Assembly: GCA_964383365.1 (NCBI GenBank)
Contig: CAYLHF010000012.1
Location: 8,745 to 72,744 of the forward strand
Source of the DNA: an uncultured Rhodothermales bacterium
GTDB lineage: Bacteria > Bacteroidota > Rhodothermia > Rhodothermales > UBA10348
Length of the DNA stretch: 64,000 nucleotides
Direction: 5' to 3'
Shown: positions 1-64,000 of the stretch, piece after piece
Layout: every line of letters begins with the position of its first letter
Numbering within the stretch: position 1 is the stretch's first letter
Notes under the pieces: generated by a model
What the model saw: only the letters and a program-made list of their open reading frames with translations
Told to the model about the DNA's origin: nothing
Databases searched by the model: none
Position numbers and translations under genes: made by a program

Positions 1-1394
1 TCGGAGAAAGCAGTTTCGTGTACTCACAGAAATTTGTTGCCATGGACGTAGATGGAGACAACCAGCAGGAATTGCTCGTAGCCGCAAACGGCAACAGTGC
101 ACACGACGTATTCTACATCCTTTCAGTGACCGGCAACTATGAGATGAATGGATTCGGTACCACGTTTGAAACATGGGGTATCGAAGGCCGCGAGGCGCCC
201 AGAACACGCGATATCGGCGGTGGAAGTCCTTACGGACTCATTCCCGCTGATCTGAATGGCGATGGATTCATGGATCTGTCGTTTCATTCGTGGAATAATT
301 TCAATTTCTTCAACTGGACGACGAATGGTGCCAACTCGTATGTACCCGCACCGGACGGAGGCAATTTCAAGGCCTCCCCGGGTGATCATGTCTCCCTGTT
401 CGGCGGCGTCGCCGGAGATATCGACGGAGACGGCAACGACGAAGTATTCTGGCCTAACTTCTTCACGGGCAAGACAAGCGTGCTCGATTATTCGTCGTTC
501 GAGAATGTGTTGACCGTGGACGCCAGTCATTTTGCATATGATGCAATTCCGTTGTCGGCAACCGGTGGAGCTGCTTTTGGTGACATCGACGGTGATGGCC
601 TCATGGAGATCATCGAAGGGGGCTCGTCCTACACCATCGAGAAACTCAATAACAACACGCCGTCTGAGTACATCCATGTTGCCGAATATCTGGGTAGCGG
701 AGATCCCAAAGATGGATCAAGCTATCAGATTTACAACATCGATACGTCATCTCCCCTCGATACATTAGGATTCCATACGGTACATAGAGATTCTCTCGGA
801 ACGATGACCTCTTTCCACGAGACCGCTCAATCCAAACAGGGAACGACCAAATCCAGCGACGGAGATCCGGTATTCCCTTCGGGAATCGCGTTTCTGGGAG
901 ATGCTGATGGAGACGGCACGACGGAGATCGCGCTGTCCTTCCAGGGTGTCGATGACAGCCTGTACGTTTATAACGAAGTTTGGAACGCAGACTCCCTTCG
1001 TTACGACCGGACCGTCGCGTCCCGGCAGGCCAACCCGGTGCGCGCCTTCGTTCGGGTGATATCGATGGCAGGCTTGAACGTAGCGGTAGAAGACAACACC
1101 ATCGTGCTTCCATCTGACTATGTGCTGGAGCAGAACTATCCGAATCCGTTCAATCCATCGACGACGATTCGATTCACATTGCCGCTCGACAAAGCAGTCT
1201 CGGTCAGCGTGTACGACGTTTCGGGACGTCTCGTCAAGCGCGTCGTAAACAACCAGTTCTATTCTCGTGGTACGTACGAGGTCACATGGGACGGGACGAC
1301 TCAGGCAGGCCTTCAGGCCGCGAGCGGGACGTACCTCTACAGCCTCGAATACGGCAACTTCCGCCAGACCAAAACCATGGTTCTGCTCAAGTAG
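1..1394 (+). CDS. FG-GAP/VCBS-repeat protein with T9SS C-terminal sorting domain (5' end cut by window edge)
   Basis: The frame is open to the window start, with no stop upstream of the GTG at 18. Repeated Asp/Gly loops (DVDGDNQQELLV, DLNGDGFMDL, GDIDGDGNDEVF, GDIDGDGLMEII, GDADGDGTTEIAL) are typical of FG-GAP/VCBS repeats. The C-terminus LEQNYPNPFNPSTTIRFTLP...GTYLYSLEYGNFRQTKTMVLLK fits the T9SS type-A sorting domain pattern. Confidence 0.75.
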   Translation, partial: GESSFVYSQKFVAMDVDGDNQQELLVAANGNSAHDVFYILSVTGNYEMNGFGTTFETWGIEGREAPRTRDIGGGSPYGLIPADLNGDGFMDLSFHSWNNFNFFNWTTNGANSYVPAPDGGNFKASPGDHVSLFGGVAGDIDGDGNDEVFWPNFFTGKTSVLDYSSFENVLTVDASHFAYDAIPLSATGGAAFGDIDGDGLMEIIEGGSSYTIEKLNNNTPSEYIHVAEYLGSGDPKDGSSYQIYNIDTSSPLDTLGFHTVHRDSLGTMTSFHETAQSKQGTTKSSDGDPVFPSGIAFLGDADGDGTTEIALSFQGVDDSLYVYNEVWNADSLRYDRTVASRQANPVRAFVRVISMAGLNVAVEDNTIVLPSDYVLEQNYPNPFNPSTTIRFTLPLDKAVSVSVYDVSGRLVKRVVNNQFYSRGTYEVTWDGTTQAGLQAASGTYLYSLEYGNFRQTKTMVLLK

Positions 1395-1414
1395 TCTTTT
1401 TCTTTGACAATTAG

Positions 1415-1446
1415 AGGGGAGGCTCTGACGAGCCTCCCCTTTTTTT
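1415..1446 (+). terminator. Rho-independent terminator after the FG-GAP gene
   Basis: A perfect 11-bp GC-rich stem, aggggaggctc (1415-1425) / gagcctcccct (1430-1440), has the loop tgac and is followed by TTTTTT (1441-1446). It lies about 20 nt after the stop at 1394. Confidence 0.85.
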
Positions 1447-1516
1447 GCCTAGTTTCGAGACTTACGTCCTGTTTTTTGCAATATCACGTGCTACGAGAGT
1501 GATTTCCCACAGACAA

Positions 1517-4318
1517 ATGAATTCAGGTCTACGCTCAATCGTTGCATCTCGGCCATTCTCCCTCGCGCCGACATGTACCCTTTTCGCCTTTCTGGTACTG
1601 CTTATCAGCCCCTATACCGCTTCCGGGCAGGGTAAAATTGCAGGGCGGGTGATCGATAAGGACTCAGGAGAGGCCTTGATAGGTGTAAATGTCGTCATCG
1701 ACGGGACGACCCAGGGAACCGTGACAGACACCAACGGCAATTATATCATTCTAAACGTCCGTCCGGGTGATTATACACTCGCGTTCTCCTACATCGGTTT
1801 CACCCGGGAAGTCGTTTCCGGACTCCGGGTTACTACGGGGCAGACGACACGGTACGATATTGCTCTCAGCGAACAGGTCATTGAGGGAGAAGAAATTGTC
1901 GTGCGTGCCGACCGTCCTCTGGTACGGAAGGACCTGACGGCATCGCGCAAAACGGTTGTGGCAGAAGAGATTGCTGCGTTACCCGTGGAAGGTTTTTTCG
2001 GCGTACTCGTTACCCAGGCGGGCGTTACCCAGGGCCCCAGTGGGGAGATACATATAAGAGGAGGACGAAGTAACGAGATTTCATACCTCGTCGACGGAAT
2101 GTCAGTCGGCAATCCGTTTGATACCAATGGATTGGCAACTTCTGTTGCGACGGATGCCATTCAGGAAATGACCGTGATTTCCGGCGCATTCAACGCCGAA
2201 TATGGAAAGGCGATGTCCGGTATCGTGAACCTCGTTACAAAAGAAGGATCCGATAAACTCCACGGATCTTTCAGTTACTATGGTGGCGACAATGCGACGA
2301 GCCACGGTGACTTATTCGGCACACCGAGTGGGTTCGGTGTCAACGTATTCACCTTGGAAGGAACGCTCAGTGGCGCCATCCCGCTCGCCCGAAACCTGCA
2401 CTTCTTCGTCAGCGGTCGCTACGATCAGAATGACGGAACCATTTTTGGGTGGCGCGAGCATCTTCCATCGGACTCGGCAAATTTCAATGGCGATCCGGCT
2501 CTGCTCGAAACGATCCGACAGTTCAGGCCGGACTACAATGGACCTGCGTGGTACTACGAATTGAATGGAAAACCCTGGTACGAATACGGTGAGAATGAAC
2601 AGATCCCTTCCGAAAGAGTCGCAATGAATCCCCGGAATGGACGAAATTTTATCACAAAAATAAACGGGCGTCCCTGGTCGGGTACCAAACTCGAGTATTC
2701 GCTCATTCTCGACGGTGCCAAGAGAAAGAGGTTCAATTTTGCCTATCGCTACAACCCGGACGGCGTACTCACTACACGGGACCACAGCATCAATCAGAGT
2801 CTACACTGGACTCATACGCTGACCGATAGAGCTTTCTACACCGTCCGTGCATCCGTCGCCAATAACACCCTTCGATCCCGGCTCTACTCAGATCCGGTCG
2901 ATCCGAGATACGTGTCTACCGGAAGCGTTATCGGCTTTCCTGGAAACCAGTTTCTGTTCGGAGGAAATCAGAAGGGAAACGTAAAAGAAGAATCTAAATC
3001 GTTTCGTCTGAAATCAGACTTCACGTGGCAGATTGGAATTATCCACGAAATGAAAGTAGGAGCTGAATTTCAGTCTCATCAGCTTTCAAGAGAGAATTTC
3101 ACCGTCCTGTTTGACGGGGATCGATACAGGACTCCGGAGGTTCCGGATGTAAGCACCCCCGCTCATGATCGATACGTTGACCAATCGGTACAGGAGTTCA
3201 GTGCGTATGCGCAAGACAAGCTTGAATTCGAGAATTTCATCATCAACGCAGGTCTTCGTTTTGAGCGATTCAATCCCAATGGGTCCTACATACCAGACCT
3301 GCTGAATCCGTTTACTCCCGTCGATGAGTTGGCGACGGCCAATCCTACAACGCTGTTGATGCCTCGGATAGGCGTGAGTTTCCCGATTACAGATAACGGA
3401 ATTATTCACTTTTCATACGGACATTTTGCGCAGATGCCGACACTTCGCAATTTATATCGTAACCCCGAATTTGAGTTTGGTGTCGGCTCTACGCCTACGT
3501 TCGGAAATACGAACATGAGACCCGAGCGAACCGTCACGTACGAGATGGGTCTTCAGCAACAGATTTCAGATCTGGTGGCGTTTGATATAACAGGATTCTT
3601 CAAAGACATTCGCGATTACCTCGCTCTGGAGACCCTTCGATTCAGCACCATCGCGGGCGAAGACGTGTACCGGATATATCTTAACAAGGACTACGCCAAT
3701 GTGAAGGGGATGACGTTCTCGTTGACCAAGCGGCGGAGTCGAAACGGATATCTGTCAGCCACTCTTGACTATACGCTGCAGGTAGCGGAGGGCAATAATA
3801 ATGATGCCAACTCATTCTTCTTCAACTTCCTGTCCGGAAAAGAAAATGAGTTTGAACTGGTCCCGCTATCGTTCGACCAGCGGCACATTATCTCATCTAC
3901 AATCACGCTCTCGAATCCGGGCAGTTGGGGGATCTCCTTCATCGGACAGTATGGTTCAGGGTATCCGTATACCCCACTCCTGATCGATCAGAAAATTGAT
4001 CAGCTTCCCAACCAGGGTCGTAAACCGTCCCAGTTGAAACTCGACATGCAGGCACACAAGGTGTTCACCCTTGCAGGAAGAACCAAATTGAAAGTATTTG
4101 CCAAGGTCTTTAATCTCCTCGATCGTCTCAACGAACGTTTCGTGTTCAATGACACGGGTCGTGCCACGTACTCTCTGAATGGAGAACGAGGAGTCCATGC
4201 ATCCTGGATTCCGGCATACGGCCTCCCTGGCATACATGACCTCAACGAATACAATTCACGCCCCAATTTTTATAATTCGCCACGAGAAATCAGGATCGGT
4301 GCCACGCTCAATTTCTGA
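1517..4318 (+). CDS. TonB-dependent outer-membrane receptor with N-terminal carboxypeptidase-regulatory-like domain
   Basis: GKIAGRVIDKDSGEALIGVNVVIDGTTQGTVTDTNGNYIILNVRPGDYTLAFSYIGF is the CarboxypepD_reg-like fold. A plug-like segment (EIHIRGGRSNEISYLVDGMSVGNPF) and a long barrel region follow, and the protein ends in IRIGATLNF with a terminal Phe. The ORF track starts at TTG 1445, but ATG 1517 (MNSGLRSIV...) precedes the hydrophobic signal and is more plausible. Confidence 0.85.
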   Translation: MNSGLRSIVASRPFSLAPTCTLFAFLVLLISPYTASGQGKIAGRVIDKDSGEALIGVNVVIDGTTQGTVTDTNGNYIILNVRPGDYTLAFSYIGFTREVVSGLRVTTGQTTRYDIALSEQVIEGEEIVVRADRPLVRKDLTASRKTVVAEEIAALPVEGFFGVLVTQAGVTQGPSGEIHIRGGRSNEISYLVDGMSVGNPFDTNGLATSVATDAIQEMTVISGAFNAEYGKAMSGIVNLVTKEGSDKLHGSFSYYGGDNATSHGDLFGTPSGFGVNVFTLEGTLSGAIPLARNLHFFVSGRYDQNDGTIFGWREHLPSDSANFNGDPALLETIRQFRPDYNGPAWYYELNGKPWYEYGENEQIPSERVAMNPRNGRNFITKINGRPWSGTKLEYSLILDGAKRKRFNFAYRYNPDGVLTTRDHSINQSLHWTHTLTDRAFYTVRASVANNTLRSRLYSDPVDPRYVSTGSVIGFPGNQFLFGGNQKGNVKEESKSFRLKSDFTWQIGIIHEMKVGAEFQSHQLSRENFTVLFDGDRYRTPEVPDVSTPAHDRYVDQSVQEFSAYAQDKLEFENFIINAGLRFERFNPNGSYIPDLLNPFTPVDELATANPTTLLMPRIGVSFPITDNGIIHFSYGHFAQMPTLRNLYRNPEFEFGVGSTPTFGNTNMRPERTVTYEMGLQQQISDLVAFDITGFFKDIRDYLALETLRFSTIAGEDVYRIYLNKDYANVKGMTFSLTKRRSRNGYLSATLDYTLQVAEGNNNDANSFFFNFLSGKENEFELVPLSFDQRHIISSTITLSNPGSWGISFIGQYGSGYPYTPLLIDQKIDQLPNQGRKPSQLKLDMQAHKVFTLAGRTKLKVFAKVFNLLDRLNERFVFNDTGRATYSLNGERGVHASWIPAYGLPGIHDLNEYNSRPNFYNSPREIRIGATLNF

Positions 4319-4369
4319 GCCACAAGCGGACAGTCCCTTCCGATATATTCTATCCCGACATTATTCGTT

Positions 4370-7300
4370 ATGAATCGAATCAAGCGACTCTCAACGCTGA
4401 CTCTCCTACTACTGATTGCGGGGAGTGCCAATGCGCAGACCCGGGAACGTGGGTGGTCGTATTCTCGACAGGCCAAATGGATTTACCAACAGGCACAGAA
4501 GGGAGGATCGTTTGCTGGCGCTGACTGCTTTGAGGACACTACGAAGCGACGCGACGCAGTCATGAATGGTAATCGAATTACGACTCAGATCCTGAATTTT
4601 GGATCTATCTCCTCTCCTGGAAACACGATCACCGATATTGTCTGGAACGGATTGGGGTACGGTTTTGAGTTCGGCCCGTTTGTCGGTGCCGAAATTGTGG
4701 ATGAAGGCCATAAGGACCCCAAGAGCGTGATCCAGCGTGATGACGCGGGAGCCCCGGTTCTCGATGCCAACGGTGATCCGGTATACGTCATGCATATCGT
4801 TTCTGACGGTATCGTGTCCAACGGCGGTGAAGTTTCACCCGACGGGACAACGTTCTGGGGATGGCAGCCCATCCCGTGTGCCGAGCCGGTCGGTAATTTC
4901 GAGGGAATCGAGGTCGTAAACAAAGACTCGAAGCTGATCCCGACGAGCGATGCCGAGGACAAAAATCTGGATGGTCAGCCCGATTCCTGGCCCGGTTCCT
5001 GGTTCAATGCCAATCTGAAGCAGTACGTCTGGCCGGGGGCTCTTCAACAGGGTTCGTCGAATGCCGACAAGGAGGCGCTCTACTTCATGAATGATGCGTC
5101 AAACAGCGAGTTCGTCTACTATCCGTTCCCATCCGACAGTACCAGACGCGGTCTGGGCCTCGAGGTCGAAGTGCGGACGTATCAATGGTCGAACCCACTG
5201 GCTGAGGACGCCATGTTCCTGGTTTACAAGATCACCAACAAGAGTGAAAAAGACCTCGACAAAGTAGTATTCGGCATGTGGGGTGATCCTCACATCGGAG
5301 GCCCGGGCGATTGGCCCGACGATCTGGCTTTCTTCGACAAGGACCTGAATATGGTCTTCGCATGGGACTCTGATGGCAGATCAGACATTCCGGGACGTCC
5401 GCCGGGATATTTCGGGTATAAATTTCTGGAGAGCCCTGGACGTGGAGTCGAGAACATAGGAGGACAACGGTTTCCGGGCGACGGCATTGACAACGACGGG
5501 GATGGGATGATCGATGAGTCGTGGACAGACGGACTGGACAATGACGGCGATTGGAATTCCGATACGGATGATGTGGGTCTGGATGGTATACCCGGTACAG
5601 GAGATTTCGGAGAAGGAGACGGTATCCCTACGGCGGGTGATCAGTTCGACATCACCAAACCGGGAGAACCAAATTTTGAATTCACCGACATCGATGAGAG
5701 CGATATGATCGGATTGACTTCGTTCGCCTCTCCCAGATTTGCAGGAAGTCGGATCAGGGAAGATGAGCAGGTCTGGGACTGGGTAACGCCGGGAAGATTT
5801 GACGACGTCCCCGGCGAACCGGGGGACTACGTTTTTCTGTACGGATCGGGCTCCTTTCCGCTCCGTGCCGGTGAGACCAAACGCTTTTCGATCGCCCTGA
5901 TCGTCGGAGCCAGTTTCGAAGATCTTCGACTCAACGCAGAGACAGTTCAACAGATTTTTAACGTCGGATATCGCTTCGCTAAGCCACCGGCCAAGCCCCA
6001 CGTAAGAGCCGTTGCAGGAAATAAAAAAGTGACACTGTACTGGGATGACCGTTCAGAACAATCAGTAGATCCCCTCAGCCGTACGAAGGATTTTGAAGGA
6101 TATACCATCTACCGGTCAACCGATCACGAATTTAGTGATCAGCAGACTATCACCGATATAAATGGAACGCCCTTTCTGTTCAAGCCGCTCACGAACCAGC
6201 TGGGTGTAGAGGCTAAATTTGATCTGGACAACGGGCTGAATGGTCCGTCTCCGATCGTCTTCCCGAAACGTGGTGTGGCGTTTGATCTTGGAGATGACAC
6301 GGGACTCTTTCATACGTTCGTCGATTCCAATCGGGTTATCAATGGACAGACGTATTATTACTCCGTGGTCGCGTACGACCGAGGCTTCGCGGGTGGTTCG
6401 GAGACCAGTTTTGCTAACGGTATTCCGCCGAGTGAAACAAGCAAGACCATTACGTTCAACCCAACCACCGATGATTTTATTTTCGATGTAAACACAATCT
6501 CGGTCACGCCTCGTCCGAAGGTCGCGGGTTACGTACCTCCATCCATTGAAGCGACAGGAGGTCTCAGACACATTGGCGGTGCGGCGACAGGCCCCATCGT
6601 CCTGCGGATTCTGGATGATCTTGCCGTACCCGCTGAAGGAAAGTATACACTCCAGTTCTCACGCAATTCGGGAACCGCCTCCTACAGCGTCACCAACGAC
6701 CATCCGGTGTCAACGACGGTTAGAGCCGTCCTCGGAAAAACCTCATCGCTCGGCTATGCTAATATTCTTCCGGAATCGTTCAGCCTCGTAAGCTCCGGAG
6801 GGGCCGTTCTGACACCTGCCACCGACTATCTGCTCAACTCACTCCTCGGATCGGTAGAAGTCCTCGCCACCTCATCGGTCACAGACGGAGATTCGCTTAT
6901 TGCGACTTTTAAATACCAACCGATAGCGTTGAGTACGCGGACTCAATTCGAGGAATCGAATCCTATTTTCGACGGAATGCAGCTCTTTGTTCAGGATGAA
7001 CCCCTTGAACTGGATCTCGATCAAACGGGTTGGGCCGTAGGTGGAAGCGATATAGCCTTCGATGTCGCCCAGGCAACCGCAGGACCTGGACGTATTCCCC
7101 AGCCTTCCGATTACGAAATCACGTTTTCCAACGACATCCTGACAACAGGATTCAGCAACAATCTTCCCCTACCATTCCGGATTGTGAATGTGACTCGCGC
7201 GAATGAGGAAATACAGGCCTTCGCGCCAGATATCAACCGAAACGGTGCGTGGGATGTGGGAGAGCAGATCATTTTTCTGGAAATGATCAACAATACACTG

Positions 7301-7771
7301 ACCGCTACGTGGCAGGTTAAATACGTCGATGACGGCAAAATCCCTGGAAATGGAGACGTGTTCTTCGTCCGGACGACAAAGCCTTTCTCGAGCGATGACG
7401 TTTTCTCTTTCGAGACGGCCGGGGCCCGAACCGATCCCGAACTGGTAAAAAAGGAGCTTCGCGACATCTACGCAGTCCCTAATCCATACGTAGGTACCAA
7501 CGAGATTGAGCCGCGTAATCCAGTTACGCGATCAGATCGAGGTGATCGACGAATGTATTTCGCGAATGTCCCCAGGACGTGCACGATAAGAATCTATACG
7601 GTGAACGGCGAACTCGTCGATACCATCGAACATGATTCATTTCTTGACGACGGGAAGGCGTTCTGGGACCTTCGAACCAAAGACAACATGAACATCGCAT
7701 ACGGCCTGTACATATTCCATGTGGAATCAGCAGAAGGATCATTCATTGGCAAATTCGCGGTAATCAAATGA
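4370..7771 (+). CDS. Large secreted protein with Asp/Gly-rich calcium-binding-like repeats and a T9SS-CTD-like C-terminus; function unknown
   Basis: It has a signal peptide (TLTLLLLIAGSANAQ). An acidic run, DGIDNDGDGMIDESWTDGLDNDGDWNSDTDDVGLDGIPGTGDFGEGDGIP, resembles thrombospondin-type-3/dockerin-like Ca sites. The last ~90 aa (YAVPNPYVG...IRIYTVNGELV...GLYIFHVESAEGSFIGKFAVIK) resemble a CTD variant. The stop overlaps the next start (ATGA at 7768-7771). Confidence 0.6.
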   Translation: MNRIKRLSTLTLLLLIAGSANAQTRERGWSYSRQAKWIYQQAQKGGSFAGADCFEDTTKRRDAVMNGNRITTQILNFGSISSPGNTITDIVWNGLGYGFEFGPFVGAEIVDEGHKDPKSVIQRDDAGAPVLDANGDPVYVMHIVSDGIVSNGGEVSPDGTTFWGWQPIPCAEPVGNFEGIEVVNKDSKLIPTSDAEDKNLDGQPDSWPGSWFNANLKQYVWPGALQQGSSNADKEALYFMNDASNSEFVYYPFPSDSTRRGLGLEVEVRTYQWSNPLAEDAMFLVYKITNKSEKDLDKVVFGMWGDPHIGGPGDWPDDLAFFDKDLNMVFAWDSDGRSDIPGRPPGYFGYKFLESPGRGVENIGGQRFPGDGIDNDGDGMIDESWTDGLDNDGDWNSDTDDVGLDGIPGTGDFGEGDGIPTAGDQFDITKPGEPNFEFTDIDESDMIGLTSFASPRFAGSRIREDEQVWDWVTPGRFDDVPGEPGDYVFLYGSGSFPLRAGETKRFSIALIVGASFEDLRLNAETVQQIFNVGYRFAKPPAKPHVRAVAGNKKVTLYWDDRSEQSVDPLSRTKDFEGYTIYRSTDHEFSDQQTITDINGTPFLFKPLTNQLGVEAKFDLDNGLNGPSPIVFPKRGVAFDLGDDTGLFHTFVDSNRVINGQTYYYSVVAYDRGFAGGSETSFANGIPPSETSKTITFNPTTDDFIFDVNTISVTPRPKVAGYVPPSIEATGGLRHIGGAATGPIVLRILDDLAVPAEGKYTLQFSRNSGTASYSVTNDHPVSTTVRAVLGKTSSLGYANILPESFSLVSSGGAVLTPATDYLLNSLLGSVEVLATSSVTDGDSLIATFKYQPIALSTRTQFEESNPIFDGMQLFVQDEPLELDLDQTGWAVGGSDIAFDVAQATAGPGRIPQPSDYEITFSNDILTTGFSNNLPLPFRIVNVTRANEEIQAFAPDINRNGAWDVGEQIIFLEMINNTLTATWQVKYVDDGKIPGNGDVFFVRTTKPFSSDDVFSFETAGARTDPELVKKELRDIYAVPNPYVGTNEIEPRNPVTRSDRGDRRMYFANVPRTCTIRIYTVNGELVDTIEHDSFLDDGKAFWDLRTKDNMNIAYGLYIFHVESAEGSFIGKFAVIK

Positions 7772-8877
7772 CTGTCATGAAGTATTTCACGTATGGCAGA
7801 CGCGTGTTCTGTCGCTCATCGGCTTCGACGACCAGATGGACGTTTATTTGCATCTGCATCACGGTCTTGAATGTGGGCCACGGCGTCGCAGCTCAATCAC
7901 TGTCTGAGGGTGGAAAGACTAGAACGATCACAAAAGTGGGAACCACGGCCGCCCAATTTCTGAAAATAGGTGTCGGGGCACGGGCGATTGCTCTTGGTGG
8001 ATCGTTCGTCGCAGAAGCCAGTGATTTGTCTGCACTGTACTGGAATCCGGCGGGACTGTCGACGATAAGAGGCGGTGCCTTTTCGATCTCACACACACAG
8101 TATCTTGCTGATATCGATTACAATTATGCCGCATTCGGATTCAATCTCGGAAATCTGGGGTCACTGGCTGCTTCATTGATCTTTCTGGATTCCGGAGATA
8201 TGGAGGTTCGGACTACGCGACAACCGGAGGGCACGGGCGAGTTATTCAGGAGTCAGGACTACGCGCTCCAACTGTCATATGCCCGATCGCTCACCGATCG
8301 TTTCTCAATCGGAACGACGTTCAAGTATATCAATCAGAAGATCTGGCACAGCACGGCATCTGCCGTTGCCTTCGATGTTGGTGTCCTGTTCACAACACCG
8401 TATCGCAATTTGAGGCTAGGAGCCAGTATTGCCAATTTCGGACCGAAAATGAAAATGAACGGTCGAGATATCATTTTCAGTACCGACCCGAGCCCTGATC
8501 AGGAAGGCAACGTTGAAATCGTAAATTCGGAGTTCTTATTGGACAGGCATCCCCTTCCGCTATTATTTCGGGTGGGTCTGGCCTGGGATGCCTTCAAGAG
8601 TTCGGATCATCGAATCGTACTGCTAACCGATGCAGCGCATCCGAATGACAACAGTGAATATGTAAATATGGGTGCCGAATACAGTTTTCGGAATCTTTTC
8701 TCCCTTCGGGCTGGATTCAAGAATGCGTTCGAGGAAGACGGCGAACAAGGCCTGACATTGGGTGCTGGTTTAAACATGAGAATTGACCGCTCCATTCGTG
8801 CCCGGTTCGATTATGCGTATGCCGACTTTGGAAGACTCGAGCAGACGCATTGGTATACCTTTAACCTGATTTTCTGA
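7768..8877 (+). CDS. PorV/PorQ-family outer-membrane beta-barrel protein (T9SS-associated)
   Basis: GTTAAQFLKIGVGARAIALGGSFVAEASDLSALYWNPAGL matches the conserved N-terminal signature of PorV/PorQ proteins. The 369-aa size and C-terminal ...THWYTFNLIF (terminal Phe) fit a beta-barrel. A 4-nt ATGA overlap with the upstream gene suggests translational coupling. Confidence 0.7.
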   Translation: MTVMKYFTYGRRVFCRSSASTTRWTFICICITVLNVGHGVAAQSLSEGGKTRTITKVGTTAAQFLKIGVGARAIALGGSFVAEASDLSALYWNPAGLSTIRGGAFSISHTQYLADIDYNYAAFGFNLGNLGSLAASLIFLDSGDMEVRTTRQPEGTGELFRSQDYALQLSYARSLTDRFSIGTTFKYINQKIWHSTASAVAFDVGVLFTTPYRNLRLGASIANFGPKMKMNGRDIIFSTDPSPDQEGNVEIVNSEFLLDRHPLPLLFRVGLAWDAFKSSDHRIVLLTDAAHPNDNSEYVNMGAEYSFRNLFSLRAGFKNAFEEDGEQGLTLGAGLNMRIDRSIRARFDYAYADFGRLEQTHWYTFNLIF

Positions 8878-8889
8878 TCGCTCCGCCAG

Positions 8890-10527
8890 ATGCCAAACAG
8901 ATTTCTGCTCTCGTTCCTGCTATCTCTGCTGATCATCACAACGAGCCGGGCTCAGGTTCTGGACGATGTCAGCGAGACGGAAGTAACATTTCAATCCGCG
9001 AACGAGGAACGTCTCGGCAAGACCCTCACGCTGACGTCCGTCAGTCAACCGATTCTGGCTTCCTTCACGGGAGTCGTATTCGAAATAGCCTCGACGGCGG
9101 AATCCATCCAGGCCGCGGTCCGATTTGAAGCGGACGGGTCCTGGGGCCCGTGGATTGACCTCTATTCGGTCCGTTCGGTCACCGAAGATCTGTTTGTCGC
9201 CGGATTCCATGGAGAAACGTTGCGATCGGGAGTCCGGATGGAGATTCGCGTTTCAAATTCATCTTCGAGTCCCTTAACGCTGCGAGACGCCGGTATCTTC
9301 GACAACCGAACCGACGAGGATGCAACGTCATCGGCCCTACCGGCCGCCCCGAACGGAATCACAGGAAAAAAGGCTGGAAAAATAATTCCACCAGCCCTCA
9401 TTACCCGCGCCGACTGGGGCGCGTCACCGTTTCGAGGTTCACCCGTCGATCTTGCCCGACCGACCATTGATTTCCTGACGTTTCATCATGCGGCAGGTTT
9501 CAGTGCCACGTCCAGGGAGGATGGTATTCGACAGGTAAAGGCTATTCAGGACTTCCATCAGAATATCCGCGGTTGGAGCGATATTGGATATCAGTTCGCG
9601 ATCGACCGCAGTGGCCGACTCTATCAGGGAAGGCCGTTTCTTGATGCAAGCACCTCGCTGGCGCAAGTTCCTCGTCTGGCTCTTGGAGCCCACGTCGGAG
9701 GGCACAATACGGGCAACATCGGAACGGTTTTACTTGGGTGCTATCATCCTCCAGAGGGCAGTTTCTGCGAAGAAGTACCCACTCCGGAAGCACTCGCCAC
9801 GTACAAAACCCTTTTTGCTTTCCTGAGTGAGCGATACCATGTTGCCCCGACGCTGATCAGAGGCCACAGAGATTTCAGTGCGACTGCCTGTCCAGGTGAC
9901 AACAATTATGTTCGCCTTCCTCAGTTGAGAACAGATGTAGCCCGGCTTCTCGTAACGGGTAATCAATCACTCGGTACCGCCTCTCTCACCGCAGTAGTAG
10001 ACGACGAAGGCTTTGTAAGACTTTCGTGGGAGTTTCTCGAAGACTTCGGAATCGATGGATTCAGACTGGAACGAACGTTTCAGGACCGGACCGATACGAT
10101 CACCAGCGGAACGGGTGCACAGAATGGAACGTCGCTGGATGCTGGAATCACGCTGGCAGGCGACGTTTCGTATTTCCTCTATGCTGAATCTGCTGATGGA
10201 CGCGTTCAGAGACTCGCATCTCTTGAGCTGACCATGGATACGCCCGGGGAGTTTCTACTCGCGCGCGCATTTCCAAATCCGGCGAGTAGCCGAATTCAGA
10301 TACGGTACTTTGTGGCTCACAAAGGTGTCGTTCATTTAAACCTTTTCGATGCCACAGGGCGCCGCGTCAGATCGCTCGACGATTCCTTCCGAACGGAAGA
10401 CCGTTGGTATACATCAAGTCTGGATGTTTCCGGTTTGCCGGGAGGGATCTATTACTATCGGCTACGAATTGATGGTTTTTCTGGAATTGTCTTCGACAAG
10501 ACGCGCTCGATAGCCATCGTGCGTTAG
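8890..10527 (+). CDS. N-acetylmuramoyl-L-alanine amidase (Amidase_2/PGRP fold) with T9SS C-terminal sorting domain
   Basis: It has a signal peptide. The amidase core reads ITRADWGASPF...FLTFHHAAG...IQDFHQNIRGWSDIGYQFAIDRSGRLYQGRP...GAHVGGHNTGNIGTVLLG...GHRDFSATACPG, with His/His/Cys Zn-site positions. The C-terminus is AFPNPASSRIQIRYFVAHKGVVHLNLFDATGRRV...GIYYYRLRIDG. Confidence 0.8.
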   Translation: MPNRFLLSFLLSLLIITTSRAQVLDDVSETEVTFQSANEERLGKTLTLTSVSQPILASFTGVVFEIASTAESIQAAVRFEADGSWGPWIDLYSVRSVTEDLFVAGFHGETLRSGVRMEIRVSNSSSSPLTLRDAGIFDNRTDEDATSSALPAAPNGITGKKAGKIIPPALITRADWGASPFRGSPVDLARPTIDFLTFHHAAGFSATSREDGIRQVKAIQDFHQNIRGWSDIGYQFAIDRSGRLYQGRPFLDASTSLAQVPRLALGAHVGGHNTGNIGTVLLGCYHPPEGSFCEEVPTPEALATYKTLFAFLSERYHVAPTLIRGHRDFSATACPGDNNYVRLPQLRTDVARLLVTGNQSLGTASLTAVVDDEGFVRLSWEFLEDFGIDGFRLERTFQDRTDTITSGTGAQNGTSLDAGITLAGDVSYFLYAESADGRVQRLASLELTMDTPGEFLLARAFPNPASSRIQIRYFVAHKGVVHLNLFDATGRRVRSLDDSFRTEDRWYTSSLDVSGLPGGIYYYRLRIDGFSGIVFDKTRSIAIVR

Positions 10528-10550
10528 GTCGATAGCCATCGTGCGTTAGG
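10507..10550. repeat. Perfect 22-bp tandem duplication (2 copies) spanning the amidase stop codon
   Basis: tcgatagccatcgtgcgttagg occurs at 10507-10528 and again at 10529-10550, followed by tc. The TAG stop (10525-10527) lies in copy 1. Confidence 0.95.
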
Positions 10551-10965
10551 TCCATAACCGGGTTCGGTCTCGATCAGCAGATGCATACTATCCGCGTCGA
10601 AGATGCCCTCCGAAGGAGAGGTAGCGATCCCGTTCCCGGACGAATCATTTCTCAATGTTTCCCGGATAAAAGCATGCCCGGTTTTGGCTGTACCAAAACC
10701 GGGCAGCTTCACCCAGAACCAATCATCACTGAGAGGTGATCCACCGACGCAGAGCCAGGTCCTAATCCTGGGACGTGGCGGTCGGTGGCTGAGTCAAGGA
10801 TACGAATTCGTTGAAAAGACGTCTGTAGGAATAATTGAACCTCGTCGTGTAGGGCGTTTCCCTACGCATCTGAAGGGCTTCATGAGTGCGCTGTGGGGAT
10901 CGCTTCACCTTCAGAATGGGCGTATCGAGCCGATAACTGGCATGAAAGCTGTCTCACAGTAAGAC

Positions 10966-10981
10966 TGGCACAGTATTAGCC
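10966..10981 (+). promoter_or_regulatory. Candidate sigma-54 (-24/-12) promoter upstream of the exopolysaccharide cluster
   Basis: The sequence is TGGCACagtatTAGCc. The -24 TGGCAC is perfect and the GG-N10-GC spacing is correct, but the -12 element is TAGC rather than TTGC. It lies ~45 nt upstream of ATG 11025. Confidence 0.4.
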
Positions 10982-11024
10982 AAGTCATTGTCGACTGGTT
11001 ATCGCAAATACACGCCTTCAAAAA

Positions 11025-12137
11025 ATGTCCAACGCTAGAACTCTGACAAGAACCCTCATAGCAGGTGGGTCCGGCTTTATCGGCTCCCACCTCTGCGAAC
11101 GATTCCTTGAGGATGGACATCACGTTATCTGCGTCGACAATCTCATTACGGGACGTCGATCCAATATCAAACATCTACTGGGACATCCTCGATTTGCGTT
11201 CCTGGAACAGGATGTTTCGGTCTCCTTCACCATTGATGGTCCACTCGACAATATTCTTCACTTTGCCTGTCCCGCGTCCCCCATCGACTATTTGAAATAC
11301 CCGCTGGAAACACTGCAGGTGGGATCAGCCGGAACCAAGAATCTGCTTGACCTTGCCGTAGAGAAGAAATCCCGATTCCTTTTCGCGTCCACCAGTGAAG
11401 TTTACGGAGACCCTCTGGTTCACCCGCAAAAGGAATCATACTGGGGCAACGTAAATCCCATCGGTCCCCGAAGTGTATACGATGAGTCCAAACGTTTCTC
11501 AGAGGCGATCGTCTCTGCCTATCGCAGGGAAATGGGCGTTGAAGCCCGCATTATACGAATATTCAATACGTATGGGCCCCGCATGCGGCTCGACGACGGG
11601 AGGGTCCTTCCAACATTCATGGGACAGGCCCTCAGAGGCGAGCCTCTCACCATATTCGGAGATGGATCGCAGACCCGGTCTTTTTGCTATGTAGACGATC
11701 TGGTAGAAGGAGTTGTTCGGCTGCTCCAGAGCAACGAACCGTTGCCGGTGAACGTCGGAAACCCGGAAGAAATATCGATTGGTGGATTTGCCGAGGAAGT
11801 GATTGCCCTGACCGGTGCAAGGAGTTCTGTAACGTATCGAGCCCTGCCGGAAGACGATCCGAAAATTCGAAAGCCGGACATCACCCGCGCCTTCAATATC
11901 CTGGGTTGGTTCCCGAAAGTCGATCGTTCGAACGGACTGAAGAGAACACTTTCGTACTTCCAAAACGAAGTTCGGTGTGAAGCGTCCCCCGTATCCGAGC
12001 GGATGTCGGGTTTCGCTACAGAGTCGACGAAAAACCACACAACCCGGGTCACTCCTGATCGACAACCATCGGCACCACATGGTCATACTAACGGATTAAG
12101 AAACCCGGCCGATATTAAATCCCGTATGGTGGATTGA
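11025..12137 (+). CDS. UDP-glucuronate decarboxylase (UDP-xylose synthase-type SDR) with an atypical ~55-aa C-terminal tail
   Basis: It has the [35 protein letters not shown] Rossmann motif, then [40 protein letters not shown] with the YxxxK catalytic motif, which is characteristic of UXS/ArnA-decarboxylase-type enzymes. The low-complexity tail runs from about [12 protein letters not shown] to the end. Confidence 0.8.
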
Positions 12138-12155
12138 CCGAATACGCACCTGGAA

Positions 12156-14738
12156 ATGAATAACAGTATAGACCACGATCACAGTTCTCAGCCCGTTCGA
12201 GAGCCAGGAAATGAGCACTCGGACGCACTACGCTGGCAGGCTCCGAGACCGCGCATTGACCACGATTCATCGGATGTTCCGTCTGATTCGGAATCCCGGC
12301 GTCCCACACGACATGGTCGCCGATCGAATGCCGATCCGGACACCCACGCGGACTCCGGATCATCTGAACTGCTGCCGGCTCTTCCATCGTCGACTCCGCC
12401 CGAGTGGACACGTCTGGTCGATGGCCGCCCTCAATCCGCACCCGCCCCTCCCCCGTTGTTTCCGGAACCTGCCCCAGCTGATTACGGTGGAGCCGATGAG
12501 TCTGTACTGGCCGTTCTGGGAAGAAGAAAAGCTGTTTTCTTACTAATCGCGATTCTTAGTTGGCTCTCCGTAGCGGCATATATCACTATTGTACCTCCAT
12601 CGTATGAGGCAACGACGCTCCTCATGGTCGATACTCGGGGATTCAGAAAGGAGGTGGAGGATCTTCCTCGAATAAATCGCGAATCGGCTCAGTTCGGGCT
12701 CGGTAAGATTGCGAACCACGCGCTCATATTGCAGACCTCGAATGAACTGGTTGAGACCACCGTGGATCAGCTCCTCGCAATGAAGCATGCGGGACTCATT
12801 ACGACTCCATTAACACTGTTCGACGGACTCGATCCCAATTTGGGTCGGGCCTCGGTTCTGAAACGATTCAGGAAAAAATTTGTCACGGTCAGTCCTCAAC
12901 CCAATGACGACGATGAACCCGATGCCATAATGGTCAGTGCCCTGAGCACCGAACCTGCGGAAGCTGCTCTGATTTCAAACCTGTATGCCCAGTCATATAT
13001 AAAGTCTGTTGTCGGAGCCCTGGAAGCGCAATATGTCGAAGCCCGGCAGTATTATGCTGATCTTCTGGTTAGCCAGGATGTAGTGATGGCAAATCTCGAT
13101 TCTTCTCTGCACGCTTTCGCCGCAAAGAGAGGAGACATTATGCTGGAGGAAGAAGAGTCTCACACAGTCAAGCAAATTTCCCTGCTTCGATCCAAGCTTG
13201 ATGACTCCCGGATCGAAATAAGTCAGTATGAAGCCAGAATATCCTCGCTGATCGATCAATTCAACAAACTGGAGCCGCAATTGCACGCTGAGCAAGCGGC
13301 ATCCGGATTGGATACACGTCTCCAGCAAACGAATGCCCGAATCGCAGAGGTAGAGTTGTCCATCGAGCAGTTCTATACCAAAAATCCCGGACTCCGAGAG
13401 CATCCCGAGACGAGCGAAGACTTGATGGATCTGCTTCTTGAAGCGGAATCACTTCGTCTCAGAATTAATCGGCTTTCAGCGGATTATGTGGATCAGGTCG
13501 TTGCCGTTGGAGGAATCGATCTTCAGAAGCTGGACTCTGGCGTTGCCATTATGGCCCAGCTGCGGCGCCAAATCGCGGAAGAGCGCGTGTCCCTGTCCGC
13601 TGAAAAGGCACGGGAAGCCGCTATTCTGACCCGCCTGGCCCAATATGAGCAACAGCGAAAAATTCTTCCGACTCAGCAGGTCGACCTCGAAAAACTTGAG
13701 CGCCAGCATGCCGTTGCGGAGACCAGACACGACGAACTGAAAGAGAAAATCAGAAAAATAGACGAGGCAGAGAGTTCACAGCGAATATTTGCCCAGGTAG
13801 CCGTACCCGCCGTAACCCCGATTGAACCCGTACGGGCACCGTCAGTAATCGGCGGTCTCGGATTCGTTTTGGGCATCTTACTGGCCATCGGCGGCGCATT
13901 TGCCCGCGACAAAACCGATTCTCGGATATTTGAACCGACCGATATGGTCCCGGACCAGATTGATCTCATCGGAACTATACCCGATCTGCGGAAAGAGCAT
14001 TCGATCTTCAGAAGCAGGAAATCATTTGCACCCTTCTTCGAGAGAACGGTATCTACAGATCTGGTCAGCCTACTTCACCCACAGTCTGCCGTATCTCACG
14101 CGATCAAGAGTCTTCAAATGCGCCTTTCCGGGGATCCCTCCGAAATGCAGGTATTTGTTGTCACGAGCCCGGAAATGGAAGACGGCAAGAGTATGATCGC
14201 TGCGAATTTCGCCGTAACACTCGCCCAATCCGGCTATCGAACGCTCCTTCTTGATGCAGATATCTACCATCCATCCGTCAGCCGGTTACTGGGTCTTACC
14301 AAGCAGGCTGAGTTCGATCTGGAGACCTGTACGTTTTCTGACGGACGGGGCGTAGAGGCCTTTTCCGCAGCCCTGCCGAATCTTTACGCACTCTCCCTGC
14401 ATGGACCTGATAACGGAACTGCTGAATTCTTGATGTCCACGCACCTGGTCCCTGTTATCGAACGGGTCAGAAATCATTTCGATGTCGTCGTAATCGATAC
14501 GCCACCGGTAACGCACTCAACCGATGCGTTGCGACTCGGTCAACTCAGTGACGAGGTATTTCTGGTTGCACGCACCGGCAAGACGCATTTCGAGTTATTC
14601 CAGAAATCCGTAACGGATATAGACCGTGCGGCCAGCCGACCTCCTCGCGTCATATTGAATGGCTACACGGATAAGGCGGACGCCAGTAAGCACAAGCGAC
14701 GGCGCTACAACAAACGCACGCAGCACAGAACGTCGTGA
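12156..14738 (+). CDS. Polysaccharide co-polymerase / BY-kinase-like protein (Wzc/GumC type), non-canonical
   Basis: A ~120-aa disordered Pro/Ser/Asp-rich N-terminus is followed by a TM helix, a long coiled-coil periplasmic region and a second TM helix. The P-loop domain has VFVVTSPEMEDGKSM (Walker A), LLLDADIYHPS (Walker A'-like, lacking the usual Arg) and VVVIDTPPV (Walker B). The C-terminal tail (GYTDKADASKHKRRRYNKRTQHRTS) has only 2 Tyr and no Tyr cluster. Confidence 0.75.
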   Translation: MNNSIDHDHSSQPVREPGNEHSDALRWQAPRPRIDHDSSDVPSDSESRRPTRHGRRSNADPDTHADSGSSELLPALPSSTPPEWTRLVDGRPQSAPAPPPLFPEPAPADYGGADESVLAVLGRRKAVFLLIAILSWLSVAAYITIVPPSYEATTLLMVDTRGFRKEVEDLPRINRESAQFGLGKIANHALILQTSNELVETTVDQLLAMKHAGLITTPLTLFDGLDPNLGRASVLKRFRKKFVTVSPQPNDDDEPDAIMVSALSTEPAEAALISNLYAQSYIKSVVGALEAQYVEARQYYADLLVSQDVVMANLDSSLHAFAAKRGDIMLEEEESHTVKQISLLRSKLDDSRIEISQYEARISSLIDQFNKLEPQLHAEQAASGLDTRLQQTNARIAEVELSIEQFYTKNPGLREHPETSEDLMDLLLEAESLRLRINRLSADYVDQVVAVGGIDLQKLDSGVAIMAQLRRQIAEERVSLSAEKAREAAILTRLAQYEQQRKILPTQQVDLEKLERQHAVAETRHDELKEKIRKIDEAESSQRIFAQVAVPAVTPIEPVRAPSVIGGLGFVLGILLAIGGAFARDKTDSRIFEPTDMVPDQIDLIGTIPDLRKEHSIFRSRKSFAPFFERTVSTDLVSLLHPQSAVSHAIKSLQMRLSGDPSEMQVFVVTSPEMEDGKSMIAANFAVTLAQSGYRTLLLDADIYHPSVSRLLGLTKQAEFDLETCTFSDGRGVEAFSAALPNLYALSLHGPDNGTAEFLMSTHLVPVIERVRNHFDVVVIDTPPVTHSTDALRLGQLSDEVFLVARTGKTHFELFQKSVTDIDRAASRPPRVILNGYTDKADASKHKRRRYNKRTQHRTS

Positions 14739-14811
14739 ATCCACATTTTCAGGGCATTCAGGCAACGGATTCCGGGCCGGGTCGGGTATAATAGCAAACA
14801 GGCAACATGGC

Positions 14812-16986
14812 ATGCCCGCAAATCAACCAAAATCAGCCCCTAAGACCGCGCATCGTCTGGACTCATGGATAGAGCGGGCTCGACTGTTTCGGCCCTTCCG
14901 ATCAAACGCTGTTTGGGCGCTCCTCGACCAGGGTTTTGTGAGTGTCTGCAATTTTACGACCATTTTTCTCATTGCCCGATTTACGTCTGCCGAGACACTC
15001 GGGCTATTTGTTCTTCTGTACAGCATCCTGCTGCTCGCCACCGACCTACAGCACGCCTCGCTCACACAGGCACATAACGTCCTGGTACCCCAACTGTCTA
15101 CACGTGAGACCAATTCCTTCACGTCAGTTCTATTCGAACTTCAACTCGCCGGCGGAACGGTCACTGCGCTCCTATTCGGTCTCGCAGCTGTACTATTCCA
15201 TTATGCTGGATCGACCGAAGTAGCCCATGCCGTTCTGTGGCTCTCGATCACAGCGCTACCGTGGCTCATTCAGGATGCAATTCGGAGAGTCATGTACACA
15301 GCGGGAGATTCCAGGTCGGCACTCAAGAATGACGCCCTCTCCTATGGATTACAGGCACTGTCTATAGCGGTACTGGTAACCGGTCAAACGCCCCGTGTCG
15401 GAGATCTATATGCAGTAATTGGAATGTCATCGGGCGTCGCCGTCGGTTATGGACTTTGGCAGTTGAGAAAGCACTTACACTTTGTCCGTCCCTCCTCTCC
15501 TTCTTTCTGCTCCATTACCCGTCGAATATGGCAGTTCAGCAGGTGGCTGACCGGAAGCGAGGTACTCCATTGGATCGGTCGACACGGAAATGTATGGGTG
15601 CTCGGAGCGTTCGTCGGAATCGGTCCGGTCGGGACGTTCAAGGCTGTAATCCAGCTTACCAACATACTGAATCCAATCAAACTGGCGACATTTACGTATC
15701 TCCCGTCTCGGGCGAGTCGGATTCTTCATGAGACAGGAAAGGACAGCTTTCGACGATGGTTAATGCGGGTCGGTGGGTTGATTCTGATTCCGTATACCAT
15801 GGTAATTCTCACCCTGATAGTGTTTTCACGTCAGATACTGCATTTTGCCTACAACGGACATTACGATGGCTCCGGTCTCGCCATCATTTTGTCCCTCGGT
15901 GCGCTCGGGCACCTCCTCTATTTTGTCCGTTCACTGATACAGATCGATCTCATTTCCAGAGGCCGCAATTCGGCAATATTCACAGACAGTTTCCTCTCCG
16001 TCGTCATGCTACTGACAATCGGAGTTTTCAGTATCAGCATCCTGGGTATAAAGGGAGCGGTCATATTCGAAATCATCATGGCTTCTGCCCTCATCCTGTA
16101 CAACGTGCTCGTGTATAGAGGGAAACTGGATCCCGGAGATGTACGGGATAGAGAGCTCGGGGCTGATTCTCAGGAACGCGCCGCTGCCGATATTCTCGAC
16201 CGGAGCCAGTTAATCGACCGCGGCTCTGAGGCCAACATCTACCTCACTGAATCGAAAAGAACGGTCATCAAGGTGTACGAGGGTGACAATAAGGTAGATA
16301 AACTCAGGAATGCCCGGTACGAATTTGAAACGCTGAAACGTCTGGAGCGCCAGAGAACAGGAGTTGGTTGTGTCGACCTTCCGCGGGTCATTCGGCTCAG
16401 TACGAACCCGGCCGCTGTTGAAATGACGAGATTGAAGGGCCTGCCTCTGCTTGATTTGATTGCGAGTACAGATATTGACTCGGGAGATGTGCCTGGAATA
16501 GCCGTGAAACTTCTCGCCGGCCTTACCTACGTTTCCAGACTCCTGAAAGGACCGTATAGAGATTTCAGTGTGAGAAATGTATTGATGGACCCTGCGACCG
16601 GTCGCCTCTCATTTCTCGATTTCGGTCCCGGCCAGTGGAACGCGATAACGCAGGTTCAGTCGTCATCAATCGCCACGTCCGTTGGACACTTCGTAGGTGA
16701 TGGTCTGTATCAGCTGACGAGGCCTGAATTCGTAGCGAATGGTAGACTGAAGCGACTCATGCCGGAGTTGTGCTCTGCCCTGCTGATGGAGTTGGCAGAA
16801 CATGAATCGGTTGGTTTGAACATAATGGATGACCTTCATCACTTCATGGATGAGAAGTTTTCTGCCAATACGTCCCAGGGAGGTCTCATTCGAAGAAGTT
16901 GGTATGCTTCCTTCGGGAACGCCCGGTTCAGAATGCATACCTCTCGCCTTCGCAGGCGATTCCCCACTGGCGAAAATGAAGTCTGA
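14812..16986 (+). CDS. Fusion protein: Wzx-like polysaccharide flippase (MOP superfamily) plus C-terminal Bud32/RIO/Kdo-kinase-like kinase domain
   Basis: The N-terminal ~440 aa form a multi-helix hydrophobic domain typical of oligosaccharide flippases. From ~16189 the sequence reads RGSEANIYLTESKRTVIKVY (G-loop plus Lys, aag 16270-16272), YRDFSVRNVLMD (catalytic D..N, 16561-16584) and LSFLDFG (DFG, 16618-16626). The ORF track starts at 14659 inside the previous gene, so ATG 14812 is preferred. Confidence 0.7.
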   Translation: MPANQPKSAPKTAHRLDSWIERARLFRPFRSNAVWALLDQGFVSVCNFTTIFLIARFTSAETLGLFVLLYSILLLATDLQHASLTQAHNVLVPQLSTRETNSFTSVLFELQLAGGTVTALLFGLAAVLFHYAGSTEVAHAVLWLSITALPWLIQDAIRRVMYTAGDSRSALKNDALSYGLQALSIAVLVTGQTPRVGDLYAVIGMSSGVAVGYGLWQLRKHLHFVRPSSPSFCSITRRIWQFSRWLTGSEVLHWIGRHGNVWVLGAFVGIGPVGTFKAVIQLTNILNPIKLATFTYLPSRASRILHETGKDSFRRWLMRVGGLILIPYTMVILTLIVFSRQILHFAYNGHYDGSGLAIILSLGALGHLLYFVRSLIQIDLISRGRNSAIFTDSFLSVVMLLTIGVFSISILGIKGAVIFEIIMASALILYNVLVYRGKLDPGDVRDRELGADSQERAAADILDRSQLIDRGSEANIYLTESKRTVIKVYEGDNKVDKLRNARYEFETLKRLERQRTGVGCVDLPRVIRLSTNPAAVEMTRLKGLPLLDLIASTDIDSGDVPGIAVKLLAGLTYVSRLLKGPYRDFSVRNVLMDPATGRLSFLDFGPGQWNAITQVQSSSIATSVGHFVGDGLYQLTRPEFVANGRLKRLMPELCSALLMELAEHESVGLNIMDDLHHFMDEKFSANTSQGGLIRRSWYASFGNARFRMHTSRLRRRFPTGENEV

Positions 16987-17049
16987 CGAATTCGGATCAA
17001 GATTTTCTACATCGTGTCGATACCGAACGTGGTAAATCGGATCTAATTC

Positions 17050-18531
17050 ATGCATTCGCCTGCTTCTCAGAACTACGAAGGAAGACGCCCTACCGGCAGC
17101 CGGTCCAATTCGCGATCGACCCGACCGGCAGATGATCGTCGCACGCCCCGACGAAATGCTGCTCGTAGGATAACTCGCGGAGGAAGGTCAAGACCTGAAT
17201 CACCGGAAGCATACTGGATTGCCCGGGACCGATCGGCCGGTGTTCTGGGACGTTGGTTTCTGATTCTGCTCTCAATTGTTCTCACCGGGTACACTTTTTT
17301 TGGCCGGGGATTCGCATATATCGGTGTCGCACCGGTTTTCATCGGAGAAATCACACTCTTTTTGGGCGGTCTGGCAGCCATTCAATCTCATAAACTGGGG
17401 TATGTATGTAGACTCCCCGTTGTTCGGGTACTTCTTCTGGTGATGATCTGGGGGGCCATCAACACGGTTCCATACATAGACCGGTATGGAGCAACAGCGC
17501 TCAGAGACGGAGCGATATGGGGATACGGAACGTTTGCAATCATAGTGGCAGCCGTAATACTCGCTCATCCAGATCGGATCCGGATTCTACTCGTACGATA
17601 CCGGCTTTTTGCTCTTGGTTTCGCTCTATCCGCTGCGGCGCTTTACATCCTTGCCAACGTCACGAACGGCGGTTTTACGGTTCCCGGTTCACCGTCACCG
17701 ATTCTGACGGCCAAAGGGGGAGATATGCAGGTTCACCTTGCGGGCATAGCCATTTTCACCATGATAGGGTTCGCAAATAAGCGACCATTGATACTCACCA
17801 TGACGGCCATAGATTTGGTGGTCATCATGGTTAGTAATCGAGGCGGGATGGTTTCATTCATGCTCGCCATTACGTTTCTACTGATTCTCAGGCCTCCGAG
17901 GCTCAGGGTCGCCCCGATCATATATGGCCTGCTCCTGGTAGTGGTAACCGTCATTCTGATCAACCCCGTGATTCACATCAACAAACGACGAACGCTCTCG
18001 CTTGAGCAGGTACAGGAGAACGTGGAGAGTGTTTTGTACAGTTCCAGAGCTTCCAGCCTCGAAAGTACCAAGGCGTGGCGAGTCCACTGGTGGGTCGATA
18101 TAATCAACTACACCGTGTTCGGAAAGTATTTCTTCACCGGCAAGGGCTATGGAATCAATCTGGCGAACTCGGACGGATACCAGGTATACAAAAACGAGTC
18201 GCTCCGGAGCCCGCACAGTGCCCACATGACATTCCTGGCAAGATCAGGGGTCCCGGGGTTGCTGTTATGGATACTTTTTCTGTCGTCGTGGTGGATCGGG
18301 ATGATGAAGGTGACGCTGTCAACTCGAAAACGCGGAGAAACCAGGTGGTTTGGGATTTTTGCATTTCTGACTACGTATTGGACCGCATTCGTTATCAATT
18401 CGTCGTTTGATGTTTTCCTTGAGGGTCCCATGGGAGGTATCTGGTTCTGGTGCGTGACTGGCGTCGGGATCGCCGCACTTGAATTATATAGAACGCAACC
18501 CGAACTATTTCTGGAGCGATCTGAGGCATGA
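17050..18531 (+). CDS. O-antigen ligase/polymerase-family (Wzy-like) membrane protein with Arg-rich N-terminal tail
   Basis: The body is polytopic and hydrophobic, with a large loop containing SDGYQVYKNESLRSPHSAHMTFLARSGVPGLLLW (Wzy_C-like H..H/R motif region). The first ~60 aa are Arg/Ser/Pro-rich (RRPTGSRSNSRSTRPADDRRTPRRNAARRITRGGRSRPE). Confidence 0.7.
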   Translation: MHSPASQNYEGRRPTGSRSNSRSTRPADDRRTPRRNAARRITRGGRSRPESPEAYWIARDRSAGVLGRWFLILLSIVLTGYTFFGRGFAYIGVAPVFIGEITLFLGGLAAIQSHKLGYVCRLPVVRVLLLVMIWGAINTVPYIDRYGATALRDGAIWGYGTFAIIVAAVILAHPDRIRILLVRYRLFALGFALSAAALYILANVTNGGFTVPGSPSPILTAKGGDMQVHLAGIAIFTMIGFANKRPLILTMTAIDLVVIMVSNRGGMVSFMLAITFLLILRPPRLRVAPIIYGLLLVVVTVILINPVIHINKRRTLSLEQVQENVESVLYSSRASSLESTKAWRVHWWVDIINYTVFGKYFFTGKGYGINLANSDGYQVYKNESLRSPHSAHMTFLARSGVPGLLLWILFLSSWWIGMMKVTLSTRKRGETRWFGIFAFLTTYWTAFVINSSFDVFLEGPMGGIWFWCVTGVGIAALELYRTQPELFLERSEA

Positions 18532-19322
18532 AATATCCGTCTGAATATATTGTCGGTATGCGGGTAGACGTCCTGAATTACGAGACAGCGACTGATCAAA
18601 TTCTTCAGTGGTCGGAAGAGCGAAGCAACCGGCGGGTGTGTGTGGCCAACGTCCACATGGCCATGGAATCACACGATGACAAGTCTTTCAACGAGGTGGT
18701 GAACCGCGCCGACATGGTCACCTCCGACGGAATGCCACTCGTATGGGCGCTCAAGATACTGGGACATAAAGACGCTTCTCGAGTGTACGGTCCTGACCTG
18801 CTTCTAGAGATCTGCCGTGGAGCCTCCAAGCGGAAGATTCCTATAGGTCTCTACGGAGGTACGAGCGACCGCCTACGTGAATTCAAGGAAACACTCGAAC
18901 GCAGATTTCCGGATATCGTCATCGCATGTTCTATCGCTCCTCCATTCAGACCCCTCACGGAAGATGAGGACGACGCGTACACCCGCGAACTGGTCGAAAG
19001 TGGCGTTCGCATCATCTTCGTTGGAATAGGGTGTCCGCGCCAGGAGCGCTGGATGGCAGATCATGCAAGACAAATTCCGGCAACGATGATTGGTGTCGGG
19101 GCTGCATTTGATTTCCACAGCGGACATGTACGACAGGCACCGGTCCTCCTGCAGCGGTTCGGGATGGAATGGGCGTTTCGCCTGGCTATGGAACCCCGAA
19201 GGTTATGGAAGCGATACATGAAACATAACCCCAGATTTGTCTTCCTCTTTCTGCATCAAGTCCTGTGGTCGAATCGTTCGAACCATTCGTCTGATACTTC
19301 AACCGCAGCGGTACACCCGTAG
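18528..19322 (+). CDS. WecB/TagA/CpsF-family glycosyltransferase
   Basis: Family-typical motifs are present: VCVANVHMAMESHDD, ADMVTSDGMPLVWALKILG, RVYGPDLL, IGLYGG, IFVGIGCPRQERWMADH, GVGAAFDFHSGHVRQAP and GMEWAFRLAMEPRRLWKRY. A 4-nt overlap (ATGA) links it to the upstream gene. Confidence 0.85.
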   Translation: MKYPSEYIVGMRVDVLNYETATDQILQWSEERSNRRVCVANVHMAMESHDDKSFNEVVNRADMVTSDGMPLVWALKILGHKDASRVYGPDLLLEICRGASKRKIPIGLYGGTSDRLREFKETLERRFPDIVIACSIAPPFRPLTEDEDDAYTRELVESGVRIIFVGIGCPRQERWMADHARQIPATMIGVGAAFDFHSGHVRQAPVLLQRFGMEWAFRLAMEPRRLWKRYMKHNPRFVFLFLHQVLWSNRSNHSSDTSTAAVHP

Positions 19323-19325
19323 CGG

Positions 19326-20489
19326 ATGAAAATTCTCCTGGTACATAACTACTATCGAGAGCGGGGTGGCGAGTATCGCGTTTTCAAAGATGAAGCAGAG
19401 ATGCTTCGAAGACACGGTCACGATGTTCAGACGTTTACCAGGCATAATGATGATACGAAGGGAATGAACGCCCTTGAGCTCGCCCGGAAAACGGTCTGGA
19501 ACAGGGAGATCTACGATGAGATGGGGGCGATACTGCAGACAGAACGGTTTGATATCGTTCACGTTCACAACACACTGGCCCTCGTATCCCCGGCGGTCTT
19601 TCATGCGTGCAGAGACAATAACGTACCGGTCGTTCAGACCTTACACAATTATCGTCTGGTTTGTGCGAACGGTCTGTTGTTCAGAGACGGATCCATCTGC
19701 GAAAACTGTCTAAAGACGTCGTTTCCTTTCCCTGCGTTGATGTACGGATGTTACCGGAATAGTCGTTTAGCCACTGCCGGCGTTGTAGCATCGACTATGT
19801 GGCACAAGAAAATGGGTACGTGGTCGGACGTAGTATCTGGTTTCATCACGTTGAATTCTTCAGCCAGAGATATTTATCGTGAACATGGAATTCCGGATAC
19901 AAAACTTTTCATCAAGCCCAATGCGGTAGATACGCGAAATCTTCCCGGAAACGGTGACGGTGGGTATGCCCTGTTCGTGGGACGCTTGGTTCCGGAGAAG
20001 GGCGTAGAGACACTCGTTTCGGCCTGGAAAGACGCCTCCGTACAGACCCCCCTTAAAATCGTAGGAGATGGCCTCCTGATGGACGATCTGACCACACTGG
20101 CTGCCGGACTTCCCATCGAATTTGAAGGACTGAAAACCAGATCAGAGACACTCGAGCTGATGAGAAACGCGGCTCTCCTTGTTTTTCCGTCCACGTGCTA
20201 CGAGGGCTTCAGCAGGGTACCGATCGAGGCACTGGCCATGGGTACCCCGGTCCTGGCATCCAGACTGGGTGCCGTTGTGGACGTCGTCATTGAGGGTCAG
20301 ACCGGATATTTCTTCGATGCCGGTGATCCCGCATCACTCGGAGAACGAATGAAGGCAATTGAGTCCGACGTCTCCGTCCTCTCTCGAATGCGGCCGCACG
20401 CAAGAAATGATGCGGTCCGGCGATTTGGAGAGGATGCGAATCATCACATGCTCATGTCCATCTACGAATCCATCATCGATTCGGCCTGA
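19326..20489 (+). CDS. Glycosyltransferase family 4 (GT-B fold)
   Basis: MKILLVHNYYRERGGE marks the N-terminal GT4 domain. The C-terminal domain has YALFVGRLVPEKGVETL...LLVFPSTCYEGFSRVPIEALAMGTPVLASRLGAV...GQTGYFFDAGD (E-x7-E region). Confidence 0.8.
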   Translation: MKILLVHNYYRERGGEYRVFKDEAEMLRRHGHDVQTFTRHNDDTKGMNALELARKTVWNREIYDEMGAILQTERFDIVHVHNTLALVSPAVFHACRDNNVPVVQTLHNYRLVCANGLLFRDGSICENCLKTSFPFPALMYGCYRNSRLATAGVVASTMWHKKMGTWSDVVSGFITLNSSARDIYREHGIPDTKLFIKPNAVDTRNLPGNGDGGYALFVGRLVPEKGVETLVSAWKDASVQTPLKIVGDGLLMDDLTTLAAGLPIEFEGLKTRSETLELMRNAALLVFPSTCYEGFSRVPIEALAMGTPVLASRLGAVVDVVIEGQTGYFFDAGDPASLGERMKAIESDVSVLSRMRPHARNDAVRRFGEDANHHMLMSIYESIIDSA

Positions 20490-20512
20490 TATGGCTTTAG
20501 GAATCGGCATTT

Positions 20513-22147
20513 GTGGCCGAAAACAGAGACGTATCGTTTCGTCTTCCGGAAGGAGGCAGAGCGGTAGACCCACAACGTTTTTCCCGGGTATTATTGATGT
20601 CAACTTCTTCCGAACAGGCGCAGATGCGACTGGTGAAACGACCCAGTGGTCGTCATCACGAGAAGGATTCGTGCGTTTATCAGCATATTTCGCTCTCCGA
20701 GACGATGGTGAACGCCAGTGCCGGTGTTCAGCGAGGAAATGGTGACCATGCCTCTCCTGTCGCTTTTGAGTATCGGCGTGTTTTTAATACCATTTCTCTC
20801 GCAACGGGTGATGCGGCCGCACTGGCGCTCTCTCTGACGTTAGCGGGTGCGCTGCATTATTTTGTATCAGGAGCGCCGCTTTTCCAGTGGTGGATCAATC
20901 TCATTCTTCCCATCTGGATGGCGAGTGCGGTAATGTTTCGTTTGTATCCTGGTTGGGGATTGGGAGCCATTGAAGAACTCAGACGTGAAGTGTTGGCTAC
21001 CAGCCTTACGTTTGGTTTTGCCGCAATCCTTCTCTTCTGGGGAAAGATGGCAGCCGATACCAGTCGATTCTCCTTTTCCATTGCCTTTCTAATTTCTCTT
21101 GTCCTCATCCCCGCATTACGGAGATCCATCAAGGCCCTGCTCGTTCGAACGGGTCGTTATGGACTACCGGTCGTCCTCTACGGCGCCGGTGAGACCGGAC
21201 AGGAGGTCGTGAGGTCACTTCGGGCTGAATCTGGACTCGGATACCGACCGATTGCTTTTCTGGATGACCACCCGGGATTCTGGGGTGAATTTGTCGAGGG
21301 AATCCCGGTCCTCGGAGACACCAATCTGGTTCTCCCGGATGCCCAGGCTGCCATTCTGGCCATGCCGAGAGCAGAGCGGGAATTCAAAATGCATCTGCTT
21401 GAAGGGCCGCTCTCCTATTACCGAAATGTTATCATTTTGCCGGACATGAGTGAGATGCCGTCACTCTGGGTCCGAACATTTGATCTGGGGGGAATCCTCG
21501 GTCTGGACATCAAGCTGAATCTTGCAGATACCACGTCCAGAATACTGAAGCGGTCATTTGACCTCGCCTTCACGCTCCTGTTCTCTCCGCTCTGGATTAC
21601 TCTCTGCAGCGTCGTGGCGGTGATGATCTGGCTGGAAGACGGACAGTCACCCCTTTTCCGGCAAACCCGCATAGGATTACGTGGCAATTCTTTTCAGACC
21701 CTCAAATTCAGAACGATGGTTTCAGACGCTGACAGCGTCCTGGAAAGGTATCTGAATGCTGACCCGGCATTGAGAACGGAATGGGAGACGCGCTGTAAAC
21801 TGGAAAATGATCCGCGCATCACACGGATTGGAAAAGTATTAAGACGCCTTTCAATCGATGAACTTCCTCAACTGATCAACGTCATCCGGGGAGACATGTC
21901 GCTCGTTGGGCCAAGGCCGCTGCCTGATTATCATGAAACCGAGCTCGTGAACCGGGTGAAATCGCTAAGGCGCAGGGTCAGACCCGGTCTTACCGGCTTG
22001 TGGCAGGTTTCCGGCCGATCCGACACCGGCAATGCCGGGATCGAACAGTATGACGCCTACTACGTGAGGAATTGGTCAATCTGGTTAGACATCGTGATTC
22101 TTGTTCGGACCGTACGGGCCGTGATTCGATCGTCGGGAGCCTACTAA
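20513..22147 (+). CDS. Polyprenyl-phosphate hexose-1-phosphate transferase (WbaP/exopolysaccharide priming sugar transferase)
   Basis: N-terminal TM helices are followed by a central Rossmann-like region (VVLYGAGETGQEVVRSL) and the C-terminal bacterial sugar-transferase domain KRSFDLAFTLLFSPLWI...PLFRQTRIGLRGNSFQTLKFRTM...RITRIGKVLRRLSIDELPQLINVIRGDMSLVGPRPL. The true start is uncertain, since internal Met codons at 20597 and 20708 are possible. Confidence 0.85.
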   Translation: MAENRDVSFRLPEGGRAVDPQRFSRVLLMSTSSEQAQMRLVKRPSGRHHEKDSCVYQHISLSETMVNASAGVQRGNGDHASPVAFEYRRVFNTISLATGDAAALALSLTLAGALHYFVSGAPLFQWWINLILPIWMASAVMFRLYPGWGLGAIEELRREVLATSLTFGFAAILLFWGKMAADTSRFSFSIAFLISLVLIPALRRSIKALLVRTGRYGLPVVLYGAGETGQEVVRSLRAESGLGYRPIAFLDDHPGFWGEFVEGIPVLGDTNLVLPDAQAAILAMPRAEREFKMHLLEGPLSYYRNVIILPDMSEMPSLWVRTFDLGGILGLDIKLNLADTTSRILKRSFDLAFTLLFSPLWITLCSVVAVMIWLEDGQSPLFRQTRIGLRGNSFQTLKFRTMVSDADSVLERYLNADPALRTEWETRCKLENDPRITRIGKVLRRLSIDELPQLINVIRGDMSLVGPRPLPDYHETELVNRVKSLRRRVRPGLTGLWQVSGRSDTGNAGIEQYDAYYVRNWSIWLDIVILVRTVRAVIRSSGAY

Positions 22148-22167
22148 CGGACACTCCGGAGGCGACC

Positions 22168-23937
22168 ATGATACATCACATCCCGCGTGAGTTAACGGCC
22201 GAGCACGTCTCGATTGCAAATGGTAAATCGATAACCGGCGGCGCGACCTTCGTAGGAAGCATACGAGCCGTATCCATTCCTCTCCTGCTGACAGCCTTCT
22301 ACTATTACTCGTTCCATGCCCTGAGTATCACTGGAGCGGACCTCATCTCAGCCGGATATAAGATTTTGGTTTCGGCGATGGTCCTTACGACCGTGCTCGC
22401 AACCGAGTGGCGGATGAGCCGGATTCTTGCTCTGACCGGTCTCACAATCGGGTACGCTGTCAATGCCATCCATTTTTATAGATACGGCGGACCGCTATCC
22501 CCCGGAGGATTGAGTTCTTCCCTCGAATCCAATTCCCGGGAAGTCGTCGAGTTTTTGTCCCTCATTCCAGCTCGATCCATCGTACAGACGATTGTATTCA
22601 TCGTCGTCGGAGTCTTCTCCATCCGCCGTTTTACGGCACTCCAGACCCGGGACAAAAAGCGCCTGATTCGAGCACGCTTTGCGTGGACCGTCCTCATACC
22701 CCTACTTCTTGTCCCGTTTATCCGGAGATCTGCCAGTACAAAATTCTGGCGGGAAATTTCCCGGAATCCGGTGGCCGTGACAGCCAACCTATATACCCAC
22801 GTACCCGTGATCGGCGAAGCGCTCCTGACGCTGGGCTATTATGAGCAACGAGCGGGACTCACCAGGCTCGAGGAAACGACACAGCCGACCAATATTGTCG
22901 GATTCTCGGACATCGGGACACCAGAGATTGTCGTCCTCGTCATTGGCGAAACCACTCCGAAAAATCATCTGTCGGCCTATGGATACGGTATCGATACCTC
23001 GCCATTTTTGTCGGATCTCAGGTCCGATCCTGGTGCGATATTTATGGAAAACGCAGTCGCTCCCGCTTCTATCACGAGGGAATCTCTCATCCGCGTGCTC
23101 TCATTTGCCACCACGTATGAAAGGAAACCGTACCTCAACAACTGGAATGTCATTGACGTGGCAAGGAATGCCGGGTACTCGACCGATTGGCTCTCGAATC
23201 AGTGGCCGTATGGCTCTGACGAGAGTGCCGTGGGAGCGGTCGCACATCTCGCCGATCGGACCGAGTATATTCAGTTCGATGCTGAAGGACCAACTTTCGA
23301 CACGGACCTTGCGGATCGATTCGGGGAGGTACTAAATGCTCCGGAAAGAGCGCTCTCGAGTAAGAATTCGCCGGACGAGAACAAACGATTTTTTGTTTTG
23401 CATCTGGCCGGAAGTCATTACAGATATGACGCCCGCAGCACGTCTGAAGACAAGGCGTATATCCAAGCGACCCGATCCGAAGAGCCCGAGTTCGATGCCA
23501 GCGTCTACGAAACAGACCGGACTCTTCAGCGCGTCATCGAAACCCTGAGGATTCGGGAGGAATCTTCAGTGGTCCTCTTCGCCTCGGACCACGGTGAAGA
23601 GGTGGGCCTCAAGAGTCACGGTTTTCCGGAACTCAGCAGGGTCCAGGTTGAGGTCCCGTGTGTAATCTGGGCCAATCACCCCCCGAGTGCCGGTTCAATT
23701 CTTGCAGGCATCGCCTCCAACAGGATTAAGCCCTTCTCTACGGAAAATGTACCCTTTATCCTGTCGAAACTTTTCGGATGGACCCTTCGACCCGATCCGC
23801 GAAGAGATCCGTCTCTGATGGCATATTTTCCCGGAACGCTACAGGTTTTGAACGTCGACGGTAGAATAATTCCCGTTGACGACAGCCTCCCCTACTCGCT
23901 TGGTAATCGAGCCGGTTCGTGGCTATTTGGATATTGA
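22168..23937 (+). CDS. Membrane-anchored sulfatase-fold phosphoethanolamine (or related phospho-substituent) transferase, EptA/LptA-like
   Basis: N-terminal TM helices precede the motifs VVLVIGETTPKNHLSAYGY, HLAGSHYRYDAR and LFASDHGEEVG, which are typical of EptA-family alkaline-phosphatase-superfamily transferases. ATG 22168 is preceded by ggagg and avoids overlap with the upstream gene. Confidence 0.7.
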   Translation: MIHHIPRELTAEHVSIANGKSITGGATFVGSIRAVSIPLLLTAFYYYSFHALSITGADLISAGYKILVSAMVLTTVLATEWRMSRILALTGLTIGYAVNAIHFYRYGGPLSPGGLSSSLESNSREVVEFLSLIPARSIVQTIVFIVVGVFSIRRFTALQTRDKKRLIRARFAWTVLIPLLLVPFIRRSASTKFWREISRNPVAVTANLYTHVPVIGEALLTLGYYEQRAGLTRLEETTQPTNIVGFSDIGTPEIVVLVIGETTPKNHLSAYGYGIDTSPFLSDLRSDPGAIFMENAVAPASITRESLIRVLSFATTYERKPYLNNWNVIDVARNAGYSTDWLSNQWPYGSDESAVGAVAHLADRTEYIQFDAEGPTFDTDLADRFGEVLNAPERALSSKNSPDENKRFFVLHLAGSHYRYDARSTSEDKAYIQATRSEEPEFDASVYETDRTLQRVIETLRIREESSVVLFASDHGEEVGLKSHGFPELSRVQVEVPCVIWANHPPSAGSILAGIASNRIKPFSTENVPFILSKLFGWTLRPDPRRDPSLMAYFPGTLQVLNVDGRIIPVDDSLPYSLGNRAGSWLFGY

Positions 23938-24707
23938 CGTCCCACGCCCACATAGAACATCCACACTCTCTCAAACGTGACATTTTTGTCACCACCAGTT
24001 GGGATGATGGACATCCCTCGGATTTCAGACTCGCAAATCTCCTGCTGAAGTACGGCCTTCGGGGGACATCGTATATTCCAATCAGAAACACAGAGCATGC
24101 GGTCCTCGATGCGTCGGGAATCAGGGCACTTTCCGAATCTGGCCTGGAGATAGGCGCACATACGTACAATCACGTTCGTATCGACCGCATGTCCTACGCT
24201 GACGCCCTTCGGGAAGTCGAATCAGGAAAAAATACCCTGGAAGATATCACGGGGACTGTCGTCTCAACCTTCTGCTACCCGAAAGGAAAAATCAGTAGTC
24301 GGGCAAGACGCGCGGTTCGAGACGCGCAGTTTATCTACGCAAGAACGACGAAAGCCTTCCACACGATGCCTCCGGCCGATCGCCTTCTGGCACCGGTAAC
24401 ACAGCAGATTTATGATCACGCCCCACAAGTCCATGTCAGGCATGGGGTTAAGGAGGCGAACTGGACGGGACTGAAGAATTGCTTTCCGGTGATTATTCGT
24501 ACTCGGTCTCTTTCCGATCAAATTCGAAAGCACATCGAGTACGTCGAAATGAATGGAGGTATTCTGCACCTCTGGGGCCATTCATGGGAACTCGACGAAC
24601 ATAATCTCTGGTCCCTCACGGAAGAAATTTTTCAACTTCTGGCCAGCATTCGAGGTGCGCGCTTCCTCACGAACTCAGAGTTGAGTGTGCCGATCGTGGC
24701 GAGTTGA
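23919..24707 (+). CDS. Polysaccharide deacetylase (NodB homology domain)
   Basis: FVTTSWDDGHPSDFRLANLLLKYGLRGTSYIP (TxDDG-type motif 1), LEIGAHTYNHVRI (H-x4-H-like motif 2) and FCYPKGK are present. The start is GTG and overlaps the upstream gene by 19 nt. Confidence 0.7.
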   Translation: MAIWILTSHAHIEHPHSLKRDIFVTTSWDDGHPSDFRLANLLLKYGLRGTSYIPIRNTEHAVLDASGIRALSESGLEIGAHTYNHVRIDRMSYADALREVESGKNTLEDITGTVVSTFCYPKGKISSRARRAVRDAQFIYARTTKAFHTMPPADRLLAPVTQQIYDHAPQVHVRHGVKEANWTGLKNCFPVIIRTRSLSDQIRKHIEYVEMNGGILHLWGHSWELDEHNLWSLTEEIFQLLASIRGARFLTNSELSVPIVAS

Positions 24708-24860
24708 TCATCAGAAGCCGTACCTAACCGGGAGATCGGCCCGCACCGTTCCGGGAAATAATTGCTCGCAGTTCCTTAACAGCGGGCAAAAAGAGCCGAA
24801 ACCCGACGTGGACTCTAATCTGATTTTTTAGACTCGGAATCCGATCCTGTAAATGAATCC

Positions 24861-27800
24861 GTGCTTTATGCACCTGACTCTATGTACGCTTACCGCGCTA
24901 CTTACTTTCTGCTGTTGACGCTGGTACTTGCGTTTGCACCAAATAGATCGGCTACTGCTTTTCAGGTAGTTCCGACGCTGGATCCGGAAAAACGGATTTC
25001 CCAGTATGGTTTACAGACATGGTCCGAGGATGACGGCCTCCCGCAAAGTACCATTTCAGCCATTGCAGAGACCAGCGACGGGTACCTCTGGCTGGGCACA
25101 CAGGAAGGGCTCGCCCGCTACAACGGAATTACTTTCGACGTTTTCAACAAGGGTAATACGCCCGCCTTCGGAAAAGATCACAAGATTGTTTCACTGCTCG
25201 TTGACACCTCTGATCGTTTATGGATTGGACTGGACGCAGGATTAGTCCGATTTGAGAACGGCAGATTCGTAAATGTAGGCGATCAGATTGGTCGCGGGCT
25301 TCGTGTGGTGAATTCCATCATCGAGGACGAGACGGGTACCATATGGGTCGGAAGCGCCAAGGAAGGGCTTTTCTCTATACAACCCGGTTCGAATACGCTC
25401 GAAAAAAGCGATTATGCTATCGCCGATGACGACAAAATTTCGTCGCTCGTGGCCGATATGGACGGAAGTCTGTGGATCGGAACCAACAATGGCCTGATTC
25501 ACCAGCGAAATAAATTAGTCAGGAGATATTCGGAGAAAGACGGGCTTCCTTCTGTTAAAATTGAGGCACTCTTCAGAGACCAACAGGGCATCGTGTGGGT
25601 TGCGACAGAATCCGGAATCGTAACACTCAGCCATGAGTTGATAAAAGAGCCCACCTATCGTCCATTGCGATCAATGAAGGCCCAGGTATTCTTCGAGGAT
25701 CGAGTGGGTACACTTTGGATCGGAACATCCGATCAGGGTTTAGCCCGAATTACGTCCTCCGGGGTCGAAATATTTTCAAAAAAAGGAGATTCTACCGGTG
25801 GTCTCACCTATCAGTCTATCTCATCGATTTATGAAGATGATGAGGGAAGCCTTTGGCTCGGGACCGACGGCGGTGGCCTAAACAGGCTCTACGAGGGCGC
25901 CTTCACCTCGTATACGACAATGGAAGGACTGTCTGAAAATATGATCTGGAGTGTTTTCGAGGACTCGCACGGCGGAATGTGGTTCGGGACCGAGTCTGGT
26001 GGTGTTGACCACCTGGTAAATGATCGTGTCGAGACGTTCAGTACGGATACCGGCCTGTCCCACAATCAGGTATCGGGTCTCGCTGAGACGGCAGATGGAA
26101 CTATCTGGATCGGAACGTATGGTGGCGGTCTCAACGCAATCCGAAATGGGACCATCAGGCATTTTACCACAGACGACGGCATGGCTGACAACCGAATTTC
26201 CGGAACCTATACGGACTCCCAGGATCGGTTGTGGATTGCAACAGACGGTGGTATTTCCATCTACGATCACGGGACGTTTACGAATCTGACATCCAAGGAT
26301 GGCCTCGCGAGTGACTACATCTCGGTTATTTATGAGGGATCAGACAGCGATATGTGGGTCGGCACCTATAAGAGTGGTCTCAACAGAATTACAAAGAGTG
26401 GAATTGAAACGTATACGGCTGCCGACGGACTTGGGAGTGACAACGTGACGGCCCTCTACGTCGACGAAGAAAAAACCGTTTGGATCGGCACGTACGGCGG
26501 AGGTCTCACCAGACTGAAAGATGACACGTTCACCACATACTCGATGACGGATGGACTGTTCAACGATTATATCTACCTGATTCTGGAAGACGATGACGGC
26601 GCTCTCTGGATGACCTGCAACAAGGGTATATTCAAGGTGAGCAAGAATGCCTTGAACACTTTCAAGCCGGGATCAACGGAACGAATCACCTCACGGGTGT
26701 ACACCAAGCAGGACGGTCTGAAGGAAGTAGAAATGAATGGCGGATTTCAGCCCGCCGGATGGAAAGGTGCAGATGGTCGACTCTGGTTTCCGTCCATAGG
26801 GGGTGTTCCGATGATCAACCCGACAGATCCACACTCCAATCTGACCCCTCCTCCCGTTCATGTAGAACGATTTGTGGTCGATGGAGTGAACATGGATCCG
26901 AATCAGAGTCTCAGCCTGGAGGATGGTGCTGACAAGATCGAGTTCTTTTTTGCGGCTCTCAGCTTTCAAGCGCCGAAGCAGAATCGCTACCAGTACAAGT
27001 TGGTCGGCTACAATGAGGATTGGACGCTCACATCCGATCATTCTGCCACGTATACGAACCTGGATCCCGGTAATTACCAATTCGTGGTAATAGGATCCAA
27101 TAACGATGACGTGTGGAATGAACAGGGTGCAAGTGTTTCCTTCTATCTCCGACCGAGCTTTTATGAGACGTGGTGGTTCATCTCGTTGAGTGTTCTCTCT
27201 TTGATTCTGCTTGCCGGCGCTACGTACCGCATCCGGATCTCACAGCTCAGAAAACGCCATGAGGAACTCGAAAGAGAAAGAGACAAAGCGCGGGCAGCCA
27301 ACGAATTCAAATCGGTCATTCTTGATAACCTGAGCCACGAATTCAGAACACCGCTTACGGGAATTCTGGGATATTCAGATATATTGATGTCCGAGGCCGA
27401 GGGTGAAGAACGTGAGTTCGCGGGCTACATCAAGGCCAACGGAAACAGACTCCTTCATACGCTCGATTCACTTCTTGAACTGGCCCGGGTTCAGCGCATG
27501 GACCTCGAGCTGAAACCCGAACCAGTCCTCGTATCAGACCTGATTCACGAAATTATTGCGCTTCAAAATGAGCAGAGAAAGAACGTAGATGTTGCTCTGG
27601 AGGCAGCCATACATTCCAGTCCTGGTGAAATGAATCTGGACCGGCGGAGCATCGCCTACGCTATTCGGGCCCTCGTTGACAACGCACTTAAATTTACCGA
27701 CCGTGGCAAGGTAGTCGTGCACCTCGAGGCCAGTGAGTCCGAAACAGTAATCCGGGTCGCGGATACGGGAATCGGAATCAGCAGATCCGATTTTACTCGT

Positions 27801-28103
27801 GTGTTCGAACCATTCAAACAGGCATCTGAAGGCCTCGACAGAAGTCATGAAGGAGCAGGAGTCGGTCTGACGGTTGCACGTCACCTGATTGAATCAATGA
27901 AGGGTAGGCTCGAACTCGAATCGAGTGGGGTTGACGGATCTACGTTTATTATCACCCTTCCGATCCATAAAGAGAATTCCGACGGAGGGTCAGCCGGGTC
28001 CGTCCACTCCCGCCATCGACCCCACGGTGATCGATTCAGTCTTCATCGGCGCAATTCGGACCGAGTATCGTCTATCGACCACGCGTCCGACCTCATCGGG
28101 TAG
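24861..28103 (+). CDS. Sensor histidine kinase with extracytoplasmic Reg_prop beta-propeller repeats and Y_Y_Y domain, HisKA/HATPase_c transmitter
   Basis: There are many repeats of the form DG.LWIGT..GL, then YQYKLVGYNEDW (Y_Y_Y), a TM helix (WWFISLSVLSLILLAGATY), the H-box LSHEFRTPLTGILGYSDIL and an ATPase region (DNALKFTD, DTGIGIS, GAGVGLTVARHL). The start may be the Met at 24882. Confidence 0.85.
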   Translation: MLYAPDSMYAYRATYFLLLTLVLAFAPNRSATAFQVVPTLDPEKRISQYGLQTWSEDDGLPQSTISAIAETSDGYLWLGTQEGLARYNGITFDVFNKGNTPAFGKDHKIVSLLVDTSDRLWIGLDAGLVRFENGRFVNVGDQIGRGLRVVNSIIEDETGTIWVGSAKEGLFSIQPGSNTLEKSDYAIADDDKISSLVADMDGSLWIGTNNGLIHQRNKLVRRYSEKDGLPSVKIEALFRDQQGIVWVATESGIVTLSHELIKEPTYRPLRSMKAQVFFEDRVGTLWIGTSDQGLARITSSGVEIFSKKGDSTGGLTYQSISSIYEDDEGSLWLGTDGGGLNRLYEGAFTSYTTMEGLSENMIWSVFEDSHGGMWFGTESGGVDHLVNDRVETFSTDTGLSHNQVSGLAETADGTIWIGTYGGGLNAIRNGTIRHFTTDDGMADNRISGTYTDSQDRLWIATDGGISIYDHGTFTNLTSKDGLASDYISVIYEGSDSDMWVGTYKSGLNRITKSGIETYTAADGLGSDNVTALYVDEEKTVWIGTYGGGLTRLKDDTFTTYSMTDGLFNDYIYLILEDDDGALWMTCNKGIFKVSKNALNTFKPGSTERITSRVYTKQDGLKEVEMNGGFQPAGWKGADGRLWFPSIGGVPMINPTDPHSNLTPPPVHVERFVVDGVNMDPNQSLSLEDGADKIEFFFAALSFQAPKQNRYQYKLVGYNEDWTLTSDHSATYTNLDPGNYQFVVIGSNNDDVWNEQGASVSFYLRPSFYETWWFISLSVLSLILLAGATYRIRISQLRKRHEELERERDKARAANEFKSVILDNLSHEFRTPLTGILGYSDILMSEAEGEEREFAGYIKANGNRLLHTLDSLLELARVQRMDLELKPEPVLVSDLIHEIIALQNEQRKNVDVALEAAIHSSPGEMNLDRRSIAYAIRALVDNALKFTDRGKVVVHLEASESETVIRVADTGIGISRSDFTRVFEPFKQASEGLDRSHEGAGVGLTVARHLIESMKGRLELESSGVDGSTFIITLPIHKENSDGGSAGSVHSRHRPHGDRFSLHRRNSDRVSSIDHASDLIG

Positions 28104-28252
28104 CGTCCTCCGTTTCGTAGTCAATGAGCCGAGGAAACGAAATCCTCCGACGGAACCTTCTGGAAAACAGGTAGGTTGTACGCCACAGTTTTGAACGACT
28201 CGATCTCTTCTCTCGTTAGGGTCGTTTTGGCCTGTCAATCGAAGCACGTCAA

Positions 28253-29404
28253 ATGTCTCCAGAATCTCGTCTCCGTATCAAAGGAGAGTCCATCGATTGG
28301 ACCAACCTGTCATTTATAGGAGGATACCATCTTCTTCTCCTGATTCTGCTACCGATATATCTTGCCCTTAAGGTTCCGTCCCTTGAGCTCGTCGGCATGG
28401 CGGTAGTTCTGTCGGGCGGTTGTCTGCTGAGTATTACCACGGGGTACCATCGTCTGTATGCGCACAAGACGTATAGAACCCGCCGGGCAGTCGAATCGGT
28501 TCTCCTCTTTTTCGCAACCCTGGCCACAGAGGGGAGCGCGTTAAAATGGTCACATGATCACCGGTTGCATCACCGTCATGTGGACACGAACCGAGATCCG
28601 TATGGCACATCCATCGGATTCTGGCACTCTCATATATTGTGGATGTTCAAGCATCCCGCTCCGTGGGACGAGCGACTCGTCCGGGACCTTGAGACGAATC
28701 CCCTGCTCAGAATCCAGCACAGGTATTACGGCCTATGGGTCGCAGTAACGAATATTTTGGTCGTACTCCTGACCTGGCTTGTCGTCGGCGATCTATTCGG
28801 GTCCGTCGTTTTCGCGCTACTCGCACGACTGTTCGTAGTCCATCACAGCACGTGGTTTATCAATTCTCTTGCCCATATGTGGGGTAGTAAGCCATATTCA
28901 ACGGAGCATTCGGCCGTAAATAATTTCATTCTCTCCCTCCTTACGTACGGCGAGGGATATCATAATTACCATCATACGTTTGCCGGTGACTATCGAAATG
29001 GAGTCAGGTGGTTTCAATTCGATCCACCGAAGTACATCATCTGGGCGATGAGTAAAGTGGGTCTGGCTTCTGGCCTGAAAAGGGTAGATCGTCTGACGAT
29101 CAAGAGGAAACTGGTTTCGGCAGACCGCAAACTGATGCTCGCACACCTAGATCTGGTCACACGGATGGACACCGAACCCATCCGGGAAATGATCGATCGG
29201 ATGTTCGAGCCACTGACTAAAAATCTGGTCGGGCTCAAGATTTCGACCGAAAAATATCGGGAGCTACGAAGAAGAGGCTCCGAAGAAGTCGCGTACGTCA
29301 GGGAAGTGCTGAAGTCAAATCGTCAGCGTGTTTCCCAGGAAATGGATGAGTGGGGAGAACTCGTCCGGTTCGTTTTGACACTCCGCCCCCATCGAGCTGT
29401 ATGA
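28253..29404 (+). CDS. Acyl-CoA (delta-9-type) fatty acid desaturase
   Basis: Three His boxes are present: HRLYAHKTY, HDHRLHHRHVDT and HNYHHTF. There are TM segments and a coiled C-terminal extension. Confidence 0.85.
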   Translation: MSPESRLRIKGESIDWTNLSFIGGYHLLLLILLPIYLALKVPSLELVGMAVVLSGGCLLSITTGYHRLYAHKTYRTRRAVESVLLFFATLATEGSALKWSHDHRLHHRHVDTNRDPYGTSIGFWHSHILWMFKHPAPWDERLVRDLETNPLLRIQHRYYGLWVAVTNILVVLLTWLVVGDLFGSVVFALLARLFVVHHSTWFINSLAHMWGSKPYSTEHSAVNNFILSLLTYGEGYHNYHHTFAGDYRNGVRWFQFDPPKYIIWAMSKVGLASGLKRVDRLTIKRKLVSADRKLMLAHLDLVTRMDTEPIREMIDRMFEPLTKNLVGLKISTEKYRELRRRGSEEVAYVREVLKSNRQRVSQEMDEWGELVRFVLTLRPHRAV

Positions 29405-29411
29405 GTCTATC

Positions 29412-31319
29412 TTACTCTGGAACTACGCCCAGTTCAATGTATGACGCGTGCGTTCCTGAACGGTAGATTTGCTCGGTCGCGACCTGAAAATCCTCCTCTC
29501 GGGCCGTGTAAATGTTTCCGTAGGTCTGTGGATTTCGGTCGACCAGCGGGAACCAGCTACTCTGAATCTGCACCATAATCCGATGTCCCTTCAGAAACGT
29601 ATGGTAACTATCCGGTGCATCGAACGAGATCTCGGTTATCTGTCCAGGTACAAGTGGCTCCGGATGCTCGTAGCTATTCCTGAATTTAGCTCTGAAGACG
29701 TCGCCCCGGACTAACATCTGATACCCGGCCATCTTGTCCGGCAGGTATTTTTCTTCTTCCGCCTGCCATTCCGGCTCGTCCGGAGGAAATTCATCGATTA
29801 GTTTTACCACGTAGTCCGCATCAGAACCCGACGTCGAGACGAAAAGGTGCGCCGTAACCGGGCCCGCTATGGTGACATCAGCACTCAAAAGATCCGACCG
29901 GTAAACGATAACATCTTCGCGCCCGGCGGCAAAGCGCTGATCTTCAACTATATATTCTCTGGTCCGGTCTATTCGCACCTCACTGGTATACGGCACCGGA
30001 TCTCCCGGATCCGACGTGTACTCATCGTGCGCCTCGTCGGAAGTCTTCGGACGTTCCGGGGAAAGGCCCCCATCGGCCTGCAAATAGAAAGCGGTTCTTT
30101 CAGCGGTGTCCGGGGGCCAGGAATCCAGTTCGTGCCATGTGTTCGATCCCGTGGAATACGCATATACTTCCGGGAGCTGATTTTCCCCCTTGTCCTTCAG
30201 GTAGTAGTTAAAAAATGGGAGATCAATTTTTTCCTGATAGAATACAGACGTCTTGTTGTCAAATGACACATTACCAAGGTGATCACCATCGGCGCGGACC
30301 CATCCACCATGAAACCACGGCCCCATGACCAGGGTGTTGTTTGAAGCCGGATTATTTTCTTCAACCGACTGGTAGATATGCGTCGGACCATAGGGATCCT
30401 CGGCGTCGAAAAAGCCACCAACGGTCATCATGTTGGTTGTAACTCCTGTCATATTTGGAACGATATTCCGGCGCTTCCAGAAAGTATCATACGTGCCGTG
30501 GGCCATGAGGGAGTCCCAGAACGCGATCTTCCCGTGGAAATACTTCTCGTTAGCGTTTTTCAGAGGACCCATATCGAGAAAAAACTGATAGGCGTCGTCC
30601 GTGGGAAAATCAAATCCAGCATTCCAGTGGTCGGTGGGATTCGGATCCGGACTCTCGAAAAAAGGAAAAAAACGGAATGCATCCTGCAGGTAAAACGCAC
30701 CGTGGTGGTGAAAGTCATCTCCGACAAACCAGTCGGCGATCGGAGCCTGCGGTGAGGCCGCCAGAAGAGCCGGATGCGAATCTATCGAACTGGCGGCGGC
30801 ATAGAAACCCGGATAAGAGATTCCCCAGATACCGGCCCTCCCGTTGTTGGGCTCTACGTTTCTCAGTAGCCAATCGACGGTATCGTACATATCTGTACCC
30901 TCGTCGACATCAGTCGAGTCTTTCTCGGTGGGGATATCGGGTGTCATGTTTACAAACCGTCCCTCCGACATGAACCTTCCCCTGACGTCTTCATAGACAA
31001 AAATATAGCCTTCATCAGCAAATCGATCGGAACCGTTGGGTCCCAGATGATTCGGGTAGGAATCCGGTCCGTACGGTCCGGAGCTATAGGGAGATTTCTT
31101 GATCAGAAAGGGATACGTCTGTGTTTGGTCACGGGGGATATATACTGCGGCATACAGGTGTACACCGTCACGCATCGGAATCTGTACTTCCTTTTTCACG
31201 TACTCCCGGACGATCTTGTTATCAGGCTCCTGACACGCTGTAAGAGACAGCATAATGAGTGTAATCAGGGCTCCCACCCTCACACAGGACTGGCTGCAGG
31301 ATATTCGATTTGGATGCAT
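29412..31319 (-). CDS. CocE/NonD-family serine hydrolase (S15 Xaa-Pro dipeptidyl-peptidase-like), lipoprotein
   Basis: The lipoprotein signal is LSLTAC. The nucleophile elbow is GIWGISYPGFY. The size, the alpha/beta-hydrolase domain and a C-terminal beta-sandwich all fit the CocE/NonD family. Confidence 0.75.
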   Translation of the reverse strand: MHPNRISCSQSCVRVGALITLIMLSLTACQEPDNKIVREYVKKEVQIPMRDGVHLYAAVYIPRDQTQTYPFLIKKSPYSSGPYGPDSYPNHLGPNGSDRFADEGYIFVYEDVRGRFMSEGRFVNMTPDIPTEKDSTDVDEGTDMYDTVDWLLRNVEPNNGRAGIWGISYPGFYAAASSIDSHPALLAASPQAPIADWFVGDDFHHHGAFYLQDAFRFFPFFESPDPNPTDHWNAGFDFPTDDAYQFFLDMGPLKNANEKYFHGKIAFWDSLMAHGTYDTFWKRRNIVPNMTGVTTNMMTVGGFFDAEDPYGPTHIYQSVEENNPASNNTLVMGPWFHGGWVRADGDHLGNVSFDNKTSVFYQEKIDLPFFNYYLKDKGENQLPEVYAYSTGSNTWHELDSWPPDTAERTAFYLQADGGLSPERPKTSDEAHDEYTSDPGDPVPYTSEVRIDRTREYIVEDQRFAAGREDVIVYRSDLLSADVTIAGPVTAHLFVSTSGSDADYVVKLIDEFPPDEPEWQAEEEKYLPDKMAGYQMLVRGDVFRAKFRNSYEHPEPLVPGQITEISFDAPDSYHTFLKGHRIMVQIQSSWFPLVDRNPQTYGNIYTAREEDFQVATEQIYRSGTHASYIELGVVPE

Positions 31320-31686
31320 TTGCTTCCCTCCATCGCTGACTTACTGAATGCACGATCCACCAATGTAGAGGGCCGGTAACAATAAAGCGTTCGCGGACCG
31401 AGTGGGGATGTTTCCCATTTAACGTGTAGGGGATTTCTCGTCAAGAAAATCACGGTACCAACCTCAAGACGCAAACGTCACTCGCATCGTAGAGAATGCA
31501 CAGGATCAGACCGTACCGCCATATAGCTGTGAACAGTAATGGTTTGCCAGATTTTCTGCCAAAACGACAGATATCTGGACACGTTCAGCGGGCCTTATCC
31601 GGATTACATACGGTATCCTGTGATGCGTCCCGGGTCATCCTGGAGCCTGTAGCGACTGACCAGATCGCCACTCAACCAGACGGGGA

Positions 31687-33069
31687 TCACTCCAGATCGC
31701 CAGAAAGGACGTTTTCAGGCAACGCCAACTGGCGGGCTGCCGTTTCGACAGGCTCGATCGAACCTACGTCTTTTGAACTCCCGGCCCCCATCTCCTTGAA
31801 TTTTCGCGCTGAAACCAGTACCCGGGATTCCATGGACCCGACGGCTTTGTTGTAGCTTGAAACAGCGGAATCAAGTCGTTTCCCTACGGCCGAGAAATGA
31901 TCCACCATGACCGCCATACGTTCGTAGAGTTCCTGCCCCAGATTGCTAATTTGCTGGGCATTTGCTGCTATGCGTTCCTGCCGCCATCCGTACGCCACAG
32001 CCCTCAAGAGAGCGATGAGCGTGGTTGGTGTAGAAATAATCACGCTCCTTTCGACGCCGTACTCGATCAGCGAAGGATCTTCCGTCAGGGCCGCGTAGAA
32101 AAATGACTCTCCCGGCAGAAACATCACGACCATGTCGGGCGAGGTATCAAACTGATCCTGATAGGCCTTGGCAGAGAGTTGCTTGACATGCGTTCTGATC
32201 TGCTCTGCATGTCGGTGAAGACCGACGGATCGCACGGATTCGTCTTCCGACTCGATGGCATCCAGATACGCTTCGAGCGGTGCTTTGGCGTCCACGACGA
32301 TAATCTTGTCTCCAGGTAGGTGTATGATAAGATCGGGGCGCAATCGTCCTTCATCAGTCTCAATGCTGTGCTGTTCCTCAAAGTCACAATAGTCCACCAT
32401 TCCGGCCATCTCGACGACGCGGCGTAATTGGATTTCACCCCATCGTCCCCGAACCGTTGGTTTTCGGAGGGCAGAGACAAGATTTCCCGCTTCTTTCTGA
32501 AGCTCAGCCTGTGCCTGTGAGAGTCCTTTGACCTGTTCGGTCAACGACGAGTAGGCTTTCACGCGCTCTTTCTCTATCTCTCCAATCTGACTCGTCACTG
32601 TTTTCAGCGATTCCTTCAGGGGATCGACGAGCTTCTGCATTTCGGTCGAACGCTTCTGCTGCGATTTTTCAGCTTCCGAAACCAGTTTCTCGACCTGACC
32701 TTTAGCAATCTGTAGAAACTGCTCGTTATTGGATTTTAATGCCTTGTGAGACAGGGACTCGAATTGGACGAGGAGATCCTTCTGTGCGTCCTGTAGCAGT
32801 TTCATTTTTTCCTCAGCAGCACGCCGCTCCTCTTCCCGACCGGCTTCCAGCGCGGAGAGTCGGCTCTGCAGGTCAATTCGACGGTCTCTCTCCGAAATTA
32901 ATTCGGAATTTGCTCGCTCCAGACTTTCTTCTCGCTCAGAAAGACGCGCGGCCGTCGCATTATTGTTCGCACGCATGACGAGGACGGCTACGATCCCTCC
33001 GGCTATCAGCCCGATCAAAATACCGATGATTCCTTCCACCATTTCCGTTCCCAGGCTGTATGACGACAT
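31687..33069 (-). CDS. rmuC: DNA recombination protein RmuC
   Basis: An N-terminal TM helix is followed by a long coiled coil and then the conserved RmuC core (VRGRWGEIQLRRVVEMAGM...CDFEEQ...RPDLIIHLPGDKIIVVDAKAPL). Confidence 0.8.
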   Translation of the reverse strand: MSSYSLGTEMVEGIIGILIGLIAGGIVAVLVMRANNNATAARLSEREESLERANSELISERDRRIDLQSRLSALEAGREEERRAAEEKMKLLQDAQKDLLVQFESLSHKALKSNNEQFLQIAKGQVEKLVSEAEKSQQKRSTEMQKLVDPLKESLKTVTSQIGEIEKERVKAYSSLTEQVKGLSQAQAELQKEAGNLVSALRKPTVRGRWGEIQLRRVVEMAGMVDYCDFEEQHSIETDEGRLRPDLIIHLPGDKIIVVDAKAPLEAYLDAIESEDESVRSVGLHRHAEQIRTHVKQLSAKAYQDQFDTSPDMVVMFLPGESFFYAALTEDPSLIEYGVERSVIISTPTTLIALLRAVAYGWRQERIAANAQQISNLGQELYERMAVMVDHFSAVGKRLDSAVSSYNKAVGSMESRVLVSARKFKEMGAGSSKDVGSIEPVETAARQLALPENVLSGDLE

Positions 33070-33180
33070 TCGTCCATGAGTGATTCAAGACTCCGCCGCA
33101 AAGCGCAAACAGAACATGCACTCGCGGACCGGCTCTGGTAAATTCCGACCTATATCGTCGGAATACAACCAGAACGGCGG

Positions 33181-36100
33181 CTATTCGACCGGCATAAATG
33201 TGCTTTCTTGTACGGACCAGAGTCCGGCCCGAATCGACGTGGCTCCAGTCAGATGTTGCCAACTGTCTATATACGCTTGCAACTGTCCTGCATAGTGCGT
33301 CAGTAAACTACGTTCAGTACGAGCATCCGTTTTGTAGTCCACGATCGTCCATTGAGGGCCGACTCGAAAAACAAGATCCATTATGCCTGATACGACCTGA
33401 ACCGGCTCCGTATTCTTCAGACTATGGGTGAAAGGCAATTCAGTGTAACACTCATCCGAATCGCAGACTGAATGCCAGATTTCGGACTTTCGAAAATCGC
33501 ACAACGCTCGAATCGCACTCCCCTCCAGGTCCGATAGATCCCTCCCATTGCTTCCCTCAATTTCTTCTTGAAGATAGTAGCTGCACCACCGTGCATCATC
33601 CATCGGTTTACCCAGAAGATGTTGTTCAATTGCGTACTCAAACAGGCGATGTACCGCCCGTCCATATCCACGACCACGCCCACGATACGACTCGTCGATA
33701 GTAGACGACCCTACTGATTCGACCTCTGGTTTACTCGGACGGATCAATTGCCACGTCGGCACACGGCCTGCCTCCATTCGTTCCCTGTTGATACGGAGAT
33801 TCTCGAATGCATCGTTAAAACTGGATTCATCCCTGGATGCGTCCGAGTGACAGTTGCCGGCTTCATCCTCCAAGGGATTCAGATCGTCTCCGTCGGCCTC
33901 CAGGGGCAGATGGTCGTAAAACGGAGCCCAGAACCCTTTTTCGTCTGACCCCATATACCTCGTAATAAAGAGTTGCTCGCGCGCGCGAGTCGCCGCGACG
34001 TACCGGAGACGATTATCTTCTGCTGCAGAAAACCTCTTTTCTTCTTCCATGGCATTCGTCCAGGACGTGGGCTCGGCTATCGGTTGCTCCCTGAATCCCG
34101 CCTTTTTTCGGACCGGAACGATTACTCTCGCACCACCCTCCCGCCGTTCGACAAAGAATTGTGGTTCGCGGGCACGGACCGAGGGGTCTGCATCCACCAG
34201 AAAAACGACGTCGGCTTCCAATCCCTTTGCCTGATGAATATTGAATATTCGGACGGCCCTACCCTGACCTGATTCGAGGGTCAGACCTTCCTGGTCCAGT
34301 TCGCCTCGACTGAGTCGCAGCAGTTCCTGCCTTGCCTCCAGCCAATTCATCCCGGCCGATTCCCACGTACGCAGCAGTACGAGAACCTTTTCGAGTGCCC
34401 CCGCCTCTGTCGATCCGGCATCTTCCTGGGCATAGGCAGCCAGTAGTCCCGTTGTCATCAATATATGTTCCATCGCCTGCGCCACCGGCCATCGAATCAG
34501 GGCCAGGCGAGAAGATTCGACGAGCGCCCGGGCCGTGGTTACGGCGTACGCCAGGGCATCATCCGTTTCGGATGGGACCGGAAGACGAAGATCGATGGCT
34601 CCCGTCATTGACCGGAAATCGACCAGCATTTTGTCCGAAAATCCGCACAAAGGACCCCTCAGATAAGCGATGAGAGAAACCGAATCCGAAGGATTTCTCA
34701 CTACGTTCAACAGATGCAGGATAGTTCTCAGGGAGACGGCCCGGTGCAACGACCTCGACCCGGCTGTTTCGAAAGGAATTCCGGACTGTCGAAGAGCGTC
34801 AATAAACAGGTGCATCCGGTTCGAGACGCGAGTGAGTAGCAGAAAATCTCCGTAATCTCTGCTCCCGTCCTTGCCCGTCATCTCCCTGATAATCGAAACA
34901 ATTTTTCCCGCTTCCAGTCGGGCTATAGACTCCGACAAATGTCCTCGTTGTCTCGGGATGGAAAGCGTGCAGACGGACTTTACCGGGCCGGTTTCCGATC
35001 TGGCCGCAGAAAGTGGTTCATACACCGCCTGGTAGGTTGCCCCATCCTGACCAAAAGATTCCATCAACGCATTGTTTATCCATGCGCACAGTGACGGAGT
35101 CGATCGGAAATTAGACGTCAAATTCAAGACCCTCCCATCGGACTGTCGGATCAATTTCTCACAGATCGAAAAAACCCTGACATCTGCTCCCCGAAACCGG
35201 TAGATCGCCTGCTTGTCATCACCGACGATCATCAGAGAGCCGGGGCGGGGCTTGCACGCTCTCCAGTCCGTCTCCTTGGTGTTTTTTGCCGTCAGCAGAA
35301 ACAGGAGCTCTGCCTGAAGCGGATCGGTATCCTGAAACTCGTCGACCAGGATGCGCCCAAATCGAGACGAAAAATGGACTCGGGCGGACTCCGATGTCCT
35401 GAAGAGTCTGACACAGAGTTGCAGCAAGTCTCGAAACACCAGCCTGCCTTCTGACACTCGATACGTGAAATACGCATCGACCGCATCATGAACGATTTCC
35501 TCTATCTCCGGATAGATATGTTCACGCCACGCCTGTACGACGGGTCGAATATGAAGCAGGATGAAGTGCACGAGGGTCGATTCGCCCAATTTCGCGCTCC
35601 CCTTCAACGACTGGGCAAACCGATACGCTTCCGACTTCTTGTCCGGCGACCAACGATTGAGCGTGATAAGACCACTCTTGAGCGATCCGGAAGGTGAGAC
35701 GAGATTGTCAAACAGTCGCAACCATTCTACAATAACCGCATCCGTATCGAGGGAAATACTCTTTCTGAATCGATCGGCGCGTTCGAGCGTGAGCATCAGT
35801 GGGTCCCGCTTTCCCGCTCCGGGAACATACCGAAGGAGGTGATCCAGAAATTCTTCGGTTACGCTGAGCGCCGTAGATGCGTCCGGTTTCTCCGAAGATT
35901 CTGTACCTATCGGCAGGCCGTGTAACCCGGAGCGAACACGGAAATAATCATACAGATCTGGAAGATGGATTCCATTCGTCGCCAGGGACTGCATCCGTTC
36001 TGCAGCGGAATTCGTCTGCGCATCAAGGAATCGTCTCCAACATACCGCTGACATACGCTCCTCATCCAGAGGATCTATAACCGAAAAATCTGCCGGAAGA

Positions 36101-36543
36101 CCGACCAGAAAAGGACGCTCCGAAAGTATTCGCTGGCAGAATGCATGAATCGTGTCGATAAAGATCTGATCGATTACCGATAACGCATAGCGAAGGAGTT
36201 CTCGTTCATGAACGAGAGACTGAACGTCACTGCTCTCGTCCGGGATCGTATCGAGAATGCCTGAAATAGTCCGTATGGCATCCCGCAGGTGGCTGAAGAA
36301 ACGACCCCTCATTTCTCCTGCAGCCTTGCGAGTAAATGTGATTGCCACGATCGACTCTGGTGCTACTCCCGATCGGATGAGGGCCGTCATCCGGGCAACA
36401 AGGACCGTGGTTTTGCCCGACCCAGCCGCTGCTCGTACCACCAGGTTTGAATCCGCCAAGAATAGATCGTCCGACCCGATGGGACCGGAAAGATCATGGG
36501 TGCCGCAGATCATGCGACGAGCTTCGGAGTCAGATAATATCAT
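33181..36543 (-). CDS. addA: UvrD/Rep-type helicase with C-terminal PD-(D/E)XK nuclease (AddA-like)
   Basis: It has Walker A AAAGSGKTTVLVARM, helicase motifs (ILVDEFQDTDP, VGDDKQAIYRFRGAD, TSNFRS, IFNIHQAKGLEADVVFL) and the C-terminal nuclease motif WTIVDYKTD. ATG 36543 is preferred, because it lies 10 nt after the addB stop. The ORF track instead extends to 36651 and overlaps addB. Confidence 0.8.
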   Translation of the reverse strand: MILSDSEARRMICGTHDLSGPIGSDDLFLADSNLVVRAAAGSGKTTVLVARMTALIRSGVAPESIVAITFTRKAAGEMRGRFFSHLRDAIRTISGILDTIPDESSDVQSLVHERELLRYALSVIDQIFIDTIHAFCQRILSERPFLVGLPADFSVIDPLDEERMSAVCWRRFLDAQTNSAAERMQSLATNGIHLPDLYDYFRVRSGLHGLPIGTESSEKPDASTALSVTEEFLDHLLRYVPGAGKRDPLMLTLERADRFRKSISLDTDAVIVEWLRLFDNLVSPSGSLKSGLITLNRWSPDKKSEAYRFAQSLKGSAKLGESTLVHFILLHIRPVVQAWREHIYPEIEEIVHDAVDAYFTYRVSEGRLVFRDLLQLCVRLFRTSESARVHFSSRFGRILVDEFQDTDPLQAELLFLLTAKNTKETDWRACKPRPGSLMIVGDDKQAIYRFRGADVRVFSICEKLIRQSDGRVLNLTSNFRSTPSLCAWINNALMESFGQDGATYQAVYEPLSAARSETGPVKSVCTLSIPRQRGHLSESIARLEAGKIVSIIREMTGKDGSRDYGDFLLLTRVSNRMHLFIDALRQSGIPFETAGSRSLHRAVSLRTILHLLNVVRNPSDSVSLIAYLRGPLCGFSDKMLVDFRSMTGAIDLRLPVPSETDDALAYAVTTARALVESSRLALIRWPVAQAMEHILMTTGLLAAYAQEDAGSTEAGALEKVLVLLRTWESAGMNWLEARQELLRLSRGELDQEGLTLESGQGRAVRIFNIHQAKGLEADVVFLVDADPSVRAREPQFFVERREGGARVIVPVRKKAGFREQPIAEPTSWTNAMEEEKRFSAAEDNRLRYVAATRAREQLFITRYMGSDEKGFWAPFYDHLPLEADGDDLNPLEDEAGNCHSDASRDESSFNDAFENLRINRERMEAGRVPTWQLIRPSKPEVESVGSSTIDESYRGRGRGYGRAVHRLFEYAIEQHLLGKPMDDARWCSYYLQEEIEGSNGRDLSDLEGSAIRALCDFRKSEIWHSVCDSDECYTELPFTHSLKNTEPVQVVSGIMDLVFRVGPQWTIVDYKTDARTERSLLTHYAGQLQAYIDSWQHLTGATSIRAGLWSVQESTFMPVE

Positions 36544-36553
36544 TGTTCGTCTC

Positions 36554-39500
36554 TCATTGACTGTCCACGCCTTCGGATGAGATTCTGCGCGATGTCGGCG
36601 GCCAGATAGATAAAACGTCTCCGATCGGCGTTCCCGTCTGTGTCTCGTCAAGCTTTCGTATCAGGCGACGCTTCACCGTGTCCGCATCACCGCATACCGG
36701 GGAGAATTCACAATACGAGCACACGCCCGTAAACGCTCCGGACGGCACAAATGCCCCTTCATCGGTAAGACATTTGGCTGCCGAAATGAGGGACTCGATA
36801 TCGGCTCGAACCTCGCCGGGGTCTGCCGATATCCGTCGTCCCATCGTCTGTTCATTCAGAAAAAGGTACCCCGATTCTATCACGTCCTTTTCAAACATCG
36901 TCTCCACCGCATAGGCGTACAGCGCCCACTGCAGGTGAACGCCTCCACCCAGCAAGTCCTCAGACTCGTACGAGCCATCAGAACCTGTCTTGTAGTCCGT
37001 TATGGACAGGCGACCATCTGGATCCACGTCGATACGGTCGATTCTTCCCGTCAGGTTTATGTGCTCGTTACCCAGATCGATCTGGACGGATAGATTTTCA
37101 TGATCCGTTGAATCTTGCTCCGGGGAGGATATTACCCGTTCGACACCCAAGGGCACATAGTTACCTCTATTCGAGGTGCGATCGGCCATGTAGAGCAGAC
37201 TGATTCTCCTGAAGTAGTGCAGTTCCTTCTCGTAAACGGCCGCGTTTGGCGGGGCAGACAGGGCCGCATAATCATCTACCAGGGAGGTAAACAGGCTGGA
37301 AAGGCCGTCGACCGGGGCTGTGATTATCTGATCCCTGACAGCTGGTTCGACCCACCGACGCAGGCCTTCGTGAACGATGCGACCTCTTGTAAGTGGAGAG
37401 ATCCAGACCCCCTCGTCGATCTCGTCCGGTCGTGAGGCCTTAAGTACGTATCTGAGAAAAAACCTGTACGGACAGGAAAATAGTGTCTCGAGCCGGGACG
37501 CAGACACCTCCTGCCCGGTCAAGTCCGGGTCCAACCCTTTCCGGGATATGAGTCCATCGAATCCAGACCAGTCCGGGAGTTCTCGCGCGCGAATCGCCAA
37601 CCTGCCGGCTGCCAGATTACGATTGAGTCGCTCAAGATCTGCAATCGCCCTCGTATTCTTTCCAAGCGCGAGATAGACATCTGTACGGTCAAGAAAACAA
37701 CTCTTCGACTTGTTTCCCGGTATCCAGGAGACGATGGGAAGGTCCGTATCTCGAATGCTGTGTCGGGCCATTATTCCCAGCAGGGCTGCCGACGGAAACT
37801 GTTCGCGTCCGTCGGAGGGGTCGTAAAATGCGTATGAAAGACACCGATGACCGACGCTATTCGAAAGGGCATATTCCAGATACCATTGTCTCGACCGGGC
37901 AAAGCTTGAGGTCATGGATATCCGGGTTGACCCATCTCGTTCGACTGCTTCCCGGTCAGAATCCGGAAAGAACGGATCGTCCGATGCGTGGCGCCCGAAT
38001 GTATTGTCGTCGAGACCGACAATGAATGCGTGCGGTCTGCCTGAAAAGCCGCTTCCGGTCAGTGGGACTACATGAACCGCTCCCGGCGCTGCAGCCCGGG
38101 CACGAACAAAATGGTCGCCCAGGTACTCGATAGCCAGTCGTAGCAGTTCTGTCCGGTCGATCGATACATCAATCAAGTCAGACAGGCTGGTGAAACGCGA
38201 ACCGAGTTCGCGTTTCGCCACGTGTTCGAGATGATCGTCAGGCAGATGGGGCTCCAGCGGTACAAAACGATCCAGAAAGATCCGGACCAGATCCGAGAGA
38301 TCCCGGGGCGTCGCAACGCGATCAGGTCCACAAATCTTAAGCAACGGAGAAAGGTATTGCAGTACAGAGCGGACTCTGTGCGCGCTCCATGCCGTATCCG
38401 AAAACGGCGAATTTCCTCTGGCTTCGATCGCAACCCTTTTCTCCAGATGTCTGACGTATGCATCTGGAGTACCTGCTATTCGAACACCAGACAGGTAATC
38501 CGCTACCACCATATTTCGATCTTCAGGTTCTTCGCCGGAAAATGTCACCGCCAATTCGATAAACCGACCCCGTAATGCCTCGACCAGCACCTCGCTCGAA
38601 TACCCTCCCGCCATCCATTCCAGAAACATTTTCAGCGCCATACCCGATCGGGTCGACGTAACAGGCACTCCCGCTGCCAGGGTTATAGGGATATCATACC
38701 TGTTCGAGAGCGATCGGACAATCCGAACGTACGGGTCATAAACCGGATACGTAATCTCGACGTCATCAAATACCAGGCCCCGCCTGATGATCTCCTGAAA
38801 CACCCCCCTGATTTCGTTCTCGGGACCCACCGCTCTGAATATGATTGGGGATTCTGAGGAGCCAGGGGCGTCAGTGTCCGGTTCCGGAGTTATATCGGGC
38901 ACCTCTTCGGGGCGATGGTCTCTACTGAACCCATGCGCGAATCTATCGGTGGCACTCAGATGAAGGGGTGGCAGACGTTGGCCGGGTTGCGTCATCACTT
39001 CGAAACCGATACTCAGCCCGGCCACCTCTCGAACAAATCTGAATGCCAACTCACTCAGTTGAACAGACCCCACGACCACGAGATAGAACGGTGGGAGTAC
39101 ATCGGCTGTCCTCCCGATTCCTTCAACAACACGACGATATAGTTCCGCATCATCTATCTGATCATTAACATCCAGATACCCTTCATAGGCGCGATAGATT
39201 TTGCCGATGACACGTCGATGTTCTGATCGAGACACGCTACGGTACGCGTCAGCACTGATGTCTGCCTGTCTCAAATCTGTGATTGTCCGGGCCACATGTG
39301 AGGCTGATTTTCGAACGGGAGAGTCAGCGAGATCGGGCATCTGATCCATCAGTGACGCTACGAGAAACGGCACGGAGGCTGCGGAGAGTCTCCTATGGGT
39401 CGCCTGTTCCGGGTCCCGCTCATGGATATATGCGGCCAGGGAAAGCGTATTTTGAAAACTGACATTGATCGAAGAAAATCCAGCCCGGGCTGCGGCAATA

Positions 39501-39628
39501 CGAAGCTCCTGCCCACTCTGAGCAGACGGGGTAATCACGATTTTTTTTAGATAGCGGGTCGAAGGTCCTGAGAAGATGCCGCCGAGACGCTGAATTATAT
39601 TATGCTGATGCTGATTAATCACGGGCAA
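36554..39628 (-). CDS. addB: PD-(D/E)XK nuclease-family AddB-like subunit with Fe-S cysteine cluster
   Basis: The C-terminal region contains CPYRFFLRY ... ITDYKTG ... CSYCEFSPVCG, which is the 1+3 Cys pattern plus RecB-type nuclease motif of AddB. I saw no Walker A motif at the N-terminus. It lies immediately upstream of addA. Confidence 0.7.
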   Translation of the reverse strand: MPVINQHQHNIIQRLGGIFSGPSTRYLKKIVITPSAQSGQELRIAAARAGFSSINVSFQNTLSLAAYIHERDPEQATHRRLSAASVPFLVASLMDQMPDLADSPVRKSASHVARTITDLRQADISADAYRSVSRSEHRRVIGKIYRAYEGYLDVNDQIDDAELYRRVVEGIGRTADVLPPFYLVVVGSVQLSELAFRFVREVAGLSIGFEVMTQPGQRLPPLHLSATDRFAHGFSRDHRPEEVPDITPEPDTDAPGSSESPIIFRAVGPENEIRGVFQEIIRRGLVFDDVEITYPVYDPYVRIVRSLSNRYDIPITLAAGVPVTSTRSGMALKMFLEWMAGGYSSEVLVEALRGRFIELAVTFSGEEPEDRNMVVADYLSGVRIAGTPDAYVRHLEKRVAIEARGNSPFSDTAWSAHRVRSVLQYLSPLLKICGPDRVATPRDLSDLVRIFLDRFVPLEPHLPDDHLEHVAKRELGSRFTSLSDLIDVSIDRTELLRLAIEYLGDHFVRARAAAPGAVHVVPLTGSGFSGRPHAFIVGLDDNTFGRHASDDPFFPDSDREAVERDGSTRISMTSSFARSRQWYLEYALSNSVGHRCLSYAFYDPSDGREQFPSAALLGIMARHSIRDTDLPIVSWIPGNKSKSCFLDRTDVYLALGKNTRAIADLERLNRNLAAGRLAIRARELPDWSGFDGLISRKGLDPDLTGQEVSASRLETLFSCPYRFFLRYVLKASRPDEIDEGVWISPLTRGRIVHEGLRRWVEPAVRDQIITAPVDGLSSLFTSLVDDYAALSAPPNAAVYEKELHYFRRISLLYMADRTSNRGNYVPLGVERVISSPEQDSTDHENLSVQIDLGNEHINLTGRIDRIDVDPDGRLSITDYKTGSDGSYESEDLLGGGVHLQWALYAYAVETMFEKDVIESGYLFLNEQTMGRRISADPGEVRADIESLISAAKCLTDEGAFVPSGAFTGVCSYCEFSPVCGDADTVKRRLIRKLDETQTGTPIGDVLSIWPPTSRRISSEGVDSQ

Positions 39629-39793
39629 TTATTTTTCTGCTCTTACATCCATACCATGGGATCCGGGGCCGGATGAGCGAACTTGGATAGCCGTCGTTTT
39701 AGAATATAGATTTCTTCGTATGACACCTAGATGTCATAGGGTAGGTACTATTTTTCACCAACCACTTAATACTGATGCGGAGATTGTGTAGTC

Positions 39794-40609
39794 ATGAGTA
39801 AAGTAATGATAGCATTTGATGTCGAAACCACCGGCAAAAATGCTGAAACAGATCAAATCGTAGAGATTTCGATGTGTCTGTATGAAAACGGACAAGAGCG
39901 TAGCTATCACCGTCTTCTACGACCAAAGGTACCCATTTCAGAAGGGGCAAGAAACGTACATGGAATCAGCATGGAGGACGTAAAAGACGCCCCCGGATTT
40001 GGTGATGTGGCTGACGAAATTCTCGAGTTTCTGTCTGCAGCAGACGTGATTGTGGGATATAACGTCCGGTTCGACATTCGATTTGTAGAAAAGGAGTTTT
40101 CCCGTATCGGTCGGACCGTCGTACTCTATGAAAAGCTCGTCGTCGATCCGTACCGAATCTGGCAGGCGATGGAGCCCCGTTCACTGGTAGATGCCCATCG
40201 AAGATTCGTTGGGACGGAAATGGAGAATGCGCACAGCGCGGAGGCAGATGTTCAGGCCGCAGTCCGCGTCCTGCGAGGAGTCAGAAAATCCTTCAATCTA
40301 CAGGAAGCATCCTGGGAAGACCTGGCTCAGATTACCACACCCGAACTGGCCTTCTGGATCGGTTCCTCCGATCACTTTATCTGGGAAAATAACCGCGTGA
40401 CGGTGGGATTCGGCAAGCACGGAGGAAAACCTCTTTTCGATATTGTCCGAGATGCTCCGGACTATCTTAAATGGGTGATGGGAGCCAATTTCCCGTCGCA
40501 TGTTGGGAGTCTCTGCAAAGGAGCGCTCTCAGGCATAGACGAAGAGGAATTCAACAAGAGAATTGTAGCGTTTTATGGACCACCGCCGGAGGAAAAAAAT
40601 CCGTCGTAA
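39794..40609 (+). CDS. DEDDh 3'-5' exonuclease (DnaQ/epsilon-like) with C-terminal DUF3820/ExoX-C-like domain
   Basis: The exonuclease motifs are ExoI IAFDVETTG, ExoII VGYNVRFDIRFV and ExoIII HSAEADVQA. The C-terminal FGKHGGKPLFDIVRDAPDYLKWVM resembles the ExoX-like C-terminal domain. Confidence 0.8.
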   Translation: MSKVMIAFDVETTGKNAETDQIVEISMCLYENGQERSYHRLLRPKVPISEGARNVHGISMEDVKDAPGFGDVADEILEFLSAADVIVGYNVRFDIRFVEKEFSRIGRTVVLYEKLVVDPYRIWQAMEPRSLVDAHRRFVGTEMENAHSAEADVQAAVRVLRGVRKSFNLQEASWEDLAQITTPELAFWIGSSDHFIWENNRVTVGFGKHGGKPLFDIVRDAPDYLKWVMGANFPSHVGSLCKGALSGIDEEEFNKRIVAFYGPPPEEKNPS

Positions 40610-40740
40610 GGTTCGTACCTTCGAAGCGACCCGAAAGATCATTTTGCAGGAAATTTTGGGCGATCGCATCGGTAGCCACGTGAGTTGCGTTCCTGTTCTC
40701 TCATCCATTTATTCGGCTATTCATCATCATATGCATAGAG

Positions 40741-41166
40741 GTGTACATTATGTACAATCCTGATCTTCTGGCCGTTCTGATTGCAGGAATAATACCCATG
40801 GTCCTGGGAGCTCTCTGGTACGGACCGCTCTTCGGGAGTAAGTGGATGGAACTCATGGGTACGTCGGAGGAAGAGCTTCGCGATGGATTTAATCCACTCA
40901 AATCGTATGGCGTCACATTTGTTATGTCACTCGTGATGGCCTACGTACTGGCGCACATTTTGCAGGCGTTCGATGACGCGTATGCGCTCACCGGATGGGC
41001 AGCTGGTGTCAAGGGCGGTTTCTTTGTCTGGCTTGGATTTGTTCTGACGATCGGATGGCAAAACGTATCGTTTGAAGGGCAAAATATCGGCGTATACTGG
41101 CTAAACATGGCATATAATCTGGTTGCCCTGCTGGCGATGGGTGCCCTTCTTGGTGTCTGGAGATAG
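40741..41166 (+). CDS. DUF1761-family small membrane protein
   Basis: NPDLLAVLIAGIIPMVLGALWYGPLFGSKWMELMG plus three further hydrophobic segments fit the DUF1761 pattern. Confidence 0.6.
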   Translation: MYIMYNPDLLAVLIAGIIPMVLGALWYGPLFGSKWMELMGTSEEELRDGFNPLKSYGVTFVMSLVMAYVLAHILQAFDDAYALTGWAAGVKGGFFVWLGFVLTIGWQNVSFEGQNIGVYWLNMAYNLVALLAMGALLGVWR

Positions 41167-41317
41167 CTCCGGACGAGTGCGGATGCCACCTGGTGCGCAA
41201 CCGAATCAGACTGCCCGACGTACGCTCCGGGGGTAATAACCCGGGATTCGTACGGCGAGTGGTAGATCGTTTGTCAACGCAGCGCGTTATTCCAAAACCA
41301 GTACCCAGGAGTACCCG

Positions 41318-41545
41318 ATGACCAGCAAGTACGAGACATCGATTTACACCCGTAAGCAACTCGACAGTGCGCGTCAGAAAGCTCAGGTTATCGGTTGGGT
41401 GCAGGGGGCCGGGTCCATGTTCCTTCTTCTCATGTTGCTCAATTTCATCGGATGGATTCCAGCAATACTCCTGACCGGTCTCGCAGGGTTTATTGGCTTC
41501 AAGTTCTTTTCCCGGCGCTCCTCTGCAAGCGAAGAATCCGCTTGA
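41318..41545 (+). CDS. Small hypothetical membrane protein (two predicted TM helices)
   Basis: The 75-aa ORF has a hydrophobic core, GAGSMFLLLMLLNFIGWIPAILLTGLAGFIGFKFF. I recognise no family. Confidence 0.4.
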   Translation: MTSKYETSIYTRKQLDSARQKAQVIGWVQGAGSMFLLLMLLNFIGWIPAILLTGLAGFIGFKFFSRRSSASEESA

Positions 41546-41554
41546 TTTGTGGCA

Positions 41555-42322
41555 TCATATGACCCGTCTGGTCAGGAATATGATCGCAAGTACGATTACG
41601 ATGCCCAGTGTTCGCTGAATGGACTTTCCCGAGAAGCGGGCGGCGCCCAGATAAGATCCCAGTGCTCCACCGAGAAAGACGGCCGCGATTACAGGCCACC
41701 AGTACGACCAGTCCAGCGAATGATACTGGACGCGGGCGGCGACACCGGCAATCGAATTGGCCAGAATGAAGATTGACCCGGTAGCAGCTGCTTCTTTCTC
41801 TGAGCCCAGGTTGAAGACCAGAATCAGAGGTACCAGAAATATACCGCCCCCGATACCTACAATTCCGGCCAACATTCCGAGTATCGCACCGAGTACGAAC
41901 GGAAGAGCGCGTTTCATCGGGCCCGGCAATGCGTACTGGATCTGTACATCGGTCCAGAAGTAGATTCGAAAGGCCACGAATACAAGCGACGACAACAGTA
42001 ACCATTCAAAAACGACTCTTGAAATGGAGAGGGATCCGCCCAGAAAGGCCATCGGAATCGATGTTATCAAGAAAGGCAACACCAGACGGTAATTGACGTG
42101 CTTGAATCGAGCGTAATTCAGCGAACCAACAGACGTCACTGTAAGATTCAGGAGCAGAGATATCGTCGGTATTGATCCGAAACCGACTCCGGCAATTGAA
42201 AGCAACGCCGTGTAACTGGATCCGCCTCCCAGTCCGACCGAGGAATACATGAGAGCTACACAGAAGAACACGAGTGCAAGAATCCACACCAGCGAACCAT
42301 CAAAAAAAATAGATTCGACCAT
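41555..42322 (-). CDS. TauE/SafE-family anion (sulfite-type) exporter
   Basis: The 255-aa polytopic protein has the duplicated Gly-rich helices typical of TauE/SafE: VGLGGGSSYTALL and GIVGIGGGIFLVPLIL. Confidence 0.7.
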   Translation of the reverse strand: MVESIFFDGSLVWILALVFFCVALMYSSVGLGGGSSYTALLSIAGVGFGSIPTISLLLNLTVTSVGSLNYARFKHVNYRLVLPFLITSIPMAFLGGSLSISRVVFEWLLLSSLVFVAFRIYFWTDVQIQYALPGPMKRALPFVLGAILGMLAGIVGIGGGIFLVPLILVFNLGSEKEAAATGSIFILANSIAGVAARVQYHSLDWSYWWPVIAAVFLGGALGSYLGAARFSGKSIQRTLGIVIVLAIIFLTRRVI

Positions 42323-42483
42323 TGCGTCGATGTCTTTCCGCAGCCGTTCAGGCAGGATTCATTGAGACTTCAGCGTCGGCTATCGGTAGCAGTGAACGCA
42401 TCTGCTCTTCTGGAGGTGTCTTTGAAAACCTGTCGTCACGCGATCATTCGGTCTGACAGCTGTTTCCCTCGATGGACGCTAAA

Positions 42484-43485
42484 TCAAAACAGATCGATTT
42501 GACCGTTGATATGCAGGTCTTTACCAATGATCTCCATGTTGGCATTTACGACACGCGGATGGCATCCATTGCACGTAGTGACCTGAAGGTGTCCCTTCGG
42601 CGGTAGATCGTGGCACGTTCCGCACGCGGCCTGACCGCTTCCGACCTCCGTCCACTTCATCACCAGATGATTGCCTTCTATCTGCGGCGCGATATAAATA
42701 CCCGGGGCTGCACTGTCGGCCTTCTTGAATTCAAAATTTCCATGACAGTATACATTACTGCACGTATTGGCGACCGGATCATAGACCGGTGTAAGCGTGC
42801 CATTTGCCGTTGCGAACGAACTGAACAGAAGATCCGCACTCGGGGGACCACCATCCGTATGTCCCTCGGAAGAATACCGTTCTGGCTTGTTGTGACAGTG
42901 GCTGCACTCGGGATTCAGAATATTGGTCAGATCGCTTCCACCCATATGCGTCTGATGAGCCCCGACGCCCGGTGAGGTCGTTGAAATATTTCCACGCAGA
43001 TCTTCGGGAGGGGCAATACTTCCATCACTTCCGTGACAGGTCGTGCACGCTTCCGGGCCATCCACGTCCGTATGACACGTGAGACAACTCTTACCGTCCG
43101 TGCCATTTCCTGCATAATCGCTACCGTGGCAATTCTGACACACGGTAAGATCCCAGTGAACCTGATCCGCAACAGCCTGCGTGTGGAGATTGAGCCCCAG
43201 TGTGTCTGCAAACGCGGCAGGGTGTGGAAATACGCTGTGACATCCTGACGACTGACAGCTCACGCCGGCTACTGACCCTGAAAAGTCGTCGCCGTGACAC
43301 GTTGCGCAGGTCTCGGTCTTACCCGGAGTTTCCAGTACGAATTGACCGTGGAACGTCGACGATTGCGGATCGGCCCAGCCCGCCGGGTGCGTCGTAACGT
43401 CCGGGGGTTGAGCTGGATCGCTGCATGCGACAACGGTGATTGCCGCGAGAAAAAATAGAAAACCGCAAAAAAACCACTGCTTCAT
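42484..43485 (-). CDS. Multiheme c-type cytochrome lipoprotein (7 CxxCH + 2 CxxxxCH), OmcB-position of a porin-cytochrome triad
   Basis: The lipobox is AAITVVAC-S. Heme motifs are CATCH, CQSSGCH, CQNCH, CLTCH, CTTCH, CSHCH, CSNVYCH, CGTCH and CNGCH. The paired CxxxxCH...CxxCH arrangement recalls the Geobacter C4xCH/C2xCH domain. Confidence 0.8.
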   Translation of the reverse strand: MKQWFFCGFLFFLAAITVVACSDPAQPPDVTTHPAGWADPQSSTFHGQFVLETPGKTETCATCHGDDFSGSVAGVSCQSSGCHSVFPHPAAFADTLGLNLHTQAVADQVHWDLTVCQNCHGSDYAGNGTDGKSCLTCHTDVDGPEACTTCHGSDGSIAPPEDLRGNISTTSPGVGAHQTHMGGSDLTNILNPECSHCHNKPERYSSEGHTDGGPPSADLLFSSFATANGTLTPVYDPVANTCSNVYCHGNFEFKKADSAAPGIYIAPQIEGNHLVMKWTEVGSGQAACGTCHDLPPKGHLQVTTCNGCHPRVVNANMEIIGKDLHINGQIDLF

Positions 43486-43497
43486 AGTCTAATCAAT

Positions 43498-44463
43498 CTA
43501 CAGGGTAGAGTCGTGACACGTACCGCAGACCACGTCTGCATCATCCACGTGACATGACATACAGGTCTGAATATCATTAAGTGCCTCCAACCGGTGACGT
43601 CCTCCGTCGCCTTCGATGCGATTTACCCATCCCGGTGTGTGGCTGTGGGGCATCACCAGGTTTTGTGTGTGACACTCGGCGCAAAACGTCAAGTCGCTGT
43701 GGCAACTCTGGCACGTGACTTCCGCTGACTGTGCCTCCAGCGCATGCGTGAACTCCCAGTTGAGTGGGTGCGTACGTTCATCTATGTTCTCACTCTCATG
43801 GCAGTCCTGGCAGAAGTCGTCCTGATGACATGTCTGGCATGTCTTCTCACCATCGATCAGATTGGCATCGAATCGCGAGAGATCAGCATGAACTCTCCTG
43901 AAATCACCGTCATGACTCGGTGGCTTCAGTCGGTCCGTACCCAGATGACACGTCTGACACGTTACGGATACGGAACGATCCTCATGGCAGTCAAGGCAGG
44001 CCACCATCGAAGGCAACACGATAGGATCAACTTCCGTCTTCTCCGGCATCACGGCATGGCATGTTACACATGACAGTTCCGCCGTGAGATGTCTGTTGTG
44101 AGAAAATTTCTTGTTATAATCGACGATTCTGATCAACTCTACCGGAGCATCGCCGTTTTCGTGACACTGTACACAGTTGTCTGGATCCTCCACCTCATGA
44201 CAGTCCTCGCATGTCTCATGATCGGGGATCAGGTTGTCTGCCCCTGTTTCACTGTCTTCGGCGCTATCATGACAATCCAGACACTCCAATTCTTCCTGAA
44301 TAACGTGCCGCTCGTGTGAGAAGGTGAGGTTTTCTATCGGTGTGTTCTGGACGGAATCCGGTTGGATAAAATCAGACACGTCCGGCTGCAATAAAAAGAA
44401 CCCGACAATCAAGATGACGGCCCCCGGCAGCAACAGACGATTCAAGTCAAGATTCGATCTCAT
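43498..44463 (-). CDS. Dodecaheme c-type cytochrome (12 CxxCH), periplasmic/membrane-anchored
   Basis: It has an N-terminal hydrophobic anchor (LLLPGAVILIVGFFLL) and 12 CxxCH motifs: CLDCH, CEDCH, CVQCH, CVTCH, CLDCH, CQTCH x2, CQDCH, CQSCH, CAECH, CMSCH and CGTCH. Confidence 0.85.
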   Translation of the reverse strand: MRSNLDLNRLLLPGAVILIVGFFLLQPDVSDFIQPDSVQNTPIENLTFSHERHVIQEELECLDCHDSAEDSETGADNLIPDHETCEDCHEVEDPDNCVQCHENGDAPVELIRIVDYNKKFSHNRHLTAELSCVTCHAVMPEKTEVDPIVLPSMVACLDCHEDRSVSVTCQTCHLGTDRLKPPSHDGDFRRVHADLSRFDANLIDGEKTCQTCHQDDFCQDCHESENIDERTHPLNWEFTHALEAQSAEVTCQSCHSDLTFCAECHTQNLVMPHSHTPGWVNRIEGDGGRHRLEALNDIQTCMSCHVDDADVVCGTCHDSTL

Positions 44464-44493
44464 AGTAATAAATTAAAATCAGTGCGGGCCTGT

Positions 44494-45687
44494 TTATCTA
44501 AGCGCGTAACTGAGGCGAAGAAGCAATCTGGTATCGCTGGTGAAGTAAGAATTAGCTGTCTGCTGTACTCTCGCGTCAAATAACACATTCGAAACAGGCC
44601 TGTATTTGAAACCGCCTGAGAATGATGTAGCGTCCTCATTAAACGAGAGACTGCGCCTCTCGTAGCTGTAGTAGCTGCTGCGAATATTGACCTCAAAAGA
44701 ACGGGTAAGCGGGTACTTGAGGTCTCCGAAGACACCGGTATTATCCCCTCCAAACCCGGTCTTGTATACGAACCCTGCCGTCCCATACCGTGTGTCGGCC
44801 GAAATAAATACCTCATCGGTCGTGGATGTCTCTTTAAAACTCGTATGGACATATCGCACACCCAATTGAGCTGTCTTCGATCTCCACGACGCCCCGATAC
44901 GGAATTGATCTGCAGCCACGAGTTCAAAGAAATTGAAAAACGAATCTTCGAATACTCTCGGCTTCTGGCTATTGTACTCTGCCGAAATGGCCCATTTATC
45001 GGGACGATAGGTCAATCGATAACGCATGCGCTGGATGGTGGAAGCCTTCAGGTTGTATTCCAATTGAGCCTGATAAAACACATTCGACAACCACGTCCCT
45101 GCAATACCGGCACCCGCCTGCTGCCACGCATTCTGTCTTCCACTACGACGATTGATGAAACTGACGTCCAGTCGTGGACCACCGGAAGACGGTCGATATT
45201 CGGAATAAAACCCGATCAGACCGGCATCATCATACGACTGGACCGCAAGCGAGCGATTCCACGCAACCCGAGTCCCGCCGATTACCTGAACACTCCACTC
45301 CGGACGAGGCCTGAACGCCATCGATAGCCCGTCGAAGGAGCCCGAAAGTACGCCCCGATACAGGAACTGCCGACCCAGTCGGGAGACGAGTTTCCCGGAC
45401 GAACTTCGGTAATTCGCATACGCACTGTAAACGCGCTCCGTCCAGTCTCCAGGATCTCCCCGTCGGGCGATTCGGAAATTGGTCTTCAGCGTGAGTCTGG
45501 AGTTGGACGGTCTAACGCGGACATTAAACCCCTGAAAATAGTCCCATTGCTGATTCGACGATGCATTCTCGAGTCCATAAAGCATCGAATACACCTGGCC
45601 GTCTACGCGAGCCTGGCCACGTGCGCTTCCGAACTCCGAGAACAGCAAAAATAAAACCAGGATACCGCACAGAAGCGATCTACTCAT
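44494..45687 (-). CDS. Outer-membrane beta-barrel (porin-like) protein
   Basis: It has a signal peptide (LVLFLLFSEFGSARGQ), alternating hydrophobic/polar strands rich in Y/R/S/G throughout and no Cys. At 397 aa the size is compatible with a medium-sized barrel. It sits between cytochrome genes. Confidence 0.6.
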   Translation of the reverse strand: MSRSLLCGILVLFLLFSEFGSARGQARVDGQVYSMLYGLENASSNQQWDYFQGFNVRVRPSNSRLTLKTNFRIARRGDPGDWTERVYSAYANYRSSSGKLVSRLGRQFLYRGVLSGSFDGLSMAFRPRPEWSVQVIGGTRVAWNRSLAVQSYDDAGLIGFYSEYRPSSGGPRLDVSFINRRSGRQNAWQQAGAGIAGTWLSNVFYQAQLEYNLKASTIQRMRYRLTYRPDKWAISAEYNSQKPRVFEDSFFNFFELVAADQFRIGASWRSKTAQLGVRYVHTSFKETSTTDEVFISADTRYGTAGFVYKTGFGGDNTGVFGDLKYPLTRSFEVNIRSSYYSYERRSLSFNEDATSFSGGFKYRPVSNVLFDARVQQTANSYFTSDTRLLLRLSYALR

Positions 45688-45777
45688 GACTCACAGGCGA
45701 TTACGAATGATCATACGATCCGACCAAGAATATCAGATCTGTCGGACGAAATTCCTAATTCAGATCACCGCTCAACG

Positions 45778-46401
45778 CTACTTACCGGCCAATATTTCGG
45801 CTTTCGTAGCTTCCGGGATCGGATGGGCGATTTTGGCTTTAGCTTCCTCAAAGTTGAATCCTTTGAAAGCGGGGCTTTCGTCATTATGACAGGTGAGACA
45901 GGTAGCCTCATCAGGGATCTTGAGACCAACCGACTCGGGAGTAATCTCTCCCTTGACGAGTGCAATCATCGTCTTCTTTTTGTAGTAATTCTGTCCAGCA
46001 TTATGGCAGGATTCACAGCCTACGCCGTCCTCCATTTTGTATTTCTTTCCCAGAAATTCCGGATCGACACCGTAGCCAGTTACATGACATTTCAGACACG
46101 CTGGATCTTCCTGAGGACTGTCTATGCCGACAGCGGCACCGTATTCCTTCGCCTTGTCTCCCGCCAGGGTTTCATAGGCCTTCGCGTGGGCTGTTTTCTG
46201 CCAGATTCCGTACTGCTCACCCTGTTCCACTTTTTTGTGACAGGTCTTGCATTTTGCAACGCCCTGATACACGGCTTGATCGATTCCAACCAGGTCGAAC
46301 TGTCCATTATTTTGAACGACGCTCGACCTCATGGCCGTGTTCATGAATGAAAACCCGACGATCACGACCATCAGAAAAACACCGGTGATCTCCCGCTTCA
46401 T
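45778..46401 (-). CDS. Tetraheme c-type cytochrome (cytochrome c554-like family)
   Basis: It has an N-terminal anchor and 4 CxxCH motifs (CKTCH, CLKCH, CESCH, CLTCH). The spacing and the GVGCESCHNAGQNY context are as in c554-type proteins. Confidence 0.75.
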   Translation of the reverse strand: MKREITGVFLMVVIVGFSFMNTAMRSSVVQNNGQFDLVGIDQAVYQGVAKCKTCHKKVEQGEQYGIWQKTAHAKAYETLAGDKAKEYGAAVGIDSPQEDPACLKCHVTGYGVDPEFLGKKYKMEDGVGCESCHNAGQNYYKKKTMIALVKGEITPESVGLKIPDEATCLTCHNDESPAFKGFNFEEAKAKIAHPIPEATKAEILAGK

Positions 46402-46526
46402 TATTCTACCTCTAATTCCTTTGTAACGTTAGCCTATCCAGGCGAATATCTTTCGTTTGAAGGGTATCGCAGAATGTTCAGAGTATCAAATAGATCGGTC
46501 CTATTCGCGACATTTCATTACAAGAT

Positions 46527-46799
46527 TCATTCCGAATCTACATTCTCGGAGCGTCCCTTTACAAATTCGCGCCGCAAACCGACGAAGACATAGGTCAGTA
46601 CACTGGCTAATCCTAAAAATACGGGAACTGCTACAAGACTGATACCGATGCTCGCACCCAATGCGTCCTGATATCGGAGCGACAGAGATACCAGATTTAT
46701 CATCCAGATCGTTATTCCTCCGACGAAAAACCAGATCGCTGAGACGCTCGCTACCTGTAAAATGAAAATGAAAGGGGTATTTGGATCTGTTTTCTTCAT
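46527..46799 (-). CDS. Small two-TM membrane protein, ActD-position subunit of the quinone-module
   Basis: The 90-aa protein has two hydrophobic helices. Its start overlaps the NrfD-like gene stop by 4 nt (46796-46799). I recognise no family. Confidence 0.5.
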   Translation of the reverse strand: MKKTDPNTPFIFILQVASVSAIWFFVGGITIWMINLVSLSLRYQDALGASIGISLVAVPVFLGLASVLTYVFVGLRREFVKGRSENVDSE

Positions 46800-48127
46800 G
46801 ACACATCGGGTAGATAACTTTCAATTCTTTCGGATACTTCTTCCACACTTTCATCGCGACCTTCCTCTATTTCCCATACAGAAATCAGAGGGAAGACCTT
46901 GGAGAACAGCAAGAATCCGAGCATAAATACGGCAACGGCACCTGCGAACAGAGACCACTCGACGAGAGACGGGAGATAAGATCCTATGGGTAGATCCACT
47001 CTCGGGTTTGCGAGTGACGGAACTACGATGATAAATCGTTCCAACCACATCCCGATCACTACCGTGATGGAAGCGATCAGAATACCGGGAATCGTCTTGA
47101 GTTTCTTGAACGAGAGTATCGTCACGGGAATGATGAAATTGCACACCACCATCGCCCAAAAGTACACCGCAAATGGACCGGTAAATTTGTACCAGATAAT
47201 ATCCATTTCATGGGGCTCATTACCGAATACGCCTGTCAGGAATTCTGAGAACGTAAAGTAGAACCACAGGATCGACATGATGAGCAACAGACGACTCAAA
47301 TAATCGAAATGGATGAATTTCAGATACGCTTCGAAGTGATAGAGCTTCCGGAAAAATATCATCACGATCAGAAGGGCGGCAATTCCCGAGAAGATTGCTC
47401 CCACAACGAAATACGGTCCGAATATCGTACTGTGCCATCCCGGTTGGAGCGTCATCGAGAAGATATACGAGATGATCGTATGTACCGAGACTGCGATGGG
47501 GATGACCATGACCATCAAAATACTGATCGCACGATCGAGGATTTTGTGCTGATGAGGTGTTCCGGTCCAGCCCCAGGCCATAAACGTATAGAGTTTATTC
47601 AGCCGACCTCCTCGATCCCGAAGTTTTGCAATATCAGGAATCATGGGCAGGTACAGATAGACTGTGCTTGCTGTAAAATATGCGGTAACACTGGTAACGT
47701 CCCAGAGAAGTGGCGACTGCAAACGACCGACCGTGAACAGGTTCAGCATTCGGTCGGGACGCCCGAGATCCAGGATCGGATGAAGCCCCCCGATGGCCAG
47801 TACAATCGCTGTGATGACTTCTGCCATCCTCGTAATCGGTCGCCTCCACTCGGCCTGAGACAGCCGTAGTATCGCGGATATCAGCGTACCCGCATGACTA
47901 ATTCCGATGAAGAACACGAAGTTTACGATGTAGAACCCCCATGTCACGGGTTCATTCATTCCTGTAACACCGAGTCCGTATCGGATCTGGGTAATATACA
48001 TGTAGAGTGCCCAGACGATTACCGCCACGAGCACCACAACCGAAATGTAGAATCCTCGTCCCGTCTCATAAATCGGCCGGTATAGCGCGGCATCGGTGCC
48101 ATAGTCCTTTTTCTGTGTTTCAGCCAT
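46796..48127 (-). CDS. NrfD/PsrC/ActC-type integral membrane quinone-interacting subunit
   Basis: The conserved N-terminal region is GLGVTGMNEPVTWGFYIVNFVFFIGISHAGTLISAILRLSQAEWRRPITRMAEV. About 10 TM helices are predicted. Confidence 0.85.
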   Translation of the reverse strand: MAETQKKDYGTDAALYRPIYETGRGFYISVVVLVAVIVWALYMYITQIRYGLGVTGMNEPVTWGFYIVNFVFFIGISHAGTLISAILRLSQAEWRRPITRMAEVITAIVLAIGGLHPILDLGRPDRMLNLFTVGRLQSPLLWDVTSVTAYFTASTVYLYLPMIPDIAKLRDRGGRLNKLYTFMAWGWTGTPHQHKILDRAISILMVMVIPIAVSVHTIISYIFSMTLQPGWHSTIFGPYFVVGAIFSGIAALLIVMIFFRKLYHFEAYLKFIHFDYLSRLLLIMSILWFYFTFSEFLTGVFGNEPHEMDIIWYKFTGPFAVYFWAMVVCNFIIPVTILSFKKLKTIPGILIASITVVIGMWLERFIIVVPSLANPRVDLPIGSYLPSLVEWSLFAGAVAVFMLGFLLFSKVFPLISVWEIEEGRDESVEEVSERIESYLPDVS

Positions 48128-48129
48128 GA

Positions 48130-48813
48130 TTATTCTTTCTCCGCGAGATAGTAGACTTTGGGTTCTGTGCCCAGGTCCTCCATAACCCGGAGGGCACGTG
48201 TGCTGTGGGAACGCTCATAGACCTTGCTACTCTTGTCGTCCAGATCTCCGAATGTGATGGCGTCGGCGGGGCAGCTTTCCGCGCAGGCAGGGACGTATTC
48301 ACCGTCACGTACCTCGCGATCCTCCAGTGCAGCCTGTTCACGCGCCTTGATCAGACGGTGAGCGCAGAACGAACACTTTTCAACGACGCCCTTCATCCGG
48401 AGAGATACATCTGGATTATGGGTGGCATCCTGTGCTTCATTCCACTCAGGTTCATACCAATTGAATGACTTCGCCGTGAACGGACACGCCGCCATACAAT
48501 AGCGACATCCTATACAGCGGTTATAGATCTGAGCTACGAGCCCTTCGTCGTTTATGTAGGTAGCGTGAACCGGGCAAACACGCGTACACGGTGGATTATC
48601 ACAGTGGAAACAAAGACGAGGCACTCGTTTGGCGCTCATATCAGGATAGTCCCCTTCGTAGGCGGTCGTCATGTCCATCCAGAACATGGCACGACTCGAA
48701 TTCGCCTCCTCCGGGCTGACCACGGCTACATTATTCTCGATTTTGCACGCCGCGACACAGTCGCCACAGCCGGTGCACTTATCGAGATCTATGACCATTC
48801 CCCATTTAGGCAT
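48130..48813 (-). CDS. 4Fe-4S ferredoxin-type iron-sulfur subunit (PsrB/NrfC/ActB2-like)
   Basis: MVIDLDKCTGCGDCVAACKIENN and further Cys clusters are present (CFHCDNPPCTRVCP, CIGCRYCMAACP, CSFCAHRL...CAESCP). Confidence 0.85.
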   Translation of the reverse strand: MPKWGMVIDLDKCTGCGDCVAACKIENNVAVVSPEEANSSRAMFWMDMTTAYEGDYPDMSAKRVPRLCFHCDNPPCTRVCPVHATYINDEGLVAQIYNRCIGCRYCMAACPFTAKSFNWYEPEWNEAQDATHNPDVSLRMKGVVEKCSFCAHRLIKAREQAALEDREVRDGEYVPACAESCPADAITFGDLDDKSSKVYERSHSTRALRVMEDLGTEPKVYYLAEKE

Positions 48814-48855
48814 TGTGTGATCCTCTCGATTGCTTGCTAGGGTTTTTCATTTTCG

Positions 48856-51219
48856 TCAGGCTCTTTTCTTGATGCGAACCAGCGTGGATTGCGTGGCCGG
48901 TGTTCCGCCGAGGCGATCATATATTCCGGCCATAATAGCGTTCGGATTCTCGCCAAATCCATCGGCGTTCTGTCCGAAATTAGTGTGCCCCATACCGAAT
49001 GGAATTGCGACCGTGTTCGGGACAATTCCCTCGTGAATTTTTGCTTGGACCCGAACGGCTCCCTGTCTGGACTCGATCCATACCCAGTCACCATCCTGAA
49101 TGTCATTGTCAGCAGCTGTGACGGGACTCATTTCGACCCAGGTGTTCCAGTAGCATCTTACTGCCTGGCCCATCATTTCCTGAAGCATGCGATCATTAGC
49201 ACCCCGTCCATCTCGGTGCGTGAGCGTCTGAAATGTGATTAGATTCAGGTCATACCCGTCGCTCTCTATCGTCTCACTATGGGCTCCAGTCTCCAGTAGA
49301 TGCGCTGTCGTAAGATCGTATTTCCTCGATGACGTGTGGAATACCGGCGGTTTCTCGTACCGGACGGAATCGGGATTCCACCAGCCGCCCCTGTCGACCA
49401 ATTTTTTCCAGAACGAATCGAAGGAGCGCTCTCTTCCGGGAGTATGATTCGGTCGCGACGAACGATCCGACCAGAATTCCCCCGCGCTCTCAGACGCAAT
49501 CATTCCGGTACCGGATTCGAAGAGACCCCGGGTTTGATTTTTGATGGTTTCCTTCAGCGTTTTATATGGGTACGCTGCAGATACAGAGTCATCAAGCCGA
49601 TTCGCGATGTCAATCAGTACATCGGCAGGGGTTCTTGACTCATAGAAAGGAGCAATAACCGGCTGTTGGACACCCACATACGACATGGGAACCGTGGGAA
49701 CAGAATCGACGACACCCCAGGACTCCAGAAACGTGCTTGCCGGGAGGATGAGATCAGCATTTGCATTCGTTTCGTTCTGGAATACGTCAAAACTCACTGT
49801 CAGGGGTGTATTTCGAAGCAACGACTCGAAATCGTGATGACGGATCGAAGAAAACAACGGATTCCCACCAAAAAGGAACAGCACACTGACCGGATACGGA
49901 TCCTGAGCGCCGGCGTTGTTGATGAGTTCATCCGGGCTGAAGGCAACTGCCGGATAATCGCCCTTGGTGGAGCGACCAATCGGCAGGGCCTTGATACCCT
50001 CCCTAGCAATAGAATCAGGTTTTACGCTGGCAAAGGATGCAAAGGGAACGTCAGATGGTCGAACGACTCCGCCCTTCTTTCCAAGATTTCCCAGGAGCAC
50101 ATTCAGAGCGTGGACGGCGAGTGCCCCGGTTGTACCGTCAGTCGTAGAACGTAGGCCCTGGTCGCCCAGAATAATGGCATGATCGGCATGTCCGACCTCG
50201 CGCGCAATCGACTCGATCGTCTCCGATGGAATCCCGGTAAGCTCACCGACTTTCGCGGGATGATACGAGTCCATTACGATGGATTTGAATCCAGCGTGTT
50301 TTACACCCCGAGCGTCTTTCCAATCGTCAAAACCAACGGTTCTTTTGTCGACAAAAGATGCGTCATACAAATTGTCACGAATCAACACATGGGCTATACC
50401 CAGCGCAAATGACGCATACGTCCCTGGTTTGATAGGGACCCATTGGTCAGCATTCGACGCAGACAGATTCAGCCTGGCGTCAGCATGTATGATTCGTGCC
50501 CTAGATCCATCTTCGCGGTCCCTGGAACGACTGAATACCTTCGTATGGTATACGGGAGCATATCCCTCTTCAAGGTAATTGGCGCCCACGCTCAGTATGA
50601 CATCTGCATTTCCTGTGTCGTATGCCGGTAACGTACGTGTCCCTTCTGCCATCTCATGCGCCGCACCGGCAAAAACATCGTCAGCAAATCGATAATAATT
50701 TGGCGATCCAAACGCCTGCATGAATCGGTCAATATGCTGCTGCTCAAACGCCGATTCGTCGGAGCCGAGACAGACCAATTCTTCCGTCCTTTTCTCTCGA
50801 CGAAGTGTTGAGAGAGCTTCGTTAATCATATTGAGCGCCTCGTCCCACGAGATCTCCTCCCAATGACCATCTCCAGGTGATCCTACATGTCTCACTGGCT
50901 GCTTCAAGCGATCGGGGTTGAAGAGCATTCCGATCGAACTTCGGCCGAGCGGGCAAATTCCTCCGAGACTGATCGGATTCATCGGATTACCTTTGACCAT
51001 TATCGGGACATCGTCTATGAGGCGCACAGACAATCCGCATCCCCCCGGACATCGCCGGCAGATGGTATTCTTCCATGTCTCAATCCCTTTTCCCCTCTTG
51101 ACCTGCTCGACGAGTTCGTCCGGCACATCGATCATTTCATCGATACCAAATCCACCGAGAGCAATCGCTCCCGACACACCGCCCAGCAATCTCAAAAATT
51201 CGCGTCGCTGTATCTTCAT
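48856..51219 (-). CDS. Tat-exported molybdopterin-oxidoreductase-family (CISM) large subunit, PsrA/QrcB/ActB1-like; substrate and cofactor status unknown
   Basis: It has the twin-arginine signal MKIQRREFLRLLGG and an N-terminal Cys group C54-x2-C57-x3-C61...C89 (ICRRCPGGCGL...GGICPLG), which is typical of the FS0 [4Fe-4S] site. The length and overall pattern fit the family. Confidence 0.75.
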   Translation of the reverse strand: MKIQRREFLRLLGGVSGAIALGGFGIDEMIDVPDELVEQVKRGKGIETWKNTICRRCPGGCGLSVRLIDDVPIMVKGNPMNPISLGGICPLGRSSIGMLFNPDRLKQPVRHVGSPGDGHWEEISWDEALNMINEALSTLRREKRTEELVCLGSDESAFEQQHIDRFMQAFGSPNYYRFADDVFAGAAHEMAEGTRTLPAYDTGNADVILSVGANYLEEGYAPVYHTKVFSRSRDREDGSRARIIHADARLNLSASNADQWVPIKPGTYASFALGIAHVLIRDNLYDASFVDKRTVGFDDWKDARGVKHAGFKSIVMDSYHPAKVGELTGIPSETIESIAREVGHADHAIILGDQGLRSTTDGTTGALAVHALNVLLGNLGKKGGVVRPSDVPFASFASVKPDSIAREGIKALPIGRSTKGDYPAVAFSPDELINNAGAQDPYPVSVLFLFGGNPLFSSIRHHDFESLLRNTPLTVSFDVFQNETNANADLILPASTFLESWGVVDSVPTVPMSYVGVQQPVIAPFYESRTPADVLIDIANRLDDSVSAAYPYKTLKETIKNQTRGLFESGTGMIASESAGEFWSDRSSRPNHTPGRERSFDSFWKKLVDRGGWWNPDSVRYEKPPVFHTSSRKYDLTTAHLLETGAHSETIESDGYDLNLITFQTLTHRDGRGANDRMLQEMMGQAVRCYWNTWVEMSPVTAADNDIQDGDWVWIESRQGAVRVQAKIHEGIVPNTVAIPFGMGHTNFGQNADGFGENPNAIMAGIYDRLGGTPATQSTLVRIKKRA

Positions 51220-51247
51220 TTGTACTCTCTCTGATAGAAGGTGAACC

Positions 51248-51766
51248 TCATCGGTGGCAGGAAAGACAGTCGGTTTTCGCTTCCAGTTTTCGATGACAGT
51301 CCAGACATGCGTCCATCGAAAGTGGATAAAATGGAACCTCCGCGGGGGCCGTTAACTCACCCACGGGACCGTGGCAATTGGAACATTCCAGGTCGCCCGA
51401 AACAACATGTCGGCGATGCGAAAAGTAGACATGGTCTGGAACGGAATACACTCGCTGCCAATCGATTTCGGAGCCTGCCTCGATATGGGCAATCAGTTTG
51501 GCTTCTTCTGCAGAATCATCGGCGAGTGGATCCGAGTCATGACAGTCCAGGCAGACTTCCAGGTCAGGGAGCGTCGCCCTCGGAGACTCTTCTACCCGTT
51601 GATGACAATCCGTGCACTCGAGACCTTCCCCTTCCACATGAATATTGTGATTGTAAGCGATCGGCTGCACGACCGGATCAGGGGACGCAAAAATTGTCAA
51701 TCGCAGTACAAACGCAATGAGTAGGAACGGAATAGCAAAGCCGAAGACCTTCATTAGGGAAGACAT
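51248..51766 (-). CDS. Membrane-anchored pentaheme c-type cytochrome (cytochrome c3/ActA/QrcA-like)
   Basis: It has an N-terminal TM helix (VFGFAIPFLLIAFVL) and 5 CxxCH motifs (CTDCH, CLDCH, CSNCH, CLDCH, CLSCH). It is the first gene of the Mo/FeS/NrfD module. Confidence 0.8.
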   Translation of the reverse strand: MSSLMKVFGFAIPFLLIAFVLRLTIFASPDPVVQPIAYNHNIHVEGEGLECTDCHQRVEESPRATLPDLEVCLDCHDSDPLADDSAEEAKLIAHIEAGSEIDWQRVYSVPDHVYFSHRRHVVSGDLECSNCHGPVGELTAPAEVPFYPLSMDACLDCHRKLEAKTDCLSCHR

Positions 51767-51810
51767 TTCTGTTCGATCCGGTAAGTGAACGAGAATCTGA
51801 TTATCGAATC

Positions 51811-51850
51811 TGACCGGGGCGCTACACGAACCCGCGCAGCGCCCCGGTCA
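51811..51850 (-). terminator. GC-rich 13-bp hairpin between the EB_dh-like gene and the pentaheme gene (possible partial terminator/processing site)
   Basis: tgaccggggcgct (51811-51823) pairs perfectly with agcgccccggtca (51838-51850) around a 14-nt loop. The hairpin lies 27 nt downstream of the stop at 51877 on the minus strand and has no clear U-tract. Confidence 0.4.
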
Positions 51851-51876
51851 AATCGTCACGTGAATGACACGAGGCT

Positions 51877-54006
51877 CTACTTCAGCAGAACCATCTGACG
51901 GGTCTCTACACTCTTCTGAGCCATCAGCTGGTAGAAGTAGATCCCGGAAGCCAAGCCTTCTCCGGAGAACTCAACCTCGTACCGACCCGGAACCATATCG
52001 CGATTTACGAGCGTCTTGACGAGACGACCAAGCGAATCGTAGACATTTAGCGCGACGTGTTCTGAGTTCGATACATTGAAACGGATTCTCGTAACAGGAT
52101 TAAACGGGTTGGGATAATTCTGTTCGAGATCATACGTCACTGGAATCTCATCCGTAGCAAGTTCCTCTACACCCGTAATGGTAGAGAAGTCCAGGGTGTA
52201 AATGGTTCCATCAATGCCGTCGTTTGGATGCTCGTGTCCTTCGTTGTCGAAGATCTCATGGGTGAAATCTACGGTCCCGCCCGGAACGACTGCGAAGTCA
52301 TGCTCCGTACCGGCGTAGGCACGTTTGAATTCGACGGTCCACACACCATTTTTATAGCTACTGGATGTGGTAACGGATGCTCTGTCTCCATCGGGTACTC
52401 GCATGACGTAACCGGGAATTGTACTACCATTTACCCAGGCGGCATTCGGATCGAACGTCGTGGCCATGGACACTGCCGCCGACGAGTGAGCCGTCATGGC
52501 CGTCATCGCGGCGGCGTCCATCCCGAGGAATACCGGGCTTTCTGCCGGCCCGTTGGCCGCCATGAATTGTGGATTTCCATTGGCATCGGCCCCGTTGTCG
52601 GAATAGGCGCTCGTACCGCTGTCTCCATGCATGGTATCTGTTCCAACCCATTTATCATCGACATATCCCAGCGCTGTTCCGCCGCGAGCGGCCTTCCAGT
52701 GCCAGTTGTCTACGACACCGTTATTGGTTCTCATCACACCGTCAAAATGGCACATGGTTGTACAATTGGCGCCGTCAGTGCCGTTAAGTCCCATGTCGAA
52801 GATGAGTCCGAATCTATCTTCGTCGCCGGATTGTGTCCAGGACGTGCCATCGTACGCCCAGAGATGTTTATTAATGGACTCCGTCCCGGACTTATCGACC
52901 CACTGTGCGGACAGGTAGAAATCGTTCCCGTCGGCCATGGCATTCATCGTGACGCCATTGGCAGTGATGAGCGGCTGCGAGGTCCACTCACCCGGAGTGA
53001 CCGTACCATCCATTACCGGTGCTCCGCTGCCAACTACCAATCGCGTTGATCCTGTCAGTTGAGCGAAATCAAGCGTGTAGATGGTCCCGTCAACTCCATC
53101 GTTGGGATGGCTCCCTCCTTCATTGTCGAAGATTTCGTGCGTGAATGCCACGCTCCTACCCGGTGTAACCGTGAAGTCACCCGGAGATCCTGCATAAGAA
53201 CGTTTGAATTCGACCGTCCATACTCCATTGTCAAAAGTCGCCCGAGAAAGAACCGAAGCTCTGTCGCCCGACGGCACCCGGTTGATATATCCGGGAATTT
53301 TGGCACCGGCCGCCCAACCGGCATTCGGATCAAACGGAACAGCTATGGCTGCTGGAAGTGAGGTGTTCGCCTGCGCCAGGTCCTGTGCTGCCTGATCTTG
53401 CGTCAGATACGTGACACTCGTTCCCGGTCCACCCGTCGGCATGAAACTCGGATTTCCATTCGAATCGGACCCATTATCGGCATATGCACTGACGCCAGCA
53501 TCTCCGTGAAAATTATCGGTCCGAACATTTTTGTCATCGACGTACCCCATCGCCACACCACCACGTGCAGCCTTCCAGTGCCAGTTATCAGCGATGCCTG
53601 TATTGGTTCTCATCAGGCCGTCGAAATGACACATGGTCGTGCAACTCGCGCCGTCTGCACCGTTGAGGCCCATGTCGAATATGAAACCAAACCGATCTTC
53701 ATTTCCCGTCTGACTCCACGCGGTTCCGTCGTACGTCCACAGGTGTTTGTCGACGCTCATGGTATTCGTTTTATCCGTCCACTGCACCGCGAGATACAGA
53801 TCGTTTCCGTCCCCCATCGCGTACATCGTCACGTTGTTTGCCGTAACCAGGGCCGGGCCCGTGTATTCTCCCGAAGAGATAACGCCATCGAGTGTCGCGC
53901 TCCCGGGTGTGGCCGTCAGCGTGGTCTGAGCACTGGCATCGACTGCCAGAGCTGCGACGAAAACGGCGAATAGAAGTTGTTGTATATGTCCTCTCATTTT
54001 AGGCAC
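51877..54006 (-). CDS. T9SS-sorted surface protein with two tandem EB_dh/DOMON-like putative heme-binding domains, each carrying a CTTMCH motif
   Basis: It has a signal peptide (LLFAVFVAALAVDASAQ). An internal duplication covers aa ~29-320 and ~321-612, and each copy contains EDRFG.IFDMGLNG.DGA.CTTMCHFDG.MRTN.G..DNWHWKAARGG..GYVDDK, which is the EB_dh-like W.WKA signature. The CTTMCH codons are at 53626-53643 and 52747-52764. The C-terminus LEQNYPNPFNPVTRIRFNV...GIYFYQLMAQKSVETRQMVLLK is a T9SS CTD. The GTG at 54006 and the ATG at 53997 are both possible starts. Confidence 0.7.
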   Translation of the reverse strand: MPKMRGHIQQLLFAVFVAALAVDASAQTTLTATPGSATLDGVISSGEYTGPALVTANNVTMYAMGDGNDLYLAVQWTDKTNTMSVDKHLWTYDGTAWSQTGNEDRFGFIFDMGLNGADGASCTTMCHFDGLMRTNTGIADNWHWKAARGGVAMGYVDDKNVRTDNFHGDAGVSAYADNGSDSNGNPSFMPTGGPGTSVTYLTQDQAAQDLAQANTSLPAAIAVPFDPNAGWAAGAKIPGYINRVPSGDRASVLSRATFDNGVWTVEFKRSYAGSPGDFTVTPGRSVAFTHEIFDNEGGSHPNDGVDGTIYTLDFAQLTGSTRLVVGSGAPVMDGTVTPGEWTSQPLITANGVTMNAMADGNDFYLSAQWVDKSGTESINKHLWAYDGTSWTQSGDEDRFGLIFDMGLNGTDGANCTTMCHFDGVMRTNNGVVDNWHWKAARGGTALGYVDDKWVGTDTMHGDSGTSAYSDNGADANGNPQFMAANGPAESPVFLGMDAAAMTAMTAHSSAAVSMATTFDPNAAWVNGSTIPGYVMRVPDGDRASVTTSSSYKNGVWTVEFKRAYAGTEHDFAVVPGGTVDFTHEIFDNEGHEHPNDGIDGTIYTLDFSTITGVEELATDEIPVTYDLEQNYPNPFNPVTRIRFNVSNSEHVALNVYDSLGRLVKTLVNRDMVPGRYEVEFSGEGLASGIYFYQLMAQKSVETRQMVLLK

Positions 54007-54184
54007 CTCGTAGCGTGCGAAAAAATTTATGTAGTACTTACAGAATGGGATTCGAATGCGTGGTTTCCCGCTACAGACGGATCCGTGATTTCCACCCGAA
54101 TGGTACAGGCTTTTCTCACACGAAGATCGCGGGTGATGGACACACTTCGTGGCAGGTAAGCCTTAAGAACAATGTGAGTAAACA

Positions 54185-54225
54185 CCTGCGCTGTATGTAG
54201 GGGTTTTCCCTACATACAGCGCAGG
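54185..54225. other. Perfect 18-bp inverted repeat (stem-loop)
   Basis: cctgcgctgtatgtaggg (54185-54202), loop gtttt, ccctacatacagcgcagg (54208-54225). It lies between the stop of the 415-aa gene (54388) and the start of the EB_dh-like gene (54006). Neither side has a U-tract. Confidence 0.8.
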
Positions 54226-54305
54226 TCTGGCTGATCGGTAAAAGACACGTCGACGGACGTAACGCTCGCCGTGCCAGACTAATTATGCCAGAAATGCCCG
54301 GTACG

Positions 54306-54321
54306 TGCACTTTGCGTTCCC
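54306..54321 (-). promoter_or_regulatory. Weak candidate sigma-54 promoter facing the EB_dh-like gene
   Basis: The minus strand reads gGGAACGcaaaGTGCA. The GG-N10-GC spacing is correct, with GGAACG against the consensus GGCACG and GTGCA against TTGCA. It lies ~300 nt upstream of the start at 54006. Confidence 0.3.
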
Positions 54322-54387
54322 GTTCTCGATTAATCGGGTGCACGTCCGGACATGTTCTGGTCGTTGAGTACCGTTCGGTTGCAAGCG

Positions 54388-55602
54388 TTATGCTGCGCGC
54401 CGATCCGGCGAGGAAGGGCCACATCCTTCCACCCGGCGAAGGGTACTCTTTCTCCTGATATCGCTTGTTTTCCGCGAGACGAGGCGTTTCATATACGCCA
54501 TGATAGCCTCAGCCCCGCTGTGCCCGTGTGGATCTGATTCAATAACGGGAATACCCTCACGAATCCCCTCCAGATCGGCACCTATCGGACCCGATCCCGT
54601 GTTGACAATGGCGACAATGGGCACGCCGATCTCTTCGAGAATCTTCACACCTGTCGCCGCCGCGAGGGCCGTGGGAGCTAACAGTAAGACTCCTGATATT
54701 CCGGGGAGAGACGCCAGTTCGGTAAGAACGACCTGTGATTCGGTATTCAATATTCCGTCAGAAATCTGTCCGACAATCACGTCAGGCCGCGGAATGGAAG
54801 CATCTGTTATCAGCGTGTAAAATAGCTGAGCGACTTCTACAGGTCGTGCTCCCCGGGTCGAAGGGAATCCATATTCGGCGAGATCACGAACGCTCGTGGC
54901 CGAACTGGATAGCATTTCGTCCAGATCGGGTGAACTCATTTCTCCCGTCAGACGACACATGGAGGCCCGAACCTTGTGTTCGGCCAGATGATTCACGAGT
55001 CCCGCGCTGGATTCGGTCAGGCCCTTCTCTGTGTCTGTTCCCACGGTAAGGAAGATGGGCGGAAGCGCGACCCGATTACGTGCCGGTTCAAAAAAGAGAT
55101 TCTTCAGGTTGATTCTGGAGCCTGCCTCGTCCCCGAGCACACCGCGCAATACCACGCGTGTCGGTGTTTGCTCTATCGCGTCGGGCAGTCGTCCAACGAT
55201 CCCTTCTTCCGACCACATCTCAAAGAAGCCTTCATTGGTAATCGGGAGCCGTTTTCCGCTCTTCTCCTGTTGTCCGATAATACCGATAATTACGTCACCG
55301 ACATGGAGTCGCATCCAGGCGCTGCTCTTTGTTCGGACATGGGCGATGTCGCCTACCGAACCAACTTCGACAATAACGACATCTCCAGGCCTGAGCGGGG
55401 GACGGTTCTTAATGTCGAGTTGTTGAAAAAGTCGTTTACTCTGCAGACTGCGACACGCCCAACTCCACCGTGTTCTTCCAGTTGCGTTCACACAATTCTG
55501 ACTTTTAACCAGCGTTCGCCGATCCATCTCGGAAGCGGTCGTGCCGGAGGGGATCATGAATCGAGTCTGTGCAGTTACGAGTGGTAATGATTTGTTTGTC
55601 AT
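54388..55602 (-). CDS. Hypothetical protein (about 400 aa), no family confidently recognised
   Basis: This is a long, clean ORF co-directional with its neighbours. ATG 55602 is preceded by gagg, and the ORF track uses GTG 55635. Only faint resemblance to alpha/beta nucleotide-binding-type proteins is visible (IFLTVGTDTEKGLTES..., Gly-rich C-terminal half). Confidence 0.5.
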   Translation of the reverse strand: MTNKSLPLVTAQTRFMIPSGTTASEMDRRTLVKSQNCVNATGRTRWSWACRSLQSKRLFQQLDIKNRPPLRPGDVVIVEVGSVGDIAHVRTKSSAWMRLHVGDVIIGIIGQQEKSGKRLPITNEGFFEMWSEEGIVGRLPDAIEQTPTRVVLRGVLGDEAGSRINLKNLFFEPARNRVALPPIFLTVGTDTEKGLTESSAGLVNHLAEHKVRASMCRLTGEMSSPDLDEMLSSSATSVRDLAEYGFPSTRGARPVEVAQLFYTLITDASIPRPDVIVGQISDGILNTESQVVLTELASLPGISGVLLLAPTALAAATGVKILEEIGVPIVAIVNTGSGPIGADLEGIREGIPVIESDPHGHSGAEAIMAYMKRLVSRKTSDIRRKSTLRRVEGCGPSSPDRRAA

Positions 55603-55873
55603 GGTTCGCCTCGAAATATTGGGAACGCAATTCACTCCATGACGAACTTCATGCCAAAATAAATAATTTAATTATTTGTCCCTTTTCAGGCCCTTGTAGT
55701 TGTTTACAAGGATTTTACATACTTTTTATGTGACTCACTGACACACGGATTAACACCGCTTGTATCAACGATCTGTCTCAATGAAACAGCCGGGTGTACC
55801 GTCGACGGAGAGATTGCGGGAACGGACAGAGAACGAGCGTCCGTCCAAAGAAGTAGGACCGTTGAATCGGGGC

Positions 55874-57562
55874 TCAGACCTGATCCAGCTTGAACTCGGT
55901 CAGCCTGCGATAGAACGTCGCCCGAGATATGCCAAGCAATTTGGCGGCCGCTTTGCGGTTGCCCTCCGTGTGCCGAAGGGCCGCCAGGATACGATCACGC
56001 TCATCGTCGGGTAATCCGTCAGGAAGCAAATCGGCCGCCACCGACGTGCGAACCTCCGGCGGGAGCGAATTCGCCTCGATGATACTCCCGGGAGTATGAA
56101 TCATTGCGTATTCAATCGCATTGGCAAGTTCGCGCACGTTTCCCGGCCAATTGTACTCCAGCATGCAACGGACCGCCGATTCACCGAGTGTGTCAATTTC
56201 TACTCCTGATTTTGCCGATAGGCCACTCAGGAAGTGGTACGCAAGGAGTGGAATATCGCTTCTCCGTTCCCGGAGAGGAGGCAGCTCCAGGCGGGCGACT
56301 CGGATGCGGAATAACAGGTCCTGTCTGAAGGTCCCGTTCTCGACCTCGGTGGGAAGATGTCGGTGCGAAGCGGCAACAATACGAACATCTACCTTTCTTG
56401 CCTTGGTCTCACCGACACGCGTAACGGTTCGTTCCTCCAGGACGCGAAGCAGATTCACCTGAATATCCAACGGAATATCTCCAATCTCATCCAGGAACAA
56501 GGTTCCCCCGTTCGCAGCGCCAAAGTAGCCGGGTTCGTCCGAAATGGCACCGGTGAATGAGCCTCTCTTATGTCCGAAAAGCTGACTCGCTACCAGCGAC
56601 TCTGTGAGTGCACCGCAGTTCACTGCTACAAAGGGCTTGGATGCCCTGGCACTGGCATCGTGAATGGCACGAGCAACGAGTTCTTTTCCGGTCCCCGTCT
56701 CTCCCTCTATTAAGACAGTAGAATCGAAGCGTGCGGCCGACTTGATTTGATCAAAAATGCGATTCATCGGCTCACTGTCGCCGATAATGTCTCCGCCTTT
56801 GTTTTGTCGGGCCAGCTGTCGTCGGAGGTCATGGACCTTCGTAACATCGTAAAAAACGAACAAGCGCCGTCGCTTTTCCTGAGGATCTCTGCGGATGTCG
56901 AGTTCCATGTGATAGGATTGGCCGTGGTCGAGAGAAATCCTCGTAGGAATACGCGTCGACGTTCCGTCTTCAGAATCAAATTTAGCGCGTACGCGCGAGA
57001 TCGTCTCCGACTGAAAGGGCAGCACTCGATCCCACATAAGGCCCAGGGCATCAGACTCATTGATTCCGAGTAATCGTCGAGCTACCTGACTGACGAACAC
57101 GATTCTACCGTCCGCGTCCGTAATTACCGTCCCGATTCGGAGTCCGTCGAGCAGAAGCTGCAAATTATCCCGATCCCGGCGAAGTAGTCTGTGAGATCTG
57201 TATTTGGATAATGCAACCTCGATATTCGCACGTAACTCGCTCTCCTGAAACGGTTTGATCACATACCCGAATGGTCCGGTGGCGTTGGCTCTATTGAGCG
57301 TTTGTTCGTCTCCAAAAGCCGTGAGAAAAACAACAGGCACGTCTTGTGACTCCCTGATCAACTGCGCAGCTTCGATCCCATCCATCGTCCCTTCCAGATG
57401 GACATCCATGAGGATCAGGTCCGGCCGTAGAGCCGACGCTCGCCTGACGGCCTGCTCGCCTGAAACAACTTTATCGACCACCTGATACCCCAGCTGCTGC
57501 AGGTGGTATTCCAACTCCAGAGCGGTTATCGCTTCATCTTCAACTATCAGTACCTTTACCAC
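55874..57562 (-). CDS. Sigma-54-dependent response regulator (REC-PAS-AAA+-HTH, NtrC family)
   Basis: The REC domain is VLIVEDE...DLILMDVHL. The AAA+ sigma-54 interaction domain has GETGTGKELVARAIH, GHKRGSFTGA and LFLDEIGD. The C-terminal Fis-type HTH is NRKAAAKLLGISRATFYRRL. Confidence 0.9.
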   Translation of the reverse strand: MVKVLIVEDEAITALELEYHLQQLGYQVVDKVVSGEQAVRRASALRPDLILMDVHLEGTMDGIEAAQLIRESQDVPVVFLTAFGDEQTLNRANATGPFGYVIKPFQESELRANIEVALSKYRSHRLLRRDRDNLQLLLDGLRIGTVITDADGRIVFVSQVARRLLGINESDALGLMWDRVLPFQSETISRVRAKFDSEDGTSTRIPTRISLDHGQSYHMELDIRRDPQEKRRRLFVFYDVTKVHDLRRQLARQNKGGDIIGDSEPMNRIFDQIKSAARFDSTVLIEGETGTGKELVARAIHDASARASKPFVAVNCGALTESLVASQLFGHKRGSFTGAISDEPGYFGAANGGTLFLDEIGDIPLDIQVNLLRVLEERTVTRVGETKARKVDVRIVAASHRHLPTEVENGTFRQDLLFRIRVARLELPPLRERRSDIPLLAYHFLSGLSAKSGVEIDTLGESAVRCMLEYNWPGNVRELANAIEYAMIHTPGSIIEANSLPPEVRTSVAADLLPDGLPDDERDRILAALRHTEGNRKAAAKLLGISRATFYRRLTEFKLDQV

Positions 57563-57586
57563 TATCCTTCTCCGACTGGTCGTCGA

Positions 57587-60500
57587 TCAGTGAGTACCCA
57601 TTTTTTGCCTGACCTCATCCTCCGATACGGACCCATGAATCGAAACGACTGGAAAAATGATGTCAAAACGGGCACCCTGAGGACCTGACTTCCGTGTTTC
57701 AGCTATCGTAAAACGACCGCCCAGACGCGAGACCAGACCTCTTACAAGATTCAGTCCAAGAGACGCCTCGGTGTGCGTTGCATAATCGTCTGACAGTCCC
57801 GCTCCGTCGTCGGATACCGTGAGACGATAAAATTCCTGTTCACGCTCCATACGGATTTTAATCGTGCCCCCTTCGGAATTATCTGGAAAGGCATGCTTCA
57901 GCGCGTTTGACACCAGTTCTGTCAGAATCAACCCGCAAGAGATAGCCCTGTCTACGTCCATATAATGTATGGGACACTGAATCTGAATAAGAATGTTTCT
58001 GTTTTGCGCATCATAGGATACGAGCAGTTGCTCCGTAATACCTCTAAGGTAGCCGTCAAAATCCAACTCGGCCAGATTGTCAGACCTGTACACTCGTTCG
58101 TGGATCGTAGAAATCGAATAAATTCGATCCCGACATTCGTCAAACAGGCGTTTTGTCGCATCGTCACTAACCTGGCGAGACTGCAAGCGAAGAAGACTCG
58201 AGATCATCTGCAGGTTATTCTTGACTCTGTGATGGACCTCCCGGAGTAGAATATCTTTCTGTTCGAGAGAATCCCTGAGCTCTTCGGTTGTGGCCTGAAG
58301 TTCATCGGTCGCCGTCTCAAAATCATGGGTTCTCGCAGTTACCTCCTTCTCAAGAATTTTCTGCCTGTGACGGAGACTCCTGACCCGAACCCTATGTCCG
58401 AACGCAATAGCTCCGGAAAAGAGTAGACCGACGATTATCCAGAAGAATATCGTCTGGTAGAAGAACGGTTCGACCGTGAACGAAATGGAAGCTCCCTCTC
58501 GATTCCAAACGCCATCATTGTTGGATGCCATTAACTCGAACGTATACGTACCGGGAGCCAGATGAGTAAATGTGGCAGACGTTTCATTGTCAGCATTTAC
58601 CCATACATCCTCGTAACCCTCGAGTCGATATCGGTATGAAACCGTATTCGGGTCAACCAGACTCAATCCGGCATACGCTATCTCGATTCTCTTGACACTC
58701 GGAGATACCTCGACCCCTTTTCTGAGATCTGCCCGAATATCATCCAGATAGACGCTCTCGATAACGACGGGAGGAATCGTCTCATTCCGTCTGAGATTTG
58801 TCGGATTTACGACGGCTACGCCGGAGACTGTCGGAAACCACAGGCGTCCATCGGAACCACGCCAACCTGCCGGCTGAACCCCACCATTTACCTCGCGAGT
58901 TCGGAGTCCGTCGTCGGTACCATAGATCGCGTTGCCTACCCGGTCGGCTGCTCCACGTCCCACGTCGTCGAGATCGCGTTTAGAAACTGAAAACACGCCC
59001 CGATTACAACCCATCCACAGGTTGCCGTTATCATCTTCGAGAATTTGAAAAATTTTATCGTCGAACAGCCCCTCTCTGGATCCGAATGTCAGGAAGCGAT
59101 TGTCCTTAAATCGAGTCAAGCCGCCACCGTACGTTCCTATCCAGAGCGTACCGTCCTGATCCAGGTAAAGGGCAGATATGGTGTTACTCCCGAGTCCCGA
59201 ATCGGTCGTAAACGACGTAAATTTGCCGTTATTGAAGAGATTGAGCCCGTCTTCGTAGGTTCCTATCCAGAGCTCACCGTTCGGGCTCTCTGCAATCGCT
59301 GTTACCGAATTACCCGACAGCCCATCGGCAGTCGTATACGACCGGATAGATGACCCGTCAATAACAGAAAGTCCGTTGTCGGTACCTACCCAGAGGCGGC
59401 CATCAAATGACGTGTACAACGCATAAACGGCGTTACTGGCCAACCCGTTAGTCGACGTGTAGGACCGAATTCGCCGGTCTTTCCAGAGAGTGAGCCCGGC
59501 GTCCACCGTTCCAATCCAATATGCTCCGTTCGGGGCGCCGGCTATACTCGTGACCACGTTACTCGGTAGTCCGGACTCGGTCGTGATCGATGTCAGACTC
59601 GATCCAACTAATTTGGAAATTCCACCACCGAATGTGCCAACAAGAATGGCACCGGCTCTGTCCTCAAAGACTGTTGATACGGCGTTGGAAACAAGTCCTT
59701 CTCGCTCTGACCACGTCGTAAATGCTCCGTCACGTAGCCTGTTGAGTCCACCGCCACCGGTTCCTATCCAGAGACTTCCCTCTCGATCTTCCATCACGGA
59801 GAGTACGCGCCCGTTGGAGAGACCTTCCTCCGGCGTGAAGGTATCCATCGAGCCATCATGATATCTGGCCATTCCAGTATGGTCCAGGCCCAGCCAAATG
59901 GACCCGGAACCATCTTCAACAATAGACCACACGACATCTTCAGGCCACCCGTTGGACGGGTCAAGATGCCGTACATGCTCTCCTTCGATTCTCATCAACC
60001 CCGAGTGTGTCCCGACCCAGACACGATCTTCCCGGTCGATATAGAGTTCCTGGACCAGCGACCCCGAAACGCTTCGGATCTCATGGGGTGCCTGGTCCGC
60101 TCCGACGTGCATTTCTGCCAGGCCCTGATCCGTTCCGATCCATAATTCATCGCTCGCCGAAAGTGCGATCGTCTGGACAAGATTCCCTGGAAGCCCCTTC
60201 GACGTATCGAACTTCGTACAAACATCCTGGACGCATGAAAGCAGACCATTTTTACTCGTGCCCAGAAATAGAGTACCATTCGATGATAGTTCTATATCAT
60301 TGATTCGAACGGACCCGAAAGATGTCAGGGGCATATAGTTTTGGACGACGCCATCCCGATAATACAGGACGCCGGCACCGTCCGTCCCAATCCATATTCG
60401 CCCGTCTGCACCCTCTTTCAGGGCGAGAACATTATGACCTCGCTCGAATGCCAGCGTATTTCTTCCGTTATACACTGTAAACGTGCGACCATCGAAGCGA

Positions 60501-60721
60501 GCGAGACCTTCTTCGGTGCCTAACCACAGATATCCGTTCGAAGATTGGATGAGGGCATGAACTGTATTCTGAGGTAGGCCTTCGTCGTACTGCCAGACAT
60601 CGTGTAAAAGCTGGGTGATGGCCTTCTGCGGATCCAGAGGTTGAAACAATCCTGTTGCCGACAGTCTTACGGGCTGGGTGAGACTGACGAGGGCGACGAC
60701 AGCAGATAAGACTTTATTCAT
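57587..60721 (-). CDS. Sensor histidine kinase with Reg_prop beta-propeller repeats, Y_Y_Y domain and HisKA_2-type transmitter
   Basis: Propeller repeats (DG.LWIGT..GL) are followed by YRYRLEGYEDVW, a TM helix (IFFWIIVGLLFSGAIAF), a coiled coil, LLREVHHRVKNNLQMISSLLRLQ (HisKA_2/HWE-like H-box) and an ATPase region (ELVSNALKHAF, DDGAG). It ends 24 nt upstream of the regulator gene. Confidence 0.85.
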   Translation of the reverse strand: MNKVLSAVVALVSLTQPVRLSATGLFQPLDPQKAITQLLHDVWQYDEGLPQNTVHALIQSSNGYLWLGTEEGLARFDGRTFTVYNGRNTLAFERGHNVLALKEGADGRIWIGTDGAGVLYYRDGVVQNYMPLTSFGSVRINDIELSSNGTLFLGTSKNGLLSCVQDVCTKFDTSKGLPGNLVQTIALSASDELWIGTDQGLAEMHVGADQAPHEIRSVSGSLVQELYIDREDRVWVGTHSGLMRIEGEHVRHLDPSNGWPEDVVWSIVEDGSGSIWLGLDHTGMARYHDGSMDTFTPEEGLSNGRVLSVMEDREGSLWIGTGGGGLNRLRDGAFTTWSEREGLVSNAVSTVFEDRAGAILVGTFGGGISKLVGSSLTSITTESGLPSNVVTSIAGAPNGAYWIGTVDAGLTLWKDRRIRSYTSTNGLASNAVYALYTSFDGRLWVGTDNGLSVIDGSSIRSYTTADGLSGNSVTAIAESPNGELWIGTYEDGLNLFNNGKFTSFTTDSGLGSNTISALYLDQDGTLWIGTYGGGLTRFKDNRFLTFGSREGLFDDKIFQILEDDNGNLWMGCNRGVFSVSKRDLDDVGRGAADRVGNAIYGTDDGLRTREVNGGVQPAGWRGSDGRLWFPTVSGVAVVNPTNLRRNETIPPVVIESVYLDDIRADLRKGVEVSPSVKRIEIAYAGLSLVDPNTVSYRYRLEGYEDVWVNADNETSATFTHLAPGTYTFELMASNNDGVWNREGASISFTVEPFFYQTIFFWIIVGLLFSGAIAFGHRVRVRSLRHRQKILEKEVTARTHDFETATDELQATTEELRDSLEQKDILLREVHHRVKNNLQMISSLLRLQSRQVSDDATKRLFDECRDRIYSISTIHERVYRSDNLAELDFDGYLRGITEQLLVSYDAQNRNILIQIQCPIHYMDVDRAISCGLILTELVSNALKHAFPDNSEGGTIKIRMEREQEFYRLTVSDDGAGLSDDYATHTEASLGLNLVRGLVSRLGGRFTIAETRKSGPQGARFDIIFPVVSIHGSVSEDEVRQKMGTH

Positions 60722-60923
60722 AGCTATAGGTACGCGCTACAAAATGACGGAAACCGGTAATTTCCGATCACAAAAACCAATCCAAATCGATCTTTAATAG
60801 AAATTTAATTTTGAATCAACAGAAATGGATGGGATGTGAAGGATAATATAGATTCTATTCCGTATTTACCGTAGCAGGCCAATGAAAGAGCGTCCTACCG
60901 TGCCACCCCCACCGTTTTACTTT

Positions 60924-60939
60924 GGCACCGCTTTTGCAA
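60924..60939 (+). promoter_or_regulatory. Consensus sigma-54 (-24/-12) promoter of the S8 protease gene
   Basis: TGGCACcgcttTTGCA is an exact match to TGGCAC-N5-TTGCA. It lies ~40 nt upstream of ATG 60980, in the divergent intergenic region shared with the kinase/NtrC-type regulator operon. Confidence 0.8.
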
Positions 60940-60979
60940 GTTCAGCCTGCCCCTTCGTTCGAAAGAACCGTTGACCGTT

Positions 60980-62353
60980 ATGAACAAGCAGAGAAAGTGG
61001 GTTCTCCACGGAACCCTCCTCATCACGTTCCTGCTGACATCGCGATGCACTGACCGTGCTCCGACGTCTGCCATGGAATCTGACCCGGTATTCTCCGTCG
61101 AGAGTACTGCCAAGACTCGCCATATGAACCTCCTCGGGACGTCCTTCGATGCTCTCGGGAAGGGCTCAGGCACGGCACAAATAATCGTCAAATTTTCCAA
61201 CCCTACGCTTGATGCGAATGGTTGGCTTCGTCGCTATGGATGGCTCAGGCGATACGGCTGGCTGCGACGTCATGACGTGACAGGATCCATAGTCGATCTG
61301 GGTGTGGCCGCGACGATGAATAAAAAAGATATTCGGAAGGCCCTCGGAATCGGAGATCATGAAGACGCGCTGGCTACAGCCATCGAGTTGTTGTCCGGAG
61401 ATCCGGATGTGAGTCTTATCGAACCGGATATTCCGGTGTCCGGTCCTGACGGCGGGTTCTCCGGAGCGAAGATGAAAGACCAGTATATCTCGTGGGGGAT
61501 CCGTGATATCGGAGCGATCGGAGGGTCTGACGGAGAGGATCAGGATGACGGCGATGATGAGGATCGGGACGAGATGGATGATGTGGAAGACGTAAGCGTT
61601 TTCGTTCTCGATACGGCATTTGGCAAAGACGATCTTAATCTGAAAGAGGAGCGTATTTTCAGTAACGGTAAGGGGCCTAAATACTTCACACACGGCTATC
61701 ATATTGCGGCGACAATCGGAGCAAAAGACAATGACAAGGGTGTTTTGGGCGTTGCTCCAGGTGTGGAAATGAACAGTTTTGTTGTTCTCAATGCGGCGGG
61801 GAAAACAGATGAATCCGTGGTCATTCAGGCATTGAATGAAGTCATGGCCTATGCCGCGTCGAACGGCGACAAGCATTCGAATCCCATCATTGTCAGTCTC
61901 AGTCTCGGGGAGAACATCCATTCAACAGAGGCTACGCTTCTCGATGACGCTATCACGGACGCAGTAGCCATGGGTATCACCGTGGTTGTCTCGGCAGGTA
62001 ATGACGGCGTCGATGCCGCTACGGTCACACCCGCCCATGCATCCGGAGCCATCACAGTCGGTGCGTATGATCATGATCACGACTGGGCATCGTTTTCGAA
62101 CTATGGTAAGACCGTCAATATCGTAGCTCCCGGAGTCGATGTCGTTTCTCTGGGACGGATCAAAAAGGGACGGACGGAACTGACTATCGCAACCGGCACA
62201 TCCATGGCGGTACCCTATGTAGTCGGTGCCGCAGCTCGTTACCTGAGTGAGCACCCGGGAGCCGACCGTGAGGAAGTCCTCAACGCCCTGATGAGCTCAC
62301 CGATCTCCGGTCCAGATGGTGCAAGTTATCCTATGGTCACCGTCAGAGAGTAG
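60980..62353 (+). CDS. Subtilisin-like serine protease (peptidase S8) with unusual N-terminal region
   Basis: The catalytic triad contexts are VFVLDTAF (Asp), HGYHIAATIG (His) and GTSMAVPYVVGAAA (Ser). The N-terminal signal-like segment is WVLHGTLLITFLLTS. The pro-region contains GWLRRY GWLRRY GWLRRH and an acidic tract GEDQDDGDDEDRDEMDDVED. I saw no T9SS CTD. Confidence 0.85.
   Translation: MNKQRKWVLHGTLLITFLLTSRCTDRAPTSAMESDPVFSVESTAKTRHMNLLGTSFDALGKGSGTAQIIVKFSNPTLDANGWLRRYGWLRRYGWLRRHDVTGSIVDLGVAATMNKKDIRKALGIGDHEDALATAIELLSGDPDVSLIEPDIPVSGPDGGFSGAKMKDQYISWGIRDIGAIGGSDGEDQDDGDDEDRDEMDDVEDVSVFVLDTAFGKDDLNLKEERIFSNGKGPKYFTHGYHIAATIGAKDNDKGVLGVAPGVEMNSFVVLNAAGKTDESVVIQALNEVMAYAASNGDKHSNPIIVSLSLGENIHSTEATLLDDAITDAVAMGITVVVSAGNDGVDAATVTPAHASGAITVGAYDHDHDWASFSNYGKTVNIVAPGVDVVSLGRIKKGRTELTIATGTSMAVPYVVGAAARYLSEHPGADREEVLNALMSSPISGPDGASYPMVTVRE
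61220..61273 (+). repeat. Three tandem 18-nt units encoding GWLRRY/GWLRRY/GWLRRH with divergent codons
   Basis: The units are ggt tgg ctt cgt cgc tat / gga tgg ctc agg cga tac / ggc tgg ctg cga cgt cat. Every degenerate codon position differs between copies while the peptide is conserved. Confidence 0.95.
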
Positions 62354-62385
62354 ACCGTATACAGGAACGGGATCCAGACCAGCTT

Positions 62386-62426
62386 TTGAGCCGCTCTCGA
62401 CTGAGTCGAGAGCGGCTCAATTTTTT
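62386..62426 (+). terminator. Rho-independent terminator of the S8 protease gene
   Basis: A perfect 16-bp stem, ttgagccgctctcgac (62386-62401) / gtcgagagcggctcaa (62405-62420), has the loop tga and is followed by TTTTTT (62421-62426). Confidence 0.9.
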
Positions 62427-62490
62427 CGTTCCAATGCACATCGCACGCCGAGAAAAACCCCGAAATATATGGCCGCCCTGAATCATTAAT

Positions 62491-62541
62491 GTGTCTCACA
62501 TGAGACACGCATGAGACACCGACGAGACACTTTCTGTGTCT
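62491..62541. repeat. Helically phased heptamer array: GTGTCTC - GAGACAC x3 - GTGTCTt
   Basis: The copies are GTGTCTC at 62491-62497, GAGACAC at 62502-62508, 62513-62519 and 62524-62530, and the inverted GTGTCT at 62536-62541. Start-to-start spacings are 11, 11, 11 and 12 bp. The array lies between convergent genes, downstream of the terminator at 62386-62426. Confidence 0.9.
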
Positions 62542-62605
62542 TTTGACGGGCCCGAGACCTGGATGCAACCGCAACACCCGTCGTGGAGGGAGCCGTCTAC
62601 ACCCA

Positions 62606-64000
62606 CTAACGAATGAGCGTCAGCGTGTGGGTTCGCTGTCCAGACGGAGCCACCAACCTGCATAGATAGGTTCCGCCGGCGAGTTGATCGGGCGTGAACT
62701 CCATCTCGTGTACCCCCATCGAGAGCCTGCCAGAGAACACAGAACCCACTCTCCGACCCGTCATATCGAATACGTCCACGGAAACATCGCCCGCCTTTGC
62801 GATGGAAAACCGGATCGTTGTTCGGTCCGAGAACGGATTGGGGTAGTTTTCGAATGTGGACTCGATGTCTAACGGAGCATCCTGATCCGTCCGTTCTGTC
62901 AATCGGTTACCGTCATAGACCGCTTCGCCCGTTCCGTCTGATACGGCTCGATGAGAGGCTGAAAGGTCTACACGCGTGGGGATTTCGACGTATCTCTTTC
63001 CCCCGGCTGTCTGAATTCTAATCGTGTATTGATCGGGTATTTCACGTACGATCCAGGTCCACGAGCGTTCTTCAAGTGGAATACCTGACGCCAGCGTAGT
63101 AAAGTCATTTCCACTTCCGCGCGAAATCAAGATATCGACACTTCCGGATCGAAAACCTTTGTATTTCCACGTGATGGGCACCTCATCGTTAATAACAACA
63201 GAAGAGAGCCCGGTTTTGTCAGGGGCAATCATAACTCCAAGTTCGTACGGCGTAATGCGCACCTTTCCCCGTACATCGACAAATTGCCCCGTTGTCTGAT
63301 CGTAAATTCCGACATCATAGGAACCTGATCCGTCCAGACAGTCAATCCGCATGGGTTCACGGGGTAATTCAATCCGGACCACCTCGGTTTGTCCTGCCGG
63401 AATCCGAAGCTTTGCCGTCGTCACGTGGCAATCGAGTTGAAGGAATACCGGTCCACCTGTTCTGACAGGTGCCATATAAATGTCCAGTGGATACTCGCCC
63501 GAATCGTGCTTAGTCGTGTTGGAAACAGACAGACTCAACAAACGGCCATCTCGGCGATCCATTGGGATACGGGTAGTCGAAACCGATTCAGCATCTTCAG
63601 GAGATAAGGTGAGATGAACCCAATTGTCGAAACGTACGGTCTCGGTCGGTCCCTGAAACCCATCATCTGTCATCGCCCGGACGTACCACGTTCCCGGCGA
63701 GAGACAGGCAATGTCATCCGGACGAATGGTAACATCGCCCGAGAGCGCTTCGTCCGGATCAAAATGGAATTCAAGCGACGAGACCATGCAGTCGTTGAGA
63801 TCGACCTGGGTATCCGATGAAAAGTACAAGCTGATATAGTCGGTCCGAAACTCGGTCTTATTATTTCTGGCAGCTACCCGAAGTACGATCACCTGATCCT
63901 CCCCTTCCGGAGGAGTCAATCCGATATCTGAAACAACACTCAAGAAATGGTTGGTATCGCCCGGAGTCCCCGGGTTTCCCATCGTGCCAGAGATACGTCT
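62606..64000 (-). CDS. T9SS-sorted hypothetical protein (5' end beyond window)
   Basis: The frame stays open to the window end, with no stop upstream of the ATG at 63982. The C-terminus ENYPNPFSDRTTIRFSIAKAGDVSVDVFDMTGRRV...GTYLCRLVAPSGQRTHTLTLIR is a T9SS CTD. The body looks like beta-sandwich repeats and I recognise no catalytic motif. Confidence 0.65.
   Translation of the reverse strand, partial: RRISGTMGNPGTPGDTNHFLSVVSDIGLTPPEGEDQVIVLRVAARNNKTEFRTDYISLYFSSDTQVDLNDCMVSSLEFHFDPDEALSGDVTIRPDDIACLSPGTWYVRAMTDDGFQGPTETVRFDNWVHLTLSPEDAESVSTTRIPMDRRDGRLLSLSVSNTTKHDSGEYPLDIYMAPVRTGGPVFLQLDCHVTTAKLRIPAGQTEVVRIELPREPMRIDCLDGSGSYDVGIYDQTTGQFVDVRGKVRITPYELGVMIAPDKTGLSSVVINDEVPITWKYKGFRSGSVDILISRGSGNDFTTLASGIPLEERSWTWIVREIPDQYTIRIQTAGGKRYVEIPTRVDLSASHRAVSDGTGEAVYDGNRLTERTDQDAPLDIESTFENYPNPFSDRTTIRFSIAKAGDVSVDVFDMTGRRVGSVFSGRLSMGVHEMEFTPDQLAGGTYLCRLVAPSGQRTHTLTLIR

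Follow-up and report, generated by a model that had tools for sequence, protein, structure and literature searches.

A probable sigma-54-dependent two-component switch controlling an exported subtilase in an uncultured Rhodothermales bacterium

An exact sigma-54-type (-24/-12) promoter motif precedes the gene of a predicted exported subtilase in the 64-kb stretch of DNA analysed here (the window), and the protease gene diverges from an operon for a propeller-type sensor histidine kinase and an enhancer-binding protein (EBP). The locus is probably a two-component, sigma-54-dependent switch for this protease. The circuit is of an ordinary kind; the pairing of sensor and protease, on the other hand, recurs in many related bacteria, and no earlier description of it was found in the literature, in which no account of Reg_prop or Y_Y_Y sensors together with sigma-54 or with a protease was found. 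The features involved are the following:

54306-54321, minus strand: 'weak sigma-54-like site' GGGAACGCAAAGTGCA, with three mismatches, judged a chance match
55874-57562, minus strand: response regulator/EBP of 562 aa (Response_reg, PAS, Sigma54_activat, AAA_lid_14, HTH_8)
57587-60721, minus strand: sensor histidine kinase of 1044 aa (Reg_prop, Y_Y_Y, HisKA_2, HATPase_c)
60722-60922, no strand: divergent regulatory region, holding the candidate activator sites
60748-60766: palindrome CGGAAA-N7-TTTCCG with an ACCGGT core at 60752-60757, a candidate activator site
60755-60767 and 60859-60871: inverted 13-mers CGGTAATTTCCGA and TCCGTATTTACCG, candidate activator sites
60793-60817: AT-rich stretch
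60848-60858: palindrome ATAGAtTCTAT
60923-60938, plus strand: sigma-54 (-24/-12) promoter motif TGGCAC-cgctt-TTGCA, TGGCACCGCTTTTGCA, read from the sequence
60980-62353, plus strand: S8 subtilase gene, 457 aa (Pfam PF00082, Peptidase_S8, E 1e-32)
62386-62420, plus strand: intrinsic terminator, a 16-bp stem followed by a T-run, closing the protease transcription unit

When both strands of the window are considered, the promoter motif is the only match without mismatches to TGGCAC-N5-TTGCW; its GG (60924-60925) and GC (60936-60937) doublets lie 10 nt apart. Dinucleotide shuffles gave a mean of 0.01 exact matches, and any match at all in one shuffle out of 100. When up to two mismatches to the consensus are allowed, 20 matches are found in the window for 19.9 expected, so that the exact match alone is informative; a one-mismatch match at 40949 was discarded, as it falls within an ORF. 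The motif is intergenic and lies on the same strand as the protease gene, with its end 42 nt upstream of the protease ATG (60980), and transcription would start near 60949. The first-pass annotation had reported an exact match about 40 nt before the ATG, which holds and is unique, and had placed it at 60924-60939, one base too far to the right. No E. coli-type sigma-70 match was found in the intergenic region upstream of the protease.

The divergent operon has the composition first attributed to it, a Reg_prop/Y_Y_Y kinase followed by a REC-PAS-AAA+-HTH activator, as read from Pfam domains and motifs. The kinase consists of a signal peptide, a Reg_prop double propeller (E 9e-60), a Y_Y_Y domain (E 1e-18), a transmembrane segment (around residues 762-785), HisKA_2 with the motif HHRVKNN and HATPase_c, after which it ends with neither a REC nor an HTH_AraC domain. 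Its sensor domain matches PDB 4A2L (E 8e-65) and its kinase core 4R39 (E 4e-19). A gap of 24 nt separates the kinase stop codon from the start of the regulator gene, the product of which comprises a REC domain (PF00072, residues 4-114, with D53 in LILMDV), a PAS domain, an AAA+ domain (PF00158, E 2e-67) with GETGTGKE, GTLFLDEIG and the loop GSFTGA, an Ala to Ser variant of GAFTGA, and a C-terminal HTH (PF02954, residues 519-557). Judged from its sequence, this protein carries every feature of an enhancer-binding protein. It scores below every curated NCBIfam cut-off for the named EBP equivalogs (NtrC, AtoC, ZraR, GlrR, PrsR and LuxO), the best being AtoC, with 377 bits where the cut-off is 714, and NtrC giving 357 against 559; taken together, the AtoC, NtrC and ZraR models score it at 331-377 bits, with cut-offs of 559-760. 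The intact activator gene implies, only indirectly, that rpoN is present in the genome; no rpoN gene or RpoN-box peptide was found in the window or in the 175 loci scanned, which are parts of genomes.

The protease gene is monocistronic. Its product has the catalytic residues D211, H238 and S408 and the oxyanion residue N341, all invariant in the subfamily alignment (A1), and a signal peptide with Cys23, a residue which aligns with the canonical lipoboxes of homologues; no T9SS C-terminal sorting domain was found on it. On these sequence grounds the protease is judged to be exported and probably lipid-anchored, so that of the 'secreted protease' first proposed the export stands and the secretion was an overstatement. 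Savinase and proteinase K are its nearest solved structures, and the AF2 model (pLDDT 77.9) predicts a prodomain at residues 65-149 with the layout beta-alpha-beta-beta-alpha-beta (pLDDT about 77-94). This prodomain appears I9-like; its first helix and second strand are made of 6-residue tandem repeats (GWLRRY three times), the number of which varies across the S8 subfamily, and an acidic disordered insert occupies residues 177-198. The dibasic-flanked appearance of the repeats (GWLRR|Y, NFLKR|H) raised the idea of released signal peptides, which was rejected: many homologues have ERY, DRY or TRY at these places, and the AF2 model puts the repeats within the prodomain fold.

In the proposed circuit, an extracytoplasmic cue would be bound by the kinase in its periplasmic double-propeller/Y_Y_Y domain, after which the HisKA_2 core would autophosphorylate and pass the phosphate to Asp53 of the co-transcribed regulator. 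The activated REC-PAS-AAA+-HTH_8 protein would then assemble at upstream sites in the 200-bp divergent region and, by means of ATP hydrolysis and the GSFTGA loop, would remodel the sigma-54 holoenzyme at 60923-60938, leading to transcription of the protease gene as far as the terminator. As regards the upstream sites, the AT-rich stretch and both palindromes noted at first pass were found again at 60793-60817, 60848-60858 and 60748-60766. The orthologous intergenic regions (n=4) have no alignable footprint (alignment A4), no common 7-10-mer and no common activator site, so these elements are candidates only, ACCGGT and CGGTCCTCGT being weak ones. Rfam recognised no known RNA anywhere in the window, hairpins included.

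The same arrangement, with the protease divergent from a propeller-HisKA_2 kinase and this regulator, occurs in three further genomes (loci L091, L093 and L173; protein identity 38-61%). In L091 the motif TGGCACCTGCTTTGTA, with a single mismatch (TTGTA), stands as far from the start codon of the protease as the motif does here; in L173, TGGTACGGTCATTGAA lies 93 nt upstream of the ATG with two mismatches; and the L093 ortholog has no recognisable -24/-12 motif. The core of the first-pass reading, namely control of the protease by the neighbouring kinase and regulator through a sigma-54 promoter, is thus supported by the EBP features, by the module in three genomes and by the motif in L091. Its extension to the redox locus downstream of the regulator is not supported: the site at 54306-54321, about 300 nt before the EB_dh gene, has three mismatches and is no better than chance, a perfect 19-bp hairpin (about 54184-54226, minus strand) follows some 80 nt downstream of it, and redox genes are absent downstream of the regulator in all three orthologous loci. 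The site is judged to lie outside the system.

Sigma-54-type motifs are moreover enriched upstream of the protease subfamily as a whole. In a separate S8 clade (L003 with three copies, L084 and L087), GGCAG/GGCGC-N5-TTG is found 35-37 nt before the ATG, with GGC and TTG forming invariant islands in alignment A2; the GC of the -12 element is replaced by GT or GA in L091, L173 and L087. Of the 15 subfamily genes, 11, representing 7 of 11 lineages, have a GG-N9-TTG-type motif, GGYRS-N5-TTG, in the 200 nt that precede them, against a background in the same loci of 0.033 per 200-nt region (lineage-collapsed P ~1e-8, for a relaxed pattern defined post hoc); the motif is also present in three of the seven regions that took no part in its definition (P ~1e-3).

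The conservation extends to the sensor, and here the strongest rival explanation arises. A propeller sensor gene adjoins the protease in seven of nine other, independently sampled loci of the S8 subfamily, while the output differs between them: kinase, phosphorelay or cyclase. No such sensor was found in 79 control loci of other S8 subfamilies, which come from a search of genome contigs with alignment A1 that returned 80 loci, with L004 alone in the subfamily; a search of the contigs with the protease alone as query gave no match. A third conserved gene of the cassette was considered and rejected, since the T9SS proteins encoded close to the protease in L001, in L087 and in the window have the sorting domain alone in common. 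The sensor and the protease might therefore be kept together as partners at the protein level, the protease either making the ligand of the sensor (peptides or a processed protein) or cleaving its periplasmic domain; control of transcription through the neighbouring regulator would then come second or form one branch of a feedback loop. This explanation, which overlaps with the proposed circuit, is rated rather unlikely. It draws on the adjacency, on the absence of such a sensor from the control loci and on the fact that class III cyclase, HK-REC-cyclase and HK-REC-HK outputs have no direct means of regulating a promoter next to them; a histidine kinase that is proteolysed in the periplasm is reported for Prc-VgrS of Xanthomonas (PMC6237974). 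However, the cyclase-type loci have a sigma-54-type motif before the protease gene and a GAF kinase gene after it, which a longer regulatory chain would fit equally well. Furthermore, identity among the cassette sensor domains (30-35%) is no higher than their identity to the second propeller kinase of the window (34%), which has no protease.

Less probable again is that the sigma-54 promoter is fired by another EBP and that the adjacent pair acts elsewhere, for instance on its own operon or on the gene just downstream. Orthologs of the regulator are widespread in Rhodothermales (50-65% identity) and also occur without the protease, next to a non-propeller kinase in L092 and a propeller kinase in L095, and the targets of the regulator are consequently not fixed; in L095, TGGTGCCAGAGTTGCA even stands before the kinase gene itself, and the cyclase and hybrid-sensor loci of the subfamily have sigma-54-type motifs and no adjacent EBP. 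Nevertheless, the protease is divergent in three of the four other loci that combine a propeller-HisKA_2 kinase with this regulator, and in the window neither the kinase operon nor the gene downstream of it is preceded by a sigma-54-like motif.

The primary promoters of Bacteroidota have the consensus TAnnTTTG, whereas the promoter scan covered E. coli-type sites, and a candidate FCB-type -7 box, TACTTTGG, overlaps the -24 element; that the protease is transcribed from such a housekeeping promoter, the -24/-12 motif being fortuitous or non-functional, as the L093 ortholog without it might suggest, is nevertheless very improbable given the 0.01 exact matches expected per window, the position and orientation of a real promoter, the enrichment across the subfamily and the adjoining gene of a cognate activator.

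Beyond the sigma-54-dependent switch proposed for this locus, a wider and more tentative reading, rather unlikely as it stands, treats a cassette, made up of an HTCS-like propeller sensor and a lipoprotein subtilase, as the conserved unit in place of the sigma-54 circuit. Spread over several FCB-like lineages, the cassette would be a protein counterpart of the polysaccharide-utilisation locus. Peptides, or a fragment of a processed protein, would be released by a basal level of surface protease and detected by the propeller sensor, which would raise expression of the protease; the output would have been rewired repeatedly, to a HisKA_2 kinase and sigma-54 activator here, to a class III cyclase followed by a GAF kinase in L003 and L084, and to a multi-step phosphorelay in L086. 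If true, this would give the propeller sensor fold a non-glycan class of ligand. The first-pass description of a 'glycan-type sensor' is kept for the fold, which is homologous to that of the Bacteroides hybrid two-component sensors (4A2L), and given up for the glycan label: what recurs next to the sensor is a protease, and the kinase/protease locus, where the neighbour is the S8 protease, has no SusC/SusD pair beside it.

Taken by itself, a two-component system with an EBP acting on a sigma-54 promoter is a routine prediction for an uncultured bacterium of Rhodothermales type, and a well-supported one. It offers a clean and testable pair of promoter and activator in a phylum whose sigma-54 regulons are barely charted. 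In addition, propeller sensors of the HTCS type have until now been associated with glycans, and their repeated pairing with one subtilase subfamily points to a possible sensing of proteinaceous substrates. Since three signalling chemistries connect the same sensor-target pair, the family is also a natural example of output rewiring. Finally, how extracellular proteolysis is regulated is of importance to the turnover of carbon and nitrogen by bacteria of the FCB group.

Each component can be compared with known systems. The catalytic domain of the protease is about 35% identical to those of subtilisin-type S8A enzymes (Savinase, subtilisin Carlsberg, proteinase K, aqualysin), with which it shares the intact Asp/His/Ser triad and the oxyanion Asn, and the AF2 model suggests a similar prodomain layout; unlike the S8A subtilisins with an I9 prodomain, it gives no detectable match to Pfam I9 (PF05922), and it has a prodomain of repeats, a lipoprotein-type Cys and the acidic insert. 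The regulation resembles that of NtrB/NtrC-glnAp2, DctB/DctD, ZraS/ZraR and AtoS/AtoC, where a histidine kinase phosphorylates a REC-AAA+-HTH_8 regulator that activates a -24/-12 promoter from upstream, as is predicted here, and where the regulator gene adjoins its target; the present system departs from these in the PAS domain between REC and AAA+, in a HisKA_2/HWE core instead of HisKA and in an exported subtilase as target. The HisKA_2 and HATPase_c core is shared with the HWE/HisKA_2 kinases EL346 (PDB 4R39/4R3A, 4e-19 for 4R39) and PhyK (model 7e-44, with a score of 150 bits against a cut-off of 750). Those kinases are cytoplasmic light or stress sensors with non-EBP partners, whereas the one described here combines a large sensor in the periplasm with an EBP as partner.

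The closest likeness of the sensor is to the HTCS of Bacteroides thetaiotaomicron (BT4663-type; PDB 4A2L/4A2M, 3V9F and 3VA6), which have the same Reg_prop double propeller and Y_Y_Y domain (E 8e-65 to 2e-25). In both cases, moreover, the sensor gene adjoins a degradative gene presumed to be under its control, and both belong to FCB-group bacteria. Unlike the HTCS, the kinase of this locus is not a hybrid, as neither a REC nor an AraC-type DNA-binding domain is fused to it; its output would pass through a separate sigma-54 activator, and its neighbour is a protease instead of a SusC/SusD glycan locus.

Control of the S8 protease gene by the divergently transcribed kinase/regulator operon, as proposed from the sequence alone in the first-pass annotation, is supported by comparative genomics, and the order sensor, regulator, sigma-54 promoter, protease is the best-supported reading of the region. 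The elements concerned are the following:

60980-62353 (+): S8 protease gene (Peptidase_S8, E 1e-32)
60923-60938 (+): sigma-54-type motif TGGCACCGCTTTTGCA, read directly from the sequence
62386-62420: terminator with a 16-bp stem, 3' of the protease gene
First gene of the divergent operon: sensor kinase, 1044 aa (Pfam domains)
Starting 24 nt past the kinase stop codon: regulator, 562 aa (Pfam domains and motifs)

In TGGCACCGCTTTTGCA, GG (60924-25) and GC (60936-37) are spaced by 10 nt, and the 3' end of the motif lies 42 nt upstream of the protease ATG at 60980; taking C60937 as -12, transcription would start at ~60949, leaving a leader of ~31 nt. This is the sole exact match to TGGCAC-N5-TTGCW on both strands of the whole window, the mean expected by chance being 0.01 (dinucleotide-preserving shuffles of the window). 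When up to two mismatches are allowed, 20 matches are found versus 19.9 expected, so that weaker matches are uninformative by themselves. The consensus motif described earlier stands, its position having been set one base too far to the right; also present as described are an AT-rich stretch at 60793-60817 and two palindromes, at 60748-60766 and 60848-60858. Moreover, an inverted pair, CGGTAATTTCCGA (60755-67) and TCCGTATTTACCG (60859-71), is present with its halves 91 nt apart.

Elsewhere in the window, a further sigma-54 promoter may be represented by TGGCACAGTATTAGCC (10966-10981, +), in which the -24 half is perfect and the -12 GC intact, a two-mismatch match alone being at chance level. 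The ATG of an NAD-epimerase gene lies 44 nt downstream, this being the first gene of a ~14-kb exopolysaccharide operon (11025-24707) which includes a Wzz/tyrosine-kinase-like protein, flippase, Wzy, WecG, GT4, a sugar transferase, a sulfatase-family protein and a deacetylase, and after which a second propeller/Y_Y_Y kinase (24861-28103) is placed. A 22-23-nt unit, cgatagccatcgtgcgttaggt, is tandemly duplicated at 10509-10553 (+), spanning the stop codon of an amidase/T9SS-tail gene (8890-10527).

As regards the protease, the 20 homologues aligned with it all keep D211, H238, S408 and N341, and among solved structures Savinase, subtilisin Carlsberg and proteinase K come nearest. A signal peptide is present, in the alignment Cys23 coincides with the canonical lipoboxes of the homologues (LTGC, LAGC, ASGC), and no T9SS sorting domain was found in the protein. 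The terminator at 62386-62420 makes the gene a monocistronic unit. In a collection of 5.8 billion proteins no close relative was found, the top match being 40% identical; ~22 proteins form a distinct subfamily lacking the Pfam I9 domain. The NCBIfam equivalog cut-offs are reached by none of protease, kinase and regulator.

The prodomain of the protease contains a further feature:

61214-61270 (aa 79-97): 6-residue tandem repeats

The repeats take the form x-[VIFL]-L-x-[RK]-[YHF], in 2-5 copies, among the aligned homologues and in loci L091, L093, L173 and L004 (GWLRRY x3 in the window, NFLKRH x3 in L091, RFLQRY x3 in L173), while four homologues carry 5-10 copies of a 10-residue unit, YGITRRVLEE, instead. 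Copy number and sequence differ among species and the location within the prodomain is constant. In an AF2 model (pLDDT 77.9, pTM 0.80) the repeats are predicted to form helix 1 and strand 2 within a fold like that of I9, a location which weakens their interpretation as released peptides, as does the variation of the dibasic pair across homologues.

The three-gene module is not confined to the window. Regulator orthologs are numerous (50-65% identity; names from Rhodothermales, Salinibacter and Longibacter), so that the window belongs to Rhodothermales or close to it, and the complete module was found in three other loci, with two more holding the regulator without the protease:

L091 (Rhodothermales MAG GCA_017642665.1): complete; identity to the window 43% (kinase), 61% (regulator), 42% (protease)
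L093: complete; 46% (kinase), 59% (regulator), 38% (protease)
L173: complete; 60% (regulator), 41% (protease)
L095: propeller-HisKA_2 kinase and regulator, protease absent
L092: regulator partnered by a HAMP-PAS-HisKA_2 kinase, protease absent

L091 carries TGGCACCTGCTTTGTA at a distance to the ATG equal to that of the window, and L173 carries TGGTACGGTCATTGAA with the ATG 93 nt downstream; no -24/-12 motif is recognisable upstream of the protease in L093, the sole orthologous module of which this is true, where a 30-nt direct repeat (TTTGTATATTGCAGGCCCCGTCGGTCCTC x2, ~2519-2578) adjoins the kinase start. The HTH is nearly identical among the four orthologous regulators (GNRKAAAKLLGISRATFYRRL); the four intergenic regions gave no alignment and no common k-mers, and weak candidate activator sites are ACCGGT, present in the window and in L173, and CGGTCCTCGT, present in L173 and in L093. 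In L095, from a genome of 75% GC, TGGTGCCAGAGTTGCA (6852-6867, +) lies 59 nt upstream of the operon start, and the kinase/regulator operon may itself be sigma-54-dependent in that organism.

Motifs of this type extend to a more distant clade (three tandem protease genes of L003, plus L084 and L087), all members of which carry GGCAG/GGCGC-N5-TTG 35-37 nt upstream of the corrected ATG. When these upstream regions are aligned, GGC and TTG stand as invariant islands together with a palindrome, TGCCyCA-N3-TGAGA, ~25 nt upstream of the -24 element in this GC-rich clade; a second one, GTGAGAC-N3-GTCTCAC, lies ~190 nt upstream. Both may be binding sites of an unlinked activator, and occur in these regions:

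L003, 4740-4990, 6857-7107 and 9008-9258
L084, 9890-10140
L087, 3031-3281

Between L003 protease genes 2 and 3, a 21-nt unit with GGGCGGGAGCGTAGCG is present in four tandem copies (8764-8842). Within 200 nt upstream, GGYRS-N5-TTG, a pattern set after inspection of eight of the sites concerned, occurs in 11/15 subfamily genes, or 7/11 lineages, against a background of 0.033 per 200-nt region in the same loci (lineage-collapsed P ~1e-8); in the seven regions outside the pattern definition it occurs in three (L001, L086, L088; P ~1e-3). The -12 GC is often replaced by GT or GA in related loci, perhaps owing to tolerance specific to the lineage or to promoters being weaker.

Nine further subfamily loci were sampled from the protease side, by similarity and contig size only. 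A Reg_prop sensor gene is divergent and directly upstream in six (L001, L003, L084, L085, L086, L089/90) and convergent and directly downstream in one (L088); none was seen within the short flanks of L087 and L004. No propeller-sensor gene was found in 79 control loci (1.3 Mb) around S8 proteases of other subfamilies. The sensors of these cassettes are only 30-35% identical among themselves, no closer than they are to the protease-less kinase of the window (24861-28103), so that their common descent is not established. Their outputs vary:

L003: class III cyclase
L084: HisKA-HATPase-REC-cyclase
L086: HisKA-HATPase-REC-HisKA-HATPase
L085: HisKA kinase

Since the pairing persists with outputs that have no means of acting on a promoter next door, the place of the protease may be on the input side, making the ligand of the sensor or processing the sensor itself. 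The same sensor-to-protease logic may also run through longer chains, such as cyclase, GAF kinase, unlinked activator and sigma-54 promoter, which fits the sigma-54-type motifs of the cyclase loci; a GAF-domain kinase gene lies directly 3' of the protease gene(s) in L003 and L084. Both possibilities are mutually compatible.

Control of the redox locus by the regulator, also suggested earlier, is rejected. The elements involved are:

42484-54006 (-): redox gene cluster
~54184-54226 (-): perfect 19-bp hairpin, ACCTGCGCTGTATGTAGGG / CCCTACATACAGCGCAGGT

The supposed weak site (54321-54306, -) has three mismatches and falls within a doubtful 102-aa ORF, ~80 nt upstream of the hairpin and ~300 nt upstream of the EB_dh gene; redox genes were not found after the regulator in orthologous loci, nor was any link between the cluster and the sigma-54 circuit. 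The hairpin, 150 nt past the stop of a 415-aa gene (54388-55635, -), is probably the terminator of that gene; Rfam families gave zero matches in the entire window. The 415-aa product, whose gene comes directly after that of the regulator, matched nothing in Pfam or NCBIfam and weakly resembles that of the same-position gene of L091 (12429-13013, +; 26% over 174 aa, E 2e-10), no counterpart being found in L173. The cluster itself encodes several multihaem c-type cytochromes, an EB_dh-domain protein bearing a T9SS sorting tail, and a molybdopterin oxidoreductase (QrcB/PhsA-like, yet under NCBIfam cut-offs) accompanied by 4Fe-4S and NrfD subunits. It may serve in electron transfer, as an extracellular module or one linked to quinones.

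In the preferred reading, from sensor through regulator to the sigma-54 promoter of the protease, a signal reaching the propeller sensor would lead to HisKA_2 autophosphorylation and phosphorylation of regulator Asp53, whereupon an AAA+ ring would form on upstream sites and open the sigma-54 closed complex at 60923-60938, allowing protease expression. The regulator is composed of REC (D53), PAS, Sigma54_activat (E 2e-67), AAA_lid and HTH_8, with the motifs GETGTGKE, GSFTGA and GTLFLDEIG, and its PAS could bring in additional cytoplasmic input. The kinase comprises, in order, a signal peptide, Reg_prop propellers, Y_Y_Y, one transmembrane segment, HisKA_2 (HHRVKNN) and HATPase_c.

This kind of circuit (two-component, sigma-54) is already well known; the part deserving follow-up is the cassette in which propeller sensor and subtilase recur together while the outputs are rewired, and of which no earlier description was found in the searchable literature. 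The sensor domain of the window kinase matches 4A2L (8e-65), 3V9F and 3VA6, fold homology being the sole basis for the earlier label of a glycan-type sensor, which is not supported. Finally, this domain resembles the periplasmic domains of Bacteroides hybrid two-component systems, and the kinase core matches that of EL346, an HWE/HisKA_2 kinase.

Follow-up and report, generated by a model that had tools for sequence, protein, structure and literature searches.

Here, we report that a hexapeptide triplet in the pro-region of a subtilisin-like protease, GWLRRY-GWLRRY-GWLRRH, is real and under selection, as judged from sequence comparison, and that it is the form taken in one lineage by a repeated prodomain unit of six residues, for which a role as an antimicrobial cassette is not demonstrated. 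The protease is encoded in a 64 kb stretch of DNA that we analyzed as a whole and call the window. On balance, we think it probable from alignments and structure predictions that the triplet would be the α1-to-β2 segment of a subtilisin-like protease prodomain, which in this family is built from tandem six-residue units. A subtilase prodomain segment made of an expandable, strongly conserved six-residue unit would be new: our full-text literature search found no description of such repeats, nor anything on a link between these proteases and Reg_prop-type sensor kinases.

The protease gene comprises the following parts.

60971..62353, + strand: S8 subtilase precursor coding sequence, 460 aa (open reading frame list and Pfam Peptidase_S8, E = 1.3e-32)
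60971..61048, + strand: N-terminal signal sequence ending LLTSRC (Cys26), with an AlphaFold helix at residues 2-23
61106..61138, + strand: family motif K-x-R-H-x-x-L, here TAKTRHMNLLG, residues 46-56 (alignments)
61172..61195, + strand: predicted prodomain strand β1, AQIIVKFS, residues 68-75 (AlphaFold; lined up with the family's L-I-V block)
61220..61273, + strand: three units GWLRRY-GWLRRY-GWLRRH, residues 84-101, predicted as α1 and β2 (sequence, codons, AlphaFold)
61274..61441, + strand: predicted rest of the prodomain, with β3, two helices and β4 containing DPDVSLIEPD, residues 102-157 (AlphaFold)
61526..61591, + strand: low-complexity acidic stretch SDGEDQDDGDDEDRDEMDDVED inserted at residues 186-207 (alignment to the family loop sGDGxGxVDvD)
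61610..62203, + strand: catalytic core from Asp214 to Ser411 (invariant columns in two alignments)

By sequence and predicted structure, the window protease is an S8 subtilase with a subtilisin fold. Its open reading frame, which could start at TTG 60971 or ATG 60980, matches Pfam PF00082 at 113.7 bits (cut-off 21.8), and the triad order Asp-His-Ser is intact: Asp214 (codon at 61610-61612), His241 (61691-61693) and Ser411 (62201-62203), together with the oxyanion Asn344 (62000-62002), are invariant in an alignment with 24 homologs. The best Foldseek match of the AlphaFold model (pLDDT 83, pTM 0.84), itself a prediction, is unautoprocessed pro-subtilisin E (3whi, E = 8e-26, target-normalized TM-score 0.80), and pro-Tk-subtilisin is also among the best matches. 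Since the alignments to pro-subtilisins span 408-450 columns, the structural match includes the prodomain. The signal sequence ends in an atypical lipobox, L-T-S-R-C with Arg at position -1, which matches neither the pattern [LVI]-[ASTVI]-[GAS]-C nor the lipobox rule used for the family, [LIVMFWSTAG]2-[LIVMFYSTAGCQ]-[AGS]-C. That rule is matched by 78/87 full-length members, the usual form being LTGC-(T/S/A)-D, and the family appears to be a small one of mostly lipoproteins from Rhodothermia-like and Bacteroidota-like bacteria. The RmuC encoded in the window has relatives at 57-59% identity that are labeled Rhodothermia, Rhodothermales or Bacteroidetes. A domain scan of the window protease found no C-terminal Por_Secre_tail (T9SS) domain. 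A 251-aa antisense open reading frame at 61166-61921 was discarded as without support.

The triplet is written GGT TGG CTT CGT CGC TAT / GGA TGG CTC AGG CGA TAC / GGC TGG CTG CGA CGT CAT at 61220-61273, which translates as GWLRRY GWLRRY GWLRRH. An earlier reading of this DNA, made from the sequence only, held that Gly, Leu, both Arg and Tyr use a different codon in every copy; this is correct for Gly, Leu and both Arg, and Tyr occurs in two copies with two unlike codons, the third copy having His instead. Pairwise, the copies share 12, 13 and 11 of 18 nucleotides, where two random synonymous encodings of the unit are expected to share 13.65 +/- 1.3, and Tandem Repeats Finder detected no DNA repeat at 61220-61273. 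Given the window's own codon usage, copies that are unlike one another at every degenerate position would arise with a probability of 0.02, in a test devised post hoc. Unit copies have 0/13 codons in common in the window, compared with 5/18 and 7/30 at two other family loci (L084 and L090). In shuffled family sequence the unit pattern appears 0.03 times per 100 aa, so three copies within 18 aa are not a product of chance. The sequence-only reading was thus right that nucleotide identity has been lost while the peptide was kept, and its proposal of peptide-level selection is supported by the saturation of synonymous sites together with the recurrence of the unit in the family, where a unit of this type occupies the like position in 124/176 sequences.

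These relatives were collected with an exhaustive HMMER profile search of 1.84 billion proteins with the pro-region, which returned ~105 clusters; every cluster that was read through the catalytic region is an S8 protease. The exhaustive search was needed: a word-indexed search with the pro-region profile yielded 4 new proteins only, and a scan of genome contigs with the full-length alignment hit generic S8 patterns and a single true family locus (L001). At the place that matches the window's triplet, the family carries the consensus unit [KR]-[VIL]-L-[ED]-R-Y; the 176 family sequences examined contain 324 strict units, spread over 124 proteins. Repeat number, which it had been suggested to compare among homologs, does vary, from 1 to 5 strict copies. 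The repeat is not absent or unconserved in close homologs, an outcome that had been named as speaking against its importance, as the dibasic form x-Phi-L-R-R-Y is common to the window and its five closest relatives (P0001, P0002, P0009, P0013 and P0170), and in a tree of catalytic domains the window's neighbors have this form. The family also shares the K-x-R-H-x-x-L motif upstream of β1 (71/87 full-length members), which is modeled with a pLDDT of ~75 in the window and 76-88 in the four-unit homolog P0003.

Two AlphaFold models place the units inside a folded prodomain, in α1 and β2, rather than in a disordered linker. In the window model, a helix (residues 82-88) and a strand (92-101) run across the units with pLDDT 75-84; farther on come a strand (107-117), two helices (118-125, 133-142) and another strand (147-152). 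The model of P0003 (pLDDT 88; 80-94 in the unit region) has units 1-2 as helix 116-125 and units 3-4 as strand 129-137, the same helix/strand split as in the window. In both models, which are predictions only, elements in the order β-α-β-β-α-β lie directly N-terminal to the catalytic domain, and the units are predicted to form one short helix and one long strand of an I9-like prodomain, between β1 and β3. Downstream of the units, the family conserves Y-x-Y-x-x-V-F-x-G-F-A ... D-P-D-I-x-W-x-E-P-D, in which E151, P152 and D153 of the window are nearly invariant in the homolog alignment. The family profile aligns weakly, and not significantly (E = 1.5), with the proteinase K propeptide (8rse) over β2-β4. 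Against this structural explanation, the Pfam I9 profile PF05922 has no match in the window protease at E <= 0.1, so that the fold assignment comes from predictions only; precomputed Pfam annotation of the close family lists PF00082 alone.

The prodomain of a subtilase is an intramolecular chaperone and temporary inhibitor that is later cut off and degraded. By extension from this biology, the window prodomain would help the catalytic domain fold, block it, and then be cut off and degraded, and the units would act in the zymogen and be destroyed on activation. Several features of the units are not accounted for by this explanation. Copies are identical in sequence although predicted both in helix and in strand, which a purely structural role does not explain; if they do take up both structures, they would offer folding studies a natural chameleon sequence. 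The β1-β2 stretch spans 16 to >100 residues across the family, with periods of 6, 10, 12 and 25. Finally, the unit is also met outside this stretch: upstream of β1 in P0008, P0010, P0019 and P0166-P0168, and within the catalytic domain's Asp-His loop in P0202, P0213, P0194, P0187 and P0174.

Activation of subtilases requires degradation of the prodomain, and the units could be repeated cleavage sites for dismantling the inhibitor (putative substrate GWLRRYGWLRRY), timing activation and leaving hexapeptides as by-products, an explanation that we regard as unlikely. In each unit the invariant Arg is followed by an aromatic and has a hydrophobic residue four places ahead of it, an arrangement that could suit the hydrophobic S4 pocket of a subtilase, and the family has an Asp beside the oxyanion Asn (G-N-D-G); in subtilisin BPN', an acidic residue at this place favors a basic P1. 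However, one site would be enough, making tandem copies superfluous; the unit of a decamer subfamily, GVTRRVLEEY, is without Arg at unit position 5; the expected pro/mature junction has no unit-like sequence in the alignment; and, for those members with a unit in the Asp-His loop, cleavage there would break the catalytic domain itself.

The surroundings of the gene bear on further explanations.

60923..60938, + strand: sigma-54 (-24/-12) promoter TGGCACCGCTTTTGCA, by motif match, ending 33 nt before the TTG start
62386..62430, + strand: intrinsic terminator, a 16-bp stem followed by TTTTTT
57587..60721, - strand: divergent sensor histidine kinase with Reg_prop repeats, Y_Y_Y, HisKA_2 and HATPase_c (Pfam scan)
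55874..57562, - strand: sigma-54-dependent response regulator with Response_reg, PAS, Sigma54_activat and HTH_8 (Pfam scan)

The promoter is the sole exact match to TGGCAC-N5-TTGCW on either strand of the window, and no sigma-70-like site was found in 60650-62650. Expression of the protease is probably from this promoter and would be driven by the adjoining pair of kinase and activator, the response regulator gene lying 24 nt downstream of the kinase gene. Because of the terminator, the protease gene is a single-gene transcription unit; the next gene, at 62606-63982, has a C-terminal Por_Secre_tail (T9SS). A Reg_prop-type kinase lies at <=1.3 kb from the family protease in 10 of ~20 loci with context (the window, L001, L082, L083, L084, L086, L089, L094, L109 and L112), and the rest of the flanking DNA at family loci gave no other strong match. 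These kinases form no clear single orthologous group, and most score higher against the window's second, non-adjacent kinase. The sigma-54 promoter was dropped as a family-wide trait: when up to 2 mismatches are allowed, it is found in 10/64 upstream regions, and most kinase-adjacent loci are without one.

That the unit is portable and tied to propeller-type sensor kinases is a hint of a role in recognition. The units may act as a short linear motif in multivalent form, in which each unit is a small helical patch whose one face carries two hydrophobic residues and an aromatic. A common partner would bind this patch, for instance a polymer of the envelope, the neighboring kinase's beta-propeller sensor or some other protein, and copy number would tune binding strength or zymogen tethering. 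We hold this to be rather doubtful. It would suit a unit that is found before β1, after β1 and in the Asp-His loop, arrays that grow to some 10 copies set 6, 10 or 12 residues apart, copies that stay alike within one protein at saturated codons, and the proximity of a kinase at half of the loci with context. On the other hand, arrays of 3-4 units are predicted by AlphaFold as a confident part of the fold, the neighboring kinases are not clearly orthologous, regulation through the sigma-54 promoter is a simpler account of kinase adjacency in the window, and the partners named are candidates. An extension of this idea, which we find improbable, is that, as the prodomain is taken apart, the portable motif is freed as hexapeptides that are sensed by the Reg_prop kinase, or is docked to it beforehand, with feedback through the sigma-54 activator on the protease promoter. 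Were it true, such a circuit would constitute a self-reporting protease and a peptide-signaling system encoded in a zymogen. The dibasic Trp/Arg version in the window's clade could additionally be membrane-active.

Simple release of a bioactive peptide, in which freed GWLRRY or the whole 18-mer serves either as an antimicrobial acting on membranes or to signal to the neighboring kinase, seems to us very unlikely. The 18-mer of the window is indeed a short cationic Trp/Arg-rich sequence (6 Arg, 3 Trp, net charge +6), the dibasic unit is kept across the window's clade, the identical tandem copies are laid out like those of multi-copy peptide precursors, and the adjoining kinase and sigma-54 activator could close a feedback loop. 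Yet the Trp/Arg antimicrobial design invoked by the sequence-only reading is not supported as a property of the family, whose consensus K-V-L-E-R-Y is nearly neutral: a basic residue at unit position 4 is found in 16/124 unit-carrying proteins, Trp at position 2 in the window only (3/324 units), and Gly-Trp at the first two positions in the window alone. The hexamer units abut without spacer or recognition sequences, and the genes around the protease encode a kinase, a response regulator and a T9SS protein, with no modifying enzymes, transporter or immunity gene nearby. We dropped the idea that the 18-mer is an amphipathic helix or strand, on reasoning from the 6-residue period, which cancels the hydrophobic moment at 100 and 180 degrees and leaves the array without amphipathic periodicity.

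A cationic peptide in a precursor was also suggested to be neutralized by an anionic pro-segment, an acidic run placed ~85 aa past the repeat and before the catalytic Asp. The position along the protein is right, as the tract (S186-D207, 61526-61591) begins 86 residues past the repeat and ends 7 before Asp214. It does not belong to the pro-region: it follows SWGIRDIGA, which aligns with VPYGVSQIKA, the mature N-terminus of subtilisin BPN', and therefore lies in the mature domain. It contains a recent 18-nt tandem duplication at 61528-61564, the pLDDT is 55-58 in the 181-200 blocks and <50 at residues 186-192, and aligned homologs are without the tract. At -14, the loop charge marks the acidic extreme among 87 members, against a median of -3; among these, loop charge and repeat charge show no correlation (rho -0.05), and the idea that this loop, which precedes the catalytic Asp, offsets the charge of the repeat was dropped. 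Repeat charge is weakly associated with the charge found elsewhere in the pro-region (rho -0.31, p = 0.004, uncorrected for phylogeny). Neutralization thus finds no footing, and release of a peptide loses its supposed counter-ion, which is outside the pro-region and unconserved. The tract would be a separate, young, disordered insertion in an N-terminal surface loop of the mature domain, giving at most a lineage-specific charge balance. A more general lesson is that a cationic Trp/Arg repeat should not be called an antimicrobial cassette before its homologs are checked.

Several known systems resemble parts of this locus. As in NtrB/NtrC-type control, a kinase and a sigma-54 enhancer-binding regulator are encoded divergently from a gene whose -24/-12 promoter is perfect; here, however, the periplasmic sensor is a Reg_prop/Y_Y_Y double propeller like those of Bacteroides hybrid two-component systems, the core of the kinase belongs to HisKA_2, and sigma-54 promoters precede only a subset of family genes. 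The unit is similar in size to Trp/Arg antimicrobial hexapeptides, such as the lactoferricin core RRWQWR and the combinatorial RRWWRF, and like them combines Arg with an aromatic residue, with +6 reached over the 18-mer. It differs from them in being embedded in a predicted folded prodomain, in a family where the consensus is K-V-L-E-R-Y and Trp is unconserved.

Tandem identical short peptides that occur with an S8 protease and vary in copy number among relatives are also reminiscent of multi-copy precursors that subtilases process, namely yeast alpha-factor (Kex2), the repeat proteins that Kex2 cuts in fungi, and cyanobactin PatE (PatA/PatG). In contrast to these, the window repeats are in cis, within the protease's own prodomain, and unlike multi-copy and RiPP precursors they have no spacers or flanking recognition sequences, and no tailoring enzymes or exporter nearby; the NCBIfam PatA/PatG model scores 50.9 on the window protease, against a cut-off of 421. 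The acidic loop, located between the mature N-terminal segment and the catalytic-Asp strand, resembles the insertion loops that pro-Tk-subtilisin and some other subtilases have close to the N-terminus of the mature enzyme, from which it differs as a poly-Asp/Glu low-complexity sequence with a recent 18-nt duplication and predicted disorder.

The closest parallel for the prodomain as a whole is the I9 propeptide of subtilisin and proteinase K (PF05922), which is likewise N-terminal to the S8 domain with a β-α-β-β-α-β order, predicted in our case. The best structural matches of the window model are unautoprocessed pro-subtilisins, and the V-F-x-G-F-A and D-P-D-V-x-x-x-E-P-D blocks of the family align with the proteinase K propeptide, at the weak E = 1.5 given above. 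The window protease differs in going undetected by the Pfam I9 profile, and its family in having the extra conserved K-x-R-H-x-x-L upstream, in consisting mostly of predicted lipoproteins and, above all, in a predicted α1-β2 made of tandem copies of one unit, variable in number and spacing.

Codon by codon, positions 61220-61273 read GGT TGG CTT CGT CGC TAT / GGA TGG CTC AGG CGA TAC / GGC TGG CTG CGA CGT CAT, translating to GWLRRY GWLRRY GWLRRH. No degenerate codon is common to any two units (0/13 comparisons), pairwise nucleotide identity is 11-13/18, against 13.65 +/- 1.3 of 18 expected for copies encoded at random with the codon usage of the window, and Tandem Repeats Finder detected no DNA-level repeat at the triplet. 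The all-different codon pattern has a probability of 0.02 (post hoc test). With this low identity, no shared codons and no DNA-level repeat, the synonymous sites are saturated, or perhaps slightly over-dispersed, and the peptide is retained, which confirms both the diverged triplet described in the sequence-only reading and its proposal of selection at the peptide level.

Tandem hexapeptides occupy the same site in the best homologs:
P0001: KLLRRY QMVERY KLLRRY
P0002: AFLRRY SFLRRY AFLRRY
P0003: four units of x-Phi-Phi-E-R-Y type, RVMERY KILERY RIFERY KLMERY
P0006: five units
P0013: RILRRF RILRRY

Searched exhaustively by HMMER with the pro-region profile, 1.84 billion representative proteins yielded 105 clusters, and every cluster followed into the catalytic region is an S8 protease; a metagenome scan contributed 31 further loci. 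One to five strict pro-region units occur in 124 of 176 non-redundant sequences, 324 units in total.

Composition of the 324 strict units
Position 1: K/R 83%
Position 2: V/I/L 92%
Position 3: L 71%
Position 4: E/D 69%, R 8%
Position 5: R, imposed by the search pattern
Position 6: Y 83%, F 12%

Among these, Trp at position 2 is confined to the window's three units. In a neighbour-joining tree calculated from the catalytic domains, without support values, the window protease groups with P0009, P0001, P0013, P0002, P0170 and P0195, and all six neighbours carry x-Phi-L-(R/K)-R-Y units, so the dibasic flavour is clade-wide and the Gly-Trp private to the window. Units could conceivably be released as peptides, but an antimicrobial role for them as a family function is disfavoured by a nearly neutral consensus and by the rarity of a basic residue at position 4, seen in 16 of the 124 proteins with units; with Trp found in the window alone, the suggestion of an antimicrobial Trp/Arg peptide was not upheld. 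Near-identical unit codons in locus L001 (16/18) and in L092, L094 and L109 (14/18) mean recent duplications, and codon sharing is near the random level in L084 (5/18) and L090 (7/30); with so wide a range, arrays have both arisen repeatedly and been kept for long times.

Neutralisation of the triplet by an acidic pro-segment fared no better. The acidic run SDGEDQDDGDDEDRDEMDDVED (residues 186-207) stops 7 residues short of the catalytic Asp214 and lies after the segment S-W-G-I-R-D-I-G-A, which we take to correspond to the mature N-terminus of subtilisin BPN', V-P-Y-G-V-S-Q-I-K-A, and which therefore places the tract within the mature enzyme rather than the pro-segment. The same loop in relatives reads s-G-D-G-x-G-x-V-D-v-D, to which the window protease adds about 12 acidic residues. 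The 30 residues that precede the catalytic Asp carry a charge of -14 in the window protease versus a median of -3 and a next lowest value of -9 (87 members), and loop charge does not correlate with repeat charge (rho -0.05; 87 members). Outside the repeat, the pro-region is acidic across the family, its charge correlating only weakly with that of the repeat (rho -0.31, p = 0.004, not phylogeny-corrected). An 18-nt tandem duplication within the tract (61528-61564, 2.1 copies, 84% matches) encodes DGEDQD / DGDDED, and the tract is disordered in the AlphaFold prediction (pLDDT 55-58 in the 181-200 blocks, <50 at residues 186-192). It is evolutionarily young, grown by recent slippage, the GWLRRY units being old by contrast. 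Poly-acidic insertions at other positions in P0002, P0195, P0163, P0186 and P0144 look like a general habit of the family's proteins.

The protease itself is encoded by an ORF of 460 residues (60971-62353, +; alternative start ATG 60980), whose sole Pfam match is Peptidase_S8 (E = 1.3e-32, residues 237-443). Its closest homologs share only 39-40% identity, and Asp214, His241, Asn344 and Ser411 are invariant in the alignment with 23 homologs. The gene stands alone: both flanking genes sit on the opposite strand, and a terminator with a 16-bp stem lies 3' of it. It is the single family protease in the 64 kb. A lipobox, most often L-T-G-C with T/S/A-D after it, is present in 78/87 full-length members, and a K-x-R-H-x-x-L motif follows 15-30 residues past it in 71/87. 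The window protease retains this motif as KTRHMNL and fails the lipobox rule, with Arg before the Cys of L-T-S-R-C (61037-61048, residues 23-26); the equivalent of Cys26 in relatives is the lipoprotein acylation site. Many members (P0006, P0013, P0014, P0024, P0128-P0130, P0133, P0135, P0137, P0138 and others) have a C-terminal extension of ~250 residues without Pfam match, ending Y-R-P-x-S-P-A-L-T-E-P-F-W-P; others carry different C-terminal modules, and the window protein none.

Upstream of the gene lie:
60923-60938 (+): predicted sigma-54 promoter TGGCACCGCTTTTGCA, 33 nt upstream of the TTG start
57587-60721 (-): Reg_prop/Y_Y_Y/HisKA_2 histidine kinase, divergent from the protease promoter
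55874-57562 (-): sigma-54-dependent (enhancer-binding) response regulator, 24 nt downstream of the kinase

Nowhere else in the window does the sigma-54 consensus match exactly, and a search of 60650-62650 for sigma-70-like sites found none. On the simplest reading, the kinase and response regulator drive the protease gene; promoter and divergent operon probably form a dedicated regulatory module. Sigma-54 promoters are not general in the family (10/64 upstream regions match). Of the roughly 20 loci with context, 10 place a Reg_prop/Y_Y_Y kinase within 1.3 kb of a family protease. These are the window and:
L001: 1-546
L082: 4301-7744
L083: 10209-13517
L084: 9758-14383 and 1-625
L086: 2-3550
L089: 3138-7802
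L094: 1-2964
L109: 1181-6127 and 9538-14199
L112: 9508-14145

Arrangements are divergent, tandem or convergent, with kinases on both sides in L084 and L109. All 12 strong kinase hits in these loci fall within 1.3 kb of a family protease, and none in the flanking DNA farther out, about 160 kb by hand estimate. The adjacent kinases are not obviously one orthologous group. A second Reg_prop/Y_Y_Y/HisKA kinase in the window (24861-28103, +), 32 kb off, has no adjoining family protease, so the background density of such sensors in the genome is not negligible. The kinase is absent from ten other loci with context, several of which have other signalling genes instead:
L081: two receiver genes
L090: ECF sigma factor and Ser/Thr kinase
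L091: hybrid kinase within the protease array
L111: sigma-54 regulator
L117: PAS kinase

Tandem paralog arrays are common, with four genes in L084 (1248-9311) and L091 (3852-13969), three in L088 (7824-14364) and pairs in L081, L090, L092, L098, L104, L108 and L112.

Elsewhere in the window, type IX secretion C-terminal sorting domains (62606-63982, -; 51877-54006, -; 8890-10527, +; 18-1394, +), one in a protein with an ethylbenzene-dehydrogenase-like (EB_dh) domain and one in a protein with an amidase domain, place the organism in the FCB group; it is an uncultured Rhodothermia/Bacteroidota relative that has a type IX secretion system. A cluster at 42484-51219 (-), with multihaem cytochrome c, NrfD-type membrane subunit and molybdopterin oxidoreductase, looks like an alternative complex III or polysulfide-reductase-like respiratory module. 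A polysaccharide biosynthesis cluster at 12156-23937 (+) includes a chain-length regulator or tyrosine kinase-like P-loop protein, a Polysacc_synt flippase, a Wzy_C ligase/polymerase and a Bac_transf initiating transferase.

The AlphaFold model of the window protease, built on the alignment with 23 homologs (pLDDT 83, pTM 0.84), has as its top PDB matches unautoprocessed pro-subtilisin E (3whi) and pro-Tk-subtilisin, which align over 408-450 columns and thus cover prodomain and enzyme together. It begins with strand 68-75 and helix 82-88, continues through strands 92-101 and 107-117 and helices 118-125 and 133-142, and closes with strand 147-152, with unit 1 in a predicted helix and units 2-3 in a predicted long strand. 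The model of P0003 (63-sequence alignment; pLDDT 88, unit region 80-94) shows the same helix/strand split: strands 100-108 and 143-150 enclose helix 116-125, formed by units 1-2, and strand 129-137, formed by units 3-4 plus E-Y. A prodomain fold gives no reason why copies modelled in helix and in strand nevertheless keep one sequence, nor why the beta1-beta2 stretch ranges from 16 residues (P0005) to >100. Longer periods also occur:
Period 10: GVTRRVLEEY, about 8-10 copies (P0015, P0201, P0214)
Period 12: DPYRIIERYGEM (P0138, P0146, P0130)
Period 25: P0014

The decapeptide subfamily (G-V-T-R-R-V-L-E-E-Y; P0015, P0193, P0198, P0200, P0201, P0209, P0214) has 6-10 or more copies at the prodomain position of the hexamer unit, in arrays of >100 residues. 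Units also lie before beta1 (P0008, P0010, P0019, P0166-P0168) and within the catalytic domain, in its Asp-His loop (P0202, P0213, P0194, P0187, P0174 and the L091 gene 12536-13969), where insertions of one to three units, such as ILERY-GLLERF-ALMERF, replace or add to those of the prodomain. Such portability is what one would expect of a short recognition motif, and because of it we retain three alternatives: release of the units as peptides; a multivalent binding motif, which would account for units before beta1 and in the Asp-His loop; and a self-cleavage cassette, against which the decamer subfamily lacks Arg at position 5 and the pro/mature junction expected from the homolog alignment contains no unit. 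A prodomain role alone does not account for a unit that is repeated, portable and homogenised.

Among known systems, the element order of the window model is that of subtilisin-type (I9) propeptides, beta-alpha-beta-beta-alpha-beta; the window protease has no match to Pfam's I9 profile. Alignment of the family profile with the proteinase K precursor is weak (E = 1.5, not significant) and pairs V-Y-K-N-V-F-S-G-F-A-A ... H-P-D-V-E-Y-I-E-Q-D of proteinase K with E-Y-x-x-V-F-x-G-F-A ... D-P-D-I-x-W-x-E-P-D of the family, which would put the units in alpha1 and the first part of beta2. Subtilase prodomains are folding catalysts and temporary inhibitors, later cleaved and degraded. Because the two predicted models and the proteinase K alignment place the units at alpha1/beta2, we favour the triplet as part of a folded prodomain that would catalyse folding, inhibit temporarily, and then be cut off and degraded; as modelled, it would best be filed as a variant of the subtilase prodomain.

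Follow-up and report, generated by a model that had tools for sequence, protein, structure and literature searches.

In an uncultured Rhodothermales bacterium a compact array of short inverted and direct repeats lies beyond the 3' end of a subtilisin-family (S8) peptidase gene. Which molecule reads these repeats, and what would it do at the far end of a gene? The stretch of DNA analysed is 64,000 nucleotides of contig CAYLHF010000012.1 (assembly GCA_964383365.1). The whole stretch is referred to as the window and all positions are counted from its first base. The initial annotation described the location as an unusual place for an operator. This was correct, and the location is what makes the finding most interesting. 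Three kinds of function were put forward at that stage: a cooperative binding array for a protein, a small structured RNA or terminator switch, and a recombination or partition-type site. The evidence supported the protein-binding array, and the predicted binder is a sigma-54-dependent response regulator encoded at 55874-57562.

The array and its half-site grammar

The heptamer positions given in the initial annotation were exact. GTGTCTC occupies 62491-62497, GAGACAC begins at 62502, 62513 and 62524, and GTGTCTT occupies 62536-62542. The start spacings of 11, 11, 11 and 12 bp were re-measured and were also exact. A near-copy, GAGACCT, is present at 62554-62560 as described, but the orthologous arrays have no counterpart to it. 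The choice of the heptamer as the unit also stood in part. The repeats are present, but the conserved unit is T-GAGACA and the trailing C of the heptamer occurs in just 38 of 97 half-sites. These 97 half-sites come from 21 arrays, which were the basis of all grammar statistics. T was found at position -1 in 81 of the 97.

Expressed in this unit the array of the window extends from 62492 to 62543 and contains five half-sites. Half-site 1 (TGTCTCA, 62492-62498) reads TGAGACA on the minus strand. It forms the left arm of a core dyad and is invariant across six aligned S8-linked arrays. Half-site 2 (TGAGACA, 62501-62507, plus strand) forms the right arm. Two direct repeats follow on the plus strand, half-site 3 (TGAGACA, 62512-62518) 11 bp past half-site 2 and half-site 4 (CGAGACA, 62523-62529) 11 bp past half-site 3. 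The array ends with a closing inverted half-site on the minus strand (TGTCTTT, 62537-62543), which is degenerate here and reads TGTCTCA in relatives.

Over the whole window the heptamer shows no enrichment, with 11 copies observed and 10.1 expected. Four of the 11 fall inside 40 bp. None of 300 Markov-1 simulated windows contained four exact hexamers inside 60 bp and two of the 300 contained three. The array is the only phased chain of the motif across the 64 kb.

The spacing of the half-sites was rigid across the 21 arrays. The distance from the first inverted half-site to the first direct half-site was 10 bp in every array (21/21), which forms the dyad TGTCTCA-N2-TGAGACA. Spacing from one direct half-site to the next was 11 bp in 33 of 36 cases. 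Such regularity is as expected for protein docking. The closing inverted half-site was located 11-13 bp past the last direct half-site in most arrays. In some arrays further inverted copies, likewise at 11 bp, extend the left side, and the pattern becomes symmetric with two inverted half-sites followed by two direct ones. The sites are thus multiple, with one invariant dyad, direct half-sites at 11 bp and a closing inverted half-site, and are not repeated dyads. The layout looks like a dimer site extended outward along one helical face.

The S8 gene, which encodes a tripled GWLRRY hexapeptide, is located at 60980-62353 on the plus strand. Its mechanical ORF start is a TTG at 60971 and the ATG start is at 60980. 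An intrinsic terminator of the gene is located at 62386-62426 on the plus strand, between the stop codon and the array. It consists of a perfect 17-bp stem (hairpin 62386-62420) and a T-run, as expected from the strong terminator noted upstream of the array. The convergent gene, which encodes a sorting tail for type IX secretion (T9SS), indeed has its stop at 62606. A search for sigma-70-like promoters in 61900-63000 gave none.

S8-linked arrays in other lineages

A genome collection with one genome per species was scanned for three phased copies of GAGACAC-N4. Among the matches listed most were perfect 11-bp microsatellites, found in Microcoleus, Abditibacterium, Streptomyces and others. Many of the microsatellite matches with GAGACAC were near contig ends. 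Transposon ends, which this location suggested, were rejected as an explanation because inverted half-sites and variable spacers are missing from the microsatellites. Among the matches listed, the full architecture was seen, with other spacers, only in a Rhodothermales metagenome-assembled genome (L002) and a Bacteroidota metagenome-assembled genome (L099). In both the array is directly past the stop of a protein 43-44% identical to the S8 peptidase of the window, and both proteins share its tripled hexapeptide.

Further orthologous loci were obtained by a protein search with the peptidase, by a DNA-pattern scan of metagenomes (L171) and by a protein search with the regulator. Eight independent S8-linked arrays are now known (the window, L099, L002, L121/L122, L171, L184, L188 and L190/L191). 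The search of relatives proposed with the initial annotation thus found the array kept after S8 orthologues in seven other lineages, at 8-140 nt past the stop of proteins with 36-45% identity to that of the window. The grammar of the S8-linked arrays is inverted, direct three times, inverted, and the spacers are unrelated between lineages. When six of the arrays were aligned the half-sites were invariant and the spacers were free. At a protein identity of 36-45% such conservation points strongly to selection on the half-sites themselves.

The surroundings of the array varied more. The equivalent terminator in L099 and L002 comes after the array, the opposite order to that of the window. No terminator lies between the S8 stop and the array in L099, L002, L171, L121, L188 and L190. 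The array precedes the terminator in most orthologous loci and would be part of the S8 transcript, whereas that of the window is past the terminator. The gene downstream of the array is convergent in the window and L171 and co-directional in L099, L188 and L121.

The array was not found at five loci of more distant S8 homologues (L120, L123, L183, L185 and L186). Nor was it found within a 12-kb contig of Salinibacter altiplanensis (L189), a cultured member of the family. A Longibacter contig (L187) contained just two half-sites, upstream of its own kinase gene, and ends 83 bp past the activator gene.

A sigma-54 activator family beside the arrays

Two minus-strand genes are located upstream of the S8 gene and divergent from it. 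The gene at 57587-60721 encodes a sensor histidine kinase with Reg_prop beta-propellers and Y_Y_Y, HisKA_2 and HATPase_c domains, based on Pfam. The gene at 55874-57562 encodes a response regulator of the bacterial enhancer-binding protein type with REC, PAS, AAA+ (sigma-54 interaction) and HTH_8 domains, also based on Pfam, and the kinase is its presumed partner. This regulator is the only sigma-54 activator in the window and contains the only GAFTGA-type motif in the six-frame translation. No named NCBIfam equivalog reached its cut-off for the protein. Its family comprises 917 database proteins at E ≤ 1e-120, with members in Rhodothermales, Salinibacter, Longibacter, Acidobacteria, Deltaproteobacteria and Planctomycetes. 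The synteny of kinase and activator, divergent from S8, is kept in L171, L099, L188 and L190. L188, which belongs to assembly GCA_017642665.1, and L190 (21.7 kb each) contain one array each beside the same activator and kinase. At L186 a cyclase-output sensor replaces the kinase and the activator is not in view. The lack of an array after the S8 gene at this locus fits a link between array and activator.

Metagenome contigs were scanned at the DNA level only, with the pattern TGTCTCA-N3-GAGACA-N5-GAGACA. Fifty-nine array loci were identified in AT-rich and GC-rich genomes and many had the complete grammar. All ORFs within 3.5 kb of these arrays were clustered. The largest neighbour family was a REC-PAS-AAA+-HTH_8 regulator with 40-60% full-length identity to the activator of the window. 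The family was present in 17 of the 59 array loci compared to one of 117 control loci, which were microsatellite matches (Fisher p = 2e-8). Activator orthologues flank arrays in at least 14 independent loci. No other transcription factor was conserved beside the arrays, and the sigma-54 activator was the only recurrent neighbouring regulator. Approximately 40 of the 59 loci show no activator gene; many of these are short contigs. Neither the activator nor a sigma-54 promoter was found in an AT-rich metagenome group with paired short arrays. The proposed link between protein and site is based on this association.

The array in activator-bearing metagenome loci usually starts tens of bases past the activator stop, on the same strand. 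A sigma-54 promoter (at most one mismatch to TGGCAC-N5-TTGC) was located 110-170 bp downstream of the array start, on the same strand, in nine of 11 unique cases. The probability of this geometry by chance was estimated at approximately 2e-18. Sigma-54 enhancers classically have this geometry. The genes downstream of the metagenome arrays vary and encode DUF4402 proteins, a NusG paralogue, MucR, single-domain receivers and another activator. It follows that the regulator and the site are conserved and not the regulon.

The window contains a candidate promoter of the same type in front of the S8 gene. The sequence TGGCACCGCTTTTGC at 60923-60937 on the plus strand carries -24/-12 elements, approximately 45 nt ahead of the S8 ATG. 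No other sigma-54 promoter match in the 64 kb is free of mismatches, and this one is the most conserved block of the intergenic alignment between kinase and S8. Equivalent sites with one mismatch are present in L099, L188 and L190. In the 21.7 kb of L190 no other sigma-54 site has one mismatch or fewer. L188 has one further site of this quality, at 13983, away from the array. The S8 promoter candidate of L171 has three mismatches and none was found before S8 in L121. In these two loci a sigma-54-like motif, TGGAACGG..T.TGC, points at the kinase gene, and L121 has two half-sites at the kinase start. A sigma-54 promoter on the kinase side was not found in the window, L099, L188 or L190, and the kinase-S8 intergenic region of the same four loci contains no half-sites. 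A promoter search past the arrays was aimed at a hidden small sigma-54-dependent gene. No sigma-54 promoter with three or fewer mismatches was found past the array, on its strand, in the window, L099, L002, L171, L121 or L184.

One sigma-54 activator, one perfect sigma-54 promoter and one array are therefore found in the window, all of them inside 7 kb. Measured from the TGGCACCGCTTTTGC promoter, the array begins 1,568 bp downstream, past the stop codon and the terminator. The usual location of an enhancer, mostly some 80-500 bp upstream of the promoter, was seen in the non-S8 relatives and not in the window. As the array is downstream of the promoter it was classed as a positional variant and not as a canonical upstream site.

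A predicted 3' enhancer and its alternatives

The array at 62492-62543 is very probably the binding array of the activator encoded at 55874-57562, given the association of the two across genomes. A sigma-54 promoter cannot fire without a bound activator. Such a promoter needs an activator site and the array is the only candidate site, which is why a 3' enhancer is proposed. Whether the array acts as a 3' enhancer of the S8 promoter in particular is put at an even chance. Taken as a whole, the explanation that the array is an enhancer of the upstream activating sequence type for this activator, working on the S8 promoter from the 3' side, is considered probable.

Under this proposal the histidine kinase (57587-60721, Reg_prop/Y_Y_Y) would phosphorylate the regulator. 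The TGAGACA half-sites would be read by its C-terminal Fis-type helix-turn-helix domains. The core dyad TGTCTCA-N2-TGAGACA would seat one dimer, and more subunits may then be recruited to the direct half-sites, which recur every 11 bp along the same helical face, and to the closing inverted half-site. The order of assembly given here is one that the layout suggests. Recruitment of subunits on the array would nucleate the active AAA+ ring, possibly with one half-site per ring subunit. The ring would contact sigma-54 RNA polymerase in the closed complex at TGGCACCGCTTTTGC and convert it to the open complex at the S8 gene. With the array past the gene, contact with the promoter would require a DNA loop of approximately 1.57 kb. 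An array that looped back over the whole gene in this way would be a natural 3' enhancer.

The array may also bind the sigma-54 activator and not be an enhancer of S8. It could be a roadblock or insulator at the S8 3' end, a titration sink, or an enhancer of the kinase-regulator operon in autoregulation, and together these roles are judged unlikely. A roadblock would stop read-through, or antisense transcription from the convergent gene. The six loci with no terminator between the S8 stop and the array favor this role, as RNA polymerase would there run into the bound complex. In the window a strong terminator is already ahead of the array and a roadblock is not needed. The orientation of the downstream neighbor varies among lineages, so that the arrays share no common insulation task. 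Autoregulation is favored by L171 and L121, where the sigma-54-like promoters point at the kinase and not at S8, and by the half-sites of L121, which overlap the kinase start. It is accordingly possible that the array of some lineages acts in autoregulation or on both divergent promoters. No sigma-54 promoter is present on the kinase side in the window, L099, L188 or L190, which argues against autoregulation. All of these roles leave the S8 promoter with no site for the activator that it needs, as no other candidate site is present. A different DNA-binding protein is less probable still. One candidate is a winged-helix response regulator of the OmpR/PhoB type, the sites of which consist of direct repeats of 7 bp set apart by 4-bp spacers. 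These add to the 11-bp direct-repeat period that is the hallmark of Pho boxes (PMC3333781), and direct repeats are atypical for NtrC-type regulators (PMC11841059). No OmpR-family gene was found among the recurrent array neighbors, however, and the promoters at enhancer distance from the arrays are of the sigma-54 and not the sigma-70 type. The invariant 10-bp core dyad fits a dimeric helix-turn-helix protein and not head-to-tail winged helices. A direct-repeat site is also on record for an NtrC-family regulator, DVU2394, which provides a precedent among sigma-54 regulators (PMC3333781).

It is improbable that the array acts as RNA, whether as a structured 3'-UTR element, a small RNA or a terminator switch with alternative hairpins after S8. 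Both strands fold into two hairpins that are stabler than shuffles (z of -3.4 on the plus and -2.9 on the minus strand). The array would be within the S8 transcript in most orthologous loci and the last hairpin of the window is followed by TTTT. The stems are the inverted half-sites themselves, however; 10 of the 14 pairs are invariant, and a double change is seen in one pair. Covariation, which the initial annotation had named as a check along with folding, was no better than in shuffles, as 193 of 500 shuffles scored as high. The middle direct copies are equally conserved and are unpaired in the best fold. The terminator separates the gene from the array in the window, the order of terminator and array varies, and in unrelated genomes the array is upstream of promoters and beside the activator gene. 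At a permissive threshold Rfam returned noise alone, mostly on the terminator, and no match to the array. The suggested small structured RNA or terminator switch was set aside on these grounds. It is hardly credible that the array is a low-complexity remnant left by chance, a microsatellite of 11 bp, or one end of a phage or mobile element with transposase or integrase arm sites, iterons or a partition site. Perfect 11-bp tandems with GAGACAC are common in many genomes and, among the matches listed, often near contig ends. Those tandems copy the spacer too and have no inverted half-sites, which is an unrelated architecture; in the arrays the spacers differ within and between arrays and the half-sites are invariant. 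A search of 2.9 million viral contigs gave no match. Genes for a recombinase, transposase, integrase, replication initiator or partition protein such as ParB were absent from the recurrent array neighbors. The window contains one copy of the array, no tRNA genes were found in it, and no shift in composition was found around the array. In eight lineages the array keeps a fixed position with respect to the same chromosomal gene. The idea of a recombination or partition-type site was consequently not upheld.

The preferred reading, a 3' enhancer bound by the sigma-54 activator, was compared with known systems. NtrC-type enhancers are normally pairs of dyads within approximately 500 bp upstream of the promoter (PMC11841059). 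Like NtrC at glnA and NmpR of Myxococcus (PMC11841059), the array would be a cluster of sites for an oligomerizing REC-AAA+-Fis-HTH regulator, with the cognate regulator and kinase nearby and a -24/-12 promoter as the target. The metagenomic relatives of the array also share the distance of roughly 100-170 bp upstream of the promoter. The pattern differs, as the NtrC family uses two or three separate dyads 10-15 bp apart and the array has one dyad followed by direct half-sites and a closing inverted half-site. The position differs too, the S8-clade array being approximately 1.4-1.6 kb downstream of the promoter and past the stop codon.

The PilR sites upstream of pilA in Pseudomonas aeruginosa reportedly consist of four tandem (C/G)TGTC repeats, a finding attributed to Jin et al. 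in 1994. 'GTCT elements' are a hallmark of PilR sites (PMC6058289). Both systems would thus have a sigma-54 activator reading short tandem GTCT/TGTC repeats and not classical dyads, and TGTCTC contains both motifs. PilR has no PAS domain and binds upstream of the promoter. For PilR neither this half-site, nor the 10/11-bp grammar, nor inverted copies that bracket the site are described, and the likeness is one of sites. Pho boxes, read by PhoB/PhoP of the OmpR family, share tandem 11-bp units of seven conserved and four variable positions on one helical face (PMC3333781). They differ in protein fold, in their sigma-70 promoters and in having no bracketing inverted half-sites.

A precedent in position is that of the downstream ftr enhancers bound by FlbD at Caulobacter flagellar promoters (Gober & Shapiro 1992, PMC275648; Mullin & Newton 1993, PMC204304; both through PMC3096577). 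These are natural sigma-54 enhancers located 3' of the transcription start and acting by looping, as is proposed for the array. The ftr elements are promoter-proximal, within approximately 100 bp of the start site and in or close to the 5' part of the transcription unit. The array is past the 3' end of a 1.4-kb gene, in the window also past a terminator, and its position is conserved across lineages. In the literature searched, the coverage of which was incomplete, no description of a TGTCTC/GAGACA motif with sigma-54 regulators was found. The array is accordingly presented as a predicted sigma-54 enhancer with an undescribed motif and grammar in an unusual, conserved 3' position.

Sigma-54 enhancers are the textbook case of bacterial action at a distance, yet in nature they nearly always lie immediately ahead of the promoter. 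What is known of remote or downstream action comes mostly from engineered constructs and a few promoter-proximal elements in Caulobacter. A more general proposition is offered tentatively. An uncharacterized but widespread REC-PAS subfamily of sigma-54 activators may read a templated enhancer, and in a Rhodothermales-like clade this enhancer may long have been fixed 3' of its target, activating from 1.4-1.6 kb downstream over the full length of the coding region and, in this genome, over a terminator as well. If true, bacteria would have a natural and conserved enhancer-promoter loop that spans a gene. A 3' site kept in eight lineages would mean that bacteria make use of long-range looping over a gene in nature and have kept it. 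The feedback of transcription through an occupied enhancer on activation could then also be studied in a simple system. The arrangement of one dyad with phased direct half-sites, unlike paired dyads, may inform how the ring assembles on DNA. With a DNA motif and grammar assigned to this large uncharacterized activator family, its regulons would become predictable from sequence.

Extent of the array and shared intergenic blocks

The initial annotation had included a near-copy, GAGACCT, at window positions 62554-62560 alongside the array. No counterpart was present in the orthologous arrays and, judged from sequence comparison, the near-copy probably lies outside the array element. Intergenic alignment showed a semi-conserved A-rich block (CAAnAnAAA) at approximately 60820-60840 of the window, with aligned positions in L099, L188, and L190, three other loci with an S8 peptidase orthologue and array. 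The S8 sigma-54 promoter lies downstream of this block, approximately 100 bp away. The block could represent a DNA-bending or nucleoid-protein site which aids looping. Between the array and terminator ggaagaggggtccgat(g/t)cctgg was found in both L099 (approximately 3600-3640) and L002 (approximately 975-1010), another such locus, and it forms a 9-bp hairpin in L099. This conservation may reflect merely the closeness of the L099 and L002 genomes.

Similar repeats and short arrays elsewhere

Perfect 11-bp tandem repeats containing GAGACAC were spread over many phyla among the genome-collection matches listed (L001-L119). In Microcoleus one conserved locus among these matches recurred across many of the genomes, and an Abditibacterium genome carried a repeat in multiple copies. 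The perfect repeats have no relation to the enhancer grammar (direct half-sites every 11 bp between inverted half-sites). At L022 a perfect repeat adjoins a partial sigma-54 activator.

Short arrays (inverted, direct, direct) were present in the AT-rich metagenome contigs L128, L132, L137, L151, L156, L174, L175, L177, and L180. Two short arrays sometimes occurred 73 bp apart, with 'aagttaatttcactgaagttaattta' before each. Neither an activator orthologue nor a sigma-54 promoter was in view on these contigs. The short arrays may be a distant member of the regulon or else an unrelated element.

The hexapeptide repeat of the S8 peptidase

The N-terminal region of the S8 peptidase (gene 60980-62353) contains a tandem hexapeptide, GWLRRY GWLRRY GWLRRH, at window positions 61220-61275. 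Comparison of the homologue sequences showed a similar [hydrophobic]-L-x-R-[Y/H] unit in all S8 peptidase homologues, in 2-9 copies. Versions included GFLRRH, GFLKRH, and AFLRRY (three copies each) and an ILDRY/VLERY series, and homologue P0015 had approximately nine copies of the unit. A lipoprotein-like signal (L-T/S-G-C) is present at the very start of many of the homologues.

Further sigma-54-like sites

A further sigma-54-like site in the window, TGGCACAGTATTAGC (10966-10980, plus strand), departs from the sigma-54 consensus by one mismatch. An ORF (11025-12137) starts approximately 45 nt downstream, the same geometry as at the S8 promoter. No half-site array was found near this site. Possibly the site is an additional sigma-54 promoter that depends on a different activator, encoded beyond the window.

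Minus-strand sigma-54-like motifs directed at the histidine kinase gene were common to two of the S8 peptidase loci, namely TGGAACGGATTATGC in L171 (9308-9322) and TGGAACGGGTTGTGC in L121 (812-826). The sequence GGTGTCTCAtcggcGTGTCTCA is located at the kinase start in L121 (757-778). The presence of the kinase-directed motif in both loci suggests that the kinase-regulator operon is under sigma-54-dependent autoregulation in some lineages.
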